Below the pieces are notes generated by a model, which was not told the origin of the DNA, ran no database searches, and saw only the letters and a list, made by a program, of their open reading frames with translations. This document shows positions 1 to 64,000 of a stretch of 64,000 nucleotides of DNA, in pieces; position 1 is the stretch's first letter; each line of letters begins with the position of its first letter. The stretch is taken from positions 2,914,001-2,978,000 of the forward strand of contig JBLDXI010000020.1 in assembly GCA_047495785.1 (NCBI GenBank). The letters run 5' to 3'. Made by a program: the position numbers and the translations under genes. The DNA comes from Lepidodermella squamata. Lineage: Eukaryota > Animalia > Gastrotricha.

Positions 1-869
1 CTCCGGTCCATTTTTCATTTCTTGAGTTAAATCGTGGATAACAGATAGAACATTCTCTCGGTTAGGTGTAATTTAAAAAAATTACAGGAATTTTTTACAA
101 AAATTTGCCACATTCAAAAATAAATGCGCAACTTCTGGGACACGTTGTAGAAATTTAAATTCTTAATTATGGCGTGTCAATTTCAGCTGAATTATTTTGT
201 AAGCAAAACAAATATTGGTTCCATTTTTTCAGCGGAAGTTTTTTCACTCTTGCAAGTTTTCTCATCTGTCGTTGAAATTTAAAGCTAATATAAAAAATTA
301 GGCCCCGGCAGACCTTGGAAAACCTTGGTGATTCCAAAGACTCGAGTTCAACTACGACTACTGAGCTCGTTCCTCTCGAAAACAATACATCGGCGCAGGA
401 CAATGACACGCGATAGAATTCGAAATTCTATATGCTGCAACGATTTCTCAAACTTGAACCTTCCGTTAAGCAAATCTCTGGCGAAATAGACATTTCGCTT
501 TTTCGAGCCAGCGTTAAACAATTAATATTTATTCAATTTTTAAAAATCCCTTCAAAGTAACTGATTTTCTAGTTTTAACATCGTAAAAAACGTATTCCAT
601 CGCGTATACAACAAAGAGAAGTCGCTTGGCACCAGATCTGGCTGAAAAACTAATATTCTTCTAAACGTCCTACATGGCCCACCTCTGCCAAGTTGCCATG
701 GTTCCACTGAAAAGAGGTCGTGGTAGACCACCAAAGAATGCTGTTGAACCTGTCGTGGTTGCTGGGCCTGTCCGCACCAGTCTCGAAGTCTCCCCCACCT
801 GCTGCTAATGCTACGGCTAAGGCTTCTGTTCCTGTCGATTCAAAACCCGCCCCAACCTACGCTTAGCGA

Positions 870-1685
870 ACTACGACGTTTCTTTCGCGAGAAGAAGTTC
901 TTTTGAAGAAGATTGCTGGCGACGGCTCTTGCTTGTTCAGGCAGCTGCAGCCGAATGCGGGCAGCTCATTTCGACGCTGCGAACAGATTTCGTTCAATTA
1001 TTCCGGGTGAATTTAGACAGGATGAAAGATTTTCTTCTTGGTTTCTTCGCTGAATGGAGAGTCCACGTTCGAAGTCTCCGACCATGACTACGATGGATGG
1101 GGTTAATGGTTAGTAATTTTCTCTTGAGTAATTTCTCATAATTTCTCTGATTAGTTGACAATTTGGCCCAACCTGGAACCTTCGCATAGAAGCCCTGGTG
1201 GCTATCGCCAAAATGTATGGCGTCCATAATCATACATCACTATATAGGCCCGAGTTGTACGAAATATTTGCAACCGGATGATTTGTCCTGGAATAAACCG
1301 TTCAAAGATTACTTTCGGGAAAAATACGACGACTGGATGTTGAACAACACTAGCAACGACGAATAGCCGAAGCCGGAGTTGATCTGTCAATGGCTTGTTG
1401 AAGCCTGGAAAAGTACTTCGCCTGAGATGATTCGATATTTTCCTCTGCGGAATCACTTCCCTAGATGAAGCAGTGGTATTTTAACCTAGCAAGCCTTTGG
1501 TAACGGCCATGACCAACTTATGGAACGAACGGGTACGGTTGCTACATTGACGTTTGAGAATTAACAATCGCCTCCCTCGATTCGCGACCCGATTTTTATC
1601 ACTTATTTTGAGTTCGGAATTTCGCTATTATTCGACGAATTACGGTAATGGCCGCGGCCATTATGACAACCTCCGCAAACCTTGA
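870..1685 (+). pseudogene. OTU-family cysteine protease (deubiquitinase-like) pseudogene, split by a pogo-like insertion
   Basis: Cys box LKKIAGDGSCLFR at 903-941, followed by a frameshift. Middle motif ..LAQPGTF../IEALVAIAKMYGV at ~1155-1225. His box NGRGHYDNLRKP* at ~1647-1685. Frameshifts and stops lie between the motifs. Confidence 0.7.
1247..1645 (+). mobile_element. 3' fragment of a pogo/Tigger-like DDE transposase with one terminal inverted repeat
   Basis: Translates to PSCTKYLQPDDLSWNKPFKDYFREKYDDWM..*PKPELICQWLVEAWKSTSPEMIRYF..CGIT, matching the pogo C-terminal signature (LQPLD..NKPFK..W..AW..CGI). Ends in TATTCGACGAATTACGG+TA, the reverse complement of a CCGTA-type TIR. Confidence 0.75.
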
Positions 1686-2260
1686 ACTATTTCATTTGTT
1701 TTTTTTGTAATAAATACGCGTTTTCTATCAACTTTAATGACGCATACCACCGGTGATAATCAAAGAAAAATTGACCGCTAACTTCCAGCGGGCTAAAAAA
1801 TTTCAAAATGACAAAGAAGAATCGACAGGTAAATTAAATAAATTTTTGGAGGTCATCTTGTGTTTGTAAAATATGTGGAAAAATGGCTGAAATCCGAAAA
1901 TCGATAAAATGAAAAAGTAAAGGCTGTAATCGATAATTTCAGATTTCAGGAAAAATCAGAATATATTGTTCCTAGCTGAAATTATACAAATTAAAAATGT
2001 GAAAAATTGGCATTTTTTTCGAATAATTTTACCAAATTTTAAGCCATGTTCCGTTAGACAGAAAATCAGGCATGAATATTTGTAACTGAATCATTAATAC
2101 CCCAAAATTTAAAAAACTTTTTCAGTTCATTAATTAATTTATCAACATTTGTTCCGCTAAATGTTTGGCCGATCGGTTAAAGCGGTAAAGAGTCATCAAT
2201 CGCAGAAAATAAATAATAACAAAAACAATTTTATTTAAAATAAAACAAAATCGATTAATA

Positions 2261-2651
2261 CCTCGCATTTGAACGGATTTTCGCTGCAATGCGTCTGCGT
2301 GCGATGAACTTTGGCCGACGTGAACGATTTGAACAGCACCTGGCAGTCGTCGCATTCGACGAGAAATTTCGGCATCAATCCATTCGTAACCCCGCCTGCT
2401 AAATGCGCAATTTCCTCGTCACCCTCGCCGGCGCCGGCGCCATCAAAATTGCTGACCAGCAATTTGCGCCTAGCGAACAGTTGCGCCTGCGACAACGGGT
2501 AGATTTTGATGTTTGGTAATGAGCGGTAATTTTGGCGTTGATGCTCGATTAAATCGGGCAGGTACGGGAAGACAATGCTGCAAATCGTGCATTTCTTGTA
2601 AAAAGTCGCCGCAGCCGATGAGCTCGGTGTAAAAACTGGAGCAGAGGCCAT
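2261..2651 (-). CDS. First exon of a C2H2 zinc-finger gene; N-terminus resembles the gene at 61886
   Basis: CTICSIVFPYLPDLIEHQRQNY and CDDCQVLFKSFTSAKVHRTQTH, then PFKCE followed by a GT donor. Downstream exons were not located. Confidence 0.65.
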
Positions 2652-3354
2652 TTTAATATAAAAATTCTGAAATAAATCCCATGCGTTAAATTTTTAACGA
2701 TAAAGAGCTATTATAGCAAGAAACAGTAAGAAATTAGAATGTGTCCGAGGTGATGTAGGAGAAATTTTGCTATGTAATAACGGTTGCTTGCGGCCCCGAG
2801 TGACCTACTTCCGGCCGGCGAGAGAGAACATTTTATTGCTCGGACTGGCCGCTCCTCTCCCCGTCGTCCACGCACACACTTGCACAAAGCTCCACGTGCT
2901 CAATATCGAAAATCGAGCGGTTATTTATATGTGTAAAAATAAGAATGAAGCAGCACTGAAGAGGATGAGCAATAATAATGATGATGATGACATTTTTTTC
3001 AACCAGTGATCGCATGCTGATGTGGCAGCAGAGGCGGGCGGGGCACGCTCGTCCTCTCGGCCCTCGCTGCTCTCTGTCGCTCGATCGAGAGAAACACAAT
3101 TGAGATGAAAAAAAATGGCTCAATAGTCGTGAATAACGGATTAATTTTTTGTCATCAAAAGTGAGACGAGTGTAAGACATGATAATGATTTACGAATCTC
3201 TCAACACGCTATGTCCACTGTCCACTTTCGAGGTTATAGACTGTCATGCCGTTGAAATAAAATTGTATTTTATTTCTAAAAAAGTGGTTAATCTTTCACA
3301 AAGAACAATCTGTTACATATATCATCCGCATCGGAAAAAACCGTTCTCAGGTCG

Positions 3355-3830
3355 AATTGTTCTAGTAGTCTATACATATTTTAACAACTGAAAAATGAGG
3401 CTCCAGCACTTGAATTAAACGTCCTGGCGCTAAAATTTTCCGATTCTTTGCAATTTCGGATTTCTCGTTTGTTGAAGCCCTCTCTGACCTTGGGATTTTT
3501 TTTTTAACCCTTGAGCTATGCCGAAAATTATCGATATTGGGTTCACTCAAGCCGGTTGATATCAAGAAATCACTGATTTCTAAAATCGATACTGGGAATC
3601 GATATGTACCTGCAGGCTGGTTTGTATCTCGTAAACCTACCGCTCGTGGAAGATCTATCGATTAGACAGGAGATTCGAGTGAGGACGCGAAACTCGAAAA
3701 GCCATATTTTAGGGAGATGTAGTGCTAGATGAGTCTCAAATTTAGCGCTGGAACTCTACATTTAGGAAAATAGTTCTTCGAATATTCCGCCTTAAATTTG
3801 ATAATTTTATTGTAAATTTTAGAAAATATT
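3355..3830. repeat. Left arm of a ~500-bp diverged inverted repeat (partner at ~5060-5570)
   Basis: Its reverse complement matches the 5060-5570 region in collinear blocks: ggcttttcgagtt, cgatagatct, tatcgattcc, aaatcagtgattt, aatcggaaaattt, caggacg, gagcctca, tatagac. Confidence 0.7.
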
Positions 3831-4127
3831 CGGCAAATACAGAATTACAGAGGATTGTTCTTGGGCTATTTTCCGGTTTCCGGTAGTCCAGATGATTTTG
3901 CCTTAATTTATGCCTAATTTTGTAAATTTCTTGAGAGTGCGTTGCGTGCAAAAAAACTGCTACACGCAGCACTTGTCCAAACTGTGTCCAAATTTCAGCC
4001 GTTGGCCAAAGTTAGGTCACAGCGGAAGTGGCCGAAATTAGGAAGTTTCAAAAACGCCGTTGTTAAGATTTACAATTTATTTTTTATTTCGTAATTAAAT
4101 GTTAGGTAAAAATGTCGCAAATGTTAT

Positions 4128-4796
4128 CTAGGACAGAGGAATATCGTCAGGAATGCTGAAATCTCTGGCATACAAAATTGCAGAGCCGACGAGAACAGCC
4201 TAAAAGAAAAAATTGGTTTTAATCGATTTTGGAAATTGAACTATCAAAAAATTTACTGTGTTCAAAATTAAGGCTATACCCGCTGGAGCAACCTCAGGTA
4301 ACAGGAAATAAGCCGTTGGTTCTATGTACCAGACAATAAGGAAACAAAGGCTATTCACCACGGTTTTATCCCTCGGCCAAGCGTCGATGGTGCAAAGTCG
4401 TAAAAGAGCCGTTAGCAAGTTGACAAAGCTAAACGGCAGGCAAATCATCAGCAGGTACCAATAAGACGGCGAGAAGACAAATCCGAAAATTTCCAGTAAA
4501 ACGTGCAGAATATTCAGAATTAATTGAGCCAATTGATAGAACGACTCGTGTCTCGTCTCGGGTAGCGTCAATTTTCGCATGCAGACAGAGACGGGCTCTT
4601 CAGTTTCGTCGAACAGCCGAAATTTGTCCCAGAAATTTTCAGGCTTCTCGTCCTCCGCTGATTCATTTTTCGAGGAGACTGTAGGCAAATCGAATGATGA
4701 TCGCTTTTTCCGGCTGACTCTTCGGGTCACTCTTTGAGTCCATTTTCTTCCCTCAAACCGGCTGTAGAGTAGTTTAAAAGCGTTATTGACCACCAT
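4128..4796 (-). CDS. Orphan multi-pass membrane protein (basic N-terminus, about 4 TM segments), 2 exons
   Basis: 198-aa ORF with hydrophobic segments. A probable intron (~4256-4200) leads to a last exon AVLVGSAILYARDFSIPDDIPLS*, stop at 4128. Confidence 0.55.
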
Positions 4797-5059
4797 TTAC
4801 GCGTATAAATGGAATAAAGTGAGCGTACGCTTTAGCTTGTTGGGCTATGTGAAGTGGCAAAAGCAGCTGATAACACAAATTTTAGGGTCGTTTACCGTTT
4901 ATTCGTTGTTTACTCGGGCGAATGACGCCTAGATAGCTGTATCGATTAGAGATCACGATAAGATATAATAACTATATAAAAAATCGTTATAAAAATGAAA
5001 AATAAATAAATTTGTCAGGAAAATAGGTAAAATTAAAAAGGCCCATTACTACATGTTTC

Positions 5060-5570
5060 TCGATTTTAAAAATCAGTGCGGAATTCCGAAATTTTGCGAA
5101 AATATCACGCTATTTTACAGAAATTTTAGACGCAACAAATTGAGCCACATTCGTCTGTAAACTTCTGAACAGGGTATGCCAAGAACACAAGAAGATGAGG
5201 CTTTTCGAGTTGCACTGATGTCTATTGGCCAACCGATAGATCTCACGATTGCGAGTATTTTGAGCTATGAGCGGTCTGTTTACGATTAAAAATGCAGTCT
5301 GCAAAGCCGATATATATCGATTCCAATTATCGATTTCACAAATCAGTGATTTTTCCGATATCTTGAAACCCAACTTTGATAATTCCCCTATTTAGCTCGG
5401 TGCGTCAGGTAGCTTATATAAAAAATCCAGGTTCAGGGAGGGCATCAGTATCGATCGGAAAACGAAAAGCCGAAACCGCAAAAAATAATCGGAAAATTTA
5501 GTGACAGGACGCCTAGTTTCAAAGTTAGAGCCTCAGTTTTGGTAGTGCAAATATATAGACCCAGATAAAA
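5060..5570. repeat. Right arm of the diverged inverted repeat
   Basis: See 3355-3830. Confidence 0.7.
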
Positions 5571-6011
5571 TGTAGCCCTGAAACTGAATTCATATCATAC
5601 CAGCATATTATAACGCCCCACCCTTGTTAGGATTATAGTTGAGGTTTGGGATTCTCTTTTCTAAGGTTCTCTCATCCAGTTTCTCTAATATATTGGCTTA
5701 TGAGTTGGGTATTTGAATGTTTAAATGGAAATATTCTTGAACCGTTTAAATGTTCTTGAAACTTTGCCTTTTTAAGAGTTCTACACTTGTTGCTTGTAGC
5801 CCTTTTTATTATCCAAAGAATTTACAACAAAGTGAGAGGTAGACTCGTTTTTTAAGCTTGATATCATTTTGGGAATTGAGTTAGGTAGTAATATCATGAG
5901 TCGAAGACCTTGGGGCACAATAAAACAATTGAAGAGAGCGGAAGCGAAGTAAGACGTTTCATTTGAAGGCATGCAATTTGTAGGAAAGGCATATTTCAAG
6001 GACTATCAACC

Positions 6012-6812
6012 ATGATTATCCTATCCATAAGTCTTTGTGTAGTTTCATCCCTCCTCTGCCACGCGCATGATGGAAGCTCCAATGAGAAATATGCTCACAT
6101 TGCCGACGATGATGGCGATTGCATCAACACGTGTACAGCAATGTATGGGAATGTCGATCGAAGCGTCTTGATCGCATGTCTAAGCGGGTGCCATTTCTCG
6201 GCCTACCATCTCGAGCAATTTTCGACATTGGAAGGAGACCCGGACCATAATGCGACTTACATTTCATCCACAAATTTAACGACAGGGTCGCATCAGTCGT
6301 GGCACTGTGGTCAGCTTTGCAGGGAGAAGCATCTTGGGGGGAAACTTTACGAGGCTTGTTCAACAAGTTGCCTAAGGGCTGCAGACCGGCCTGGTACGGC
6401 GGAAAGGCGCCGAGCTGCTGCGTTGAGGAGTCACAAAGATCGATGCTACTCCAACGTCGTCGAGGCGATAAGACTTAGCCAAAATTCCAATTGCCAGGTC
6501 TTGTTATGGAGGTACTACTTCAGTTATCGACGGAACGAATGCCGTAGGATGAAGTATCGAGGCTGTGAAGAACGTGAGTAATTGATTCAATCATACCTGT
6601 CCTATTATTGACGCCACTCTTTTCCAGATCTGAAGAACGCCTTCGAAAGTGAAGAAGACTGCGAGATCGAATGCAAGGATTATACCGGTTCAGATCACAG
6701 CTTGCATCATTTTGTCGATGAGACAATGTTACAAAATGGAGGGACGCAGCCCTGCTTGATGACTTGCGTCATCCTCTATTTAACCCTACTCTACTCCTAT
6801 GTGGTCTTTTAA
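6012..6812 (+). CDS. Secreted/GPI-like protein: twin CX3C cysteine-rich domain + atypical Kunitz domain (K1)
   Basis: Signal peptide; CINTC..CLSGC..CGQLC..CSTSC; Kunitz C..CQVLLWRYYFSYRRNECRRMKYRGCEEH|LKNAFESEEDCEIEC (intron 6574-6627); hydrophobic C-terminal tail. Confidence 0.8.
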
Positions 6813-6972
6813 GAGGCCTCTACTTGTTCACCATCCTCTGATACAGCAATTCTTTAGATTTATTTCAGCAATCTCACCCTGCATCTTAAGATTCCTTAGG
6901 TAATAGGATGGTTCCGAAGCAGCGTTCAGTACAAAAGCCAATAAACTTCAGTACAAAAGCTATGGCAGAATA

Positions 6973-7473
6973 TCAATTCGCGACAGAATACAATGCTATG
7001 GCCGTCGAAAACAAAATTCCATACAAATTTCGGTGTGATTTGTCATTAACCATTGGCAATCCCGCCGAATACAATCTCGAATCCGAGCATCTGGTAGAAG
7101 TGTCGCCATAGTACCCTCCACAAACTTGTTCGCATTCCTCGAGAGACCCAAACCGGTTTCTTACGCCTATAAAAAGCTGAATTTTGTCGAGCAATTTTTT
7201 AGCTCAAGTTTTACCTGTGCAAAGATCCCATACAAACATCTCACATTGCCCCGAGTTGCAGTTGAACTGATATTGTACACTGTACCCCTTGCACTAACAA
7301 TTTACACCAGCAGTCATACAGGTACTAAGAAGTGAAATGAACTATACCCTGTTACCTGGAATCTCGCTGTAAGCCATCGAGAGACAATCAGTAGAATTGC
7401 GCTGGGCATTGCAAAAGGGCGTAAAGCTAACTGCCAAAATGGCATATAAGGTAACAATACTTGGCTCAAACAT
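6973..7473 (-). CDS. Single-domain Kunitz protein with hydrophobic (GPI-like) tail (K2), 3 exons
   Basis: MFEPSIVTLYAILAV..DCLSMAYSEIPGNR|CKGYSVQYQFNCNSGQCEMFVWDLCTG|VRNRFGSLEECEQVC..GILFSTAIALYSVAN*. Confidence 0.8.
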
Positions 7474-7629
7474 TCTTGCTTGTTTCTTCGTATGAATGGT
7501 ATATTACCTCAGAAAATCTGGAGGATTTAAGCCTTCGTGGCGTGCTGTTGGCTGTTGGGATCACGAAACTGTTATATTAAGTCGAGCGTGAGATTTAAAC
7601 TAGAATTTATTTCGCATCATTTTATCGTA

Positions 7630-8117
7630 TCAAGAAATGGCAAGAGCAAGAAAAATGGTAGAAAAGACCAATAACAGGTCATTCGGAAACATCCTCGATA
7701 TTGAGTTGCTGCTGTAGTCGGGACAGGCCAGACTTTTCGAATCAATATAATTCTTGCATATTCGTCGGCATTCGGCCATAGTCAGAAATAAGTTCGACAC
7801 GACTAAATAAATCCCAATGACGTTTGAAATTATGAGATAATTTAAAAAATTACCTGGACATCCGCCGTACACAAAGCTTTCACATTTTGCTGTTTTACAA
7901 TTGAATTGATATTGAAGACTGTAACCTGTGCACTTTGAGTCAAACAGCCAAATAAAAAATAAAAAAACAGCATGAATATAGTTACTTTGTTGCCTTCGAT
8001 TTTAGTGTAAGGAGTTGTCAAGCAATCACCCTGCGTAGGGGCATAACTTTGGTCAAATCGAATCAACACCACGTAACAGAAGGCGTTTATCGTAACTGAA
8101 GTGAAGCCCTGCTTCAT
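7630..8117 (-). CDS. Single-domain Kunitz protein with hydrophobic tail (K3), 3 exons
   Basis: ..GDCLTTPYTKIEGNK|CTGYSLQYQFNCKTAKCESFVYGGCP|VVSNLFLTMAECRRIC..LLLVFSTIFLALAIS*. Confidence 0.85.
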
Positions 8118-8419
8118 TGAACAATTAATTGTTTGATATAATAATATGTTGTTGGTAGAATTTTTAATCCAGCGAAATAAATTGTGAACAAAAGATGGAT
8201 TTAGGTTAAGAAATCCCTAAAGCCGTGTTCACGAGTGCGCTTCAGTTTCATATAAAGATTCATGATAAATTTATTCAGTGGCGAAGCAAGTGGATTGCGC
8301 CGAGTGTGGGTACAAATCGAGAAAATGTGAACCTGAAAAAGTCACGCGAAATCACAATATGGGCGTCATGGCAACGCCTAATCAACCCTGGGACTTGAAT
8401 CACCCAGTTTACATTCTAT

Positions 8420-9329
8420 ATGACATGTGAATTAATGCTGAGACTTCAGTTAATGTTGGCTGCACTTTTCTTATCAACAAAAGCTATAGCTGAGAACGCG
8501 ACATCGAAGAAAGGTGACGCCTATAAATTGTGTATCTCTGGTTGTCTATCCGAGTATGGGGCTGGCGAGGCAGGGGTTGTAATGGCTTGCTCCTTGGGTT
8601 GCCATTACGCTACATGCGAAGAGATGAAAGCCTCGGATGCACTGAGAATTTGTCAAAAATTATGCTCTGGAAACCATGTCTATACAGGGAAAAGCCTTCA
8701 CGCCTGTTTGTTTGGCTGTTCGAGAGAATCGAATAATTTGATCTCAGAGTCTGAATCAAAACAGTCAAAAGCTCTTCAACAGCATCGCAGCCGCTGTCTG
8801 CACAATTTTAACGAAGCAGTGGAAATGAGCAGTGGATTAGTAAGTTCTGTTTTATTTGTTCCAATGCTTGAATTTTGGGCTATTTCAGTGTGAAAGCTTG
8901 CTTTTGCGATGGGTGTTCAATTACGACTCAAATGGCTGTGATATCGTTGTTTTTAAAGGCTGCGAAAGATGTGAGAAAATTATCCTTCTGTCGAATTATT
9001 AGCCATTTTCTTTTACCCAAGTTCTCTCCAATGTTTACGTTACCCAGGAAGACTGTGAAGTGGAATGTAGAGACTATAAATCGGAGAAGTTCAACCCTCT
9101 CAACATCGACGACTCAGATTTCGCGATAACGGCTACACCAAAATCCAAAAAACTACCCGCTTTGCCTCGGCCTAATATTTCAGATGAATTCAGGCTGACT
9201 GGTCTACCGAAAACTGTAAAATTCTATGAAACATACGATTCAGCTTTTCGTTACCCAATTTTGGGCCTGAAAATACTGCTAAAATATTTAAGATACATTA
9301 CTGACCGCGTTGTTTTGTACTTTAAATAA
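8420..9329 (+). CDS. Twin CX3C cysteine-rich + Kunitz protein (K4), paralog of K1
   Basis: Signal peptide; CISGC..CSLGC..CQKLC..CLFGC; RCLHNFNEAVEMSSGL|CESLLLRWVFNYDSNGCDIVVFKGCERF|LSNVYVTQEDCEVECRDY. The 3' end is uncertain. Confidence 0.75.
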
Positions 9330-9490
9330 AATGTCTAATGCATCATCATTAACCGCTCACTTGTGTGCGTTTTGGTCGTTAGCATTATAAGGGACTACTA
9401 CGAGCATGCCGGTCATCAACAAAGGAGCCGTACGTAATTTTTGAAAACAAACTAAATGCATTGCAATTTTTCACTAGTTCAACTGATAAA

Positions 9491-10121
9491 ATGAAAATGT
9501 TGCTATTAGCCGCTTTTTTGGTCATATCTTTGAGCTGGTCAACGGAGGCTCAAGACTCTACTCCAGGTGATTACATCAAATTCTCGCTTTTACTTGTAAT
9601 ATTGGTTGATTTTAGATGCGAGCTCTGATCGAAGCTCAAATGACTGCCTCGGTATGATGTATGATGAGATGACTGGTCCTAAGGTGACAATGCTTAGCTC
9701 CGTGGCTTTCGTAATTTTCCTTCTTTATCTATTAGTGTATGGCTGCAATCGTTGGCTGGCAGTTCAACAAGTACTTCGGCTCCTGCCAGCAGTTCACGTT
9801 TGGTGGTTGCCCACGTAAGCTAATCAGAGATTTGCCAGAGTCCATACTAAATTGTGTCATTTTTAAGCTGTTGCGAACATGTTCAGGTCACAAGGCGAAT
9901 GCGAGGCAGTTTGTGCACCTCACTTGACCAGAAGTGCCGGCAACTCAGGCAATGAGCGACTTTTCCCCATGTACCCATCATTTGAGCAGTTCTTGATGCC
10001 AGTCAAGGTTAACTCATACGAGGCTCAACCGATGAACAGCGCCGCGAACAAAGGAACCGCACAAGACAAACGCCCTGGCTACATCCAAACATTGGGCTTC
10101 ATGGCTCCGATTGTCGGCTAA
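9491..10121 (+). CDS. Secreted Kunitz protein (K5), 4 exons
   Basis: MKMLLLAAFLVISLSW..NDCLGMMYDEMTGPK|CMAAIVGWQFNKYFGSCQQFTFGGCP|PVANMFRSQGECEAVC. Confidence 0.85.
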
Positions 10122-10495
10122 AGAACCTGTTTTCGATAATTTCGAACAGTTAAGATGAAATAGGCTACGTATATAAAGTCAGCAAATGGCTTATATTACT
10201 ATTGAGAGCTGAAAATTCAAACCCAGTGGGAATGATACTCGAGAGCATAATTGAATATAGTCCAATGAATAGCTGATCCTTCTTGAATATCTCAAAGAAC
10301 GGAATAAACATGGCAAATGTTAACTGGCTTTTCACTGTATTTCCATTTTATTGAGCTTGCCTTTTGTTTTGTGTGCATTGTCAAACTTCGAGTGTAACAC
10401 GTTTTGTCCAAATGCTTGCAGCGTAATGACGTTTGAAATGTAGCAGCATTCTTAACATTACTACGCTGGTTTCCTGTATCGAATTTAAAATTGAA

Positions 10496-11851
10496 ATGAT
10501 TGCCTGTGTCAGCTTTATATGCGCGATTATTTCTACAATTCACTGCCTTCATAGAATCAAACTTGAGCGAGTTCCACCAGAACAAGCTTTTCTGGCCAGA
10601 CATCTCACTCGATCAGTCGAGCGAACTTTAGCTGCTTTGGAGAGTAAGGGCTCCGAGCCCCTACCAATCACGAACATTTACGACGTGAGTTCGATTTCGC
10701 GAAGATATATTATCCTAAAGCGGAATTCCCATTGCAGAAACAATACTATGGGGTTATGACGATTGGAAGTCCGCCCCAAAAATTTCGAGTTTCTTTCGAC
10801 ACTGGCTCACCTCATTTGTAAGTCTTGACTAAATTTGAGCAATTAGAGGTGTCAAGAAATCATTATCTAGCGTGGTACCTTCAATTCAATGCCATTCCAA
10901 GTATTGCAGTCCTCACAATCGCTACAACAGCTCTGCGTCGAATTCTTACAAAGCCAATGGCACGAAAGTTGAAGTCGGTTATGGCCCACTGGAAGGCCTA
11001 GTCGTGCTAGATGGTTTCATCAGCAATGACGACATGAACTTTGGCGGACTAACAGTCAAATCTGTCGACTTCATCGAGTATACAACGGAGAAAAACTTCC
11101 CACCCGCTCTCATTCTAAGCTACGACGCTTTATTCGGTCTCGACACTCTCAGAGTAGCTGCTGGAGGCTCTGAACCGGTCTTTCTATCGATGGTTAAACA
11201 AGGCAGTGTTAAATCACCAATTGTGGCATTCTCATTGAAACACGACGCGAATTCGAAGAATGGTGGCGAGGTTACGTTGGGAGGTAGCGATCCAAAGCAT
11301 TACACAGGGAATCTTACGATTTTGCCGACTATTTCTGATCCAAAGCAAGGATGGTGGAAAGTTAAAATGGATGGCGTTTCCCTAAGCGATTCAATCGCAT
11401 TCTGCACGAATGGATGTATTGTTGCTGTCGATACCGGAATGCCGAAAATTATTGGACCGTATGATGACATCAAGGCTATACATGATAGTATTGGCGCGAA
11501 GGAGCTCTCGCCAATAGAATGGCAGGTCGATTGCGACAGGTGAGTCCCTAAAAACAGATGGATTTTGATCATCTGAGCTTTTTCTCGTCCTTTATTAGTA
11601 TACCACTAATGCCGAGCATTTCTTTCACCTTCGCTGGACGGCCTTTCGTAATGCAACCGACGGATTACACCATCGAACTAAAGTTTCCGGGTGGCTTCAG
11701 AAAGATTTGTTTCACTGTTTTCGTTGGGACCCCAGCATTCTCCGACAATTCAACGTTAGCTTGGGTCTTGGGCGATGCTTTTGTCGCGAGAGTTTTCACT
11801 CAATTCGACTTCGACAAATACCAAGTGGGCTTCGCGGACTCACTCAATTAG
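10496..11851 (+). CDS. A1 pepsin/cathepsin D-like aspartic protease (AP1), 4 exons
   Basis: Signal and propeptide; QYYGVMTIGSPPQKFRVSFDTGS; flap YG; GGEVTLGGSDP; second DTG (VAVDTGMP); WVLGDAF. Confidence 0.92.
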
Positions 11852-12177
11852 CACGGCTGTATGTCATTTTCTTAAATAAATAAAAGGAAACCTAGAAGTT
11901 CCTGGAGTTAAACTAACTTCCTTAATGGAAAATGAAGTGGAAAGTGTTTCTAATCGAAATCCGGGTCGATAGCGATAGGAACCAAGCAGCAAGCGTCTAA
12001 AAACTGATCATATTTATGTTAACTCAGTCTGAGACGAGCTTAAAGTTAATCCTCTAAAGTCTTCAACTTAATTTGTCTGTCTGCGCATATGCCCTTTTAC
12101 GGAAAGGCCTACAGATTATCTCACATTCCACTTCACAAACAAATTCCATCTTCTAAAAAGCAGAGAGAGGGCCGAAA

Positions 12178-13555
12178 ATGGGGAGCAAATGTATAGAACT
12201 GCTATTAACTTATTTTTTGCTGTCGACCCTTCACACATCAGGTTTTGTGAGACTCAGCTTGACGAGAGTTCCAGCTCGCCAGGCGTTCGAAAATCGAATC
12301 CAGGCCGATTCGTTGGAGAAAAATTCTGAATTCGGCAGAAGCCTGAGCCAACGAAACAAAAGGTTGCCAATACGATTTTTCGACGTTTGTGAGCTTTTAT
12401 AACTTGGAAACCGATGAAAATTGAACAATAAATTACAGAAGCAGTATTACGCCACAATCGCATTGGGCACGCCTCCTCAAGACTTCAACATAGCATTCGA
12501 CACTGGTTCTGCTTGCTTGTAAGGAATATTTTGTTCTAATTTGAGATTTCACTGGATTTAATCTTCTGAATCAGCCTTGTTCCATCGATAAATTGCAAAA
12601 TTGATCGCTGTCTGAAATATTCCCGCTACGAAAGTTCCGCCTCATCAACATACATCCCGAACGGGAAGAAAGTGGTCGCTGGCTACGGCCCTGTGGAAGG
12701 AAATGTAGCTTTTCAGGGCTACATAAGCAAAGACAACATTCATTTCGGTGACATCACTCTTGAATCGGCAAGTTTCATCGAATTTACAGATATCCTCCAA
12801 TTTCCTGATGACTTGACGATTCCGTATGATGGACTGTTCGGGATGAATACTGTTAGGAAAGATGTTGAGAATTGCGGACCTGGTTTGACAACGTTTCCCA
12901 CGATGATAAAGCAAAACCTGTTGGATGAACCTATTGCGACGTTTTACATGAAACGCGAGTCGAACTCCTTAGATGGCGGTGAGGTTATTTTGGGTGGCAG
13001 CGACCCAGAACTCTATGATGGGAAACTAACAAAACTGAAAGCCGTCCCGGATGACTTAGGATGGTGGGTTGTGCCTATGGATGGAGTTACACTGGGCGAC
13101 GCGCTCGAATTCTGTCCAGATGGATGCAACGTTGCCGTGGATACTGGCATGCCGAAAATTGCTGGTTCACCAACAAATATCAGAAAGCTTCACAATGCCA
13201 TTGGGGCAAAACTGGCCCGACCTGAAGGATACGAATATATCATTTCATGTGATAGGTAAGTTATTCCCTAGTCAATGTTTCTCAATACTGAAGTAATAAT
13301 AACCATTTCAGGATAAAGAATTTGCCGGATATGACGTTCACGTTTTCAGGCCGTCCATTCGTTTTGACGCCAGACGACTACGTCATTAGAACTGATAGTG
13401 ATGGTGACATCCCGCAGGATCTATGTATCACCGTTTTTGCGCCTTACGGTGCGCTTGAAAATGGACCGTTCAAATGGGTTTTGGGCGATGCTTTTATGGC
13501 ACGGGTTGTCACTCAATTCAACTTCGAGAAAATGACAGTTTCATTTGGACAGTGA
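12178..13555 (+). CDS. A1 aspartic protease (AP2), 4 exons
   Basis: [23 protein letters not shown]; [11 protein letters not shown]; VAVDTGMP; WVLGDAF; same intron positions as AP1. Confidence 0.92.
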
Positions 13556-14009
13556 GAGCATTTACAACATGCAGTGTAAACTTCCTTTAAACTTCACTAT
13601 GATATTATATCATTTTTCGAAATGAACAAACCATATAAGCCACGAAGAATTCGAATTAAGTGCGAAATTGAAGAGTTGAAACATGAAAATCGGTCATCAT
13701 TACGGGGCGAACTCAGATGCGGATCCTTCTATTTTCTACGCGTGAAAGAAGGCCAGAAACGATTCAATATCAAGCCAAAGTATTTCCAAAGTTCTCCACT
13801 GTCATTCTCTATCCCATCTTCCATAGTGCCCATCTTCCGCACTGTTTTCTTCTTCATTCTCCAGTCACATTTTTCCAAGGAATTTATTATGCCCGCGCTA
13901 ATAAAACACCAGTAGCTGTTTCATCGCGTTGCTATTTTGGGTATTTGCTGTTGCTGTCTGCCATTTATTAGGGCAGATAGCCATAACAGCATATGCGATG
14001 CGAGCAGGG

Positions 14010-14225
14010 ACTTCGCGGTCGGACCCTGGCATTCCCGAGCGAGAATAGGCACGTATCAAGGTCTCGCTTCCAGCCTCGTGCGTTTGGAAACACGTCAGTT
14101 AGGCTACGTGTGCTATCGGCTACGAAAGGAGGCGCGTCAAATTGGCCTATTTGCGCAATCGACTACGTCAGAGACTCCCGGAATCATTTTTCGCACCCTT
14201 ATTACAACGATCTTGCGCGACCAAA
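14010..14225 (+). repeat. Copy 1 of a conserved non-coding element with ~42-bp internal repeats, found upstream of each receptor gene
   Basis: GCGCAATCGACTACGT-type units ending in ACGTCAGA(G). Other copies at ~18707-18945, ~24950-25125, ~28880-29135 and ~34150-34400. Confidence 0.75.
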
Positions 14226-15554
14226 AAGCACATCATATTTTCGTAGCTGTCTGCATTTTTATCTAATAAAGAATAACTTTTGAACTCTGTAGCGGCAGTG
14301 CTTCAATTTTCTTTTTATCCCCTTTACGCAAACCTCTTTTTACGGCGCGATATTTTTTCATTTCACCAAAGCTGTTAGGAAATGTTTAATGTGATTTTAT
14401 CCAACCGATAGCCGTAGTCTATGGATTGCTCTTCCGTAAGTTAAAAACTTGGGACTTCATCAAGTCAAAATATTCCAAAATAATTTTTTTGGAGTCTAAA
14501 TTTACCCGAAGCGTGATAAGAGCGTACAATGTGCGCTGATTGGGCAAGATGCGCTGTTTTTTCGCGATATCGCATCATTCGTAAAATATGAATAGCTAAA
14601 CATAAGAAAATTTTCAGAAGTTTAACGAACCAAATTCTCCCACCATTTGCGAATCTGCTTCTAAAACACTCACAGATTATTGGAAAAAGTACCTCGATTT
14701 ACCGACTATAGCCCAATGGTAATGCGCAAATGTGTTGTTTTCTGGCTTGTAATTGCAGTTCAACGTTTCAGGAGAATAGGCTCGCAAGGGTCCCGTGCCA
14801 AGAAAAAGGCAATATGAGAGAAAATTTCGCAAAAATACGAAAATTACGATAAAATTTAGAAAAATAAGCCATTCGTTGTTCGACTCAACCTGACGCTGTG
14901 AATCTAAATTGTTGATGACTTTCAAACTACCATAAGATGATTCGAGCGTTACTTGAGGACCACATGGCTAGTTCCTGAGTATTTGAAATGAAAAAATGAA
15001 TCAGCAGCACAAATCTGTAACATACCATATCTGAAGCATCCCATTTAACATTTAATCCTCCGGCAGAAGCGGTGTTCAGCAGCTGTCGCCAGGATCAGAC
15101 TCAAAAATATCAATTTTAAAAATAAGGACGTTTTCAGGAGATCACGAAAATTAGTGATCGCTCACATCCTTTTCCAGCAATGAAATTTACTATCGATTTC
15201 AAATTTATATCGATTGGAAAATCGCTGGTATGGAGTTGGGAAATGTGGAAAGTGGTAAAAATTGTAAAATACCCATAGAGATGTTTTTCTCAAATTTAAA
15301 TAATTATTCATTGAAGTCTAGAATTATTTCTCGCAATATTTGAGCAGCCCTATGAATTTCATAACATTCAAAAATTCTCAAAAATGCATAACATCCGTAT
15401 TAAATTTCCAAGACACCGCAGTATTAATGAGATCAATAATACCTATAATTCGAAGTAACTGTCATAGTAGTTTCATAGGAAATCTCAATCCTTCTCGTAA
15501 ATCTTTCATTACAAGGCTTAGCATTTAGATAAACTTTAATTTATCTACTAGAAA

Positions 15555-18147
15555 ATGCAGTTTGACCCAGTATTAGTAGTCTACCTTCTCTTATCGATTG
15601 CCGCAGTCGGAGCTGACCAAGTTCCCATGAAGAAATGGAGTCTCAGTGACCCAGCTCCAGACTTTGTATCAGCGACAACCTATGATGCAGGACAAAACGA
15701 ATCAATTATTGATAAACGGACCACCATTACCTTGTCCGTACTGGCCGAATATCGCAGTCCAATCGGGTTACCGAGCGGCCCGATGGGTTACATTGGAGCG
15801 TCATTGGCTTTGAAGCGGCTACAAACCTTAGATAACTGGCTACCAAATCACAATATTCAGTTTGAAATGCGTGACACAGGGGTAATTAAATGGTATTGTC
15901 TAATAATTATTTTCATGACCGTTACCTTTTCTCAATCTGCATAGTGTTTTGATGCCCCGGCTGTAGCTCAATTTATCAATAGCTTGGAGCAAAGCTACAA
16001 CGGCATAACAGATCGTTTTCCGCTAGTTGGGATCAACGACTGTGGGATGGATGCCACTCGTTTGTCAGCTCTTATCATCAAGAACTACAACATGGTAGGG
16101 CTCACTCTCAACCAGCAGCACATGGATTTATTCTTCAATCGTAACAAATACCCCAATTTCTTCGCCCTTGCAGATAGGGGTGACGTTATTTGCATCGCTC
16201 TGTCCACATACATCAGAAAAATGGGCTGGAAACGAGTTTCCTTACTCTCAGATACCAACACCTACAGCTCGATGCTTGAGCAAGGCTACGTCAAGTGGTT
16301 CGAACAATACGAAATTTCGCTCGTCTATTTGGTTCGATTCAGAGCGTACACTACTGATGAGTACGAGCTTGGATCCAGTTTCACTGAGCTCGCATCGAGA
16401 AAACCAAGAATTATCATTACGCAGAGTGGCAACACGGCAACATTGGCGTGTTATCTCCATAAATTCGGGCTAATCGGACCCAGTTATGTTATAATCATGG
16501 CGACAATTAATTTTGATGAGAACGCAGAAGTATCGCCTGCTCTCTCATCTTGGTGCACGAAGGACATGATCATGGAAGTATTGAATGGTGCAATTGCAGC
16601 AACGCTTTTGGGAACAACGATGACGGACGTTTATGGCCCAAAGTACAAGGAAATGACCGGTTTAACCCTTAATGAAATTCGCGATTACGCAATATCGAAA
16701 GTGGTTGGTCCTGGATTCTTTGACTTATGCCTGTTGCAATACATATTTCCGGTACAGTACGACAGAGCCCTGGCACTAGGGTTGATTCTGAACGAGACCG
16801 AGAGATTACTAGCGACTCGTAACATGACCTTGGCTGATTGGACCACAAGAACCACAAATTTCAAGCGTAAAAGCCAGGATATTATTGCAATCATAAAAGA
16901 GGCTATTTACAGCATTCAAAATGTCTCAGGTATGAAAGGGTTTTATTCATTCGATGCCGCAACTGCACAATCTGCTGGAGCTGTCCCAATTTTGTTTCAA
17001 GAATTGCAAGTCATTAAAAATGGAACGACAAGAAAGTTTCAACTGATAAGATCAACAATAGCCTATTATCAAGGCAACGACCATGAGCCGCTTACAGTTT
17101 TATGGTCGAAGATGAGATGGAAAACGCCGAATAAGCTGCCACCGAGAGATGCTCTCAAGATTTCCCATCAGCTAGTTCCTCTGTTGAATGACGCTTTAAC
17201 CTTGGCATTACGAATACTTGTATCCGTGGAAATTACCGCTCTGGTTGTCGCTTCAGCTCTGGCCGTCACGAGAGCCCGAGGTCTGCTGAATAGAGCGACG
17301 CATTTGACATTGGCATTTGGACAACTCACTATTCTTTGCCATATTTACGTTTCGACCATTGAAAGGAAGGATAAAGGTGAGCTCGGAAAGATTTGCTTTG
17401 CATCGGTGATTCTTGTTTGGGCCGGGTTTTCCTTGTTGATCGCTTCCATCGCACAGTTGATGAGCGGATTCGCAACCAGACTGTCTTCATTCTTGCTGTT
17501 CAGTTATGGATGGGCAAGCATCCAAGCTATCCTTATAACACTGAGTGCGAATTCGGAAGCTTTAGACGCTAAGGAGAAGCTGCTTCCACTCGAGATCTCG
17601 CCAGATGATGCTAGCTTTGCCGTCCAACCTTATCGCATTGAATGCCAGGTTCTCGAGCAGTTATTGGCAGGGTCAAGGAACTCGTTTGTTGCGAGCATTT
17701 CCGCTGGAACATTGCAGCTTCTGCTTCTGACAAAAACCTCGGTCTCTGTAATTTCAGCAACCTTGCTTGGGAAAAACATGCGAAGCGCCCGCTTTAAGTT
17801 GAGATCGATATCACTATACGCAGTCATTTTGCTCCTGGCGGCTGCTTTCTTTATCGGATCCCTGAGACCTAACGACTACCAGTACTTGGCTTTGCTGACC
17901 TCATTTCTCTCGCTGTTGATCGGGTTCCTATTGATTGCTTTGCTCGTTTCTGAAGGTAAATTCAAAAAGATATTGAAGACTCTCCACTATTTAAAATTTT
18001 TCAGCTGTGATCAAAGATAGGCCGGAAATCCCTCTAAGTAAATCTCGAGCATCAAATTTTAACCGTAATTCAATCAATGTTGCGCCACGAGTTACTCGCA
18101 ACTCGTTTCTTGGGAACCAAACTGCTGGGATGGGATACAATAACTGA
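15555..18147 (+). CDS. GABA-B-like class C GPCR (Venus flytrap/ANF-receptor domain + 7TM), R1, 3 exons
   Basis: Signal peptide; LALKRL..WLPNHNIQFEMRDTG|C; YPNFF; MGWKRVSLL; WKTP..PPRD linker with no Cys-rich domain; seven hydrophobic helices with a TM3 Cys and an ECL2 Cys (QPYRIEC). Introns 15882-15944 and 17956-18004. Confidence 0.88.
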
Positions 18148-18359
18148 TTGCCAAAATTATTGGGCAAAACTGTCAAACTGTTATTATGTGACTTTTTATG
18201 GCAGAATTTAATACTACTGATGAATATTGACCTAATTGAATATTGATTGTTGACGGTGATTTATTACTGCTATCGGGCTTCTGACAGGAATTTAGATAGT
18301 GCGATGCTTATTTTTGTTGTCGCACACTTCCAGGCCCGAACTATTCCTGCTACGATGAC

Positions 18360-18690
18360 ATCATCAACGTCTATCCCAAACGGGAAGAAAATGGTCGCTG
18401 GCTACGGCCCTGTAGAAGTTAATGTGGTAGGTTTTCAGGGCTTCATATGCAAAGAAAACAAAGACAACAGTTGTAACTCAATTCAACTTCAAGGGAATGT
18501 TGGACTGTGAGAGGTGGAAGTTCTAGACCAAGTGCATTGTGCAGTGAAACGTGTAACCTTCACAATGGAGTTGATATTAAATAATTTTTTGAATAAAACC
18601 ATGTGAGGCTCAAAGAATTTGAAATTTGGAATATGGAACATTGAAAACGTTGATACGATCATCGTTATTGGCGTGGGGCGACTCTCGCAC
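18360..18690 (+). pseudogene. Remnant of an AP2 duplicate (coding fragment plus 3' flank)
   Basis: [33 protein letters not shown] matches AP2 at ~12640-12740. Positions 18540-18690 resemble the AP2 3' flank at 13570-13715. Confidence 0.75.
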
Positions 18691-18706
18691 GGACGGCCGA
18701 TCTGCT

Positions 18707-18945
18707 GCTTCGTGGTCGGGCCCTGGAATGCCAGACCGAGAATATGCACGTTCCGGGCTCGTTCGACCCCGCCTCATGCGCAATCGAATACGTGTGGAAA
18801 CACGTAAATTAGGTTACGTGGGCAATCGGCTGCGGACGGAGGCGCGTCAAATTGGCCTACGTGCGCAATCGACTACGTCAGAGACTCCCGAAATAACTTT
18901 TTCGCGACCTAATGCACAACTTTTGGCGATCTTACGCGACCAGAC
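18707..18945 (+). repeat. Copy 2 of the receptor-associated conserved element
   Basis: Aligns by eye to 14010-14225. Confidence 0.75.
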
Positions 18946-20201
18946 ACTCTATAATCTCATAACTGACTGCATTTTTTCGAGTGTAGAATATATTGTGAGC
19001 TTCTCAACATCACAGTTTCGATTTTTTTATCCCTTCTTAGGCAAACTTTATTTACGCGCATTTTTTCAATTTAACCAAATCTCATAGGTATAATTTGATG
19101 CGGTATTGTGCAAACGATAGTCCTAGTCTGTGAGGTGCTTTTCCGTGAGTTAAAAAATGCTCGACTATCCAAATCTTGAGACTTCAAATATTTCATAATA
19201 ATGTTTCGGGGTTCGGGCTGTTTGGCGTAGTCTAAATTTACCCTTAGGTTAGGCTTGGTAGAAAAATTGACAAGAGCGGTGCTATCACTGGTAACAGGCA
19301 AGAAGCGCTGTATTCGTGTGCGAGATGTAGCTAGGACGCGGTAGCTTGCTTCTTTTTACGAGAAAAAAGTGTTGGCAGATAATGAGGGTCAAAGGTAACT
19401 TCTTCTAGTAAATAGCCCAGCTGTTAATCCATTCATCCGTATTCATCGCCGACATTTTGCTTACATTGCAGGGTTCAAAGTCTCAGCGTCCTAACTACGT
19501 CTCCTGTATTCGTTTGGTACAGCTTAAAATATTCTTAAAATACTACATATTAAACTACTATGCAAATTATTAAATAATTTTCAGTTTCAATATTTTTTGA
19601 AAAAGGACAAATTTCAGAGAAAAACGAACGAATGCTTCCTATTTCCCACCACCTTTTTGCTCAAATGCGTTAGTAAACCCGTCATGGATTGGATAAAACA
19701 TCGCCTCGATTTACCAACACCAGAAGATTTAGGGTCGCGAATGAGTTTGAAAAATGGGATCGCAAGGGTCGCGTGCCAGGAAAAATATGGCAAAATTCGA
19801 AAAATTAAAATAAAATAAAGACAAATTACCTATTCCTTGTTATAACAAGGCGCTTAAGCTTTTGCGTTGCTCGGCTCAACCTGATACTGTGATTCTGAAT
19901 TCGCGAAGCAAGCTGACATTCATTACGACAACGAATTCGGCTCACTTTAAAACAACTCAAAATTGATAGAATTTGATGTTTCACGCGTTTCCTGGTGGCC
20001 ATAAGACTAGGTGATGACTGAGAGGTTGAAATTTTAAACTGTGATCGGAAGCAAAAATCTGCCGCATACCATATCTTGAGCATCACATTGATTCCTTTGG
20101 CAGAAGCGATGTTCAGCTCGCGCCGAAATCTTACGAAAAATATCATTTTTCAAAATATAGAATTGTCCTCAGAAATATAGGTCGAGTAGCTTTGACAATT
20201 C

Positions 20202-20357
20202 GATATTTTACGGTATAACATTCGTAAATCGTTCATATCTGAACTCGCCGCACTCGATTTACTCATCGCAACTCGCCTCCGGCTCGTTCCGACTCGTAAA
20301 TCTCGGGCGACTTCGTACAGATATAAACGTTTTACTCATGTCATACCATACAAATAT
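20202..20357. mobile_element. Short palindromic (hairpin) repeat
   Basis: Arms ATATTT..GGTATAACAT..GTAAA.CGTTCATATCTG and CAGATATAAACGTTTTAC..ATGTCATACC..AAATAT around a CTCGCCTCCGGCTCG core. Confidence 0.6.
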
Positions 20358-20436
20358 GAAAGCCTTCCGGAAATCACGAACATCCTTCTTCAGTCGAATG
20401 GAATTAACCGAAAATATGCCCGCAGACTAGGTCTAT

Positions 20437-20896
20437 GTCGTAGTCTAATAAGCAATTTAGTTGGATTGGGAATCCAACTTTTTTTGGGAATCCATTTAGT
20501 TTAATATATCGTGATAATTGATCCAATACCAAAAGTTTGGGTTAAATAGCAAAATATTACGCAATACACCTAAAATGTCGAGAATCCAAACCTGGAGGAG
20601 GTCAGAAGTTGTTTTCTTGGCCGCTCTGTCTCGTTTATTTCGCCGAAATGGCACTGGCTCTACCATAACAAAATTTAATTTTGCAAATTGGAATAGGGAT
20701 CAAAAATAGCCAAAAATGTATTTCTAACATTGCTTGACGATATCAATCGAGTTGGTTATTCAAAATCTAAGCCTCTCCCCAGGGAGGTAATGTTTCGCGC
20801 AATAATTGTGTTTGATTGCCTTATAAACTAGTTCTTTAAAAGTTTGCTTAAAAGATTGGATTCCCAATCCAACTAAATTGCTTATTAGACTACGAC
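20437..20896. mobile_element. MITE with ~40-bp terminal inverted repeats
   Basis: GTCGTAGTCTAATAAGCAATTTAGTTGGATTGGGAATCCAA at the left end and its exact reverse complement at the right end. Confidence 0.85.
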
Positions 20897-20950
20897 TATA
20901 TTGATTGGAAAAAGCAGGGTCGAAAAGCGCTGATAGGGAATTATGAATTA

Positions 20951-21200
20951 CCGTATTTTACGAATTATAAGACCCTGCCCTCTATTTTTTTCAAACGAGG
21001 TTCAAGTCCTGCCCTATATTTATAGGGTCTGCCCTTTAATTATTCGAACCTAATCACTCACCTGAAGAGTACCTAGATCAACAGTTAAAACCGCCGAATA
21101 ACCACTATAGCATTTATTATTTCAAATGACCATTACCCTCTGCCCTTTATTCCGGTTCTGCCCTATAATTGGGTCCTGCCTAATAATTCGTAAAATACGA
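20951..21200. mobile_element. pogo/Tc-type MITE with TA target-site duplication
   Basis: TA|CCGTATTTTACGAATTAT ... ATAATTCGTAAAATACGA|TA, with repeated internal CTGCCC motifs. Confidence 0.8.
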
Positions 21201-21532
21201 TATCTGGGGAAATTGTTCAGATGTGGACAACTTGCAAAAATGACGCACCGGGTGCGCAGGAAATTTCGGGTCAAATTGGCAATTGGTAAAATTGGGTTAG
21301 CAAACAGTCAAACATTGATGGATTACAAAATCGATGCGTAGAAAATCCTGCAGGTTTTCCAGCTTTTCATTTCATAAGACAGAATTCATGATGTTTTTTG
21401 ACATGTCAGCAATTAGCACATGAAAGTCTTAATTAATCGAGATGCCAAAGTTTGAATAATTAGTCATATAGGAATGGCGTATATTTGAGTCCGTGAAATT
21501 GCTTAGGTACATTTTAATTTGGCTGGTCGGAA

Positions 21533-24046
21533 ATGTTGATTAAAGCTCTATTAATGGTCTACCTTCTCTTATCCATTGCCGCAGTCGAAGCTGACCAAGT
21601 TCCCGTAAAGAAATGGAGTCTCAGCGACCCAGCTCCAGACTTTGTATCAGCCACGACCTATGATGCAAGACAAAACGTATCAATTATTGATAAACGGACC
21701 ACCATTACCTTGTCCGTACTGGCCGAATATCGCAGTCCAATCGGGTTACCGAGCGGTCCGATGGGTTACATTGGAGTGTCGTTGGCTTTGAAGCGGCTAC
21801 AAACTTTGGATAATTGGCTACCAAATCAAAATATTATTCAGTTTGAAATGCGAGACACAGGGGTATCTACCGATTTTACTATTGATTATGTGACTTATAT
21901 TATTTCTCAATCTCCAGTGTTTTGATGCCCCGGCTATTGCTCAATTTATCAACAGTTTGGAGCAAAGCTACAATGGCATTACAGATCGTTTTCCGCTAGT
22001 TGGAATCAACGACTGTGGGATGGATGCCACACGTCTCTCGGCTCTTATCATCAAGAACTACAACATGATAGGGCTCACTCTGAACCAGCAGCACATGGAT
22101 TTATTCTTCAATCGTAACAAGTACCCCAATTTCTACGCTCTTGCGGATAGGGGTGACGTTATTTGCATCGCTCTGTCCAGATTCATCAGGAAAATGGGCT
22201 GGAAACGAGTTTCTTTACTCTCAGATACCAACACCTACAGCTCGATGCTTGAGCAAGGCTACGTCAAATGGTTCGAGCAATTCGAAATTTCGCTCGTCTA
22301 TTTGGTTCGATTCAGAGCGTACACTACTGATGAGTACGAGCTTGGATCCAGTTTCACTGAGCTCGCATCGAGAAAACCAAGAATTATCATTACGCAGAGT
22401 GGCAACACGGCAACATTGGCGTGTTATCTCCATAAATTCGGCTTAATCGGGCCTAGCTATGTCATAATTATGGCCACAATCAATTTTGATGAAAACGCAG
22501 AAGTATCGCCTGCTCTTTCATCATGGTGCACAAAGGACATGATAATGGAAGTATTGAATGGTGCGATCGCAGCAACGCTTTTGGGAACAACGATGACGGA
22601 CGTTTATGGCCCAAAGTACAAGGAAATGACCGGGTTAACTCTTAATGAAATTCGCGATTACGCACTATCGAAAGTGGTTGGCCCGGGATTCTTTGACGTG
22701 TATCTGTTGCAATACATATTTCCTGTACAGTACGACAGGGCGCTTGTATTAGGATTGATACTGAACGAGACCGAGAGATTGCTAGCCACTCGAAACATGA
22801 CCTTGGCTGATTGGACCACAAGAACGTCGAATTTTAAGTACAATAGCCAGGATATTATTGGAATCATGAAAGATGCTATATACAGCATTCATAATATCTC
22901 GGGCATGAAAGGGCTGTACTCATTTGACGCTGCAACTGCACAATCCGCTGGAGCTGTCCCAATTCTGTTTCAAGAATTGCAAGTCACCAAAAATGATACT
23001 CCACGAAAATTTCAATTGATGCGATCGACGATTGCCTATTATAAAAGTAACGATCCAGAGCCGCTTACAGTTCTGTGGTCGAAAATGCGATGGAAAACGC
23101 CACCGAGAGATGCTTTTGAGATTTCCCACCAGCTAGTTCCTCTGTTGAACAGCCATTTGACCTTGGCATTGCGAGTACTAGTATCCGTGGAAATTTTCGC
23201 TCTGCTAAGTGCTTTAGTTCTAGCCGGTAAGAACACACGGATATTGTTGAATAGAGCGGCGTTGGTGACGTTAACTCTCGGCCAACTGATCGTGCTGTGC
23301 CATATTTACGTTTCAACTATTGAAACCAATGATAAAGGTGAACTGGGTAAGATGTGTCTGGCGGCAGTTGTTCTTGTTTGGGGCGGGTTTTCTCTGATGA
23401 TGGTATCCATTTCTCAACTGACGTGTGGATTCGCTACCAGATTGTCTTCATACTTACAGTTCAGTTTAGGATGGGCGGGTATCCAAGCTATTCTTATTAC
23501 AGTGAGTGCGAATTCATCAGCTTTTGAAGTGGAGGAGAAGATGCTTCCACTTGAGATCTCACCAGAGGATGCAAGCTATGCCATCCAACCGAATCGCTTT
23601 GAATGCCAGGTTCTCGAGGGTATGTTTATGCGATCGGTGAACTCTTTGGTTTCGAGCATATCCGCAAGCACATTGCAGCTTCTGCTCCTGGTGAAAACTG
23701 CGGCTTCTGTAATATCAGCCACTTTGCACGGGAGGCACTTGCGAAACGCCCGCTTCAAGATGAGATCGCTATCACTTTACACGTCAATTTTGCTACTTGG
23801 AGCAGCTTTCTTCATAGGATCCTTGAGGCCTAATGACTACCAATACTTGGCATTGCTGACCTCATTTCTCGCGATATTGATCGGAGCTCTTTTGATAGCA
23901 TTATTCTTCTTTGAAGGTAAATTCAAATAATATGAAATATTCTCTAATAATTACAATAATTTTCAGCTGTGATTAGAGAACGGCCAGAAAATCATTCGCG
24001 CAAATCTCGAACGGCCCAGAGTTCAATCACATTGCGGAACCACTAA
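21533..24046 (+). CDS. GABA-B-like class C GPCR, R2
   Basis: Same 3-exon structure as R1 and highly similar; 4-aa deletion in the linker (WKTPPRD). Confidence 0.88.
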
Positions 24047-24491
24047 ATTGTTCAACTCCTGCACGCGCACGCTGATTGGTGGAACGATTGTTACAATGAC
24101 TCGCCATGAAACATTTAGATCATCGTGCAAACAAGTAATAAATTAACAAAATAAATGAGCTTGCCACACGAGTTGCATGGTTTCCAACTGCAGCTTTTCA
24201 GTATAAGTTCAGTATAAGATTATGGCAGTATTTGCGTTACTGGTGCGTCAACTAATATTCTAATATTCAACAAGCATTCGACGCCAATTTGTTACTGCTA
24301 TTGAGGCTCAAACATGATTTTATAGAGTAGATAGTACTACTCGTAATCAAGAATATCGCAAATAGACCTTATAAAAAGACCCCTTCGATTTCGAAATATC
24401 CGGCTGGCGGCTTCGACTAATTCTTTCACGTCGCGGAAGAACTCGTACTTCGGAAAATGTCCGACGGTATACTGAGAACTGTAAGTGTGAA

Positions 24492-24686
24492 CAGAGTTGT
24501 CCACAGGCCGGGTCGGGTTTGGTTTTCTGGTTTTCTGGTTTTCTAAACCTGTCTTCTAGGATTTGAGAAAAATATAGACTCTTTGAATTGTTTGAGCAAT
24601 GAAAAGGAGGAAGGAAAACTAATTTCGTGTGTTTTTCTTCTACGGGCCGGGTCGGGCCTCAATTTTTCGACCCGTGGACAACTCTC
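24492..24686. mobile_element. MITE (hAT-like termini)
   Basis: CAGAGTTGTCCAC ... GTGGACAACTCT inverted ends with GGCCGGGTCGGG subterminal repeats. No target-site duplication seen. Confidence 0.6.
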
Positions 24687-24949
24687 ACTCTGATAATGGG
24701 AAAATACAGCCAGCGAACCACACTCGACTGTACAGTAATCATAATAAAACACCGAAGTGCGAGTTCTTCCGCGACATGAACGAATTGCTTATCTACACCC
24801 AGACGTACAACATGTAGACCTTAGCTAAGTGTAACTTTCGTACTATAGGATAGATTAAAGGAGTTTAACCATAGAGAAGTTCGACCATAAGTATTCCATA
24901 CACGTGCTAAAATTAGTACCGATTGAAAACAAGCCCTGCCATTCCAGTG

Positions 24950-25125
24950 CATTCCCTTGAAAAATTTCGCGCCAACGTATGCGCAATCGAATACGTGTAC
25001 CAGCTCGCCAATTAGCATGGATGCACCACGGAGCACGCGCGTAAGCACGTAACATAAGCCCTGTGCGTAAACGAATTCGTCAGAGGCTCCAGAACTAATT
25101 ATTTCGCGACTAAAGACGTGGGAAT
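24950..25125 (+). repeat. Copy 3 of the receptor-associated conserved element
   Basis: GCGCAATCGAATACGTG ... CGTCAGAGGCTCC..ATTTCGCGAC. Confidence 0.65.
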
Positions 25126-25817
25126 TTTGAGGGTCATCCCCGACTCCCCGAGCACTTTGTATTCTCATTACTTCTATACGGAACATTTTTTAAACTTTCC
25201 AGCAGCACGCTTGAATTTTCTTTTATTTAGCCAGTTTTTTGCGTAATTTATTATTTTCCCGATAGTTTCAGAATTTGTTTACGCGATTTTCTCCAATCTA
25301 GTCTATGTAAAACATTTCCGTAAGTTGAAAACAGTCGACCATCCGAAATTTAAGACTTTAAAACTTTCAATTTGAGACATTCAAAAGTTATTTTTGAGAA
25401 CCAACGAGGCAGTGTTGCTCGCTAGAAAAGTTAAGAAGAGCGGCATGAACCTAGATGATCGCAGGGCGTGCTGTATCCCAACGGCATTGCTGCAAGAATA
25501 TATGTAGTAGGATTACCCACAATTTTTAGAAAAATCAGGAAAACCATTTTGCCCACTACCTTTTTCGCTCGCTGGAATAGAAAAAAGCGCCTCCTTCGCG
25601 GAATTTTCAAATATGAGAATACGATGAAGTAGACGCGGATTTGGGAAGCAAACGAGAGTAACGACGATAATATCTACCAGCAAGATTGAAATTGTAGTAA
25701 GGTTGATGCTTGCATTTCCAAACTCCATCTCAATGCAAACTGAGATCCTAACTTCAAGCATCCCAAGATGTTAATGGTGTTCACAGACGTGGATTTAGAG
25801 TGTTGTCTGAAACTACT

Positions 25818-27429
25818 ATTATAGGCGACTGTCAATTTTGATGAAAACGCAGCAGTTTCTCCTGCTTTTTCCTCATGGTGCACGAAAGATATGATCATGA
25901 AAGTATTGAATGGTGCAATCACTGTGAATATTTTAGGAACTACGATGGAAGACATTCATGGCCCAAAATACAAGGAAATTATTTTCCTTGTACGGGGATG
26001 GCTCTTGAAGAAATTCACGATTACGCGATGTCAAAAATGGAGGCTATTGGATTCTTTGAAATTTTTTTGTTCCAATACATATTTCTGGTACAATACGACA
26101 GAGCACTCGCGTTAGGATTGATACTGAATGAGACCGAGCGATTGTTAGCTGCTCGAAACATGACCTTGGCTGATTGGACAACAAGAACCTCGAATTTCAA
26201 GCGCAATAGCCAGGATATTATTGGAATAATGAAAGAAGCCATATACAATCTACGAAATGTCTCAGGCATGAAAGGTCAGTACTCATTTGATGCCGCAACT
26301 GCACAATCTTCGGGATCTGTGCCAATTGTTTTTCAAGAGATAATCGTTGTCAGAAACGAAACTACACGAAAATATAAATCAATGCAATCAACAATAGCCT
26401 ATTATAAGAGAGCAACGACCCGTATCCGCTCACTATTCTTTGGTCAAAGAAGCGATGGAAAACGCCGAATAATTTGCCCCCGAGAGATGCTCTCGAGATT
26501 TCTCAGCAGATTGTGCCTGTTTGGAGTAATGCTGTCAAATTAGCGTTAGGGTTACTTGTATCCATAGAAATTGTCACTCTGATTGTTGCCGCAAATCTAG
26601 CTGTCAGGAGAGCCCGGGTTCTATAAAATAGAGCCTCGGTGATGATGCTTACTCTGGGCCAGGTTACCTTTCTTTGTCATAATAACATATCGGCTATTGA
26701 AACCAAGGACAAAGTTGAAATAGGCAGGTTATGCCTGGTTTCAGTTGTTCTGGTTTGGGCCGGGTTTTCTTTAATTGTGACTTCTATTGCTCAATTAACG
26801 ATCGGATTCGCAAAAAGAATGTCGTCATTCCTGGTAATAAGTTTTGGATGGGTCAGTATTCAGGCTATTCTGATAACTGCGGGGGCGAATTCTACAGCTT
26901 TTGACGTGAAGGAGAAAATGCTGGCATTTGAGATCTCGCCAGAGGATGCTAGCTACGGTATTCAACCTTTTCGCCTGGAATGCCAGATCCTCGAAAGACT
27001 TCTGTTTGGCTCGGCCAATTCTTTGGTGCTAACGAGCTCTGCTTGGTATATTGCAACTTCTGCTGCTCACGAAACTTTCAACTTCTGTCATATATATCAG
27101 CCACTTTGCACGGGAGGCACTTGCGAAACGCCCGCTTCAAGATGAGATAGCTATCACTTTACGCCGCAATTTTGCTGCTTGGAGCAGCTTTCTTCATAGG
27201 ATCATTGAGGCCTAATGACTACCAGTACTTGGCACTGCTGATCTCATCCATCTCGTTACTGATCGGAGGTGGTTTGATTGATTTGCTGTTCTTTGAAGGT
27301 AAAATGACACCATAGCTATAAAACGTTCTTTGATAGTGCAATTTTTCAGCTATGATCATTGAAAGGCGAGATATTCAGTCCCGCAAAACTCGAACGACAA
27401 CGAGTACAATCACATTGCGGAACCACTAA
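25818..27429 (+). pseudogene. Class C GPCR pseudogene, R3 (5'-truncated)
   Basis: Homology starts mid-exon 2 (ATVNFDENA). Frameshifts at ~25980, ~26410 and ~27045; in-frame stops at 26624 and 27148. Last exon resembles R2. Confidence 0.85.
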
Positions 27430-28879
27430 ATTGCTTAACTCCCGCGCGCACGCTGATTGGTCAATATATCGTTACTATGTTTCCGGCATGAAACATTTCT
27501 ATCGTGCAATCCACTAATATAAACTAACAGAAAATAAAACGTATTAGAGACGAGTTGCATGTTGCATGGCTTCCAGAATCCACAATACGGCTGTAAGCCC
27601 CATGTTAATCTTGGTCAACTACTGCGGCAATAAATTGGATGGCTCGGACAGCCGAAGATTTCATGCCGGGTTGATACCTAATGTTAAACATGACTATAAA
27701 CATGTTCATCTTGTTATCAATAAAAATGACCGTAAACCGTTATCAAGGAAAATGTGTGGTTTGCCGATTTTTCTGCTAATCTCCGGACTTATTATTGGTT
27801 AAGCATTAGTTTCGTGTAGGCCCCGACAATAATTGCGCAATCAGAGTGTAAATGTGGACTTGTGAGCGAACGCCAAGTCGAAATTTGTGTAAATTTCAGT
27901 GCGACGCTCGCTAATGTCAAAAAGGAAGTGTTGACTATTCTGGCGGTTTTTATACCAAAGTAAGGGCCGAACGATTCTCCATCGAATAGATATAGGGTCC
28001 CAACGTGAACAAATAAATAGGAAAAAGGAAACAGTTTTACGCGCCTCTTGAGTTATATTAGAAGCGAGCGCACGCGTTCTCACCTGGCGCGCAAAATCTG
28101 AGTTACGCGTAAAAATATTTCCCATTAACTATTTCACGCGGGAACCCCATACGTATCAATGTCTGTATTATTTGTTGTTTAAAAACCGACGTGATATTTG
28201 CAAGTAATCCTTTAACATCTTCGCCTTCAATTCACTGAAAATCATGACCCAGAAAGCTAAGGCTTATTGCGACATGTGCACTGGTGAATTTTCCGTATTT
28301 TCTACCTATTCACAAAAAAGAGACAAGATTTTTGGATTCCAAGTAACAGCTCAGTTTTTCTTGAGAATTGTGAACTGAGCCTCTGCTAATGGGGGACCAC
28401 AAGCGAGCCAGTGGCTTCATTAAAACTGTTGAAAACATACCATGATATTACCGCTCCAATTGTCGAACCACTAAAACGTTGAACTTAGCGCACACGCTGA
28501 TTGGTCAATACATCAATCGAAAAACTCCATATGCATCCGAACACATCGGGATCAGTCCAAGTGCCAGCTACTCATTTCTCATTGGCGCAATATCTTGCTT
28601 TTACTGTCGAATTTCGAATGTCGAAATATTCTGGTTCTTTTTCCCAGTCGATTTGTTAAAAGTCGTTCAACCTGAAGCTCGTTGAAATACACGTTGAGTA
28701 TTTGAAGTGGTATGATTCCAGCCAGGCTAGGCCTGCCAGAGCGCAAACGAGCAAGTATCGGGCTCATGTTACAAGAACTAGTTACCAGATAATGCATGCA
28801 CAGTTGGCTTATAGACTTTGGCAAACAATTTATTTTATTGTATCAAATGAATTTGAGTAATTATGAACGCTGAAAGTTG

Positions 28880-29606
28880 CGTGCGCGGAGTACAACGGAC
28901 AGACCGGGCATGCTGGAGCAAGTTTGGGCACGTTCCAAGCTAGGTCCAAGCTACTGTGTAAAGATTCTTGCGCAAGAGCGCGACTACGTGTGCATGTAAA
29001 TTAGCCTATGTGCGCAATCGGCTACGTGCACAAAATCATAAATCACCGTATTTGCGTAATCGATTACGTCAGAGTTCCCCAAAAATAGTTTGTTTGCAAC
29101 CCAGGCGGCGATTAACGATCCTGGAGGTGCTAAGGATGGGTAAATCTAGCAACCACTCTATCCGTTTCCACCATAGATCACCTTTATCTATGGTTTCCAC
29201 CATCATTTTTCCTTGCCTTTTTCAATTTCACTCTCTTCATGCGTTTTTTCACACGCAGAATCAATTAAATATTTTTACATTTGAATGTTTGAAGGGGCCC
29301 TAGGGAACTCACGCGGGCTAATATCGAAATCAGTAAATCAACATTATTTTTTCGTTTCTCTTCGCCACGGTTGAACGTCGATCATAGGTATCCCATTTCC
29401 AACGGCCATATCCCATGATTCGAAGGGTGTCCACCGTGGCTTCTATTATTGCGCATTTTTACATTGTTATTCATTTAACCTACATGTTTAGGGGTATTCT
29501 GGTAAACCTATCGATCTGGCAGATAAGCTTTTTGTGACAATGAATCACGACTTTTAGATTGTTCAGCTTTTAGCCTCACAGTGCTTGGGTGTATTTTCAA
29601 TGAGCG
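28880..29606 (+). repeat. Copy 4 of the conserved element plus R4 upstream region, duplicated at ~34140-34816
   Basis: Near-collinear similarity with the R5 upstream region. Confidence 0.8.
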
Positions 29607-32131
29607 ATGTTGGTTGAATCGTTTGTAATAGTCAATATTCTCTTATCAAGCGTCGCAGTCGGAGATGATCAAGGCCCCGTGAAAAAGTGGAGCCTCCGAG
29701 ATCCAGTCCCAGAATTCGTGTCAGCCACAACCTACGACTCAACTAAAAATGGATCTAATATTGAGAAACGACCCATTATTACTTTGTCTTACCTCGCTGA
29801 ATATCGTATTCCACTCAATCCTGCTGGTCCGTTGGGTTACTTAGCTGCGTCGTTGGCATTGAAGCGGTTGAAAACTTTAGATAATTGGCTACCGAATTAC
29901 GATATTCAGTTTGAAATGCGAGACACAGGCGTAATTATTTTTCATGTCTAAATTCCATGAGTTAATTCATCTCTATTCCAGTGTTTAGATGCCCCGGCAG
30001 TAGCTCAATTTATCAATAGCTTGGAACAAAGCTATAACGGCGTAACCGATCGATTTCCACTTGTTGGAATCAATGACTGTGGAATGGATGCCGCACGTCT
30101 GTCTGCTCTTATGATCAAGAATTACAACATGATAGGGGTCACTCTGGCGCAGCAGCACATGGACTTGTTTTTCAATCGTAACATGTACCCGAATTTCTTT
30201 TCTCTAGGGGAGAGGGGAGACATCATTTGCATCGCTCTGGCCAGATTTATCAGGAGAATGGGCTGGAAAAGAGTATCGCTGCTCTCGGATACAAATAATT
30301 ACAGCTCGATGCTTGAACAAGGCTACGTCAAATGGTTCGAACAATTCGAGATCTCTCTTGTATACTTGGTTCGCTTCAGAGCTTACACTACTGACGAGTA
30401 TGAACTTGGGTCCAGTTTCACTGAGCTTGCATTGAGAAAGCCAAGAATTATTATTACGCAGAGTGGCAACACGGCGACATTGGCATGCTATCTTCATAAA
30501 TTTGGCTTTCTTAGGCCTAGCTATGTAATTATTATGGCCACAATCAATTTTGATGAGAACGCAGAAGTATCGCCTGCTCTCTCCTCATGGTGTTCGAAGG
30601 AAATGATCATGGAAGTATTGAATGGTGCAATCGCAGCAACGCTTTTTGGAACAACGATGACGGACATTTACGGCCCAAAATACAAGGAAACAACGGGTTT
30701 GACACTGGGAGAATTGCAGGATTACGCGAAATCGAGAGTAGATGAAACTGGGTTCTTCGTCACGTTTCCGATGCAGTACATTTTCCCGGGACACTACGAC
30801 AGAGCTCTCGCTATTGGATTTATACTGAACGAGACCGAGCGGCTGTTAGCCATTCGTAACATGACCTTGGCTGATTGGACCACGAGAACCGCCAATTTCA
30901 AGCGCAATAGCAGCGCCATTAACGAAATAATGAAAGAAGCTATATACAACACTCGGAATCTATCCGGCACGAAAGGGCAGTATTCATTTGATGCCGCAAC
31001 TGGGCAATCTGTTGGGTCCGTGCCAATACTTTTCCAAGAGTTCAATGTCACCAAAAATGTAACGACATTCAAATTTCAATTGATGCGATCGACAATAGCC
31101 TACTATAAAAGCAACGACCCAGAGCCCCTAACAGTTCTATGGTCGAAGATGCGATGGAAAACGCCGAATAATTTGCCGCCGAGAGATGCTCTCGAGATTT
31201 CTCAGCAGCTTGTGCCGGCTTTCAGTAATGCTGTCAAAATAGCATTACGAGCCCTTGTATCCATCGAAATTATAGTTCTGATTGATGCTTCAGTTCTAGT
31301 TGTGAAAAGAACTCGGGGTCTGCTGAATAGAGGGACGTTGTTGACATTGGCTTTCGGCCAACTGACTGTTCTTTCTCATATTTACGTTTCGACTATTGAT
31401 ACTAAAGACAGAGGTGAACTTGGTAAGATGTGTCTGGCAGCAGTTGTTCTTGTTTGGGGAGGATTTTCTATGATGGTGGCATCCATTGCTCAATTGATGA
31501 TAGGAATCGCAACCAGCTTAACTTCATTTTTACTGTTCAGTTTTGGATGGACAATTATACAAACTATCTTAATCACTGCGGGGGCGAATTCGACCGCGTT
31601 TGACGTTAAGGATAAGATGCTGCCATTTGAGATCTCGCCAGAGGATGCAAGCTATGGCATTCAACCTTATCGTCTGGAATGTCAGATTCTCGAAAGGCTT
31701 TTATCCAGCTCTGTCAATTCCATGCTGCTGACCTGCTCCGCTGGCATATTACAGCTTCTGCTTTTGCTAAAAGCTTCAGCATCTGTAGTTTCAGCAACTT
31801 TGCATGGGATACATCTGCAAAACGCCCGCCTCAAGTTGAGATCGCTGTTGTTATACGCGGCAATTCTGCTGCTTGGAGCTGCTTTCTTTATAGGATCATT
31901 GAGGCCTAATGACTATCAGTACTTGGCTTTGTTGACCTCATACCTCTCATTACTGATCGGAATTGGTTTGATCGCTTTGTTATTCTTCGAAGGTAAAATT
32001 ACTTTCTTTACTTCATATTATCCACTTTTCAAAAAATTTCAGCTTTGATAAAAGAACGGCGAGGGAACCAGTTACGGGAATCTCATCGAGCGACCCAGAG
32101 CTCAATCGTCATTGCGATACCAATTACTTGA
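29607..32131 (+). CDS. GABA-B-like class C GPCR, R4
   Basis: Intact 3-exon model; exon-2 ORF of 675 aa. Confidence 0.88.
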
Positions 32132-32199
32132 AACGCGATGCTCCACGACTGAATTGCTGCAGAAAGTAAAAACTGAGAATGGTAAGAGAGTCGACCTAT

Positions 32200-33030
32200 A
32201 CGTTCAGTTTTTTGAATTGTTCACATCGCATTCGTATCTGTTATTTTTCCAGTATTTTGCACTACGACTTGCACTTGATTGTTTAATTTCTTCATCGCTA
32301 AACTTCGGATGCAGCTGAATCTCGATGAAGCTCGACTTGTTGGAAACTCGAAAACGAAATGGAATATGGATTTTTCAGTCAACTGGAAATGACAAAGCTG
32401 TGAGCGAAAAGATTGTCTAAGACATGAATGCCGGTACGAACAAGAAGCCATTTACCTCTCTCATTTGGCAGGGCCGCTGATTAGCTCATGCGAGTATCTA
32501 GATCTGAATGAACCTTTGGCGACGGAAATTTCGAGATATACCGATAAAAAACCACCACTTCTTCTGCATGAGTCTTGGTTCCTTTTTCGTCTGTTAAGTT
32601 TCACGAAGAGTCCCCGCGACGTCTGAGGTCAGAACAAAAATCTGTAATGCAACATTCTGGCCTGCAATTTCCATCCTATTGTTACTGTCAATCTAGTCAC
32701 GATTGCCGCATTTACCGATTGTCGGTTTCTTGTCCAAGACTCGAAAGGTGCCGCCGCCTGAATTTTGAAAAAAGGTTACCCAAACATAGATGTTCAAAAT
32801 GGTGTATTGGTACTTCCGCAAAGCACCATTTTTCCGCGGTCTACCTCGGCCACGCTTGACTGGAGCTGGTACTGGTAACGTCTCCTTCTTTTCTTCTTTT
32901 CTTCGTTTTGAATTTCTTCAGTTGAAATTGTTTCAACAGTCTGAAGAACGCGAGCAATCGAGCGGGTTGAAGTTGAGGTATCTCGATAGGACTTGCCAAG
33001 GTATCGAAATTAAAAATTGAAATTTTAACT
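32200..33030 (-). pseudogene. Possible decayed coding fragment containing an AT-hook
   Basis: PVPAPVKRGRGRPRKNG on the minus strand at ~32875-32825 inside a coding-like but stop-interrupted stretch. Confidence 0.3.
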
Positions 33031-33976
33031 GAAATTGCGATGATGATGATGATGATGATTGATGTCAAGGCTTGCTTTATACACATCAAAGGCAGCATTT
33101 TAATTCTATTCCAATATCTTTCGTCACGCTTCAATGAATAATGAACATGTGCGCAAACACGTTGCGCGGATTATCCCTGTGCGGATTAGCCATGTGCGCA
33201 AATAACACGCGCGGAACTTTCTGTGCGGAAGTACCACCAAATCTTCAAAATCGATTATTATTTTTCGTCGGAAAATATGATACTTCCGATTGTTTCACAT
33301 TTCACGACAGGAACTAGGTGGAAAGATAAAGACAAAGGACAAATAGTTATTTTCTTTTGAGCACATCCTGAAAGCTAAGTCACCTGAACGAAAGAGATTT
33401 AAAAACGCACCTCCCATGTTAACGATAAAGTTATAATGAAATTGTACCGGTGCGAAGGAATATCTTCTGTAATAACGACGAGTTTTATGCAAATGCAAAA
33501 TTACTGTGCTTTAGAGCTATTCAGTCTTAGTTCAGACTCAATCTGTGAGCTGTAGTCCGTTGTGAATTTTTATTTGTCGAATATTTATTGGCAAGTGAAA
33601 AAAATAGGCCATCAATTTTTCAATTTGCGTAAGTTGAGACATTGAGTCTAATAGACAGGATGCGTTTTTGATCGTTCACCAGGGGAGATCCCCGAATAAA
33701 CTTCAAGCTTTCGGTTCGCCAAGGTTCGCTAAGGTGATGGGTCTCCAAGGTCGCCAAGAACACGACCATTGTATCGATCGACTTCTGAGAACACTCGCCA
33801 AAAGTACTTATATGTTGGACATTATTGGTGTCGGATGTCGGAGTTTTTTGGCAGCAGAATGTCTGAAATATCAGCTGCCAAGTTGTACGTATATAGGTTT
33901 ATTCCGGCAGAAAATTCTGAACTTTATTAACCTTTAAATCGATCGGAACGAAATACAGATTGAACCACTACTAACA

Positions 33977-34118
33977 ATGCTATTGCTAGTCCAGCTTCTT
34001 ATCTTCATTGCCGTAGTCGAAGCCAGTGATCCCCCGATGAAAAAATGGAGCTTAAGTGACCCTTCACCAGACTATGTCAAGTCTACGACCTATGACTCAA
34101 TGGAAAACGAATCAAGGG
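33977..34118 (+). pseudogene. Isolated 5' fragment of a sixth receptor copy
   Basis: MLLLVQLLIFIAVVEASDPPMKKWSLSDPSPDYVKSTTYDSMENES matches receptor exon 1, then breaks into the R5 upstream duplication. Confidence 0.75.
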
Positions 34119-34139
34119 TTAAAAAACTTTGAGGAATTA

Positions 34140-34816
34140 TGAACGCAAAACGCTGCGTACGCGGAGTACAACGGACAAACCGGGCATGCTTGAGCAAGTA
34201 TGGGCACGTTACAAGCTAAGAACCCGCCAGCTACTGTGGAAAGAATCTTGCGCAAGAGCGTGACTACGTGTGCATGTAAATTAGCCTATGTGCGTAATCC
34301 GCTACGTGCACATGATCGTAAATCAGCGTATCTGCGTAATCGATTACGTCAGATAGTTTTTTTGCAACCCAGACGTCGATTTACTATCCTGGAGGTGCTA
34401 AGGATGGGAAAATCTAGCAACCACTCCATCATCACCACCATCATTTTTCCTTGCCTTTTTGAATTGCATTCTCTTCACGCGTTTTTTCACACCCAGAATC
34501 AATTGAATATTTTTATATACGGGCTAATATCGAAAGCAGTAAATGAAAATTATTTGTTTGTTTCCCTTCGCCGCGAATGAACGTCGATTGGTATTCCATT
34601 TCCCATTTCCCTGTCTTGGGTCATATCCTATGATTCGAAGCGTACACCGTGGCTTCTATTACTGCGCATTTTCACATTTTCCATTTAATGTTTATTCCGG
34701 TAATCCAATCAGTCTTGCAGAAAACCATTTTGTGACAATGAATCACGAATTTTAGATTGTTCAGCTTTTAACTTCACAGTCGGAGTTTCGGTGTATTTTA
34801 ATATTTTCATTGAGCG
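34140..34816 (+). repeat. Copy 5 of the conserved element plus R5 upstream region
   Basis: Paralogous to 28880-29606. Confidence 0.8.
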
Positions 34817-37377
34817 ATGTTGGTTGAATCGCTTGTAATAGTCAATATTCTCTTATTAAGTGTCGCCGTCGGAGATGATCAAGGCCCCATGAAAAAGTGG
34901 AGCCTCCGAGACCCAGTCCCAGATTTCGTATCAACCACGACCTACGACTCAACTAAAAATGGATCCAATATTGAGAAACGACCCACTATTACTTTGTCCT
35001 TCCTCGCTGAGTATCGCAGTCCGATTTTTCAAATTGGCCCGATTGGTTACCTAGCAGCGTCATTTGCGTTGAAGCGGCTTAAAACGTTGGATAACTGGCT
35101 GCCAAATTATGATATTCAGCTGGAAATGCGAGACACAGGCGTAATTTTGATTCAATTTTGCAATCTATGCAAACTATCCATTCCTTTCCCTTTTCACAGT
35201 GTTTGGACGCATCAGCTGTGGCTCAGTTCGTCAATAGCTTGGAACAGAGTTTCAACGGCATAACCGATCGATTTCCACTTGTTGGAATCAATGATTGTGG
35301 AATGGATGCCACACGCCTGTCTGCTCTTATGATCAAGAATTACAACATGATAGGTATTACTCTGCTACAGCAGCATATGGACTTACTTTTCAATCGTAAA
35401 ATGTATCCTAATTTCTTTCCTCTTGGGGAGAGGGGTGACATTATTTGCATAGCTCTTGCGAAGTTTATCAGAAAAATGGGCTGGAAACGAGTTTCGTTGC
35501 TCTCGGATACAAATTCCTACAGCTCAATGCTCGAACAAGGCTACGTCAAATGGTTCGAACAATTCGAAATCTCTCTTGTATACTTGGTTCGCTTCAGAGC
35601 TTACACTACTGACGAGTATGAACTTGGGTCCAGTTTCACTGAGCTTGCATTGAGAAAACCAAGAATTATCATTACGCAGAGTGGCAACACGGCAACATTT
35701 GCGTGTTATCTCCATAAATTCGGCTTGATTGGGACTAGTTATGTTACTATTATGGCTACAAATATGTTTGATGTGAATGCAGAGGTTTCTCCTGTTCTCT
35801 CTTCATGGTGTTCGAAGGAAATGATAATGGAAGTATTGAATGGTGCAATCTCTGCACAGCAGTATGGCTCCACAATGGCTGACATTTACGGTCCTAATAC
35901 TAAGGAGATGACGGGCGCAAGTATTGGCGACATGGTTGATTACGCGAATTCAAAAGTGGAAGACGCAAATTTCTTTTCCATGTTCTTAATGCAATACGAC
36001 AGAGTTCTCGCCGTTGGGTTAATTTTAAATGAGACCGAGCGATTGCTAGCAAGTCGTAACATGACCTTAAGTGATTGGACCACAAGATCTGAAAACTTCA
36101 AGCGGAATGGCCGGGATATTGTTGGAATCATGAAAGAAGCTATCTACAGCATTCATAATATCTCAGGCATGAAAGGTCAGTACTCATTCGATGCCACAAC
36201 TGCACAATCTGTTGGATCCATGCCGATACTATTTGAGGAAATTCATGTAACTAAAAATAGTAATACAGGAAAATATATATCAATGCGGTCGACATTAGCC
36301 TATTATAAAAGCAACGACCCAGAGCCTCTAACAGTTCGGTGGTCGAATATGCGATGGAAAACGCCGAATAATTTGCCGCCGAGAGATGCTCTCGAGATCA
36401 CCCACCAGCTTTTGCCTGATTTGAGTAATGCTGTCAAAATAGCATTGCGAGTTCTTGTATCCATCGAAATTATCGCTCTGTTCGGCTCTTTAGTGTTATC
36501 CGCCAAAAATGCTCGGGGTCTGCTGAATAGAGGGACGTTGTTGACATTGGCTTTCGGCCAACTGACTGTTCTATGCCATATTTACGTTTCGACCATCGAA
36601 ACCAAAGACAAAGGTGAGCTTGGTAAGATGTGTCTGGCAGCAGTTGTTCTTGTTTGGGCGGGGTTTTCGTTGATAACGGTATCAATGTCTCAATTGATCT
36701 GCAGATTCGCCAACAGTCTTCAGTCTTTTTTGCTCTTCAGTTTCGGCTGGGCATGTCTTCAAGCTATTCTGATAACCCTGAGTGCGAATGCGACAGCGTT
36801 TGACATAAAGGAGAAGATTCTTCCTCTTGAGATATCGCCAGAGGATGCGAGCTACGGTATTCAACCTTATCGCTATGAATGCCAGATTCTCGAGCAGTTG
36901 TTGGCAGGGTCGATGACCTCGTTCGTTGCTAGCATTTTCGCCGGCACATCGCAACTCGCTCTCCTGATCAAAACATCAGCCACTGTAATTTCAGCAAATT
37001 TGCACGGTAGAACTTTGCGAAGCCCCCGCCTGAAATTCAGATCGCTTGTGCTATACGCAGCGATGTTGCTGTTGGGAGCAGCTTTCTTTATAGGATCCTT
37101 GAGGCCCAATGACTATCAGTACCTGGCTCTGTTGACCGCATTCCTCACATTATTGATCGGAAGTGGATTGATTGCCTTTCTCTTCTTTGAAGGTAAAAGC
37201 ACACCTTGTGAAATATTAAGATTTCATTTCAATTTTGTAGCTTTTGTGGGAGAGGTGCCGGAAATTTATTCACGGAAATCACGAGCACCGAAACTGAGCC
37301 ACGCGCCAATCAGCCCTGCGCCGCCAGCTACTGGAAACTCGTTTTACAGGAACCAAAATAGCCCGAAGCCCGAATGA
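34817..37377 (+). CDS. GABA-B-like class C GPCR, R5
   Basis: Intact. Carries a 6-aa deletion (MQYDR versus QYIFPVQYDR). Its second intron is in frame and stop-free. Confidence 0.88.
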
Positions 37378-37686
37378 GTCGAACGAAGTTTTTCTAGCGT
37401 TCAAACTTTCTCCAGCGGAACTTGCAATTCTTATAATTATTGATCTATTTAAGAGCCATAAATCCAGGTGATAAAAATCATTGGATAGCTCAGCTACTAT
37501 CACAGGTTTGAATGCCAATTATTCTCCCTATCATTGCTGATTGAATGTGATCACAGTCACTTGTATCAAGCTGTCTGTTGTTTAAAAACCGCAGGCCATA
37601 CGGTCTGAAAATAATATTTTCGAAAAAATACGTTTCATTATATAATATACGGAAGACAAGAAGGGTATAACCTGAATGGCTTCCGT

Positions 37687-38993
37687 ATATGTGTGTTATC
37701 CGTGTCGTATCGTAAAATTTTCAGGGTTACTAATATTTTATGGTACACTCTCACTGAATTTCTATTGCTATAATTTGAAATTAAAAAATCCAACTTGAAA
37801 AAAAACATGAATTTTGTTTCTTGCTCATTTTTTTCTCGCATTCTTCATTTTGCGAGTTTTTTGTTTGTTTTTCACATCGAATTTCCCGCATTTCTGGCAC
37901 GCCAAACAAATTGCTGGTGCTGAATCTTGAAATCGGGCTCTCGGTGGTTCTGCTCGATTGGCTTCGGATGGCTATCAATGCGACTGTCACGACGCCTTCG
38001 GTAACTCGGGTTGCAGAGCTGCTTCTAAATCGACGAAGAACACGATCGACGAAATCTTGAACGAATTAGCCGCAATTTGCCACGGTTTCAGCAAACGCCC
38101 AACAAGACTTGCTCGAATTCGTCTACTTTGCTCGATTCGCTGTGCCTTCTAGCTTTCTTTGTCACAAGCGATGCCGTGTTGCGATTTCTGAAATCCAATG
38201 CTGCCCGAGCTCTCTCTGATTTCACGGAAAGCTGGCCGATTGTTTCTTGATTTCCGCGACATGCTGGACGAATTCTGCCCAAATTTTGCCAATTTCTGGA
38301 CGTGTTCTGCCCGATTCACCCGAGCTCGTAGCTAAGTGCTGTTTGATTGCGGTGAATGCTGCCCGATTCGATGCCTGGCGTGTGCAATTTCTCCCAAAAT
38401 TATTCCACATTTTTCGTGATTCTTAATAAAATCGTTTTAGAGTGTTGCTTGAACTTTTTTGGGTTTCTCTTGTGTGTTTGACAAGTAGGGTTTATGATGA
38501 TATTTTCTGGACAAGCTGGCATTTTTTGATATAAAAATATCAAAAAAATCCCTGCTTGCATAGACAACACTGTAACAGATAGGAAACTAACGATCTTTCC
38601 ATAGTGAATTTATTCGAGCTGTTATTACAAAAAGGGCGGCACGCGACCACTTTTTATGCCACCCAACGCCCTATCCGCCCATTATAATTGTAATTAATTT
38701 CAAAAATTAAAAAAGCGGCTGGTACCTTTTTCGAAAATTTTGATTTTCTGCTCATTTTTAATTTTGAAATTAATTACAATTATAATGGGCGGATAGGGCG
38801 TTGGGTGGCATAAAAAGTGGTCGCGTGCCGCCCTTTTTGCAATAACAGCTCGAATAAATTCACTATGGAAAGATCGTTAGTTTCCTATCTGTTACAGTGT
38901 TGTCTATGCCTGCTTGGAAGAAGGTTTTATGAGTTTATAATTCGGCCATTAAGAAGGCATATTTTACGATACGATCCGGATAACTATACATAT
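37687..38993. mobile_element. Candidate old DNA transposon relic with ~32-bp TIRs, hosting a younger MITE
   Basis: ATATGTGTGTTATCCGTGTCGTATCGTAAAAT at 37687-37718 and ATTTTACGATACGATCCGGATAACTATACATAT at 38961-38993; GC-richer degenerate interior. Confidence 0.5.
38559..38908. mobile_element. Young 350-bp foldback MITE with 8-bp TSD (P/hAT-type)
   Basis: About 150-bp near-perfect inverted arms with CATAGAC...GTCTATG termini, flanked by the direct repeat CCTGCTTG at 38551-38558 and 38909-38916. Confidence 0.93.
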
Positions 38994-39133
38994 TTTATTT
39001 CGAGAGCCAAAGCGCTTCCCGAAAGTTTAGTCCGTTTTTTTACTTCACCCTTGTGAAACAGACGTACTAATAAGAATCTAATGACGAGCACCGTGTACGC
39101 GTTAGCAGTAATGTCTTACTGGTGATATGATTA

Positions 39134-39229
39134 CCTTAGTTACCGAAATACAAGCCTAGGCGGCACTACAAAGAACATCAAAGTGCCGACAAAGAGATGC
39201 CGCCCAGGCTTCTATTTCGGTAACTACGG
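39134..39229. mobile_element. 96-bp pogo-type mini-MITE
   Basis: TA|CCTTAGTTACCGAAATACAAGCCTAGGCGGCA ... TGCCGCCCAGGCTTCTATTTCGGTAACTACGG|TA. Confidence 0.75.
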
Positions 39230-39838
39230 TATTTTGAAATCACGCGAATATATTAATATAGCTCCTGGCAATCAAATTCGGAAAGCTGCGAAAATGACAC
39301 TTTTATCGCTATCTATTGATTTCTGTCCCATTGGACTTTTAATACTTGAAATACAGTTCACAGTTCTTCAGGGTAAAAGGTATTCGGATTAAAAAGGAAG
39401 TTCAAGCATTCAATTTCATTGTCAGATTTTACATGACAATTAGCACTTTCCAGGCCTCCTGAATATAGCCTTCTGAATGATGCATATATCACAGTTCTAT
39501 TGCCAAACTAAAATCGAAAACAAAATTTTAACTGCCGCATGAAATTATGTTCTATAACATTCAAGCCACCTCAACCGAATTGTTACTTTCGGCCATTGAG
39601 CGGTAGTTCTGGGCGAGAACTGCTTCCCTCGATTCTCGGTTGTAGTTTTTCCCCAATCCCGAACTAATGAGCTATAAAAGTGGTTGAAAGCTTGTCTGAA
39701 TCCGCAAGGCCATATCCTCAATCCGGGATAACCTGCTTTATTAAGCTACACCTTTGTCGATAATCAGCTGAGGATTTACATATAAATTGAGGAAGCCTCC
39801 ACATATTTAAGGGGCCAAAATCTGCGATTCGCCTAAAA

Positions 39839-41250
39839 ATGGCGTCAACGCTAATACGAGAACTGCTTCTCATTTACTTCCTTGCAACTCTCGGGCATGG
39901 CTTCATTCGACTCAGGTTGACGAGAGTTCTAACAGGCCAGGCCCTAATGAATCGGATTCATTCCGATTCGTTGGAGCACGACCTTCGACGATTATTTGGC
40001 AAGAATATTGACCAGCAGAGCAACATGCCCATCCGCTACTACAACGTTAGAGATTTTCGGATCATATTGCTCTATATTCTAAATATATTCTATATTCATA
40101 TCATCATCTAAACAGAAGCAGTATTACGCTGAAATCTCGATTGGAACTCCTCCTCAAAAGTTCAAAATTTCCTTTGACACGGGCTCGGCTTGTTTGTGAG
40201 TTGAAACCTTGTGAAGCGAATTTTACGTAATTTATGTGAGTAAAGCATTGTCCCCTCGATCAAATGTATCAGCGATCGCTGCCTAAATTACACCCGTTAT
40301 GACAGTGCGGCATCCTCAACCTACATCGCAGACGGAAAGCAGGTGGTCGTTGGTTACGGCCCGGTAGAGGGCAACGTCGCTTTTCAAGGCTACGTAAGCA
40401 TCGACGACGTGCAATTCGGGGACATCGCCCTAAAAACAGCTAGATTTATTGAGTTCACAAAAATCCTCGAATTCCCCGATGACTTTGTGACCCCGTATGA
40501 CGGACTATTTGGCATGAACACAGTTAAGAACGATTCGGAGAATTGGGGACCTGGTTTGACAACATTCCCCGCAATGATGCAGCAAAATCTATTGGATGAG
40601 CCTATCGCGACTTTTTACATGAAACGTGAGCCGAATTCCTTAGATGGCGGGGAGGTGATTTTGGGTGGCAGTGACCCAAGCCTCTATGATGGAGAGCTAA
40701 CGACCCTGAAAACGGTCCCTCATCCTGCAGGATGGTGGGTCGTTCAAATGGATGGTGTAACTCTGGGGGATCAGAATTTCTGTCCTTCAGGCTGTAATGT
40801 CGCGGTAGATACCGGGATGCCGAAAATTGCTGGATCTCCAGCTAATATCCAGAAGCTTCACGCTGCTATTGGAGCTCGTGTTATCCGACCAGGAGGGCAT
40901 GAATACGTTATTCCCTGTGAGAAGTAAGATTCATTTTTATTGGGGTATCGTTGCTAATTTTCCAGTTTTCCAGGATACCATCTTTGCCGGACATTACATT
41001 CACATTTTCTAGCCGTCCATTCATTTTAAAGCCGCAGGACTACATCATAAAAACTGACAGCGATGGAGACTTCGCAGCGAGTCTTTGTGTCACAGTATTC
41101 GCGCCGTACCCATCCATTCCGAGACAGGCTGGGTTTGATTGGGTTTTGGGCGACGCTTTCATGGCACGAGTTGTTACTCAGTTTAATTTCGCTAATTTAA
41201 CCATTTCTTTTGGCCAGCAAATGAATAATGCTTTTATTGGCATCGCGTGA
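39839..41250 (+). CDS. A1 aspartic protease (AP3), close paralog of AP2
   Basis: [23 protein letters not shown]; VAVDTGMP; WVLGDAF; 4 exons. Confidence 0.92.
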
Positions 41251-42255
41251 ATAAATGCACGCAGCGCCTGATATGTCCAAAATAAGGCCTAAAGTAAATA
41301 GTCTGGTTAATATAATCTCGTCTAAGCTCTAATCAGCACGCATTGATGTCGCATCCGGACATCTTGCACTTATGATTTGATGCCTAGCGGATCATATTAA
41401 TATCAATAAGACGTTTAATGCTTTTGAAACGAGAGCTGAGCCCTCGGATTCTGCGTAATAAAAATGCCGTCAGTCAGCTGTTTCTATTAATAACTCATCG
41501 AAGATTTAATTACTAAGCGATTAACTGAGGAGGTCATTCCAGCTTAAACTGGCGTCATCGACGTTAATCAAATCATGAGAATATTAAGGGATTTTTCAAT
41601 TAGGCTATAATTAAGACGTTCGAATTCCAGCTTCTCGTCCCGGTAGTTCCTGGTTTGTTTTTCGTCGAAATATATTTCGGGAAGTTCAAAAATGAATCCA
41701 CGACCCACTGATAAAATACATCTTCAAATGCATGTCTTTTCATTTGATAAATCAACGAATTGAAGTTATTACCTTTTTAACATTTTGACTTTTGTATTCC
41801 CCATCCCTTCATATCCCTTCGTATTTCAGATATTTCTGTTTATGACACAGGTGATTGAGAGGGTCAAATTCAACTTCATGGCCTGGCTTTTACCATGAAC
41901 GCGGTAACCAAGTGTACATTATCAAAAGTCAAGGGATACACCAGTGAAACACCAACCCCTTGTATATTGCAACGTGCTATTTGCCGTAGCCGAGTTAGAT
42001 CCTCCGAGGAGGCAACTGCTGTAGCTTTTTAGCCGCATCTCACTCCATATTCGCATTTAGGGGTTTCAGGGACCAGAGATGAGAGAAGAGACGGGAATAA
42101 CAATGGAGGGATGAATAAACGCGAAATTGATGCTTCAACAACCACACCGATGCAGCTAAATCCTTCAGAAGGATAGTATAGGCAGCGAGTCCACCTCCCA
42201 CCTCCCCTCCTGGTCCCCTTACAACCGCGTGAGCGAACACGGAGTGTGTGTTTCG

Positions 42256-42328
42256 GCCATGATGGCTCGAAGGTTATAGCCGTGCCTTCTTGTGCCTTCG
42301 TGGTTCAATCCCCGGGTATGACACTTTT
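42256..42328 (+). ncRNA. tRNA-like (pseudo-tRNA or SINE head) sequence
   Basis: A-box-like TGGCTCGAAGG, B-box-like GGTTCAATCCC, imperfect acceptor stem GCCATG/TATGAC, followed by a T4 run. Confidence 0.3.
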
Positions 42329-42650
42329 GGAGCACTCGTGTAGCGCGTTACAGATAGGGAGGATGGTTTTATCATTCATCAGAAAGACCTATTAAAAAAT
42401 CCCTTTAAGCCATAGAATCTTGTTGACACAGCAATTTCCTACGTTCTAATTATTAATATTGTTCCCTAAGCCATCAACCACAAGCCACAAGATTATTAAC
42501 CTATGATCTGTCAGTAAGATAAGATTGCCTACTTCTCCTTACTTCTTTTGCGTAAATATCGGGATTAAATTTTTTGAGATTGCTCAGTAGGAAAAATTAG
42601 AATTCTCAGACTTGGGAATATTCAAGACGTGCTGCTTACAAAAGCTATAA

Positions 42651-45537
42651 ATGCCAATCTTTCAACATAACAGCAGAGTTCATTCGGAGGGTGTTGATGA
42701 TATTCAGAATGACACTTTATCAAAGTGCTGCCAGAGTGCATTGTCTCTCATAGACGCCAATCCAAAGACCAAACTTGGTAGGTCGCTTCAGCTCTCGCAG
42801 GTTTGTTCAACGAAGAGCATCAAGCGAACATGAATTATTTGCCCCTTCAAATCCAGATATGCATACTCTTGGCAATCGCCATAGCGGCAACTTGCGTGCA
42901 AATTTATACCGACGTCGAACTTTCCCAATCTAGGAATCGTAAATCGGCAAAGATTATCGTAAGTTTCAAATTCTCGGGTTTCTCTCGATCGTGATTTGTA
43001 ACGACTTTTTCAGAGTGTCATGGAGGAAGTTTTCGAAATTTACGACGTCATCAATCTCTTGTCATGTAAGCTATTTTGTATAGGATTCCTATCTTAACTA
43101 TAAACGTCTTATCATTTGTAAAAGCTGAAATGGAACCATCTTACGAGTAAGCAAACTCTCAGTTTCGTAAAAGAATAATAGTTTCACGGCTTTTTCTCTT
43201 CCTAAGGCACGTTAACGCACCGTATGACGTATTCTTGATGAAGGCCCAAAGCGCGATGCAGGAAGTGGACAAAGTAATATTTCAGTTGCAACCTCATTAC
43301 TAAACTTGTGATAATTCAATCTCTTCAACAGAAGTTGGTTTGGGCGACTAATTGGCCGACAGACGTTTCTGCACTGCCAAGCGCTCAAAGAGTGAATGTT
43401 ACATCGGCGTTCACTCTCCGAGCTGCAATCAGAGCAGTTCGAGACAGGAGAAAAATTTCCAACTCTACGACTGAAGCTGACGTTATATCATTCTATTCCG
43501 GAATAATCGACGCGCTGGCTATATTAGCCCGTACAAGCACTTTGAACTCGTTCAGGTTTCCGTTGTGGCAGGAATTTTTCACGGTTTATTACGCCTATCA
43601 AGTGGTTTGTAAATTTTGAAAATCGAATTCTAACATTATTGCCCTTCTTTCTCATCAGCGATTTAATTTTGGTAAATACTCAATGGTTGGCCAGAAGCTA
43701 GCAACTGAGAGTAAGTCTCAATCCGGTCTTACGATAAGGCTAAAAGATATCTTCCACAGATCGCACTGTCAACTTCAAAGATCCTATATATCAATCCTTG
43801 ATTCTATTCTACAATCGCTACCAAGAATTCATTAAGGTTTGCAGTGTAACCTCGGCATCTGGAAATGAGAAGGCGAAAAATTTGACAGAGCAGGAAGCTA
43901 ATCGTAATGTCGAAAGGATGCATCAATTCGTAAACCGTTCCTACCTCATTAAAATCAACGGATCATACTTAATATCAGACTTTTAAAAGGTTTTGGATCG
44001 TGATTTTGTCTCCTTGGACGGCGACGAATGGCGAAATGTGATGGGAGCTCAGGCTGCTAACATTCGGTGGGTTACACACTGGCTGACGCAGCGTATCCGT
44101 AGCAGTGTGGAGGAGTCGGTATATCTTTGGCCTTACGCCGACAAGCTGTGTAAGTGCTGATAAAGCTGAGTTTCATTATACTTCGAGCTTTCGGTTACTT
44201 TCAGCTGTTGGCTTGTTCGCCTCTTCTGCAGTTCTAATTTTACTGTGCGCTATTGCCCACTTAGTTGGGGCTTCAAAATTACAGCGGCAGATATCGGAAT
44301 CCCATTCCAACCTGAATTTGCTGTATGAATCCATGAATCTCATCTACGACTACGTGCCCAAGTCGCAAAGAGAATCAGTTAAACGCGGTATGACGGAGGC
44401 ATCAGTAGTTCGTTTTGCTCCAGGTTTGTGTTGATGCTCTGAAGCTTCTGATGTCCCTAACTCACGCCCTTTTCCCAGACACCTGTGTTATGGTCCTCGA
44501 CATCGTAAACGTCTCCAACCTGATGGAATCTCTCGACCTGGATGCATTTGAAACACTCATTCATGAATACTTCCAAACAGTTAATCTGGAATCCGAAGGA
44601 TATCATGACGACTAATAATGTCTTTCCTTTAGATCGAAACGACCCTGTTGAAGTACAACTGCTTCAAAGTAAATATTATCCAAGTCATAGCGTATATAAA
44701 TATGATATCTATTTTGCTAGGTTATGATAGCTGGTAAGTCTTGAAGAAACAGGCACGAATGATGAAAATCGTATATAATCCTACGCAAAATTGCTTAGGG
44801 GATACTTTATGCCTAGCTGCTGGCGTTGGAGAACACCATGCGACGGTAAAAAATCCTGAAAAAATTTAATATTTTTGATCGCTACTAATTCTTTCGCAGG
44901 ATCATATCTGGGAGGTATTCAGATTTGTACAACACCACTCTAGGTAGCCATAAATCCCTATATGTATAATTAGATGCTGTCACTAGCACTCGAGCTGGAG
45001 GAAACTTTGTCACAACGGGCGGAGGTATTAGATGAGAAATCAATAAATCTCCGAGTTGGACTACATTCAGGTTTTCCATAAATTAAAAAATCAGCAAAAA
45101 AGTTCACTCTTACTATCAAATTAGGTCCCAGTTTCTACCGGATTTTCCAGAGCTTTCGCTTCCCCCAAGTTGGCATTTTTGGACCCATTATGCAAATGGC
45201 CGCTCTGATGCACGCAACCGGCCTCGGTGAGACATTATTTTATTTGTATTATTTTCATCCATGCGATGCTTCCAGGGCGCAAGATTCATGTATCCTCTTC
45301 GATTTTCAATCGATTGAGTGGAACAGATGAATTTATGTTTCACGCGCGCGGAATCACTTCCTTATCCGTAAGTCCTATTTCATGCTTCCCCCATTTCTAA
45401 GCCAGATTAAACTAATTTTTTAAAAGGATGACGAAGCTCGAATCCCGTCTTATTGGGCGACTTGGAGCGACGAAACGGAAAATTACGACGAGACGTCTAG
45501 TGTCACCTCTGTCCTGCGAAGAGCGAAACGCGACTAG
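42651..45537 (+). CDS. NIT-type receptor guanylyl-cyclase-like protein GC1 (TM - extracellular helical domain - TM - class III cyclase domain), about 20 exons
   Basis: ANPKTKLGRSLQ then TM1; WP..DVISFYSGIIDAL; TM2; LIYDYVPK; DTCVMVLDIVN; YNCFK|VMIAG|DT; LRVGLHSG; FPQVGIFG; KIHVS; SYW. Confidence 0.8.
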
Positions 45538-46269
45538 AGGAAAAATGCCCCCGGATAAATCGGATATCGGAATCGGAAACAAAATACATTTTCATTTATC
45601 TGACCAATAATGTAGATGTTTTCCTAAAGTGTGATTTCACATGTGTATATAATATTTAGTCGAAAGGTCAAAGAAAGATTTCATGTTGTATAGATTACGC
45701 TGATCTTGGATGTTGCACTCATGCTGTGTATCCTTTGTCAATAAACAATTTTCACTCCAATTATTATCGTGATTATTTCTAGGACATCAGATACATATCT
45801 GAATGGAGTACCGTACAATAGCTCGGAGAAATATTGTCTTCTATTTTTTTGCGGACATAAGCATAACGAGTTGGATTGGTTGGCACGGGTTCGTGAGAAT
45901 CTTTAATACTCATCCAAGGGCTGAAAACATCATGAAAACATGGGAAGAGAATGAACTCTTTTTTAGTTCTTTCTTCAAATGCTTAATCGATAGATAATTG
46001 TTCAAGACGTCATTGTAATAATACTTAAAATTAAGGAACATCATTTTCTTTGCAATTGAATGTCTAATAACATTCGAAGGATTTTGCGCCTATATCGTGT
46101 ATCGATTTATTACGAAAATTGGCCTATGCTTGTTTTTAATTAATCTATCTACGCAAAGCCGCATAGGCATTGACGCAAAACATTCAGTTAGCTTCGAGTA
46201 ATTACAGCATGGTTTATAGAGGCCGGCTATTTATAAGCAATTTTTCTGATACTTTCCTGATGTCATGGG

Positions 46270-49200
46270 ATGCCGCTTTTTGGAAAATTATTCACCACAA
46301 ACAAACCGAAGTCCAAGGTCGAGAGCCATTTATTCACAGTCGCCAACTATTACATCATCTGCGCAACTCGTTTCGCCTTTACTACAACGAAAAAGATAGA
46401 GACTATGGCGACTCAGTTACAGCAGCAGCGGTTGCCTCCGAAGCATTTGGTTGAGCAACTTAGAGATACTGGAGAAAAGTCGCCGAATTCAGCGGTCACA
46501 ACTTTCCCTGCAACTGGCGGACGGTTAAAACCCGAGATAAAACTCGACTTGAGAATGCCGACCTTTCAAGGTTCAAAGGGAAAATCCGGTGCAGCGAAGA
46601 GAGACCCTATTGGCCGGTTTTTCAAGAAATGTTTTGATTTTGTCGAAGCTAATCCACGAAGCAAGAGAGGTCGAGCAACCCAGCTTTGTCAGGTTAGTTA
46701 ATTTTTGGGATATTTCTCTTTTTATAATCATGGAATGACGTTAGGTTTTCACGTTTGTGTTTATTGCGTGTGCCGGAATCTTCGTCCAAGTTTACACCGA
46801 TTGGGAGCTCGCTGTAGCTCGAGTCGACAGAGCGAAACGCGTCAATGTTAGTTTGAAGAAGACTTCGAAACTCCTCCCTTACATTGTCTGTATTTCAGGC
46901 TTTGAGTAATACGATTTTCGAACTGTATGACGTCATAAATTTGTTGCTATGTAAGTTCATACTAAGACTTGATTCCAGAGTAAATACAAATACATGAATT
47001 CTTTTTTCAGTGGAAATGGAACCATTCTATCAGTAAGAACAGAAGACAGTAAATTTTTGAAATCGTCTATTTCACTTTTTAGACATAATGCGGGGCCTTA
47101 CGATGACTTCCAAATGAACACTCAGAGTGCAATGAAAAACCTAGATACGGTGAGTCGGGTAAGATATTGAAAAAGGGATTCATTTTCCGTATTTTTCAGA
47201 AATTGCTCTATATATCGAGATGGCCCAGCGACCTATCCTCACTTCCGTCTGACAAACGGAAGAACGTGACAGATCCTATTGCTGTAAGAACCGCTGTGAG
47301 AGCTATGCGAGAAACTAGGAAATCTCCAAATGGAACAGCAGGTAATTCCCTCATGAAAACAGTATCGAAAATTAGTTCTTAATTTCCAGAGGCTGAAATC
47401 ATTTCCTTTTACTCGTCAATGGTTGACAGCCTGGCTCAGCTTGCCTTGTCAGAGACCATGCGATCCGACAGATTCCCGCAATGGGACGAATTCTTTTCAA
47501 TTTATTACGCCTTTCAAATGGTAATTTATGTCTCTTCACCTGATAACAAAATTTCATTATGATTAATGCAGCATGTCAACTTCCGAAAATTCACATTGGT
47601 CTTACATAAACTAACCGAAGAAAGTAAGTCGAAGTTGCTGGATGTTTGAAAGTTTCAAATTGTCCTCATTTTTAATTTTTAGACAGAACTATGGAATTCG
47701 AAAATCCGGTGTATCAATCTCTTCTGGGATTCTATGAGCGATACCTAGAATTTTCTAAGATATCCCTCGTTACAAGCATTGCCTCTATGGAGAAAACCAA
47801 CAATCTCACTGATCAGGACACCGCTCGTCAAGTCGACAGAATTCATAAAGAAGTACACATTATTGGCCGTTTTATAGGTTGCGATACAAGAGATATACTT
47901 CAATTAGAATTTAAGACGCAATCAGATTAGAATGTCATTCCGATTAAATTTACATCCTTTTTTCTTTTTTTCCATTATAGATTCTCAATCGGAATTTCGA
48001 TGCGCCAGGTAAAGAGGAATGGCACACAGTCACGTCAGCCCATGACGCCAATATAGTTTGGATAACGTCTTTTCTTCGAGTCCGAATTATCACCAGCATG
48101 GACGAAACTATCGGCCAATTTAAGTCGAACGAAATATTTTGTATGAAACTGGAGCCTATAGCCATATAAAAGTGCTAACATGTTGACGTTATGTTTCAGC
48201 TGTCGTATTACTAGCGATATCATCGATTTTAATTGCCATATCTGCTGCTCTGCATGTGATTAACACTTGGCGATTACAGGACCACATAATCGAGTGTCAT
48301 TCAAACTTGGAAACTTTGGAAGGGGTTTGCTCCGTTTTTGCTCTTGTTTTCGCTTCATATTTCTACTGCTCATTCTTCAGTCACTGAGTCTACTTTACGA
48401 CTACATTCCCAAAGCATTCGTTGGCCTGGTCAAGACAGGCAGGACTTTTCCAATCCGCCACTTCCCTGGTAAGTTGGCGCGTGGTTCATCGAAGGAACAT
48501 GGATGATATACTTTGTGTTAACAGATACTTGCATTATGGTAATCGACATTTCCAACATTTTCTCGTTTATCGATGACATGGAACACAGCGATCAATTTTG
48601 CCTACTGCTTGAAGATTTCTACATTACGGTTGGTTGGCTACTTATTAAGTCTATTGAAGGTATCCATCCCTTACACTTATAGCTCGAAGAGATTTTGGTG
48701 AAGTACAATTGCTTTAAGGTAAGGAGTGGTCCTAAGTAAAATTGTAAAACTAACCCGTGCCTTTCCTCAAAATAGATCAGCCTAACCGGTGATACAATAT
48801 GTCTGGCGTCGGGTGTTGGAGAACATCATGTCATGGTAACAAACGTTAACTACGATTAACTAATATATCATGGCTAATTTTTGCTTTGAACCAGGATCAC
48901 GTGGCGGAGGTAAAGACCTGTCATTCCAAATATATTGGGAATTTTAAGCGGTTGCGTCTTTAGATGTTGCACCTCGCTCTTGAACTAATTGATGCGAGCA
49001 AGGAGAAGGAGGATGTCGATGAAAAGCTACACCTACGCATAGGCATTCATGAGGGTATGCTTTTGAAGTCGATTTATCATAAAGCCATGAAATGAATGTT
49101 TCAAGGCCGATGCTACTCAAAAGTAATGACATCAACATACGTTCCCCAAGTTGGGATTTTCGGAAACCTGGTGAAAACTGCTTCGATAGTACATGCCGCA

Positions 49201-49495
49201 AGCCTGGGTATATATTCCTTGCCCCTAATGTATTTTGATCTGCTGGACCTTTATTTTCGTAGCGATGAAGGTGCTTGTCTCGGCTCCAATCAAGGAGCGA
49301 CTTCGTGATAATTCAGAATTCACATTTTGTAAACGTGGATTGATAAATAACGAAGTAAGCTATGCCATACCCCTTGATTGTTTCCGTTAATTACTTACGC
49401 ATTAATAGGATGAGAAATCAGCGATAATGACTTACTGGGCTGGATGGAGTGCAGAAGATGAAAATGATGAAACCTTTGGAACGGTGGATGAATAA
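46270..49495 (+). CDS. NIT-type receptor guanylyl-cyclase-like protein GC2
   Basis: Exon-by-exon paralog of GC1: DTCIMVIDISN, FK|ISLTGDT, LRIGIHEG, VPQVGIFG, MTYW. The start codon may be 46405. Confidence 0.8.
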
Positions 49496-49696
49496 AAAAT
49501 AATGAATATAATTCGGATCGAGAAGCTATCGATCTTAGAGTATTTTACGATATCATTCATTAGAATCTGCGTGTTTTTTTATGCCACGCGTCTGGCGCGT
49601 GGAACGGAAAGCTTGCTTTACTACAAAAAAAACACATTAAAAATGAGACTTCGTGTTGCTGCGTTCTAGCGTCCAATAAAAGGTTGATCGTTGATC

Positions 49697-50977
49697 ATGA
49701 TCACATCCATCGCTAGCATTCATAACAACAGCGCGGTTAATGTGGATTTCGAGGTTCGGCAGTTTTATTTGTGTGAATTATGCGGCAAGGAAACGCGAAC
49801 AGTTGGCGGTTTGAGAAGCCACCGCAATTTCATTCATGGAATCGTAGACGACCGAGCAGATTTGGAGCCATCCAAGGTCGTTCAGCTTGTGGTAAGATCT
49901 TAGTTCCCAGTTGCTTTTCAAGTTCTATTCTTCTTCCAGCCTTTGACCCCGCTGGAAACAGATGTAGCTTCAGCTTTTTCAAGCCCATCAGCAGTAACAA
50001 ACGAATCCCAGACCACCTATGGAACAGCTGATGATGCCTTACCTTCCGAAAATTCACCAACTCCTCAGATCGCCGATCCTTCACCTCGCATGCCTGAGCC
50101 AGAGATCTCGGCATCCCATACCTCGTCAAAGCTAGTTGAATTTTTGAATGCCAAAATTGCTAGTATGATTCGCAAAGTTTCTGGAAAACTTCAGATATAC
50201 GCAAAAGCCTTCTACAGCGTAAGCAAGGTAACTCAAATTGTTCAACTAAAATTCACATACAGGTCGGTCTCTATTTTGAAGGATGACCCGCTAGCCTCGA
50301 TATATCAATCAATTTTCCTTCTTGAGAAATCTGGCGATAAAGAGCTGATCATTTTCGCCCTGTTCGCCGAAAAGCAGCGAACGAAACCTGGCCGGGTATT
50401 TCTTTCTCACTATGGCGCTCCGAATTTCGTGAAACGGCTCAGTGACAAACACTCGACGTTTTACTCTGAGTTGTTCGCCCGTCTTGTTCTGGCCTACCTC
50501 AAATATCTGCAGCTAACTGGGCAGTACGATCATCTCTACGTTTCAACTCATCCGTTACTCAACGAGCCAACTGAGGGCAGTAAAGCTACAATCACTGGTG
50601 GATTGTTCGACTCCAATGACCCACTCAAGTTGTCGCCAGCTTGGCTACAGTCGATATTCAACGACGCGAAGCGGGTGATGATTTTTCACCCTGGTTGCGT
50701 AACCTTATTTTCCAAGCCTTATTACGTTTCTCAATTCTACATTAATGGTCAGCAAGGTGAGAGCGAAGAATCACCGGAGATGAATGCGCCTATCCATCTT
50801 TGTCGGCCAAAGTGTTTCGTTCAGTTCCGTGAAAGTCTTCAGCTCTCCTTCGAAACGGCAAAACAAGCATGCGTGGCAACCAAATTGATTTTCGACCCTG
50901 CTTCAGTGGCGTGGGCTAATAGCTTGTATCGGAAAAGAAAAATAAATGTAACTTCGGACTCATCTCGAAATGAATAA
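49697..50977 (+). CDS. C2H2 zinc finger + divergent p300/CBP (KAT11) HAT-like domain (ZK-A), 3 exons
   Basis: CELCGKETRTVGGLRSHRNFIH; SKLVEFLNAKI; SIFLLEKSGDKELIIFALFAE; RVFLSHY; LVLAYLKYL; AWL; LSFET..ATKLIF; C-terminal RKRK. Confidence 0.75.
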
Positions 50978-52104
50978 AGCTTATTTATTGGTTGAAATGA
51001 CTTTTAATGAGACTTGCAAAGGTGTTGCAATCAGTTGCAATTATATGAAGGGTTTCGTGTGCAGGGATTTGTGTGCAGCAGATGGAGAAAGCTCGATGAA
51101 AAATCAGTCAAATTACAATCGAAACCTATTTCGGCATTGTTTTATGCCGGACTTTTAGCCTTGTTTAGGAAATAAAACATAATTTGGGATTTTACACATT
51201 ATAGCTGTCAAGTCACTTTCGGGTCAGAAATTCACACATTTTCATATCGTTAACAGAAATACTTTGCCAGTTCAGAGATTATTGGCATATTAAAAATGTA
51301 TTCAATAAAACATTGTGGTGGCTCTCAGTCAGGTGTTTGCATTTTTTGCTAAATTCTCTATGATTGACCTGAACCAGACTCTGACCCCTAACTCTCTGTC
51401 CGTGGTAGGCCCCCAGTCCGAGTTGAATCGTAAAAAACAACACGTGATGTCCACACTTTTGGATCGATTAAGCAAGAATGCTCCGGATTGGACAACTTTC
51501 AAATCAGTTAAAGTGCACTTTTTTGACTTGCCACAAGTAACTTACCGAATGGAGTGACGAGTGACTGAAGAGTCCATGCCTCATGAGTTGAGGTAATGTT
51601 TCGTAACACAAAACAAGTCTGGCAAGTTTTGGTGATCAGATGATGTGTGCACTGGCCGTTAAAAAAATTTTAATGCCTAACGCCTTCACTCTTTCATCCC
51701 AATTCCTAAAATAGGATCCATGGCATCAATCTTAGAGGCAACTTGGGCTGAAATTGGCCAGTAATTTGCTATAAGATTTAGCATGGAGCATGGCTGCCCT
51801 ATAAAAACTCTGACATTTATTTTCTCCAAATTATTTGTCACAGATTCTGCCACGTATTTGAATCGCGTGCCGCCGGCTTCAGATGACGCGTGCTAGCGTG
51901 ACAAATAAATTTACGCTACGAACATGTGGAAGACTACAATCATGGTATTCAATAACAAATAAACATCGATCACAAACAAGGATTATTTTTAACTGCTATA
52001 TTATCACTTCATAGCCTTTATAGTTTTCATCATTTTCGCTTTTATTATTATTATTATTATCCTATCATTATTATTGTTATTGCGATAGGTTTATTCGTGT
52101 AAAA

Positions 52105-53412
52105 ATGATCAGTCTGCCGGCAGACAGTGCCTTGGAAGATGATTGGGACGTCATGAATGGCGACCTGATCCGACCACTGAATAAATGCGAGATCTGTGAC
52201 CGAGAGACAAGAACTGCCACGGGTTTGGTTCGCCATCGGCAATACGTTCATGGTATTGTCGATGAAAAGCCTCCTTCCCCAGTCAAGCCTTCAAAGACCA
52301 TTCAATTTGTGGTAAGTCTACTTTGTTTTCAGACGTCATCATTCATTTTCATCTTTTGTAGTATAAACCGACTCTGGCCACCTCGCAAGACATCGCACAG
52401 AGCAAGCAGGCCAAGAATGTCAATCAAGAAATCAGGCCAACTGCAAAAATTCAGCCTATTCCCGTTGATATTATTGGTAACAACAGCAGCATTGAGCCAA
52501 TTGATGATATTGTCCAAAGCCCCGCTATTCCTGCCTCGCCTGTCAAACGGCCTAAAGTCCTCAGCATCGTTCCTGTCAATGTTCCTGTTACTATACCAAA
52601 ATTCGGTATTCAAGAATTCATTAATCAAAAGATCGTTGGCGTAGTTCAAAAAGTGTCTACATCTCTTCAAATACATGCTAAAGTGATTTCGAGCTTCAGC
52701 AAGGCAAGTTTCGATGAAATTCCATTTCTTTTTGTTGAAATTCTGTGTGATGCTTCAGGATTCTATTTCGCGATCCATCTTCCTGTTGGAAAGATCCGGG
52801 GATCAAGAGCTGATAATTTTCCTCATCTTCACGGAGGAGCATAAAAATGACCCAAGCCGTGTGATTCTGTCACGATTTGGCGCTCCGAGCTTCGTCAAGG
52901 CGCTGAGCGAGAGCCATCAGGGCTTTTACTCCGAGCTGTTCGCGACTACGGTTCTGGCCTATCTCGATTTCGCCCACTCTTCATCAGCCTATGAACACCT
53001 CTACGTTTCGACCGAGTCTCTATTGAGTGAAGATGACGCGCAAACGCCGAGAAGAGACATTTTCAACTCTGTCGATCCGCTGAAATTTTCAGTCGCTTGG
53101 CTGCAATCGATTTTCATCGATGCTAAACGTTTCTCTATCATTCATCCGTCTAGTGATTTACTATTCGCTGGGCCGTTCTATGTTTCGCAGTTTATGAAAG
53201 CCGATAGCAAAAAGTCGAAGCCAAAAGTGTTTACGGAGGCTACTCATGAACGATTTCCTCGACACCTTACCGAACCACGGCGGTTCTCTGACTTTTGCCG
53301 CCGATTTCAGTTACGATTCGAAACAGTTGCAGAAGCCAGCCAATCTACCAAACAGATTTTCGAAAGCAAATCATCGGTAGAAAGCCGGAAGAGGAAAATT
53401 GCGGCGCATTGA
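52105..53412 (+). CDS. C2H2 zinc finger + divergent KAT11-like domain (ZK-B), 3 exons including a GC-AG intron
   Basis: CEICDRETRTATGLVRHRQYVH; IQEFINQKI; SIFLLERSGDQELIIFLIFTEE; RVILSRF; VLAYLDFA; LRFET..SQSTKQIF; RKRK. Confidence 0.75.
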
Positions 53413-53639
53413 GTTGTTTTTTTTTCGTTGATAAATTCTTGAAATAAAATCTTTTTTTTTCGTTCTCATCGGCTTTTGAAAATAACTCTCTCCATAACGG
53501 ACTAAGCATCACGGACTAGAATGAAGCCAATAAAAAATGCTTGAACTTCCTGTAAGATTTCCGAAACATATTGGAAACATACTGGAACTCTTCGTTCAAT
53601 CATTTCTAGTATGCAGAAGCAAATGGATGCAAATGGCTC

Positions 53640-53970
53640 TAAGAATTAGCTGGGACGCAATAAGAGTAAACGACATGAGGGCAAACGAGCTAAGAGCAGA
53701 ACGTCATAGAGCAATTTCCGATGATAAGCCAACGACAAAAAATGACACACGCGATTTCGTCCACGATTTGGTGTTTCGTCCGAGTTTTCAAGTGAAAGGG
53801 GAGCCAGTTTAACAGTAATTTAGGCTGCTTAATCGGTCTAAATTCGCTTGACAACTTTCAGAAAAAACCAAGTCGCGTGTCATTTTTTTCCTTGATTCAT
53901 CATCCAAAATTGCTCCTATATGCTCTTTGCTCGTTTTCTCCTAAATCGCTTGTCGCTTGTCCTTAATTCA
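53640..53970. mobile_element. Degenerate palindromic MITE
   Basis: Inverted blocks AAACGAGC.AAGAGCA..GAGCAATTT / AAATTGCTC..TGCTCTTTGCTCGTTT and AAAAAATGACAC..GCGA / TCGCGTGTCATTTTTT. Confidence 0.5.
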
Positions 53971-54426
53971 TATAATCATAAAAGTGTGCTGAAATGATTG
54001 TCATTGGTCATAGCACCATGCAAATCCCATTGTTATCGAATGGAGATGAATGATTGCACCTTTTTGGAGGAAATTATTTCACGGATAGCAGACCTCACTA
54101 TACTTCTGTAAGTACGTTTGTGCTAGTCCCACGTCCATCATTGGCGCTTGCACTGACCGCGCAAGTAGGACATGCCCCAGATTTCACAGATGACCATTTC
54201 TCTCTGGATTCAGAATCTAGCAATTAATTTTCTTCTTATTCCCGCAGTACATTAGTACTTTTCCCGATTTATTAAGAAAGAAGAAAAAGCATTATCCTAT
54301 CAATTTAGCTCCTGCACTGGTCATTATAATCCGGGGTAATAATGCAATCAGCCGCACGCGGCTTAGGTCATCTTCAGGGCTTTTTTAGCAGTTTCTTACC
54401 TTGCTTATTCGACATCAATTTCGCAA

Positions 54427-57400
54427 ATGTTTCTCGCTCAAAAACTCTCAAGGCCCTCAGAAAATATCTCAGCTTACATGAAGCATATCGCCCGGCCTTT
54501 TTACGAGCTGATGGACGACGAGGAAGTCGTTCGAGTGGCAGCAGTTGACCGAAGATCATCAGTTACAATAGTCGCCGATTCATTGCATAACGGCTGCTTG
54601 AAGTTTGGCGAATGTCTGCGGGCAAACCCGCAAACCAAAATCGGGAAATTTACCCAGTATTTCCAAGTTACTGTGTTCTCAGCAATTCTGATCACAGCTA
54701 TCTTCGTTCAAATCATACCGGAGATTGAACAAAGTACAGCTCGCAGTGCACGAACAACGCGTTTGATCAGGTTGAACAAAATGGTGTTCGAGCTTTACGA
54801 CGTCATTAATGTTTTACTCGGTTCGACCCACCATTAAACATCACTTGATCAGTATAAATTGCATTCCCTTAGATGAGATGGAGCCTTCTTACATGTACAA
54901 TCAAGGGCCCTACGATATCTTCCAGCAGAATACCCAAAAGCTAATGCAAGCTGTGGATATGGTATGTTTTGAGCCCCTCTTTTCGTTGAATATTTCATTG
55001 GGACCTCTTTCCTTTCCTTGAAAGAAACTCATTTACGTCGATAATTGGCCGACTGATCTGTCAGCTCTACCTGTAGCAAGCCGCGTTAACGTCTCATCAA
55101 TTCTCGTCCTGAGAGCTTCTATGAGATACATTCGCGAATCGAGAAAGGTTGATTTGTAATCCATTCCTTTTTCATCACACTCATGACATCTACGTTTTAG
55201 GCCGAAAATGGGACGGATGGTGATTTTCCATATTAAATGATATTCCGTTTTTGATTGATAATTCATGCACCAGAGGCTGAAGTCATCAGGTTTTACTCAT
55301 CAATTGTTGACAGCCTTGCTATACTTGTGCGAACGAGCACAATCAACTCTGACAGATTTCCGGGTTGGGGAGAGTTCTTCTCCATTTTCTACACATTTCA
55401 AACAGTAAATTCTCGGGTTGACTCATGATTCCCAAGCTTAATCTATTATACAGCTTATCAACTTTCGAAAGTATGCCATCATCACAACGAAGCTAATTGC
55501 TGAAAGTAAGGGAATAGTCGCGATTAAGAGAAGTTATTAAATAATATTTTATCAATAGATCGAACAGTCACACTCAAAGACCCAGTCTATCGATCCATAA
55601 TAGATTTCTATAGCCGTTTCAATGCTTTCACCACATTGATAGCCATTCCGTCTGATGCTGGCGCGGCAAAAGTTGCAAATCTGACTGATCAGGAAGCAGC
55701 TACTCAGCTCGAGAAACTCTACAGATATGTATGCTTCAGTTGCCTATTTTCTTAGGGTAGTGGCTAAACAACATATCTATGGAATTCCAGGTTGCCATTC
55801 AAGATTTCAGTACGCCCTTCGTAGACGACTGGGTTGCTGTCATGAACGCCCATCAAACACATATTAGCGATATCATCACATCTATGTCTGCAGTTACTCG
55901 CAAAGCTTTGGAATATAACTCTACAGCGTGGAGTGACCGAGATTTGTTGTGTAAGATGCATTCCAAGAAGTAGGCTTCATATTAGTTCATCAATTCTTAA
56001 TCTCAAGCATTGGCACTGTTCATCGCCGCTGTTGTTACGGCTGTCTTAGCCATAGTTCTACATTATGTCGCTACAGCACGATTGCAAGCCCAGATCCTTT
56101 ATTCCTACGGGAACTTGCATATGCTTAACGAGGTATGCATCTTATGGGACGTATCTTCTGATTACAAGGTCTTTTTAGGCCATGAATTTGGTCTACGAAG
56201 GTGTGCCGCCGTCTTTTGTCAAATCCGTGAAAGCCGGTCACAAGTCTAACCAGCCTTATCACTTTTCAGGTATTTTTGCATCAATCTGTGCTGTGGGCCC
56301 CCAACTTGTTATCTGTAACTCGTTGTTCACCATAACATTTTAAACCGAAGATACCTGCGTTCTAATGTTGGATATGTCCAATATGAGCAATTTGTACGCG
56401 TCACTTGAACCATCCGAGCTGCTCGATGTTTTAACATCTTACTTCTCCTTTGTAAGTACTTATCTCAATTATCCTCCGACCGAATGCAGTTGCCATTGTT
56501 CTCTAGATTGAAGAACACATCAACAGATACAATTGCTTCAAAGTATGTTTTATTTACGATTTTACTTGTAACAGGAAACTTAAAAACTTTTGTCAGATCG
56601 ATGTGCACGGTCTGTTAAAGCATAAGTACATTTCGACCAGCTATCATTTTCGGCTTCAATTTAGGAGATTCGTTTTGCATAGCGTCCGGCGTCGGAGAAC
56701 GACATATGATTGTGAGGCTAAACATCATCTGTCTAAAAGATTATTACATTTTTCCTCATTAGGACCATGTTGCTGAGGTATCTGTGGAATAATTTCCCAT
56801 TTTTTCTAATAACCAGTCGTTCCTCTTTGAAGATGTTGTTCCTAGCCCTTGAGCTGATGGAAAATCTTTCTGGGATGAAAATTGACGAGTACGACGTATT
56901 CATTTTTCTGCGGATGGCTCTTCACTGCGGTTGGTTCAATATTAACTCACCATTTGATTCACGCTTTGCCTTTCTTATTTGAAATCACAGGACCCTGTAT
57001 GGCAAACTTGTTCACTCATCTACGCCTGCCTCAGATGGGCATTTTCGGACCACTAATGCCAACTGTTGCTCTCGTGCACTCAGTTGCTTTACGTAAGCAA
57101 GAAGTATCATCTAGGCTCGCCTTTTCTTGGGCTATCCAACGACACCCCACTCATCGGGTTTTACCTAAGTGACCCAACCACTCAAAGTCTCATAGGAAAG
57201 GGAACTTTGAACTTCTACCTCTAGGCTTGGATTTCAGATACATATTACAGTCCTATTTCTACACAACTTGAAATTCGATTTACGCCAAAATTTCTGAGTC
57301 TTTAGGAAACTTACCTATTACGTCGAGCCTATCCATAACCGGCTCTTCAAGTTTGAAATCCTCAGATCGGAGAGTTCAACTTGTTGGTACGAAAATGTGA

Positions 57401-57728
57401 TTCAGATGACGATCGTTGATGGTGAAAATCGATTCCCCACCATATGAACTTCCAGAGAATGCATTTGTAAAGAATTCAATCTTATTGTATTCCTTTCAGC
57501 CAATCAAGTTCTGGTGACATCCGTTGTAGCAGAACGGCTTTGGGAGGTGGACGAATTTCTATTCCGCGAGAGAGGCCCACTTCGGGATAATGTGAATACT
57601 TAAATTATCTTTTTAAACTTCTTACCTTCTTTTTCATTCAATAGAAATTGGGGATAATTTCAACTTACGTTGCACAATGGGACAAAGGTGAGCCGGGTGA
57701 CGAAGACCAGAGCGTGATCGACTCTTAA
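54427..57728 (+). CDS. NIT-type receptor guanylyl-cyclase-like protein GC3
   Basis: ANPQTKIGK, TM1, EVIRFYSSIVDSL, TM2, DTCVLMLDMSN, FK|IDVHG|DS, LRMALHCG, LPQMGIFG, FRERG, STY. The start codon is uncertain. Confidence 0.8.
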
Positions 57729-57987
57729 GCCTATTGACAATCTTGAAAAACGGCATATTCCTTGAAGAAATATATTCCTTGTAGCACTATTGTCCCAATA
57801 AATTATAATCCGAAAAAGCAACAATCCGCCTTAACAAAGTCACGTTTATTCTATCAATCGAAAATTGAAACTTCAATAAGGTAGAAGAAACACAGTTAGT
57901 TTGAAACTCGGCTTTTGTGCGATTTTTGCAACAATAAAAATGACGAGGCGAAAAAAAATTGAAGAAAAATCAAACAAAAAATGATCA

Positions 57988-60900
57988 TCAGAAAGTGGAT
58001 ACGCAAGCTTCGGAGGCCAGCAGGCTCAAATGGCGTAAGATGTGGGACGTCGATCGCGAGGCACTCGTCAACGAATCGAATCGCCAGTCGTTATTGCGGC
58101 ACTTTTCCTTGAATTTAGCCGCGCAGGACAGGTAGACCGGGGTTGGAATAATCGCCGAGATCGCGGCTTCAGACAAACTCGCCGCGGAATTGCTGCTATT
58201 ACCCCCGCCGATTTTCGGCATCAATCTCACGAGGAAAAATCGATAATGGGACATGAGGTCGAACAAAATCGAATCTCGCATCGATCGATTTTGCGTTGAT
58301 TTTTCGCTTTCAAACAACTGCCGGGGCGTTTTAGCCATGCGTTCGATAACAGCCGCCTCAAAACGATGCGGCCAATCGTCGCCGCGGTCGATGAAAACCG
58401 GCGGTTTGAAGGTGTGGTCCTTCTGGAATCGGTCGACCAGCGACTCGAAGCCTTGAACAACGCCCTGTCGAACGGTTTCTTCCAACGTCTTCATCAGCCA
58501 ATCTTGGCTTAGTCGAACTCGGCTTGTCGAGACTAGATTCGATCCGTCGTAGAAAATCGGGTCTTCGGACATGTTCGCGCTATTTTCGTTGTTCATCGAA
58601 ATGTCCTGCGTTGTGATATAAATCTGTTGATAGCCGTCGTTTCTCAGACACGTGATGTAGGCGGAGATGAGGTGTTTGAACAAATCGTTGTGCCGTTCGT
58701 CTTCCAACTCGTGCACATCGCCGGGTGGGCCGAAATGCGTGATGAAGGCGCATTTCGCGGCTGGAACTTCTTGTGCGAACAGGGCGAATGTGATTGACTG
58801 GACCGAGGTGTCGTTGCCGGCTGGGAGGCTTTCGAATAAAAATAGAGTGCGAGACGTGGACTCGAAGCGGAACGAATGCGGCAGTTGGAACATCAGTTTT
58901 GAAAGGCGAGTGAGCTATAAATAAATAAGTAAACATTTAGTAAACGCAACCACCTTAAAATAGGTCATGACCTCTTAAATAAATGCAATAAATGCAATAA
59001 GTGTTCGCTGTATCTATCTGTCGTAATCTTCCTTTGTGACCTAGTTTCTTCCTTCTGAAACTAGGTCACTAGCAATATTATAGGCGAGTTAGCTACGTTC
59101 GAGCTTTCAGAGATTTTTATGATAAAATTAAAAAAATCGTACCTCGAAAATATTTTTGATATTTGAAACTTGGCGGACGTAGATTTTCGCCGGTACATTA
59201 GCGGGTTTTGACGGCGCTGCTGCAGCATCAGTGGTAGTATCGGCTTCCATAACGTTGTCCGCATTGTTCTCCGTATTATCGGCCATTTTCTCGCGCAGAT
59301 AGCTCAATAGTTCTTCCTCAATTCGTAGGCTATAAGCCGAGTGAGGAATCGCTAAAAATTGAAGAAAAAATGATTTTAGATTTTTTGATTTTGTTAATTT
59401 AAGATTTTTAGAAATTTTATAAAATTTGAAAAAATTTTACTTAAAAAATAATAATTTTCGAATAAAGAAAAATCAGTAAAAATGATGAAAAAAATCGATT
59501 ATACCTTCGACGCTTCCTGCTGGCATTAATTTTTCAATGGGAATATCACTGAAAGCCGTCGTAGGCCGACTCATCAACTCGCTGCCATTCCCATCGTAGA
59601 CGTAATCATTCAACTCATCGCCATCAACTTTCGCCGAATTGTACAAGTGAACAAGGGTCCGATGGCGGGTAACGCCACCCTTCGTCGTGAAAAACACGCC
59701 GCATTCGTTGCACCGAGTCGTAACCGTTTCGCCCGAGAAGGTCTTCGCCGAATCACCGTTAGCTGTAGCGCCATGTTCCGTGGCTTGGTGAGAAATGAGA
59801 TCGCCGAGATTATGGAATTTTCGCTTTTTCTCGTTCGGGCACAGCGAGCATTTGAAACTGGTTTGATTGCCGGTCGAGCCGAAGTAGTGTTCACCTTCAG
59901 AATCACTTGAGCTTCCGAAATCTGGCTCTCGTGGTGCCGCATGAGATCTGCCCTATTTCAAAAAAGAATTAAATTTTTAATAAATTCGGAAAAATCGAAT
60001 AAATAAAATTCTCAATTTAAAAAATTAAAAAAAATCAGTGAAATTCAAAATTAAATTTTATTCAAATTTTTAGAGATCAATTACAATTTTGAAAATTAAT
60101 TTAAAAATTATTTTCCTCGGAAATCATTTTAAATATTTGAAATTTGAAGCACAAAAAAGTTGGTTTTGCAACTCACCTTATGAACAGCCAGGCCCATTTT
60201 AGTTCCGTATACCGCGCCGCATTCTTCGCACTTGAACATGACACTGGTCACTTCTTCATTCTCATTATTAGCCGCCTGTTGTTGGGCCGGTACTTTGATA
60301 CTTCTCCTCGGCAATTTCGCTTGCCCGTCGCCATTCGCCGCTGAATTTCCATTGCTATGGCTATTCGCATTATTCCCACCGCCGCCACCGTGAATTTTGC
60401 CGCGGTGAACTGCGAGACCCATAAATGTGGAGAAAATCACGTGACACTGCTCGCATTGCTGGTCGTTGTCGATGAATCTCTGCGCCGATCCTTCCCGCTG
60501 TCCGGCGCAGTCACGCGTCATTTGGTGCTGATGCAAGTCGGCCAGAGTTCGGAAGTAAAGCTTCAGCGGTCGGCATAGCGAGCATTCGTAACTCGTTGAA
60601 ATCGGCTCTTTGATGCTTTCTTTACTCGGCGCCTGTTGCGAGGGCGTGGAAATTTCGGCTTTTTCGACTTTGGCCTCGACGGGTTGGACAACGGGACGAG
60701 TAGCTGAACTAGCCGAGTTGTTGACTTGGCTGACGGATAGGCGGGATCGTTTGAGAACGGGCGCGCGATCTGGCGAGGAGATAGATCCATCTGACCCAGA
60801 TTCGGACACTTCTTCGTCGCTTATTTCACCTTCACAGCTCTCGGCTTCATCTTTTACCTACAAATTGGTATAAGTATTAGGAAAAGATTAAAATTAAGAT

Positions 60901-61886
60901 TAGGATTAGGATTAGGTGCTGCTGGAAATTATTCCGCGAAAAAATGTCTAAAAAAAATAAACCCGCGAAAATTAATGGACTGGGGAGGAAATCGAAAATC
61001 AAATGATTCATCACAATTCTACAAGATGAAATACCGAAAATTACCGAACCAGTTATCATCGGGGTTTCCCGAGTTTTCACCGGTAAATTTTTCATTTTCA
61101 TTTTTTTTGGTTTTATACCGCTGATTAAAGATCAAGTTTTCTCTATATGTTTAATTTTTTTAATTATTTGAATTTTCTACAAAAAATTGCCAGATTAAAA
61201 AGTAGTTGCCTGACTTCTGGGACACGCTGTAATAATTTCTAGATTTTTCTCAAAATTATCCATAAAAAACTAGTATGCGGATTTATCCTAAATTTAGAGA
61301 AAAAACTACAATTTTCTAAAAAAAACGAGGCCATGTGTGAGTAGTAGACCATCATTCAGAAAATTCAAACATTAATTTTCTAATCACCAAAATTTAAAAA
61401 TCACAGCAGCCTAATTTTATAGGTCAAAATGCCATATCCTTTATTTTACACCAGATTATTTGCCACGAGATGGGGTATTTTCCCGCGATTGAAAAATTGC
61501 AAGGCCCAAGGTTCAAATTAAAAGTGAAATCATGGCAAATTATTTTAATATTTTGGAAAAATCGAAATTTTACCAACCTTATTGCTTGATTCGTCATCGG
61601 CAGTTTTGACTTTTTTCCGCCGCTTCGTCGCATTGGCCTGCTGCGTCGCCGCCTGCGTATGATCGACCCCATTTAAATTGTACTGAGCCTGCGTGCCATT
61701 ATGACTACGCCCTGTGTGGCACCAAAACGCCGGCATGCTAGCCAATAACAGGCCACACTGGTTACACTTGACAAATTTAGCCACCGAAGTCGAGCCGATG
61801 ATTTGCGGGCACTCGTCGCGCTGATGCTGCAGCACATCGGGCAGGTCGTGGCCGATTTTTCGGCACAACGAACAGCAAAGCGGCAT
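57988..61886 (-). CDS. Seven-zinc-finger + divergent p300/CBP (KAT11) HAT-like protein (ZK-C), 5 exons
   Basis: Exons ~61886-61578, 60857-60177, 59952-59505, 59351-59142 and ~58914-57988 splice in frame; HK|GRSH completes a finger across an intron. The C-terminal part aligns in order with p300 HAT motifs. Confidence 0.8.
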
Positions 61887-62452
61887 GTTATGTAGTTAAA
61901 ATCGGATAATATTCAGTATAGGTAGTTTAAAGGTTATAACACAGCTCGCTGGAATCTAAAGAGCTTGGAAAGAGTACGAGATGTTTAGAATGGAATCCTA
62001 ATTCCAGCTTATCGTGCGCCACATCGCATAACAGGCGGCCGGCCACATGTCGCAAAGCGCGCTCGTGAATGAGAATATTACGCCTGCGTTGTTAGTACTA
62101 TTATTACTATCCATACACGGCCACATCCCGCCGCCACAGCCGTTAGCTTTTGTGACACGTGGCGTGTGCTTTGCCCTATATAAAATTACGCGCCAAAGGT
62201 AAATAAAAGAGCCTGCTGCACCTTGAGAGCTGAAATCTTGATTTTTCATGACCTTTCAACAGAACAAAATTATGATTTACGGCAAAAGCTTGTATTTCGG
62301 ATAAAACTATGTTTGCCTGATCTAGAAAATCAGGAAAAAAAATTGAAATTTTAAGAACGTGCAGAGGTGTTGATTTCCGATGACTACAAATTTCTGAAAT
62401 GTTTACATTTAAAGTGATTACTCAGCGCCACCATCAAATTGGACTGGTAATA

Positions 62453-62958
62453 CAGTGCAGAATCGTTATAAGGAAGGGGTATATAACGAAATTTTGTTAT
62501 AATGAACGAAAATTGCTGGCCCGTGCCGAACTAGGCTATTTGCATGTGAACAACATTTGTTGTAACGAACATTTTATAAGGAACTTTCTCCGTAACAAAC
62601 GCCGCGAGGTGGCCCGCTCGTGCGTCAACACGGGCATTTTACCATAGTTATTACGAACCTGAACATTCTAGTGAATATTTTTTGAATTTTTATCTGAAAT
62701 TGGGGCTAAAAAATGCCATATCAGAAATTCCTGAGAAAGAAAATTCTTCATCCGATGAACTTTATCTTGAATTATCAGCCTGATCTGGGATGAATGGGAC
62801 GATCATACTACTGAAAAATGAAGAATAAAAGCAATAAAATCGAGAAAATCCCAATAAGGTAAGGCCAACTAAAGCAACCTTGTTGTTGTAGTGAACTATT
62901 GCTATAGCGAACGTTTTATTCTGGCATTATACGAGTTCGTTATAACGATTCTGCACTG
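62453..62958. mobile_element. Tc1/mariner-pogo type MITE with TA TSD
   Basis: TA|CAGTGCAGAATCGTTATAA ... TTATAACGATTCTGCACTG|TA, with internal TATAACGAA repeats. Confidence 0.85.
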
Positions 62959-63039
62959 TATTCGGGATATTAACTAATCGAATTTTTCTGAATTTTCTTT
63001 TAATTTTTAATTTATTCTCAATTTTCAGCTGGTCTCCAT

Positions 63040-64000
63040 GCCAAAATTTATTACAGCTCGTTTACGTGTTTTTGGCTTCATTATTCCCTTGATAATTTCC
63101 ACCTAAACCGCAAGCTGTAGTTATAATGAGGAAAAAACAGTTACGTATAATTTTCTTCACAGCTTTTCACACCATCATGCAATTGAAGTGGCATTTCAAT
63201 GATGACCTCTCAACGACGTTAATTGGCACACTTAACACGTATCTTATTTTCGGCTTGCGCGCGCATCTCATAATAAAATAACGGAAAAAGTTCACTTCTT
63301 TAGCTATAAATTTCATTTTTTGTGTAAAGCTTGGATTCGTAAACATGTTGCTTTTTCAAGCCGGTCGCCATTGCCCTAGATAATTTAAACCCTTAATCTG
63401 TAGGTTAGAATACTTTTTTCATAGGTTGGCTTGTGATGATACACACTATCATGCAGTGAAATTGATGCTTGGATGACCTCTCAACGATGTTAATCGCCAC
63501 GCGGTTCAATTTCGACATTAGCGCGTAAAATTGAGATCGTAATTCATAAAAAAATAACGTAATACACAACAAAGTTCATTTTTTGTCTATAAATGACTTT
63601 GAACCTGTTGACAAAAACTTGTCCGAAATTAGGAAAATAATGCGAAGCTGCAATATAGAGCTTTGGGCATATATTTCATATTTTTGTATAGATAGCATAT
63701 GTTGGATTCGTAAACATGTAGCTTTTTCAAGCCGGTCGCCATTGCCCTAGATAATTTAACCCCTTAAACTGTGGGTAAGGAGAATTTTTTTTCTTAGGTT
63801 GGCTTTTGATGATACACACTATCATGCAGTGAAATTGATGTTTAGATGACCTCTCAACGATGCTAATACGCACATGTTTCTCATTCTCGACATGAGCGTG
63901 TAAAATTAAGATCCTTATTCATAAAAAACATAGCGTAAAAAAACATCAGGAAAAAGTTTAGTTTTTTGTCTAAATGACATTGAACCTGTTGACAAAAAAA
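63040..64000 (+). repeat. Tandem repeat with ~370-bp unit (two close copies plus one degenerate copy)
   Basis: TTGGATTCGTAAACATG..GCCGGTCGCCATTGCCCTAGATAATTTAA at ~63332 and ~63702; GATGACCTCTCAACGA occurs three times. Confidence 0.85.

Follow-up and report, generated by a model that had tools for sequence, protein, structure and literature searches.

Three tandem receptor genes

The window (the whole 64,000-nucleotide stretch of Lepidodermella squamata DNA that was analysed) contains three tandem paralogues, genes 1-3, which are 39-43% identical and were rebuilt from the raw sequence, with junctions checked by hand and with our own spliced aligner (Table 1). In the rebuilt models, the span of 42651-57728 given in a preliminary description runs from the ATG of gene 1 to the stop codon of gene 3, and all of the motifs quoted there are present. 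Introns are 46-65 nt in length, except for one of 128 nt in gene 2 and two of 81 and 407 nt in gene 3. The 58 exons, several of which are micro-exons of 13-22 nt, are joined only by GT-AG junctions at positions conserved between the paralogues, and they contain no internal stop and no frame break. The start of gene 2 is uncertain, another in-frame ATG being located upstream at 46270, and so are the start of gene 3 and the last exon of gene 2, whose stop is reached by read-through of the exon starting at 49409.

Each protein is composed of a short cytoplasmic N-terminus, a first transmembrane segment (TM1), an ectodomain of approximately 285 aa, a second transmembrane segment (TM2), a linker helix of about 50-55 aa, and a class III cyclase homology domain. 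A kinase-homology domain is absent from all three proteins.

Table 1. Positions in the window of genes 1-3, their domains, and the motifs of their cyclase homology domains.
Feature	Position	Strand	Description
Gene 1	42651..45537	+	Spliced model; 19 exons, 626 aa, introns 49-65 nt; two-TM receptor with cyclase homology domain
Gene 1 TM1, TM2	42857-42907, 44207-44266	+	Hydropathy
Gene 1 ectodomain	42908..44148 (aa 68-349)	+	Four N-x-S/T sequons; hydropathy and sequon positions
Gene 1 cyclase homology domain	44423..45465 (aa 423-603)	+	Nine exons including 13- and 15-nt micro-exons; alignment A8 with relatives
Gene 1 LDIVN	44496..44510	+	First metal Asp D430; Asn433 in place of P-loop Gly
Gene 1 KVMIAGD	44666..44803, spliced across micro-exon 44721-44733	+	Specificity Glu/Lys position is Met; second metal Asp D474 kept
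Gene 1 RVGLH	45052..45066	+	Arg520 kept
Gene 1 PQVGIFGPIMQMAAL	45163..45207	+	Cys/Asp position is Gly; transition-state Asn to Gln, Arg to Leu
Gene 2	46555..49495	+	Spliced model; 20 exons, 611 aa; start homologous to gene 1 MPxFQ
Gene 2 TM1, TM2	46745-46795, 48202-48261	+	Hydropathy
Gene 2 ectodomain	46796..48139 (aa 64-345)	+	Hydropathy and sequons
Gene 2 cyclase homology domain	48468..49447 (aa 417-596)	+	Alignment A8
Gene 2 IDISN	48542..48556	+	First metal Asp; Asn in place of P-loop Gly
Gene 2 KISLTGD	48716..48793	+	Specificity position is Ser; second metal Asp kept
Gene 2 RIGIH	49036..49050	+	Arg kept
Gene 2 PQVGIFGNLVKTASI	49144..49188	+	Cys to Gly, Asn to Lys, Arg to Ile
Gene 3	54427..57728	+	Spliced model; 19 exons, 646 aa; start is first ATG of ORF, uncertain
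Gene 3 TM1, TM2	54667-54717, 56010-56069	+	Hydropathy
Gene 3 ectodomain	54718..55949 (aa 98-379)	+	Hydropathy and sequons
Gene 3 cyclase homology domain	56269..57680 (aa 452-631)	+	Alignment A8
Gene 3 LDMSN	56368..56382	+	First metal Asp; Asn in place of P-loop Gly
Gene 3 KIDVHGD	56540..56669, spliced across micro-exon 56597-56609	+	Specificity position is Asp; second metal Asp kept
Gene 3 RMALH	56911..56925	+	Arg kept
Gene 3 PQMGIFGPLMPTVAL	57029..57073	+	Cys to Gly, Asn to Pro, Arg to Leu
Gene 3 long intron	57093-57499	+	407 nt

The receptor family and its ectodomain

Genes 1-3 belong to a family of two-TM receptors in animals that is rare and has expanded in a lineage-specific way. The family set in this study has nine members from at least two species: genes 1-3 and six relatives from metagenome contigs with animal-type neighbour genes. 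When a 92-aa ectodomain exon was searched with phmmer against 1.84 billion representatives, nine matches were obtained, all of them short ORF fragments and two of them spurious repeats, and no annotated full-length relative was found. Profile searches of a 5.8-billion-protein collection with the ectodomain (alignment A1) and the cyclase domain (alignment A8) yielded nothing beyond fragments of these metagenome relatives, and a scan of metagenome DNA with a tightened alignment found nothing. For taxonomic placement, the best aspartic-protease matches, at about 41% identity, were uninformative, and Rfam gave no match.

Across the family, the ectodomain is predicted to be all-helical, N-glycosylated as judged from its sequons, and 281-289 aa in length between two hydrophobic segments. 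Hydropathy places the two TM segments, and the four N-x-S/T sequons occupy positions that are conserved across the family. An internal duplication of the ectodomain was suspected since MAFFT stacked second-half exons on first-half exons; it was rejected, as hhalign of the two halves gave a probability of 0.35%, which did not exceed that of a reversed control.

The genes had been described as NIT-type receptors from the first reading of the sequence. The NIT domain of NasR (PDB code: 4AKK) has a double four-helix-bundle fold, and NIT domains carry E-R-G at the position of the H1 motif of this family, which is E-M-x-P-x-Y in most members. The NIT guanylyl cyclases (NIT-GCs) have an ectodomain between two TM segments, a linker (signalling) helix, a C-terminal cyclase, and no kinase-homology domain (PMC1592074, PMC7400543), and the same architecture was found here. 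When single exons were scanned with Pfam NIT (PF08376), two relatives gave sub-threshold matches in the expected register (E 0.0023-0.054; gathering cut-off 24.9 bits), L006b with 18.8 bits (E 0.0023) and L006a with 14.3 bits, while the same exon-by-exon scan left every window exon without a match, as it did the exons of 190 aa and 223 aa from other relatives. The 223-aa ectodomain exon of a relative, modelled with AF2 from a shallow alignment, was all helical with a pLDDT of 52.7; Foldseek with this model gave no match at E<=0.001, and the best-probability matches were generic four-helix-bundle chemoreceptor sensor domains. PDB profile searches with the ectodomain alignments retrieved neither NasR nor any sensor domain. 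Overall, the sequences weakly suggest that the ectodomain is a remote NIT-type sensor, an assignment that agrees with the architecture and with two relatives but finds no Pfam match in genes 1-3 themselves.

Conservation in the cyclase homology domain

The residue register relative to canonical cyclases was taken from tool alignments, in which window exons were aligned to a relative in A8 and the relative to human NPR1. The single-exon cyclase domain of this relative aligned with NPR1 at residue level (E 4.4e-19). Relatives scored 71.9, 50.5, and 29.8 bits with Pfam PF00211 (cut-off 21.9), and a single window exon, scanned alone, gave E 0.09. Profile A8, built from the family with the window exons included, scored 94 bits with NPR1, the best solved match, 83 bits with soluble guanylyl cyclase (sGC) alpha-1, 59 bits with sGC beta-1, 58 bits with VC1, and 44 bits with IIC2, thus favouring alpha over beta and C1 over C2. 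On these scores, the cyclase homology domain of genes 1-3 is closest to the animal receptor guanylyl cyclases.

Class III cyclases are head-to-tail dimers, in which the base-specifying pair is Glu/Cys for GTP and Lys/Asp for ATP, and the Asn and Arg of the N..SR motif are required for a catalytically competent homodimer. Among the features of this class (PF00211), the profile match and the two metal aspartates were found here, and the Asn/Arg, the base-specifying pair, and the phosphate loop were not. The aspartate pairs are D430/D474, D424/D469, and D459/D503 in genes 1, 2, and 3, respectively. In the same order, the second-metal region is KVMIAGDT, KISLTGDT, and KIDVHGDS, the region of the Cys position is PQVGIFG, PQVGIFG, and PQMGIFG, the Asn..Arg region is IMQMAAL, LVKTASI, and LMPTVAL, and KGKG is replaced by RGITSLSDDEA, RGLINNEDEKS, and RGPLRDNKLG.

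The nine-member alignment comprises 177 columns with 24-44% identity, and 13 of the columns are invariant. The first metal aspartate (D1) is among these (9/9), the second (D2) is present in 8/9 at conservation rank 16, and the RxGxH Arg is present in 8/9; D2 is missing from one relative and the Arg from a different one, and the Gly preceding D2 is Asn in three of the nine. No member has the transition-state Asn or Arg, either of the specificity residues, or the KGKG lysine. The specificity Glu/Lys position ranks 165, the Cys/Asp position 76, and the Asn position 124 among the 177 columns, and the transition-state Arg is replaced in every member by L, I, or A. The phosphate loop is D-x-x-N-x-x (D-I/M-x-N-x-S/F in the window genes), with Gly replaced by Asn in all nine members and Phe-Thr gone, whereas all of the solved cyclases in the alignments retain DIxGFT (NPR1, GC-C, AC8 C1, and mycobacterial cyclases). 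The preliminary description did not list the alteration of this loop, which a true C1/alpha subunit needs.

Losses such as these could come from a wrong choice of exons, or the genes could be pseudogenes, and it is true that the models are predicted, with micro-exons and with the uncertain ends described above. However, four relatives (L005a, L006b, L006c, and L008a) carry the same losses within single exons of 116-206 aa, and therefore the losses are not an artefact of splicing. A six-frame scan of the whole window found no other exon with N..R, KGKG, ETIGD, or DIxGFT, so that no alternative exon in any frame of the window restores the catalytic residues. With the frames unbroken and the junctions conserved, artefact or decay appears extremely improbable.

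The proteins may alternatively be unconventional cyclases, active as homodimers, which use other residues in place of Asn and Arg and perhaps have a different substrate or product. The metal aspartate pair and the overall fold are conserved, and the invariant phosphate-loop Asn, together with other family-invariant residues, could form a remodelled site. However, the Arg position remains hydrophobic throughout, the Asn and both specificity positions vary freely, unlike those of a remodelled functional pocket, and it is established in cyclase enzymology that loss of this Arg or Asn lowers the activity by orders of magnitude. Self-sufficient activity of this kind is thus quite improbable.

Possible half-site subunits or pseudo-cyclases, and known systems

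It had been proposed from the first reading that the C1/alpha half of the active site is kept and the C2/beta half lost, and this division is borne out by alignments with adenylyl cyclase (AC) C1 and sGC alpha, which likewise retain the two metal aspartates and the RxGxH Arg and lack the Asn-Arg pair. AC8 C1 has D1 and D2 and reads DVWSWDVDIANK where Asn and Arg belong, AC8 C2 shows the reverse, and sGC alpha reads LFGNNVTLANKF at this region. The kept Arg had also been taken as a mark of the C1/alpha type; it is kept, but it is not diagnostic of C1, since C2 and beta domains have the RxGxH Arg as well. Because the cyclase dimer is head-to-tail, two copies of one protein, or two different family members, would have metal sites but no complete catalytic site when they dimerise. 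The earlier statement that the site of a homodimer is incomplete is a consequence of this split of residues, and the family counts (D1 9/9, D2 8/9, Asn/Arg 0/9) strengthen it. As far as the sequences indicate, the products of genes 1-3 can only pair with a complete cyclase or else signal by non-catalytic means.

The reading that we favour, with a probability of roughly 0.45, is that the products of genes 1-3 would be half-site subunits dependent on a partner cyclase that complements them. The combination expected of such a subunit, a metal aspartate pair that is kept and an Asn/Arg pair that is lost, was found. Because the aspartate pair is strictly conserved, each protein would still give the metal/phosphate half of one active site, and it would act in the manner of C1/alpha, pairing with a cyclase whose gene lies elsewhere. 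The partner would have to bring the Asn, the Arg, and the specificity pair, for which a fully canonical receptor cyclase would be sufficient. The ectodomain, which is divergent and probably represents a remote sensor of the NIT type, may act by way of the linker helix to adjust how active the heterodimer is.

A close rival, and a real possibility, is that the family consists of pseudo-cyclase receptors, in which the domain is kept as a dimerising, conformation-transmitting, or nucleotide-binding module, so that no complex makes a cyclic nucleotide and signals pass through bound effectors or by sequestering or inhibiting real cyclases. Several observations that speak against half-site subunits favour this rival: the invariant Asn and the lost Phe-Thr could abolish or change triphosphate binding, D2 and the Arg have drifted in single members, and all nine members known so far are of one alpha-like type, with no complementary type in the window or among the relatives. 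The Asn that precedes D2 in three members also weighs against half-site subunits, and the loss of every C2-side catalytic residue in 9/9 members is in agreement with pseudo-cyclases. On the other hand, D1 is invariant and D2 is kept in 8/9 at 24-44% identity while neighbouring catalytic positions drifted freely, and metal ligands are not expected to persist in a purely structural module. It is rather unlikely, though conceivable, that the proteins are diversified ligand-tuning receptor subunits, each with the metal half only, which all rely on a single catalytic cyclase as their common co-receptor; the Asn that is invariant in the phosphate loop would then reflect subunit-specific nucleotide holding. 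If true, the shared cyclase would amount to a co-receptor logic for cyclic-nucleotide chemosensation.

Partner-dependent subunits are known in sGC and AC; however, sGC alpha and AC C1 keep DIxGFT where the present family has its invariant Asn, their complementary half is known and is genetically linked or fused, and N-terminal to the cyclase domain they carry H-NOX/PAS or a 6-TM bundle. Pfam NIT recognises the published NIT-GCs, whose cyclase domain is described as 'highly conserved' (Anantharaman 2006 PMC1592074; Moroz 2020 PMC7400543). The present family resembles them in architecture, in the receptor-GC-type cyclase domain, and in multi-copy, lineage-specific expansion, whereas Pfam NIT stays below threshold on the relatives and gives no match on genes 1-3, and Asn, Arg, Glu, Cys, and KGKG are all missing from the cyclase domain. 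Platynereis NIT-GC1 makes cGMP by itself (doi 10.1101/2023.08.02.551600), whereas the catalytic set of the present family is incomplete.

Receptor guanylyl cyclases are usually regarded as self-sufficient homodimers, and to our knowledge ODR-1/DAF-11 of Caenorhabditis elegans is the only established exception. ODR-1/DAF-11 is an obligate heterodimeric receptor cyclase of sensory signalling, formed by single-pass-type receptors, and both monomers contribute to its one site (PMC5225109). The present family is similar in that the catalytic set of each monomer is incomplete, the heterodimer in C. elegans having one site; it differs in its helical ectodomain, two TM segments, absence of a kinase-homology domain, and the single half-type seen. 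Genes of this kind would receive the label 'guanylate cyclase' in annotation though their products would not be complete cyclases alone, and a dependence on a partner can be tested directly by co-expression with cGMP sensors. The family would extend the half-site, partner-dependent design to a second receptor architecture, in which two TM segments flank an ectodomain that is helical and probably NIT-like.

Gene models, relatives and surroundings

The window is eukaryotic, with a G+C content of ~41% and coding sequence split among short ORF pieces. Gene 1 of the three tandem two-TM receptors with a cyclase homology domain was assembled by hand-joining such pieces, and its protein was then spliced-aligned to the other two loci; the C-terminus of gene 3 (with its 407-nt intron) and the stop of gene 2 were corrected after the first spliced alignment. 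In these models every junction is GT-AG, there are no internal stops, and the introns are 46-65 nt long except for those of 81, 128 and 407 nt. The encoded proteins show pairwise identities of 39-43%, and the intron positions are common to the paralogues, including those around micro-exons of 13, 15 and 22 nt. Because the 13-nt exon is merged with the next exon in gene 2, and the 22-nt exon with its neighbour in gene 3, introns have been lost or gained within the family.

Coordinates of features (window-based, except for the last row)
Feature	Coordinates	Strand	Remarks
Gene 1	42651-45537	+	19 exons, 626 aa
Gene 2	46555-49495	+	20 exons, 611 aa
Gene 3	54427-57728	+	19 exons, 646 aa
Longest intron, gene 3	57093-57499		407 nt
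Longest intron, gene 2	47853-47980		128 nt
Other 53 introns			46-81 nt
Micro-exon, gene 1	44721-44733		13 nt; counterparts in genes 2 and 3 at same position
Micro-exon, gene 1	44900-44914		15 nt; as above
Micro-exon, gene 1	43125-43146		22 nt; as above
Phosphate-loop Asn codon, gene 1	44505-44507		LDIVN
Phosphate-loop Asn codon, gene 2	48551-48553		IDISN
Phosphate-loop Asn codon, gene 3	56377-56379		LDMSN
C2H2/~240-aa copy	49691-50977	+
C2H2/~240-aa copy	52105-53412	+
C2H2/~240-aa copy	57988-58893	-
C2H2 ORF	60129-60809	-	possibly belongs with these copies
ANF_receptor ORF	15984-18020	+	Pfam ANF_receptor
ANF_receptor ORF	21957-23930	+	Pfam ANF_receptor
ANF_receptor ORF	25875-27145	+	Pfam ANF_receptor; divided into two ORFs
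ANF_receptor ORF	30021-32048	+	Pfam ANF_receptor
ANF_receptor ORF	35158-37377	+	Pfam ANF_receptor
Aspartic protease large exon	10872-11543	+	pepsin/cathepsin D-like; Pfam Asp, E 1e-40 to 6e-28 over the three exons
Aspartic protease large exon	12672-13259	+	as above
Aspartic protease large exon	40343-40927	+	as above
Cys-rich paralogous ORF	6012-6581	+	signal-peptide-like start; partial Kunitz/BPTI match at end, E 1.9e-4
Cys-rich paralogous ORF	8420-8893	+	signal-peptide-like start
Family trio on contig L006	7527-14871		three copies in tandem, coordinates of that contig

In a set of 1.84 billion representatives, a 92-aa ectodomain exon used as query matched only nine proteins. Seven of these were real, each a short ORF predicted on a metagenome, SRA or draft-assembly contig, and the family is almost missing from protein collections. 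Spliced alignment on those contigs gave six further full-length members (L001a, L005a, L006a, L006b, L006c and L008a), and pairwise identity among the resulting nine proteins is 24-44%. The exons of the relatives are longer and fewer than those of the window genes, and their neighbour genes are of animal type (Ig/fn3, rhodopsin-type GPCRs, Sushi, tyrosine kinase and QVR/Ly6-like). The nearest relative of the window genes, on a short SRA contig (L010), has intron positions in common with them. Contigs L001, L005, L008 and L009 come from the same sample set as the tandem trio of L006; together they suggest at least six paralogues in the animal behind those samples, and hence repeated tandem expansion within the family.

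In each of the nine proteins, two hydrophobic segments enclose a stretch of 281-289 residues with three to five N-x-S/T sequons (four position-conserved) and almost no cysteine. A linker of ~55 residues separates the second segment from the cyclase homology domain, and none of the nine has a kinase-homology domain. The cyclase domain belongs to the animal receptor-GC type; Pfam PF00211 matched relatives' exons at 71.9 and 50.5 bits, and the family profile scored 94 bits against the NPR1 structure, 84 against GC-C, 83 against sGC alpha-1, 59 against sGC beta-1, 58 against VC1 and 44 against IIC2.

A second family of three copies is interleaved with the cyclase genes, each copy consisting of a C2H2-finger exon (CELCGKETRT..HRNFIH / CEICDRETRT..HRQYVH) and then a ~240-aa domain. 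This domain had no Pfam and no PDB sequence match; Foldseek with its low-confidence AF2 model (pLDDT 51.9, pTM 0.60) gave 46 PDB matches at E<=0.001, all p300 or CBP acetyltransferase domains (probability ~1.0, TM ~0.40), and the family is tentatively interpreted as a p300/CBP-like acetyltransferase fold joined to a zinc finger. Upstream of the cyclase genes, five ORFs of 657-739 aa, most of them in one exon, stand in tandem; in each, an ANF_receptor domain precedes about six or seven hydrophobic segments, as in class C GPCRs. Identity among the four intact copies is 73-84%, and the divided one may be broken. Several aspartic protease paralogues also lie upstream, and since their best database relatives are only ~41% identical, the source organism is distant from the annotated genomes in the collection.

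Catalytic positions in the nine members

The register against real cyclases was taken from tool alignments. A 206-aa exon of L005 (TM2 and most of the cyclase domain) aligns with human NPR1 at E 4.4e-19, with SDIVGFT of NPR1 opposite CDI-NTA, KVETIGDAYM opposite KIDVVNDAFC, RIGIHTG opposite RIGIHVG, and PRYCLFGDTVNTASRM opposite PRICVFGEALEMAALI; the window exons align to this relative in the cyclase domain alignment (A8). In the KGKG region, VMIESE of L006b is opposite VKVKGK of AC5 C2. Every motif quoted in the preliminary description was recovered at its place in the rebuilt genes.

Catalytic positions in the nine-member alignment (conservation rank out of 177 columns)
Position	Genes 1/2/3	Nine members	Rank
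First metal Asp (D1)	LDIVN / IDISN / LDMSN	D 9/9	tied first, among 13 invariant columns
Second metal Asp (D2)	KVMIAGDT / KISLTGDT / KIDVHGDS	D 8/9, Ser in L001a	16
RxGxH Arg	RVGLH / RIGIH / RMALH	R 8/9, Cys in L006c	24
Glu/Lys specificity		M,S,D,N,E,E,F,D,Y	165
Cys/Asp specificity (RYCLFG-equivalent region)	PQVGIFG / PQVGIFG / PQMGIFG	G in 6/9, then L, C, V	76
Transition-state Asn (N..SR-equivalent region)	IMQMAAL / LVKTASI / LMPTVAL	Q,K,P,I,P,P,E,E,Q	124
Transition-state Arg (same region)		L, I or A only	63
KGKG	missing downstream of conserved RG	missing 9/9

A splicing error cannot explain the residue losses, because the positions sit within single long exons of L005a, L006b, L006c and L008a; an artefact is a highly improbable account of the pattern, well behind a partner subunit or a pseudo-cyclase. 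A change overlooked by the preliminary description affects the phosphate loop DIxGFT, in which Gly is replaced by Asn in 9/9 members and the following Phe-Thr is lost. This loop is unaltered in every solved cyclase aligned, C1 included; true C1/alpha subunits retain the GFT loop, whereas the nine-member family does not. When the whole 64 kb was scanned for motifs in six frames, N..R, KGKG, ETIGD and DIxGFT turned up in no further exon, and a fourth cyclase-like gene was not seen.

Half-site comparison and a possible partner

AC8 C1 keeps both Asp (ADVKGFT and ILGDCYY) and is without the Asn and Arg (DVWSWDVDIANK), whereas AC8 C2 is without both Asp (ASIPGFA and TIGSTYM) and keeps the Asn and Arg (DIWGKTVNLASR); the corresponding sequence of sGC alpha is LFGNNVTLANKF. 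The family has the same split as AC8 C1 in these alignments of solved cyclases, which bears out the C1/alpha pattern proposed for the three genes. The RxGxH Arg, proposed as a further mark of the C1 side, is kept in the family but is not diagnostic, since C2 has this Arg too.

In the head-to-tail class III dimer, the Asp pair comes from one chain and the Asn, Arg and specificity residues come from the other, a division that the AC8 C1/C2 alignment shows. From this arrangement and the residue pattern it follows that a complete site would be impossible in a homodimer, as had been expected, or in a dimer of two family members; an unconventional, self-sufficient enzyme is unlikely, and less likely than either a partner subunit or a pseudo-cyclase. 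Most likely, with a probability of about 0.45, the proteins give the metal half of the site to a partner holding the other half, because D1 and D2 stayed fixed while the neighbouring catalytic positions drifted freely. A close rival, and a credible one, is a pseudo-cyclase that is never part of catalysis; it is in line with the change in the phosphate loop, with the fact that D2 or the Arg has drifted in individual members, and with the finding of no complementary type among the nine. If the proteins are partner subunits, the family member would contribute the Asp pair and the partner the other half of the active site, for which a fully canonical receptor cyclase would be sufficient. ODR-1/DAF-11 is a precedent for such a heterodimeric receptor cyclase (PMC5225109).

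Ectodomain and place of the family among known cyclases

The architecture of animal NIT-GCs has been published, and that of the nine proteins matches it exactly (PMC1592074; PMC7400543). In Platynereis, the enzyme NIT-GC1 is active and depends on NO (doi 10.1101/2023.08.02.551600). With the ectodomain alignment (A1, 15 exon sequences), NIT was the only Pfam family matching more than two sequences; the four matches represent two independent proteins, both sub-threshold (L006b, E 0.0023-0.032; L006a, E 0.054) and both at profile positions 61-133 of 239, a register in which the whole NIT profile would fit inside the ectodomain. No Pfam family was recurrent in alignment A4 (24 sequences). For the longest ectodomain piece contained in one exon, AF2 predicted an all-helical structure at a low pLDDT of 52.7, and Foldseek with this model gave no significant match. 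The NIT-type assignment is weakly supported, by the architecture and the two sub-threshold relatives; single-exon scans gave no Pfam NIT match on any window exon or on any further exon, and PDB profile searches with the ectodomain alignments did not find NasR. The ectodomain is probably a remote NIT-type helical sensor, a putative rather than an established member of that family.

Among cyclases, NIT-GCs and half-site subunits are already known, as is one heterodimeric receptor cyclase. A clade of NIT-like two-TM receptor cyclase homologues in which the alpha/C1 deficit is uniform, the Asp pair conserved and the phosphate-loop Asn invariant is not described in the searchable literature.

Follow-up and report, generated by a model that had tools for sequence, protein, structure and literature searches.

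The window (the whole 64,000-nucleotide stretch of Lepidodermella squamata DNA that was analysed) contains three genes in which one or more C2H2-type finger motifs are followed by a common C-terminal domain of 250-380 aa (Table 1). This layout had been claimed in an earlier, sequence-only reading and is upheld by the gene models, BLAST comparisons and finger patterns. From each of the start codons listed, an in-frame gene model can be built, with GT-AG splice sites throughout save for one GC-AG intron in gene 2. The introns are AT-rich (GC 14-38%) and range from 48 to 720 nt, and an AATAAA is present at or after the stop codon in each gene. The co-splicing of finger exons with HAT-like exons in genes 1-3 is a prediction, without support from expression or splicing data.

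Table 1. Positions of the three predicted genes and their parts within the window
Feature	Position	Strand	Description
Gene 1	49697-50977	+	410 aa, one finger; start codon 49697+; exons 49697-49891, 49940-50977
Gene 1 exon 1	49697-49891	+	C2H2 finger 49772-49837 (C-x2-C-x12-H-x4-H); followed by a 48-nt GT-AG intron
Gene 1 exon 2	49940-50977	+	linker and KAT11-like domain (about 50108-50974), short form
Gene 2	52105-53412	+	400 aa, one finger; start codon 52105+; exons 52105-52311, 52362-52703, 52759-53412
Gene 2 exon 1	52105-52311	+	single C2H2 finger 52186-52251
Gene 2 exon 2	52362-52703	+	linker, then N-terminal part of KAT11-like domain (from about 52587)
Gene 2 stretch	52704-52758	+	55 nt; GC-AG intron (AAG/GCAAGT...CTTCAG/G) or else frameshift
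Gene 2 exon 3	52759-53412	+	remainder of KAT11-like domain, short form; C-terminal RKRK cluster
Gene 3	61886-57988	-	857 aa, seven finger motifs, five exons; start codon 61886-
Gene 3 exons 1-3	61886-61578, 60857-60177, 59952-59505	-	seven finger motifs; KRRKKVK cluster
Gene 3 exon 4	59143-59351	-	N-terminal part of KAT11-like domain (YSLRIEEELLSYL..., KIYVRQV)
Gene 3 exon 5	57988-58914	-	bulk of KAT11-like domain, long form

Two further introns were considered within exon 2 of gene 1. A 35-nt candidate (50228-50262) was rejected as breaking the frame; an in-frame 54-nt candidate (50228-50281) remains possible, although a conserved block would be lost with it. The C-terminus of gene 1 carries an RKRK cluster, and its stop codon is overlapped by AATAAA.

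The 55-nt stretch between exons 2 and 3 of gene 2 has a coding counterpart in gene 1, relative to which gene 2 has deletions of 8, 1 and 2 nt; immediately upstream (52614-52703), a gene 1 query gives 53% identity in tblastn. The stretch sits at a conserved intron position, shared by gene 3 and by the gene for a metagenomic relative, P0002, described below. The frame of gene 2 is predicted to be intact only if the stretch is spliced out as a GC-AG intron, and it is possible that gene 2 is a pseudogene. The earlier claim of intact reading frames thus holds in part, for gene 2 only with this intron.

Gene 3 contains seven motifs of the C-x2-C-x12-H-x4-H kind, and genes 1 and 2 contain one apiece. 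Pfam zf-C2H2 scores 25.8 bits on exon 2 and 25.0 bits on exon 3 of gene 3 (cut-off 25.2), and is below threshold on gene 1 (16.6 bits) and gene 2 (17.3 bits). The gene 3 fingers, which are of the H-x4-H or C2HC type, alternate between a CSLC...HQ form and a C-x2-C...GL..H-x4-H form, and exons 1-3 contain internal repeats. One finger (60230-59941) is completed across intron 2, which supports the exon 2/3 splice. A tandem Krueppel-type array with short conserved linkers is the usual basis of sequence-specific DNA reading. This description is not met here: only one finger is present in each of genes 1 and 2, those of gene 3 are dispersed, with 14-130 aa between them, and no TGEKP-like (Krueppel-type) linkers were found in the gene 3 finger region. 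For these reasons, and given the H-x4-H spacing, the proposal that the proteins are sequence-targeted is weak and doubtful, and what the fingers bind remains a matter of inference.

Homology of the shared domain to the p300/CBP HAT

Gene 1 matches gene 2 in tblastn at E 6e-55, and gene 3 matches both gene 1 (BLASTP, 7e-09) and gene 2 (1e-07, with a second segment at 2e-04). Between genes 1 and 2 the finger and the domain can be aligned, but the linker cannot. These two genes share an internal deletion of about 70 aa that includes the EGDFWP helix region, and both retain the C-terminal motif. When aligned with p300 and a canonical CBP by HMMER and MAFFT, the domains reproduce the p300 motif order, with the same succession of conserved blocks as in p300/CBP (KAT3; HAT_KAT11, PF08214) from the first helix to a C-terminal HLEFSSLRRAQWST-like motif. 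Exon 4 of gene 3 corresponds in the alignment to the N-terminal helix and the first strand of CBP and P0001, and exon 5 carries SRTLFLFE, HFGPP (at YLDS), YITT (at HIWA), DWL (at EWY), RGDDWP, FFLVRL and WRFDSLTSASRST. The motif order that had been claimed therefore holds, except that the pairs EGDFWP~RGDDWP and FFVIRL~FFLVRL are limited to gene 3 and absent from genes 1 and 2.

Similarity of the window proteins to p300/CBP is too low for a direct Pfam match: none to HAT_KAT11 was obtained at E <= 1 for the ORF of gene 1 exon 2, which holds the entire KAT11-like domain, or for the ORFs of gene 2 and gene 3 exon 5. Single-sequence phmmer searches of the PDB gave no match for gene 1 and placed p300 at the top for gene 3 exon 5, at an E of 0.078; a profile of the three window sequences did not retrieve p300 from the PDB. 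A profile built from genes 3 and 1, searched against 1.84 billion protein representatives, matched only two protein clusters, both metagenomic: P0001 (4.6e-18) and P0002 (8e-8). P0001, which scores 72.7 bits with gene 3 exon 5 in phmmer, matches Pfam HAT_KAT11 at 35.6 bits (cut-off 22.5; 8e-9) and the p300/CBP chains of the PDB at E 3e-9. For the family profile, the 22 best PDB matches are all p300/CBP and nothing else matched; the best (9.8e-9) covers residues 70-340 of a 348-residue chain, or nearly the whole HAT domain, and no Rtt109 chain is among the matches at E <= 1. When genes 1-3 alone were compared with the canonical CBP HAT by hhalign, the probability was 72.6% (E 3e-5), rising to 96% once the relatives were included.

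Gene 3 exon 5 and the family alignment were also run in word-indexed protein searches, which returned nothing, or just P0001 and P0002. A scan of metagenome contigs with gene 3 gave no match, and the scan with P0001 gave as its sole match a canonical protist-type CBP (L005), which serves as a reference sequence and is not counted as a family member. The window itself contains no canonical CBP.

AlphaFold models of gene 1 (pLDDT 62) and gene 3 (pLDDT 60) are of low-to-moderate confidence, and their shallow input alignments included CBP fragments. In Foldseek comparisons with the PDB, the 50 best listed matches for both models are exclusively p300/CBP HAT structures (gene 1, E 9e-8 to about 1e-7, TMq about 0.43; gene 3, E 4e-7, TMq 0.26-0.32). 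By way of the intermediate P0001 and the profile, profile-profile and fold comparisons, the domain is shown to be homologous to the p300/CBP HAT. The absence of any profile or structural match to KAT11 had been named as grounds for refuting the earlier reading. That condition did not arise: a direct Pfam match is missing, but the intermediate, profile-profile and Foldseek comparisons all give one. P0001, which still has FAMFVQEYG, provides a sequence bridge and helps in detecting very divergent KAT11 domains that Pfam misses.

Active-site residues and constraint on the protein

Residues were compared across five family members (genes 1-3, P0001 and P0002). The p300 pair W1466-Y1467 reads W-L in P0001 as well as in all three window genes, and W-I in P0002. 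In all five members W1436 is replaced by S, T or L, Y1397 by H, N or R, D1399 by G and S1400 by A or P, and the YLDS strand reads (H/R/N)(F/Y)G(A/P); R1410 is H, H, Y, Y and Y across the five. The change of WY to WL, the T or S at W1436 and the altered YLDS had all been claimed for genes 1-3, and hold there. T1411 is conservatively replaced by S or N and Y1414 by F, and W1466, S1396 (as S or T), I1395 (as an aliphatic residue) and the hydrophobic core are retained. Fifteen columns are invariant within the family, nine of which are identical in canonical CBP.

The replaced positions are part of the lysine and acetyl-CoA pockets of p300 (PMC6770547), and in CREBBP the mutation Y1503C/F, at the equivalent of p300 Y1467, abolishes activity (PMC12305233). 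We take R1410 and T1411 to be contacts to the CoA phosphates. D1625 and D1628 (in our own p300 numbering), which we take to be acidic substrate-pocket residues, are also not kept. On the cofactor strand, where p300 contacts its cofactor, the family has a new invariant (F/Y)G(A/P)P motif. This counts somewhat against a plain loss of function at the pocket, since the motif could just as well reflect a ligand site, whether retained or altered.

Genes 1 and 2 are 44% identical as proteins, and protein identities overall are 28-44%, with core residues conserved. At four-fold degenerate sites within identical residues, 64-74% differ between the copies, which is near saturation. This comparison stands in place of the dN/dS among the copies that had been proposed as a check: no formal value is given because Nei-Gojobori dS is saturated for genes 1/2 and 1/3. 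The metagenomic alleles show only 0-3 nucleotide differences. Long ORFs are intact in genes 1 and 3 and in the two metagenomic relatives, and the protein sequence has been under long-term constraint. In the P0001 and P0002 genes, finger exons lie 55-62 nt upstream of the HAT-like exon. The combination of finger and HAT-like domain is thus a conserved architecture that recurs in two genes of another organism, since both relatives also have C2H2 exons directly upstream.

Interpretation and alternative explanations

In the reading that we prefer, genes 1-3 would be paralogues of a small, lineage-restricted family in which C2H2-type finger(s) precede a domain descended from p300/CBP (KAT11). The KAT11 core is kept, and the residues responsible for p300 catalysis and for holding acetyl-CoA are replaced in every member, with the invariant (F/Y)G(A/P)P motif in their stead. 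Judging by residues and without an assay, the domain would no longer acetylate by the p300 mechanism; its most likely role is that of a scaffold or binding module without catalysis, carried by a probably nuclear zinc-finger protein, nuclear location being inferred from the basic clusters. The module could occupy or recruit partners of genuine CBP at sites that the fingers specify, or it could bind another ligand. A selected, non-catalytic KAT11 domain joined to zinc fingers is likely (probability roughly 0.68), with the loss of activity inferred from residues, and the earlier label of pseudo-acetyltransferase is supported in the same inferential sense.

An unlikely alternative is that the domain is still an acyltransferase, with a re-wired active site that the fingers deliver to targets. 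The fold and hydrophobic core are retained, W1466, S1396, T1411 and Y1414 are kept or conservatively replaced, and the new invariant G-x-P motif at the cofactor strand suggests constraint on a pocket; Rtt109, moreover, is a KAT11 fold that catalyses with other residues. Against this, all five members have replacements at five independent positions of the pocket or of catalysis (PMC6770547), among them the Tyr whose mutation inactivates CREBBP (PMC12305233), D1625 and D1628 are lost, and genes 1 and 2 also lack about 70 aa of the domain.

It is very improbable that the copies are decaying, functionless relics of a partial cbp duplication. The deletions in gene 2 relative to gene 1, which break the frame unless the GC-AG intron is used, the internal deletion in genes 1 and 2 and the lack of expression data would fit such a view. 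However, the long ORFs of genes 1 and 3 and of the two metagenomic relatives are intact, the proteins remain 28-44% identical with core residues conserved although silent changes are close to saturation, the architecture is kept in a second organism, and AATAAA is found at or after each stop codon. All but excluded is the possibility that the likeness to p300 reflects chance or composition and that the common domain has a lineage-specific fold with no relation to it. The missing direct Pfam match, the failure of the window profile to find p300 and the single-sequence E of just 0.078 for gene 3 speak for it; they are outweighed by the chain of significant matches through P0001, the whole-domain match of the family profile to p300 at 1e-8, the window-only hhalign E of 3e-5 and fold searches that return p300/CBP only.

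The preferred reading, a non-catalytic KAT11 domain on a zinc-finger protein, can be set beside several known systems. The family resembles p300/CBP in the conserved W1466 and hydrophobic core and in a predicted fold that retrieves p300/CBP structures only. Unlike p300/CBP, it is without bromodomain, RING/PHD, ZZ, TAZ and KIX, and has C2H2 fingers in their place; on the other exons of genes 1-3, Pfam gave C2H2-type matches only, with no bromodomain-RING-PHD or ZZ/TAZ. It also differs in the replacement of Y1467, W1436, D1399, S1400 and R1410 and, in genes 1 and 2, in the absence of the EGDFWP helix. The fungal Rtt109, which represents the second branch of the KAT11 fold, is a divergent protein without the p300 accessory domains and with different active-site residues. 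In sequence the family is clearly closer to p300/CBP than to Rtt109, which is an active, histone-chaperone-dependent enzyme without zinc fingers.

Lymphoma CREBBP KAT mutants (‘zombie enzymes’) are dead at the catalytic Tyr, occupy chromatin and block EP300 (bioRxiv 10.1101/2023.09.05.556242; PMC12333230). As inactive p300/CBP-type HAT domains they offer a working model for a natural decoy, although they are somatic point mutants of the full-length protein, whereas the family domain is encoded in the germline, is of ancient origin, has been duplicated and is joined to fingers. In engineered fusions of zinc fingers or dCas9 to the p300 core, a DNA-targeting module is placed directly on the p300 HAT core. 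These epigenome editors share the two-part layout of the family, but they are artificial and catalytically active, with multi-finger arrays designed for DNA reading, in contrast to the proteins seen here, whose active site is degenerate and whose fingers are few or scattered. The pseudo-acetyltransferase domain of O-GlcNAcase, kept without cofactor-binding features, provides a precedent (PMC3814719), though it has a GNAT rather than a KAT11 fold and belongs to another kind of protein.

In public data this family is exceptionally rare, with two clusters among 1.84 billion representatives. No described C2H2 plus KAT11 family and no KAT11 pseudoenzymes were found in the literature searched, so the earlier remark that the architecture was not recognised as described also stands. 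Transcription in animals relies on p300/CBP as a central coactivator, and to our knowledge its HAT domain does not occur outside the bromodomain-PHD-HAT-ZZ-TAZ context or, in fungi, Rtt109. On a bolder reading, which is no more than possible, these proteins would be the first pseudoenzymes of the p300/CBP class to come from nature, tethered to zinc fingers, or else acyl-CoA-sensing regulators acting through an FGAP pocket. As pseudoenzymes they may be locus-restricted antagonists or docking partners of genuine CBP and, by analogy, a germline counterpart of lymphoma ‘zombie’ CREBBP. More generally, a family kept by selection in which this domain has left its usual context, lost the catalytic machinery and been joined to zinc fingers would represent a non-enzymatic use of the KAT11 fold, a natural model of dominant-negative, non-catalytic CBP function and a new type of effector domain for zinc-finger proteins.

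For the window, Rfam and tRNA scans were empty and no telomere repeats were seen, and the protein searches run returned no database protein encoded by the window itself. The window also contains a cathepsin-D-like exon, whose best identity to any named protein is only about 40%.

A p300/CBP HAT homologue joined to zinc fingers

Genes 1, 2 and 3, the three paralogues of the window, share a C-terminal domain that is homologous to the histone acetyltransferase (HAT) domain of p300/CBP, and the sequence-only reading of this domain as KAT11-like thus held. Genes 1 and 2 are close to each other (tblastn, 6e-55), gene 3 matches them at 7e-9 and 1e-7, respectively (BLASTP), and a second segment joins the extreme C-termini of genes 3 and 2 (2e-4). 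A direct Pfam scan of the window proteins returned no HAT_KAT11 match, the best PDB matches of gene 3 are p300 but weak (E 0.078), and a profile of the three window sequences did not retrieve p300 from the PDB. A HMMER profile built from genes 3 and 1 settled the question: run exhaustively against 1.84 billion cluster representatives, it matched exactly two proteins, P0001 (360 aa; E 4.6e-18, aligned over nearly the full length) and P0002 (270 aa; E 8e-8), both from ENA metagenome assemblies. P0001, which still contains the p300-like block FAMFVQEYG, passes the Pfam HAT_KAT11 cut-off (35.6 versus 22.5 bits) and matches p300/CBP chains at 3e-9. With a six-sequence family profile, the 22 best PDB matches are all p300/CBP (top 9.8e-9), and the top alignment starts at the RTKALFAFEE strand and runs through to the final helices.

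Profile comparison with a canonical CBP HAT domain (hhalign) gives E 3e-5 and a probability of 72.6% for the window genes only, rising to 92.7% with P0002 added and 96.1% with P0001. The reference domain comes from a 1588-aa CBP-type ORF on a JGI metagenome contig (L005), used only as a canonical reference; this single-ORF protein has canonical YLDS, WACPP and KKWY motifs but carries acidic/basic inserts of great length along with a Cys-rich insert within its HAT domain. For the gene 1 domain (pLDDT 62) and gene 3 exon 5 (pLDDT 60) alike, the AlphaFold2 model found only p300/CBP HAT among the 50 best listed Foldseek matches (E 9e-8 and 4e-7). Because they are of modest quality and CBP fragments lie inside their alignments, these models serve as corroboration only.

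The finger and HAT-like architecture is conserved beyond the window. Upstream of the HAT-like ORF, the P0001 contig carries a two-finger exon and the P0002 contig a one-finger exon, each separated from it by an intron of ~55-62 nt. Since both proteins occur in the same samples, they are probably paralogues from one other organism. The P0001 finger pair corresponds to the two types that alternate among the seven motifs of gene 3, CSLC...HQ...(C/H) and C-(E/N)-x-C...T..GL..H-x4-H; genes 1 and 2 have one C-x2-C-x12-H-x4-H finger apiece. The domain-proximal finger is recognisably alike across all family members. Pfam zf-C2H2 clears its threshold only in gene 3 exon 2 (25.8 versus 25.2 bits), with gene 3 exon 3 at 25.0 and genes 1 and 2 at 16.6 and 17.3 bits. 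Family fingers are dispersed and lack Krueppel-type linkers. The further claim that these proteins are sequence-targeted finds no support in genes 1 and 2, which have a single finger, and is undecided for gene 3. In the metagenomic organism, the P0002 gene lies directly 3′ of a Tudor-domain gene cluster, which has no equivalent in the window.

Gene models and constraint

The window is eukaryotic in character (~41% GC), its long ORFs broken by short AT-rich introns. Each of the three ATGs proposed earlier held, starting a gene that can be assembled in frame (see table). Introns of these genes span 48-720 nt at 14-38% GC, with GTAAG, GTGAG, GTACG, GTATA or GTTGG donors and (T)nAG acceptors, and AATAAA lies at or beyond each stop codon. 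In gene 3, the last two zinc ligands of the finger at 60230-59941 lie in exon 3, and because this finger spans both exons the exon 2/exon 3 junction is independently supported. An intron after the first β-strand of the domain has a common position in gene 3, the P0002 gene and gene 2, where it is a GC-AG candidate. The gene 2 segment concerned (52704-52758, 55 nt) is homologous to gene 1 coding sequence with deletions of 8, 1 and 2 nt, so either it is spliced out (AAG/GCAAGT...CTTCAG/G) or the gene is frameshifted. At exactly this position gene 1 has a 54-nt, in-frame, stop-free stretch within exon 2 (50228-50281, +) that starts with GTAACT and ends in AG; it is probably coding, because the conserved block IVQLKF is encoded there, although alternative splicing or intron retention is possible.

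Coordinates of features in the window and in related metagenomic contigs
Feature	Coordinates	Strand	Remark
Gene 1	49697-49891, 49940-50977	+	410 aa, in-frame assembly
Gene 2	52105-52311, 52362-52703, 52759-53412	+	400 aa, in-frame assembly
Gene 3	61886-61578, 60857-60177, 59952-59505, 59351-59143, 58914-57988	-	857 aa, in-frame assembly
Tandem-array ORFs	15984-18020, 21957-23930, 25875-27145 (split), 30021-32048, 35158-37377	+	ANF_receptor region each
Cathepsin-D/pepsin-like aspartic protease exons	10872-11543, 12672-13259, 40343-40927	+	Pfam Asp, E 1e-40
Cysteine-rich paralogous ORFs	6012-6581, 8420-8893	+	signal-peptide-like N-termini
Three-copy family	~43308-44434, 47167-48506, 55022-56249	+	no Pfam match
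Tudor/P0002 arrangement, metagenomic organism	L002 219-7067, L003 285-5180, L004 2348-2983
CBP-type reference ORF	L005 981-5747	+	single ORF

A dN/dS comparison among the copies had been proposed; Nei-Gojobori dS is saturated between them, and four-fold degenerate sites were compared instead. In identical amino acids, 64% of these third positions differ between genes 1 and 2 and 73-74% between either and gene 3 (random expectation ~75%). Protein identity is nevertheless 44% for genes 1/2 and 25-28% for the other window pairs, and finger and domain, but not the linker, remain alignable. Near-random silent sites beside this retained identity show, qualitatively but clearly, that selection has kept the proteins after old duplications, with gene 2 and its possible frameshift as the doubtful case.

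Active-site residues and the proposed non-catalytic module

Residues were compared by aligning the spliced domains with canonical CBP and numbering them, as in p300, from the ungapped YLDS...W1436 and W1466 anchors, which can be seen where P0001 and the family profile align to p300; the L1 loop and R1462 align ambiguously and were excluded from inference. Across the five family members, window and metagenomic together, Y1467 is replaced by L, L, L, L and I, W1436 by S, T, S, S and L, Y1397 by N, H, H, R and H, and R1410 by H, H, Y, Y and Y. D1399 is G, V1401 is P and Y1414 is F in all five; S1400 becomes A or P, and T1411 S or N. W1466 is invariant, S1396 is S/T and I1395 stays aliphatic. The listed positions belong to the p300 lysine and acetyl-CoA pockets (PMC6770547), and CREBBP Y1503C/F, at the equivalent of Y1467, is inactive (PMC12305233). 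Canonical CBP shares nine of the 15 family-invariant columns, namely Phe and Leu of the core, W1466 and the C-terminal motif A..T; what was the cofactor strand holds G, P and F, which are invariants specific to the family. A stretch of ~70 residues present in gene 3, P0001 and p300, comprising the EGDFWP helix, the autoinhibitory-loop region and possibly the FFVIRL strand, is missing from genes 1 and 2, although both keep the C-terminal motif.

The domain is thus likely a KAT11 module without catalytic activity, carried on a zinc-finger protein (probability roughly 0.68), its inactivity being inferred from residues. Most simply, a cbp-like gene would have contributed its HAT-coding part to a finger unit, founding a lineage-restricted family that would then have lost the p300 catalytic apparatus and kept the fold. 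Conceivably, the module acts as a decoy for CBP clients, by analogy to KAT-dead "zombie" CREBBP (10.1101/2023.09.05.556242; PMC12333230), as a docking partner or as a ligand binder. Basic clusters (KRRKKVK in gene 3, RKRK at the C-terminal end of both gene 1 and gene 2) suggest a nuclear location.

What keeps a re-wired, still active acyltransferase in play is the FGAP motif conserved at the cofactor strand, but this reading is unlikely, with the replaced pocket residues standing against it. That the copies are non-functional relics is a weaker proposition, set against the constraint on their proteins, and a chance resemblance to p300 is all but excluded by the profile matches.

With its degenerate active site, the pairing of a known fold and a known finger type seems to be a new architecture. 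No description of a C2H2 and KAT11-like family, nor of a natural p300-class pseudoenzyme, was found in the incomplete literature searched, which for the former did not cover InterPro architectures. Public protein collections contain almost no members of the family; searches of these collections returned no window-encoded protein, and the source genome is probably unannotated there.

Neighbouring genes

The window holds no canonical cbp gene, no fourth copy (tblastn with all three proteins) and no tRNA or Rfam match in its 64 kb. In a nearly intron-less five-gene tandem array (15984-37377, +), each gene encodes an ANF_receptor ligand-binding region and, as its C-terminal half, a hydrophobic multi-pass part, resembling class-C GPCRs; the third copy, being split into two ORFs, may be broken or intron-bearing. 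The three aspartic protease exons are large, and their best database relatives are only ~40% identical. One cysteine-rich ORF (6012-6581) ends in a partial Kunitz/BPTI match (22 bits). Copies of the three-copy family, 36-64% identical (tblastn), lie interspersed among the finger/HAT-like genes, and segmental duplication may therefore have enlarged the region.
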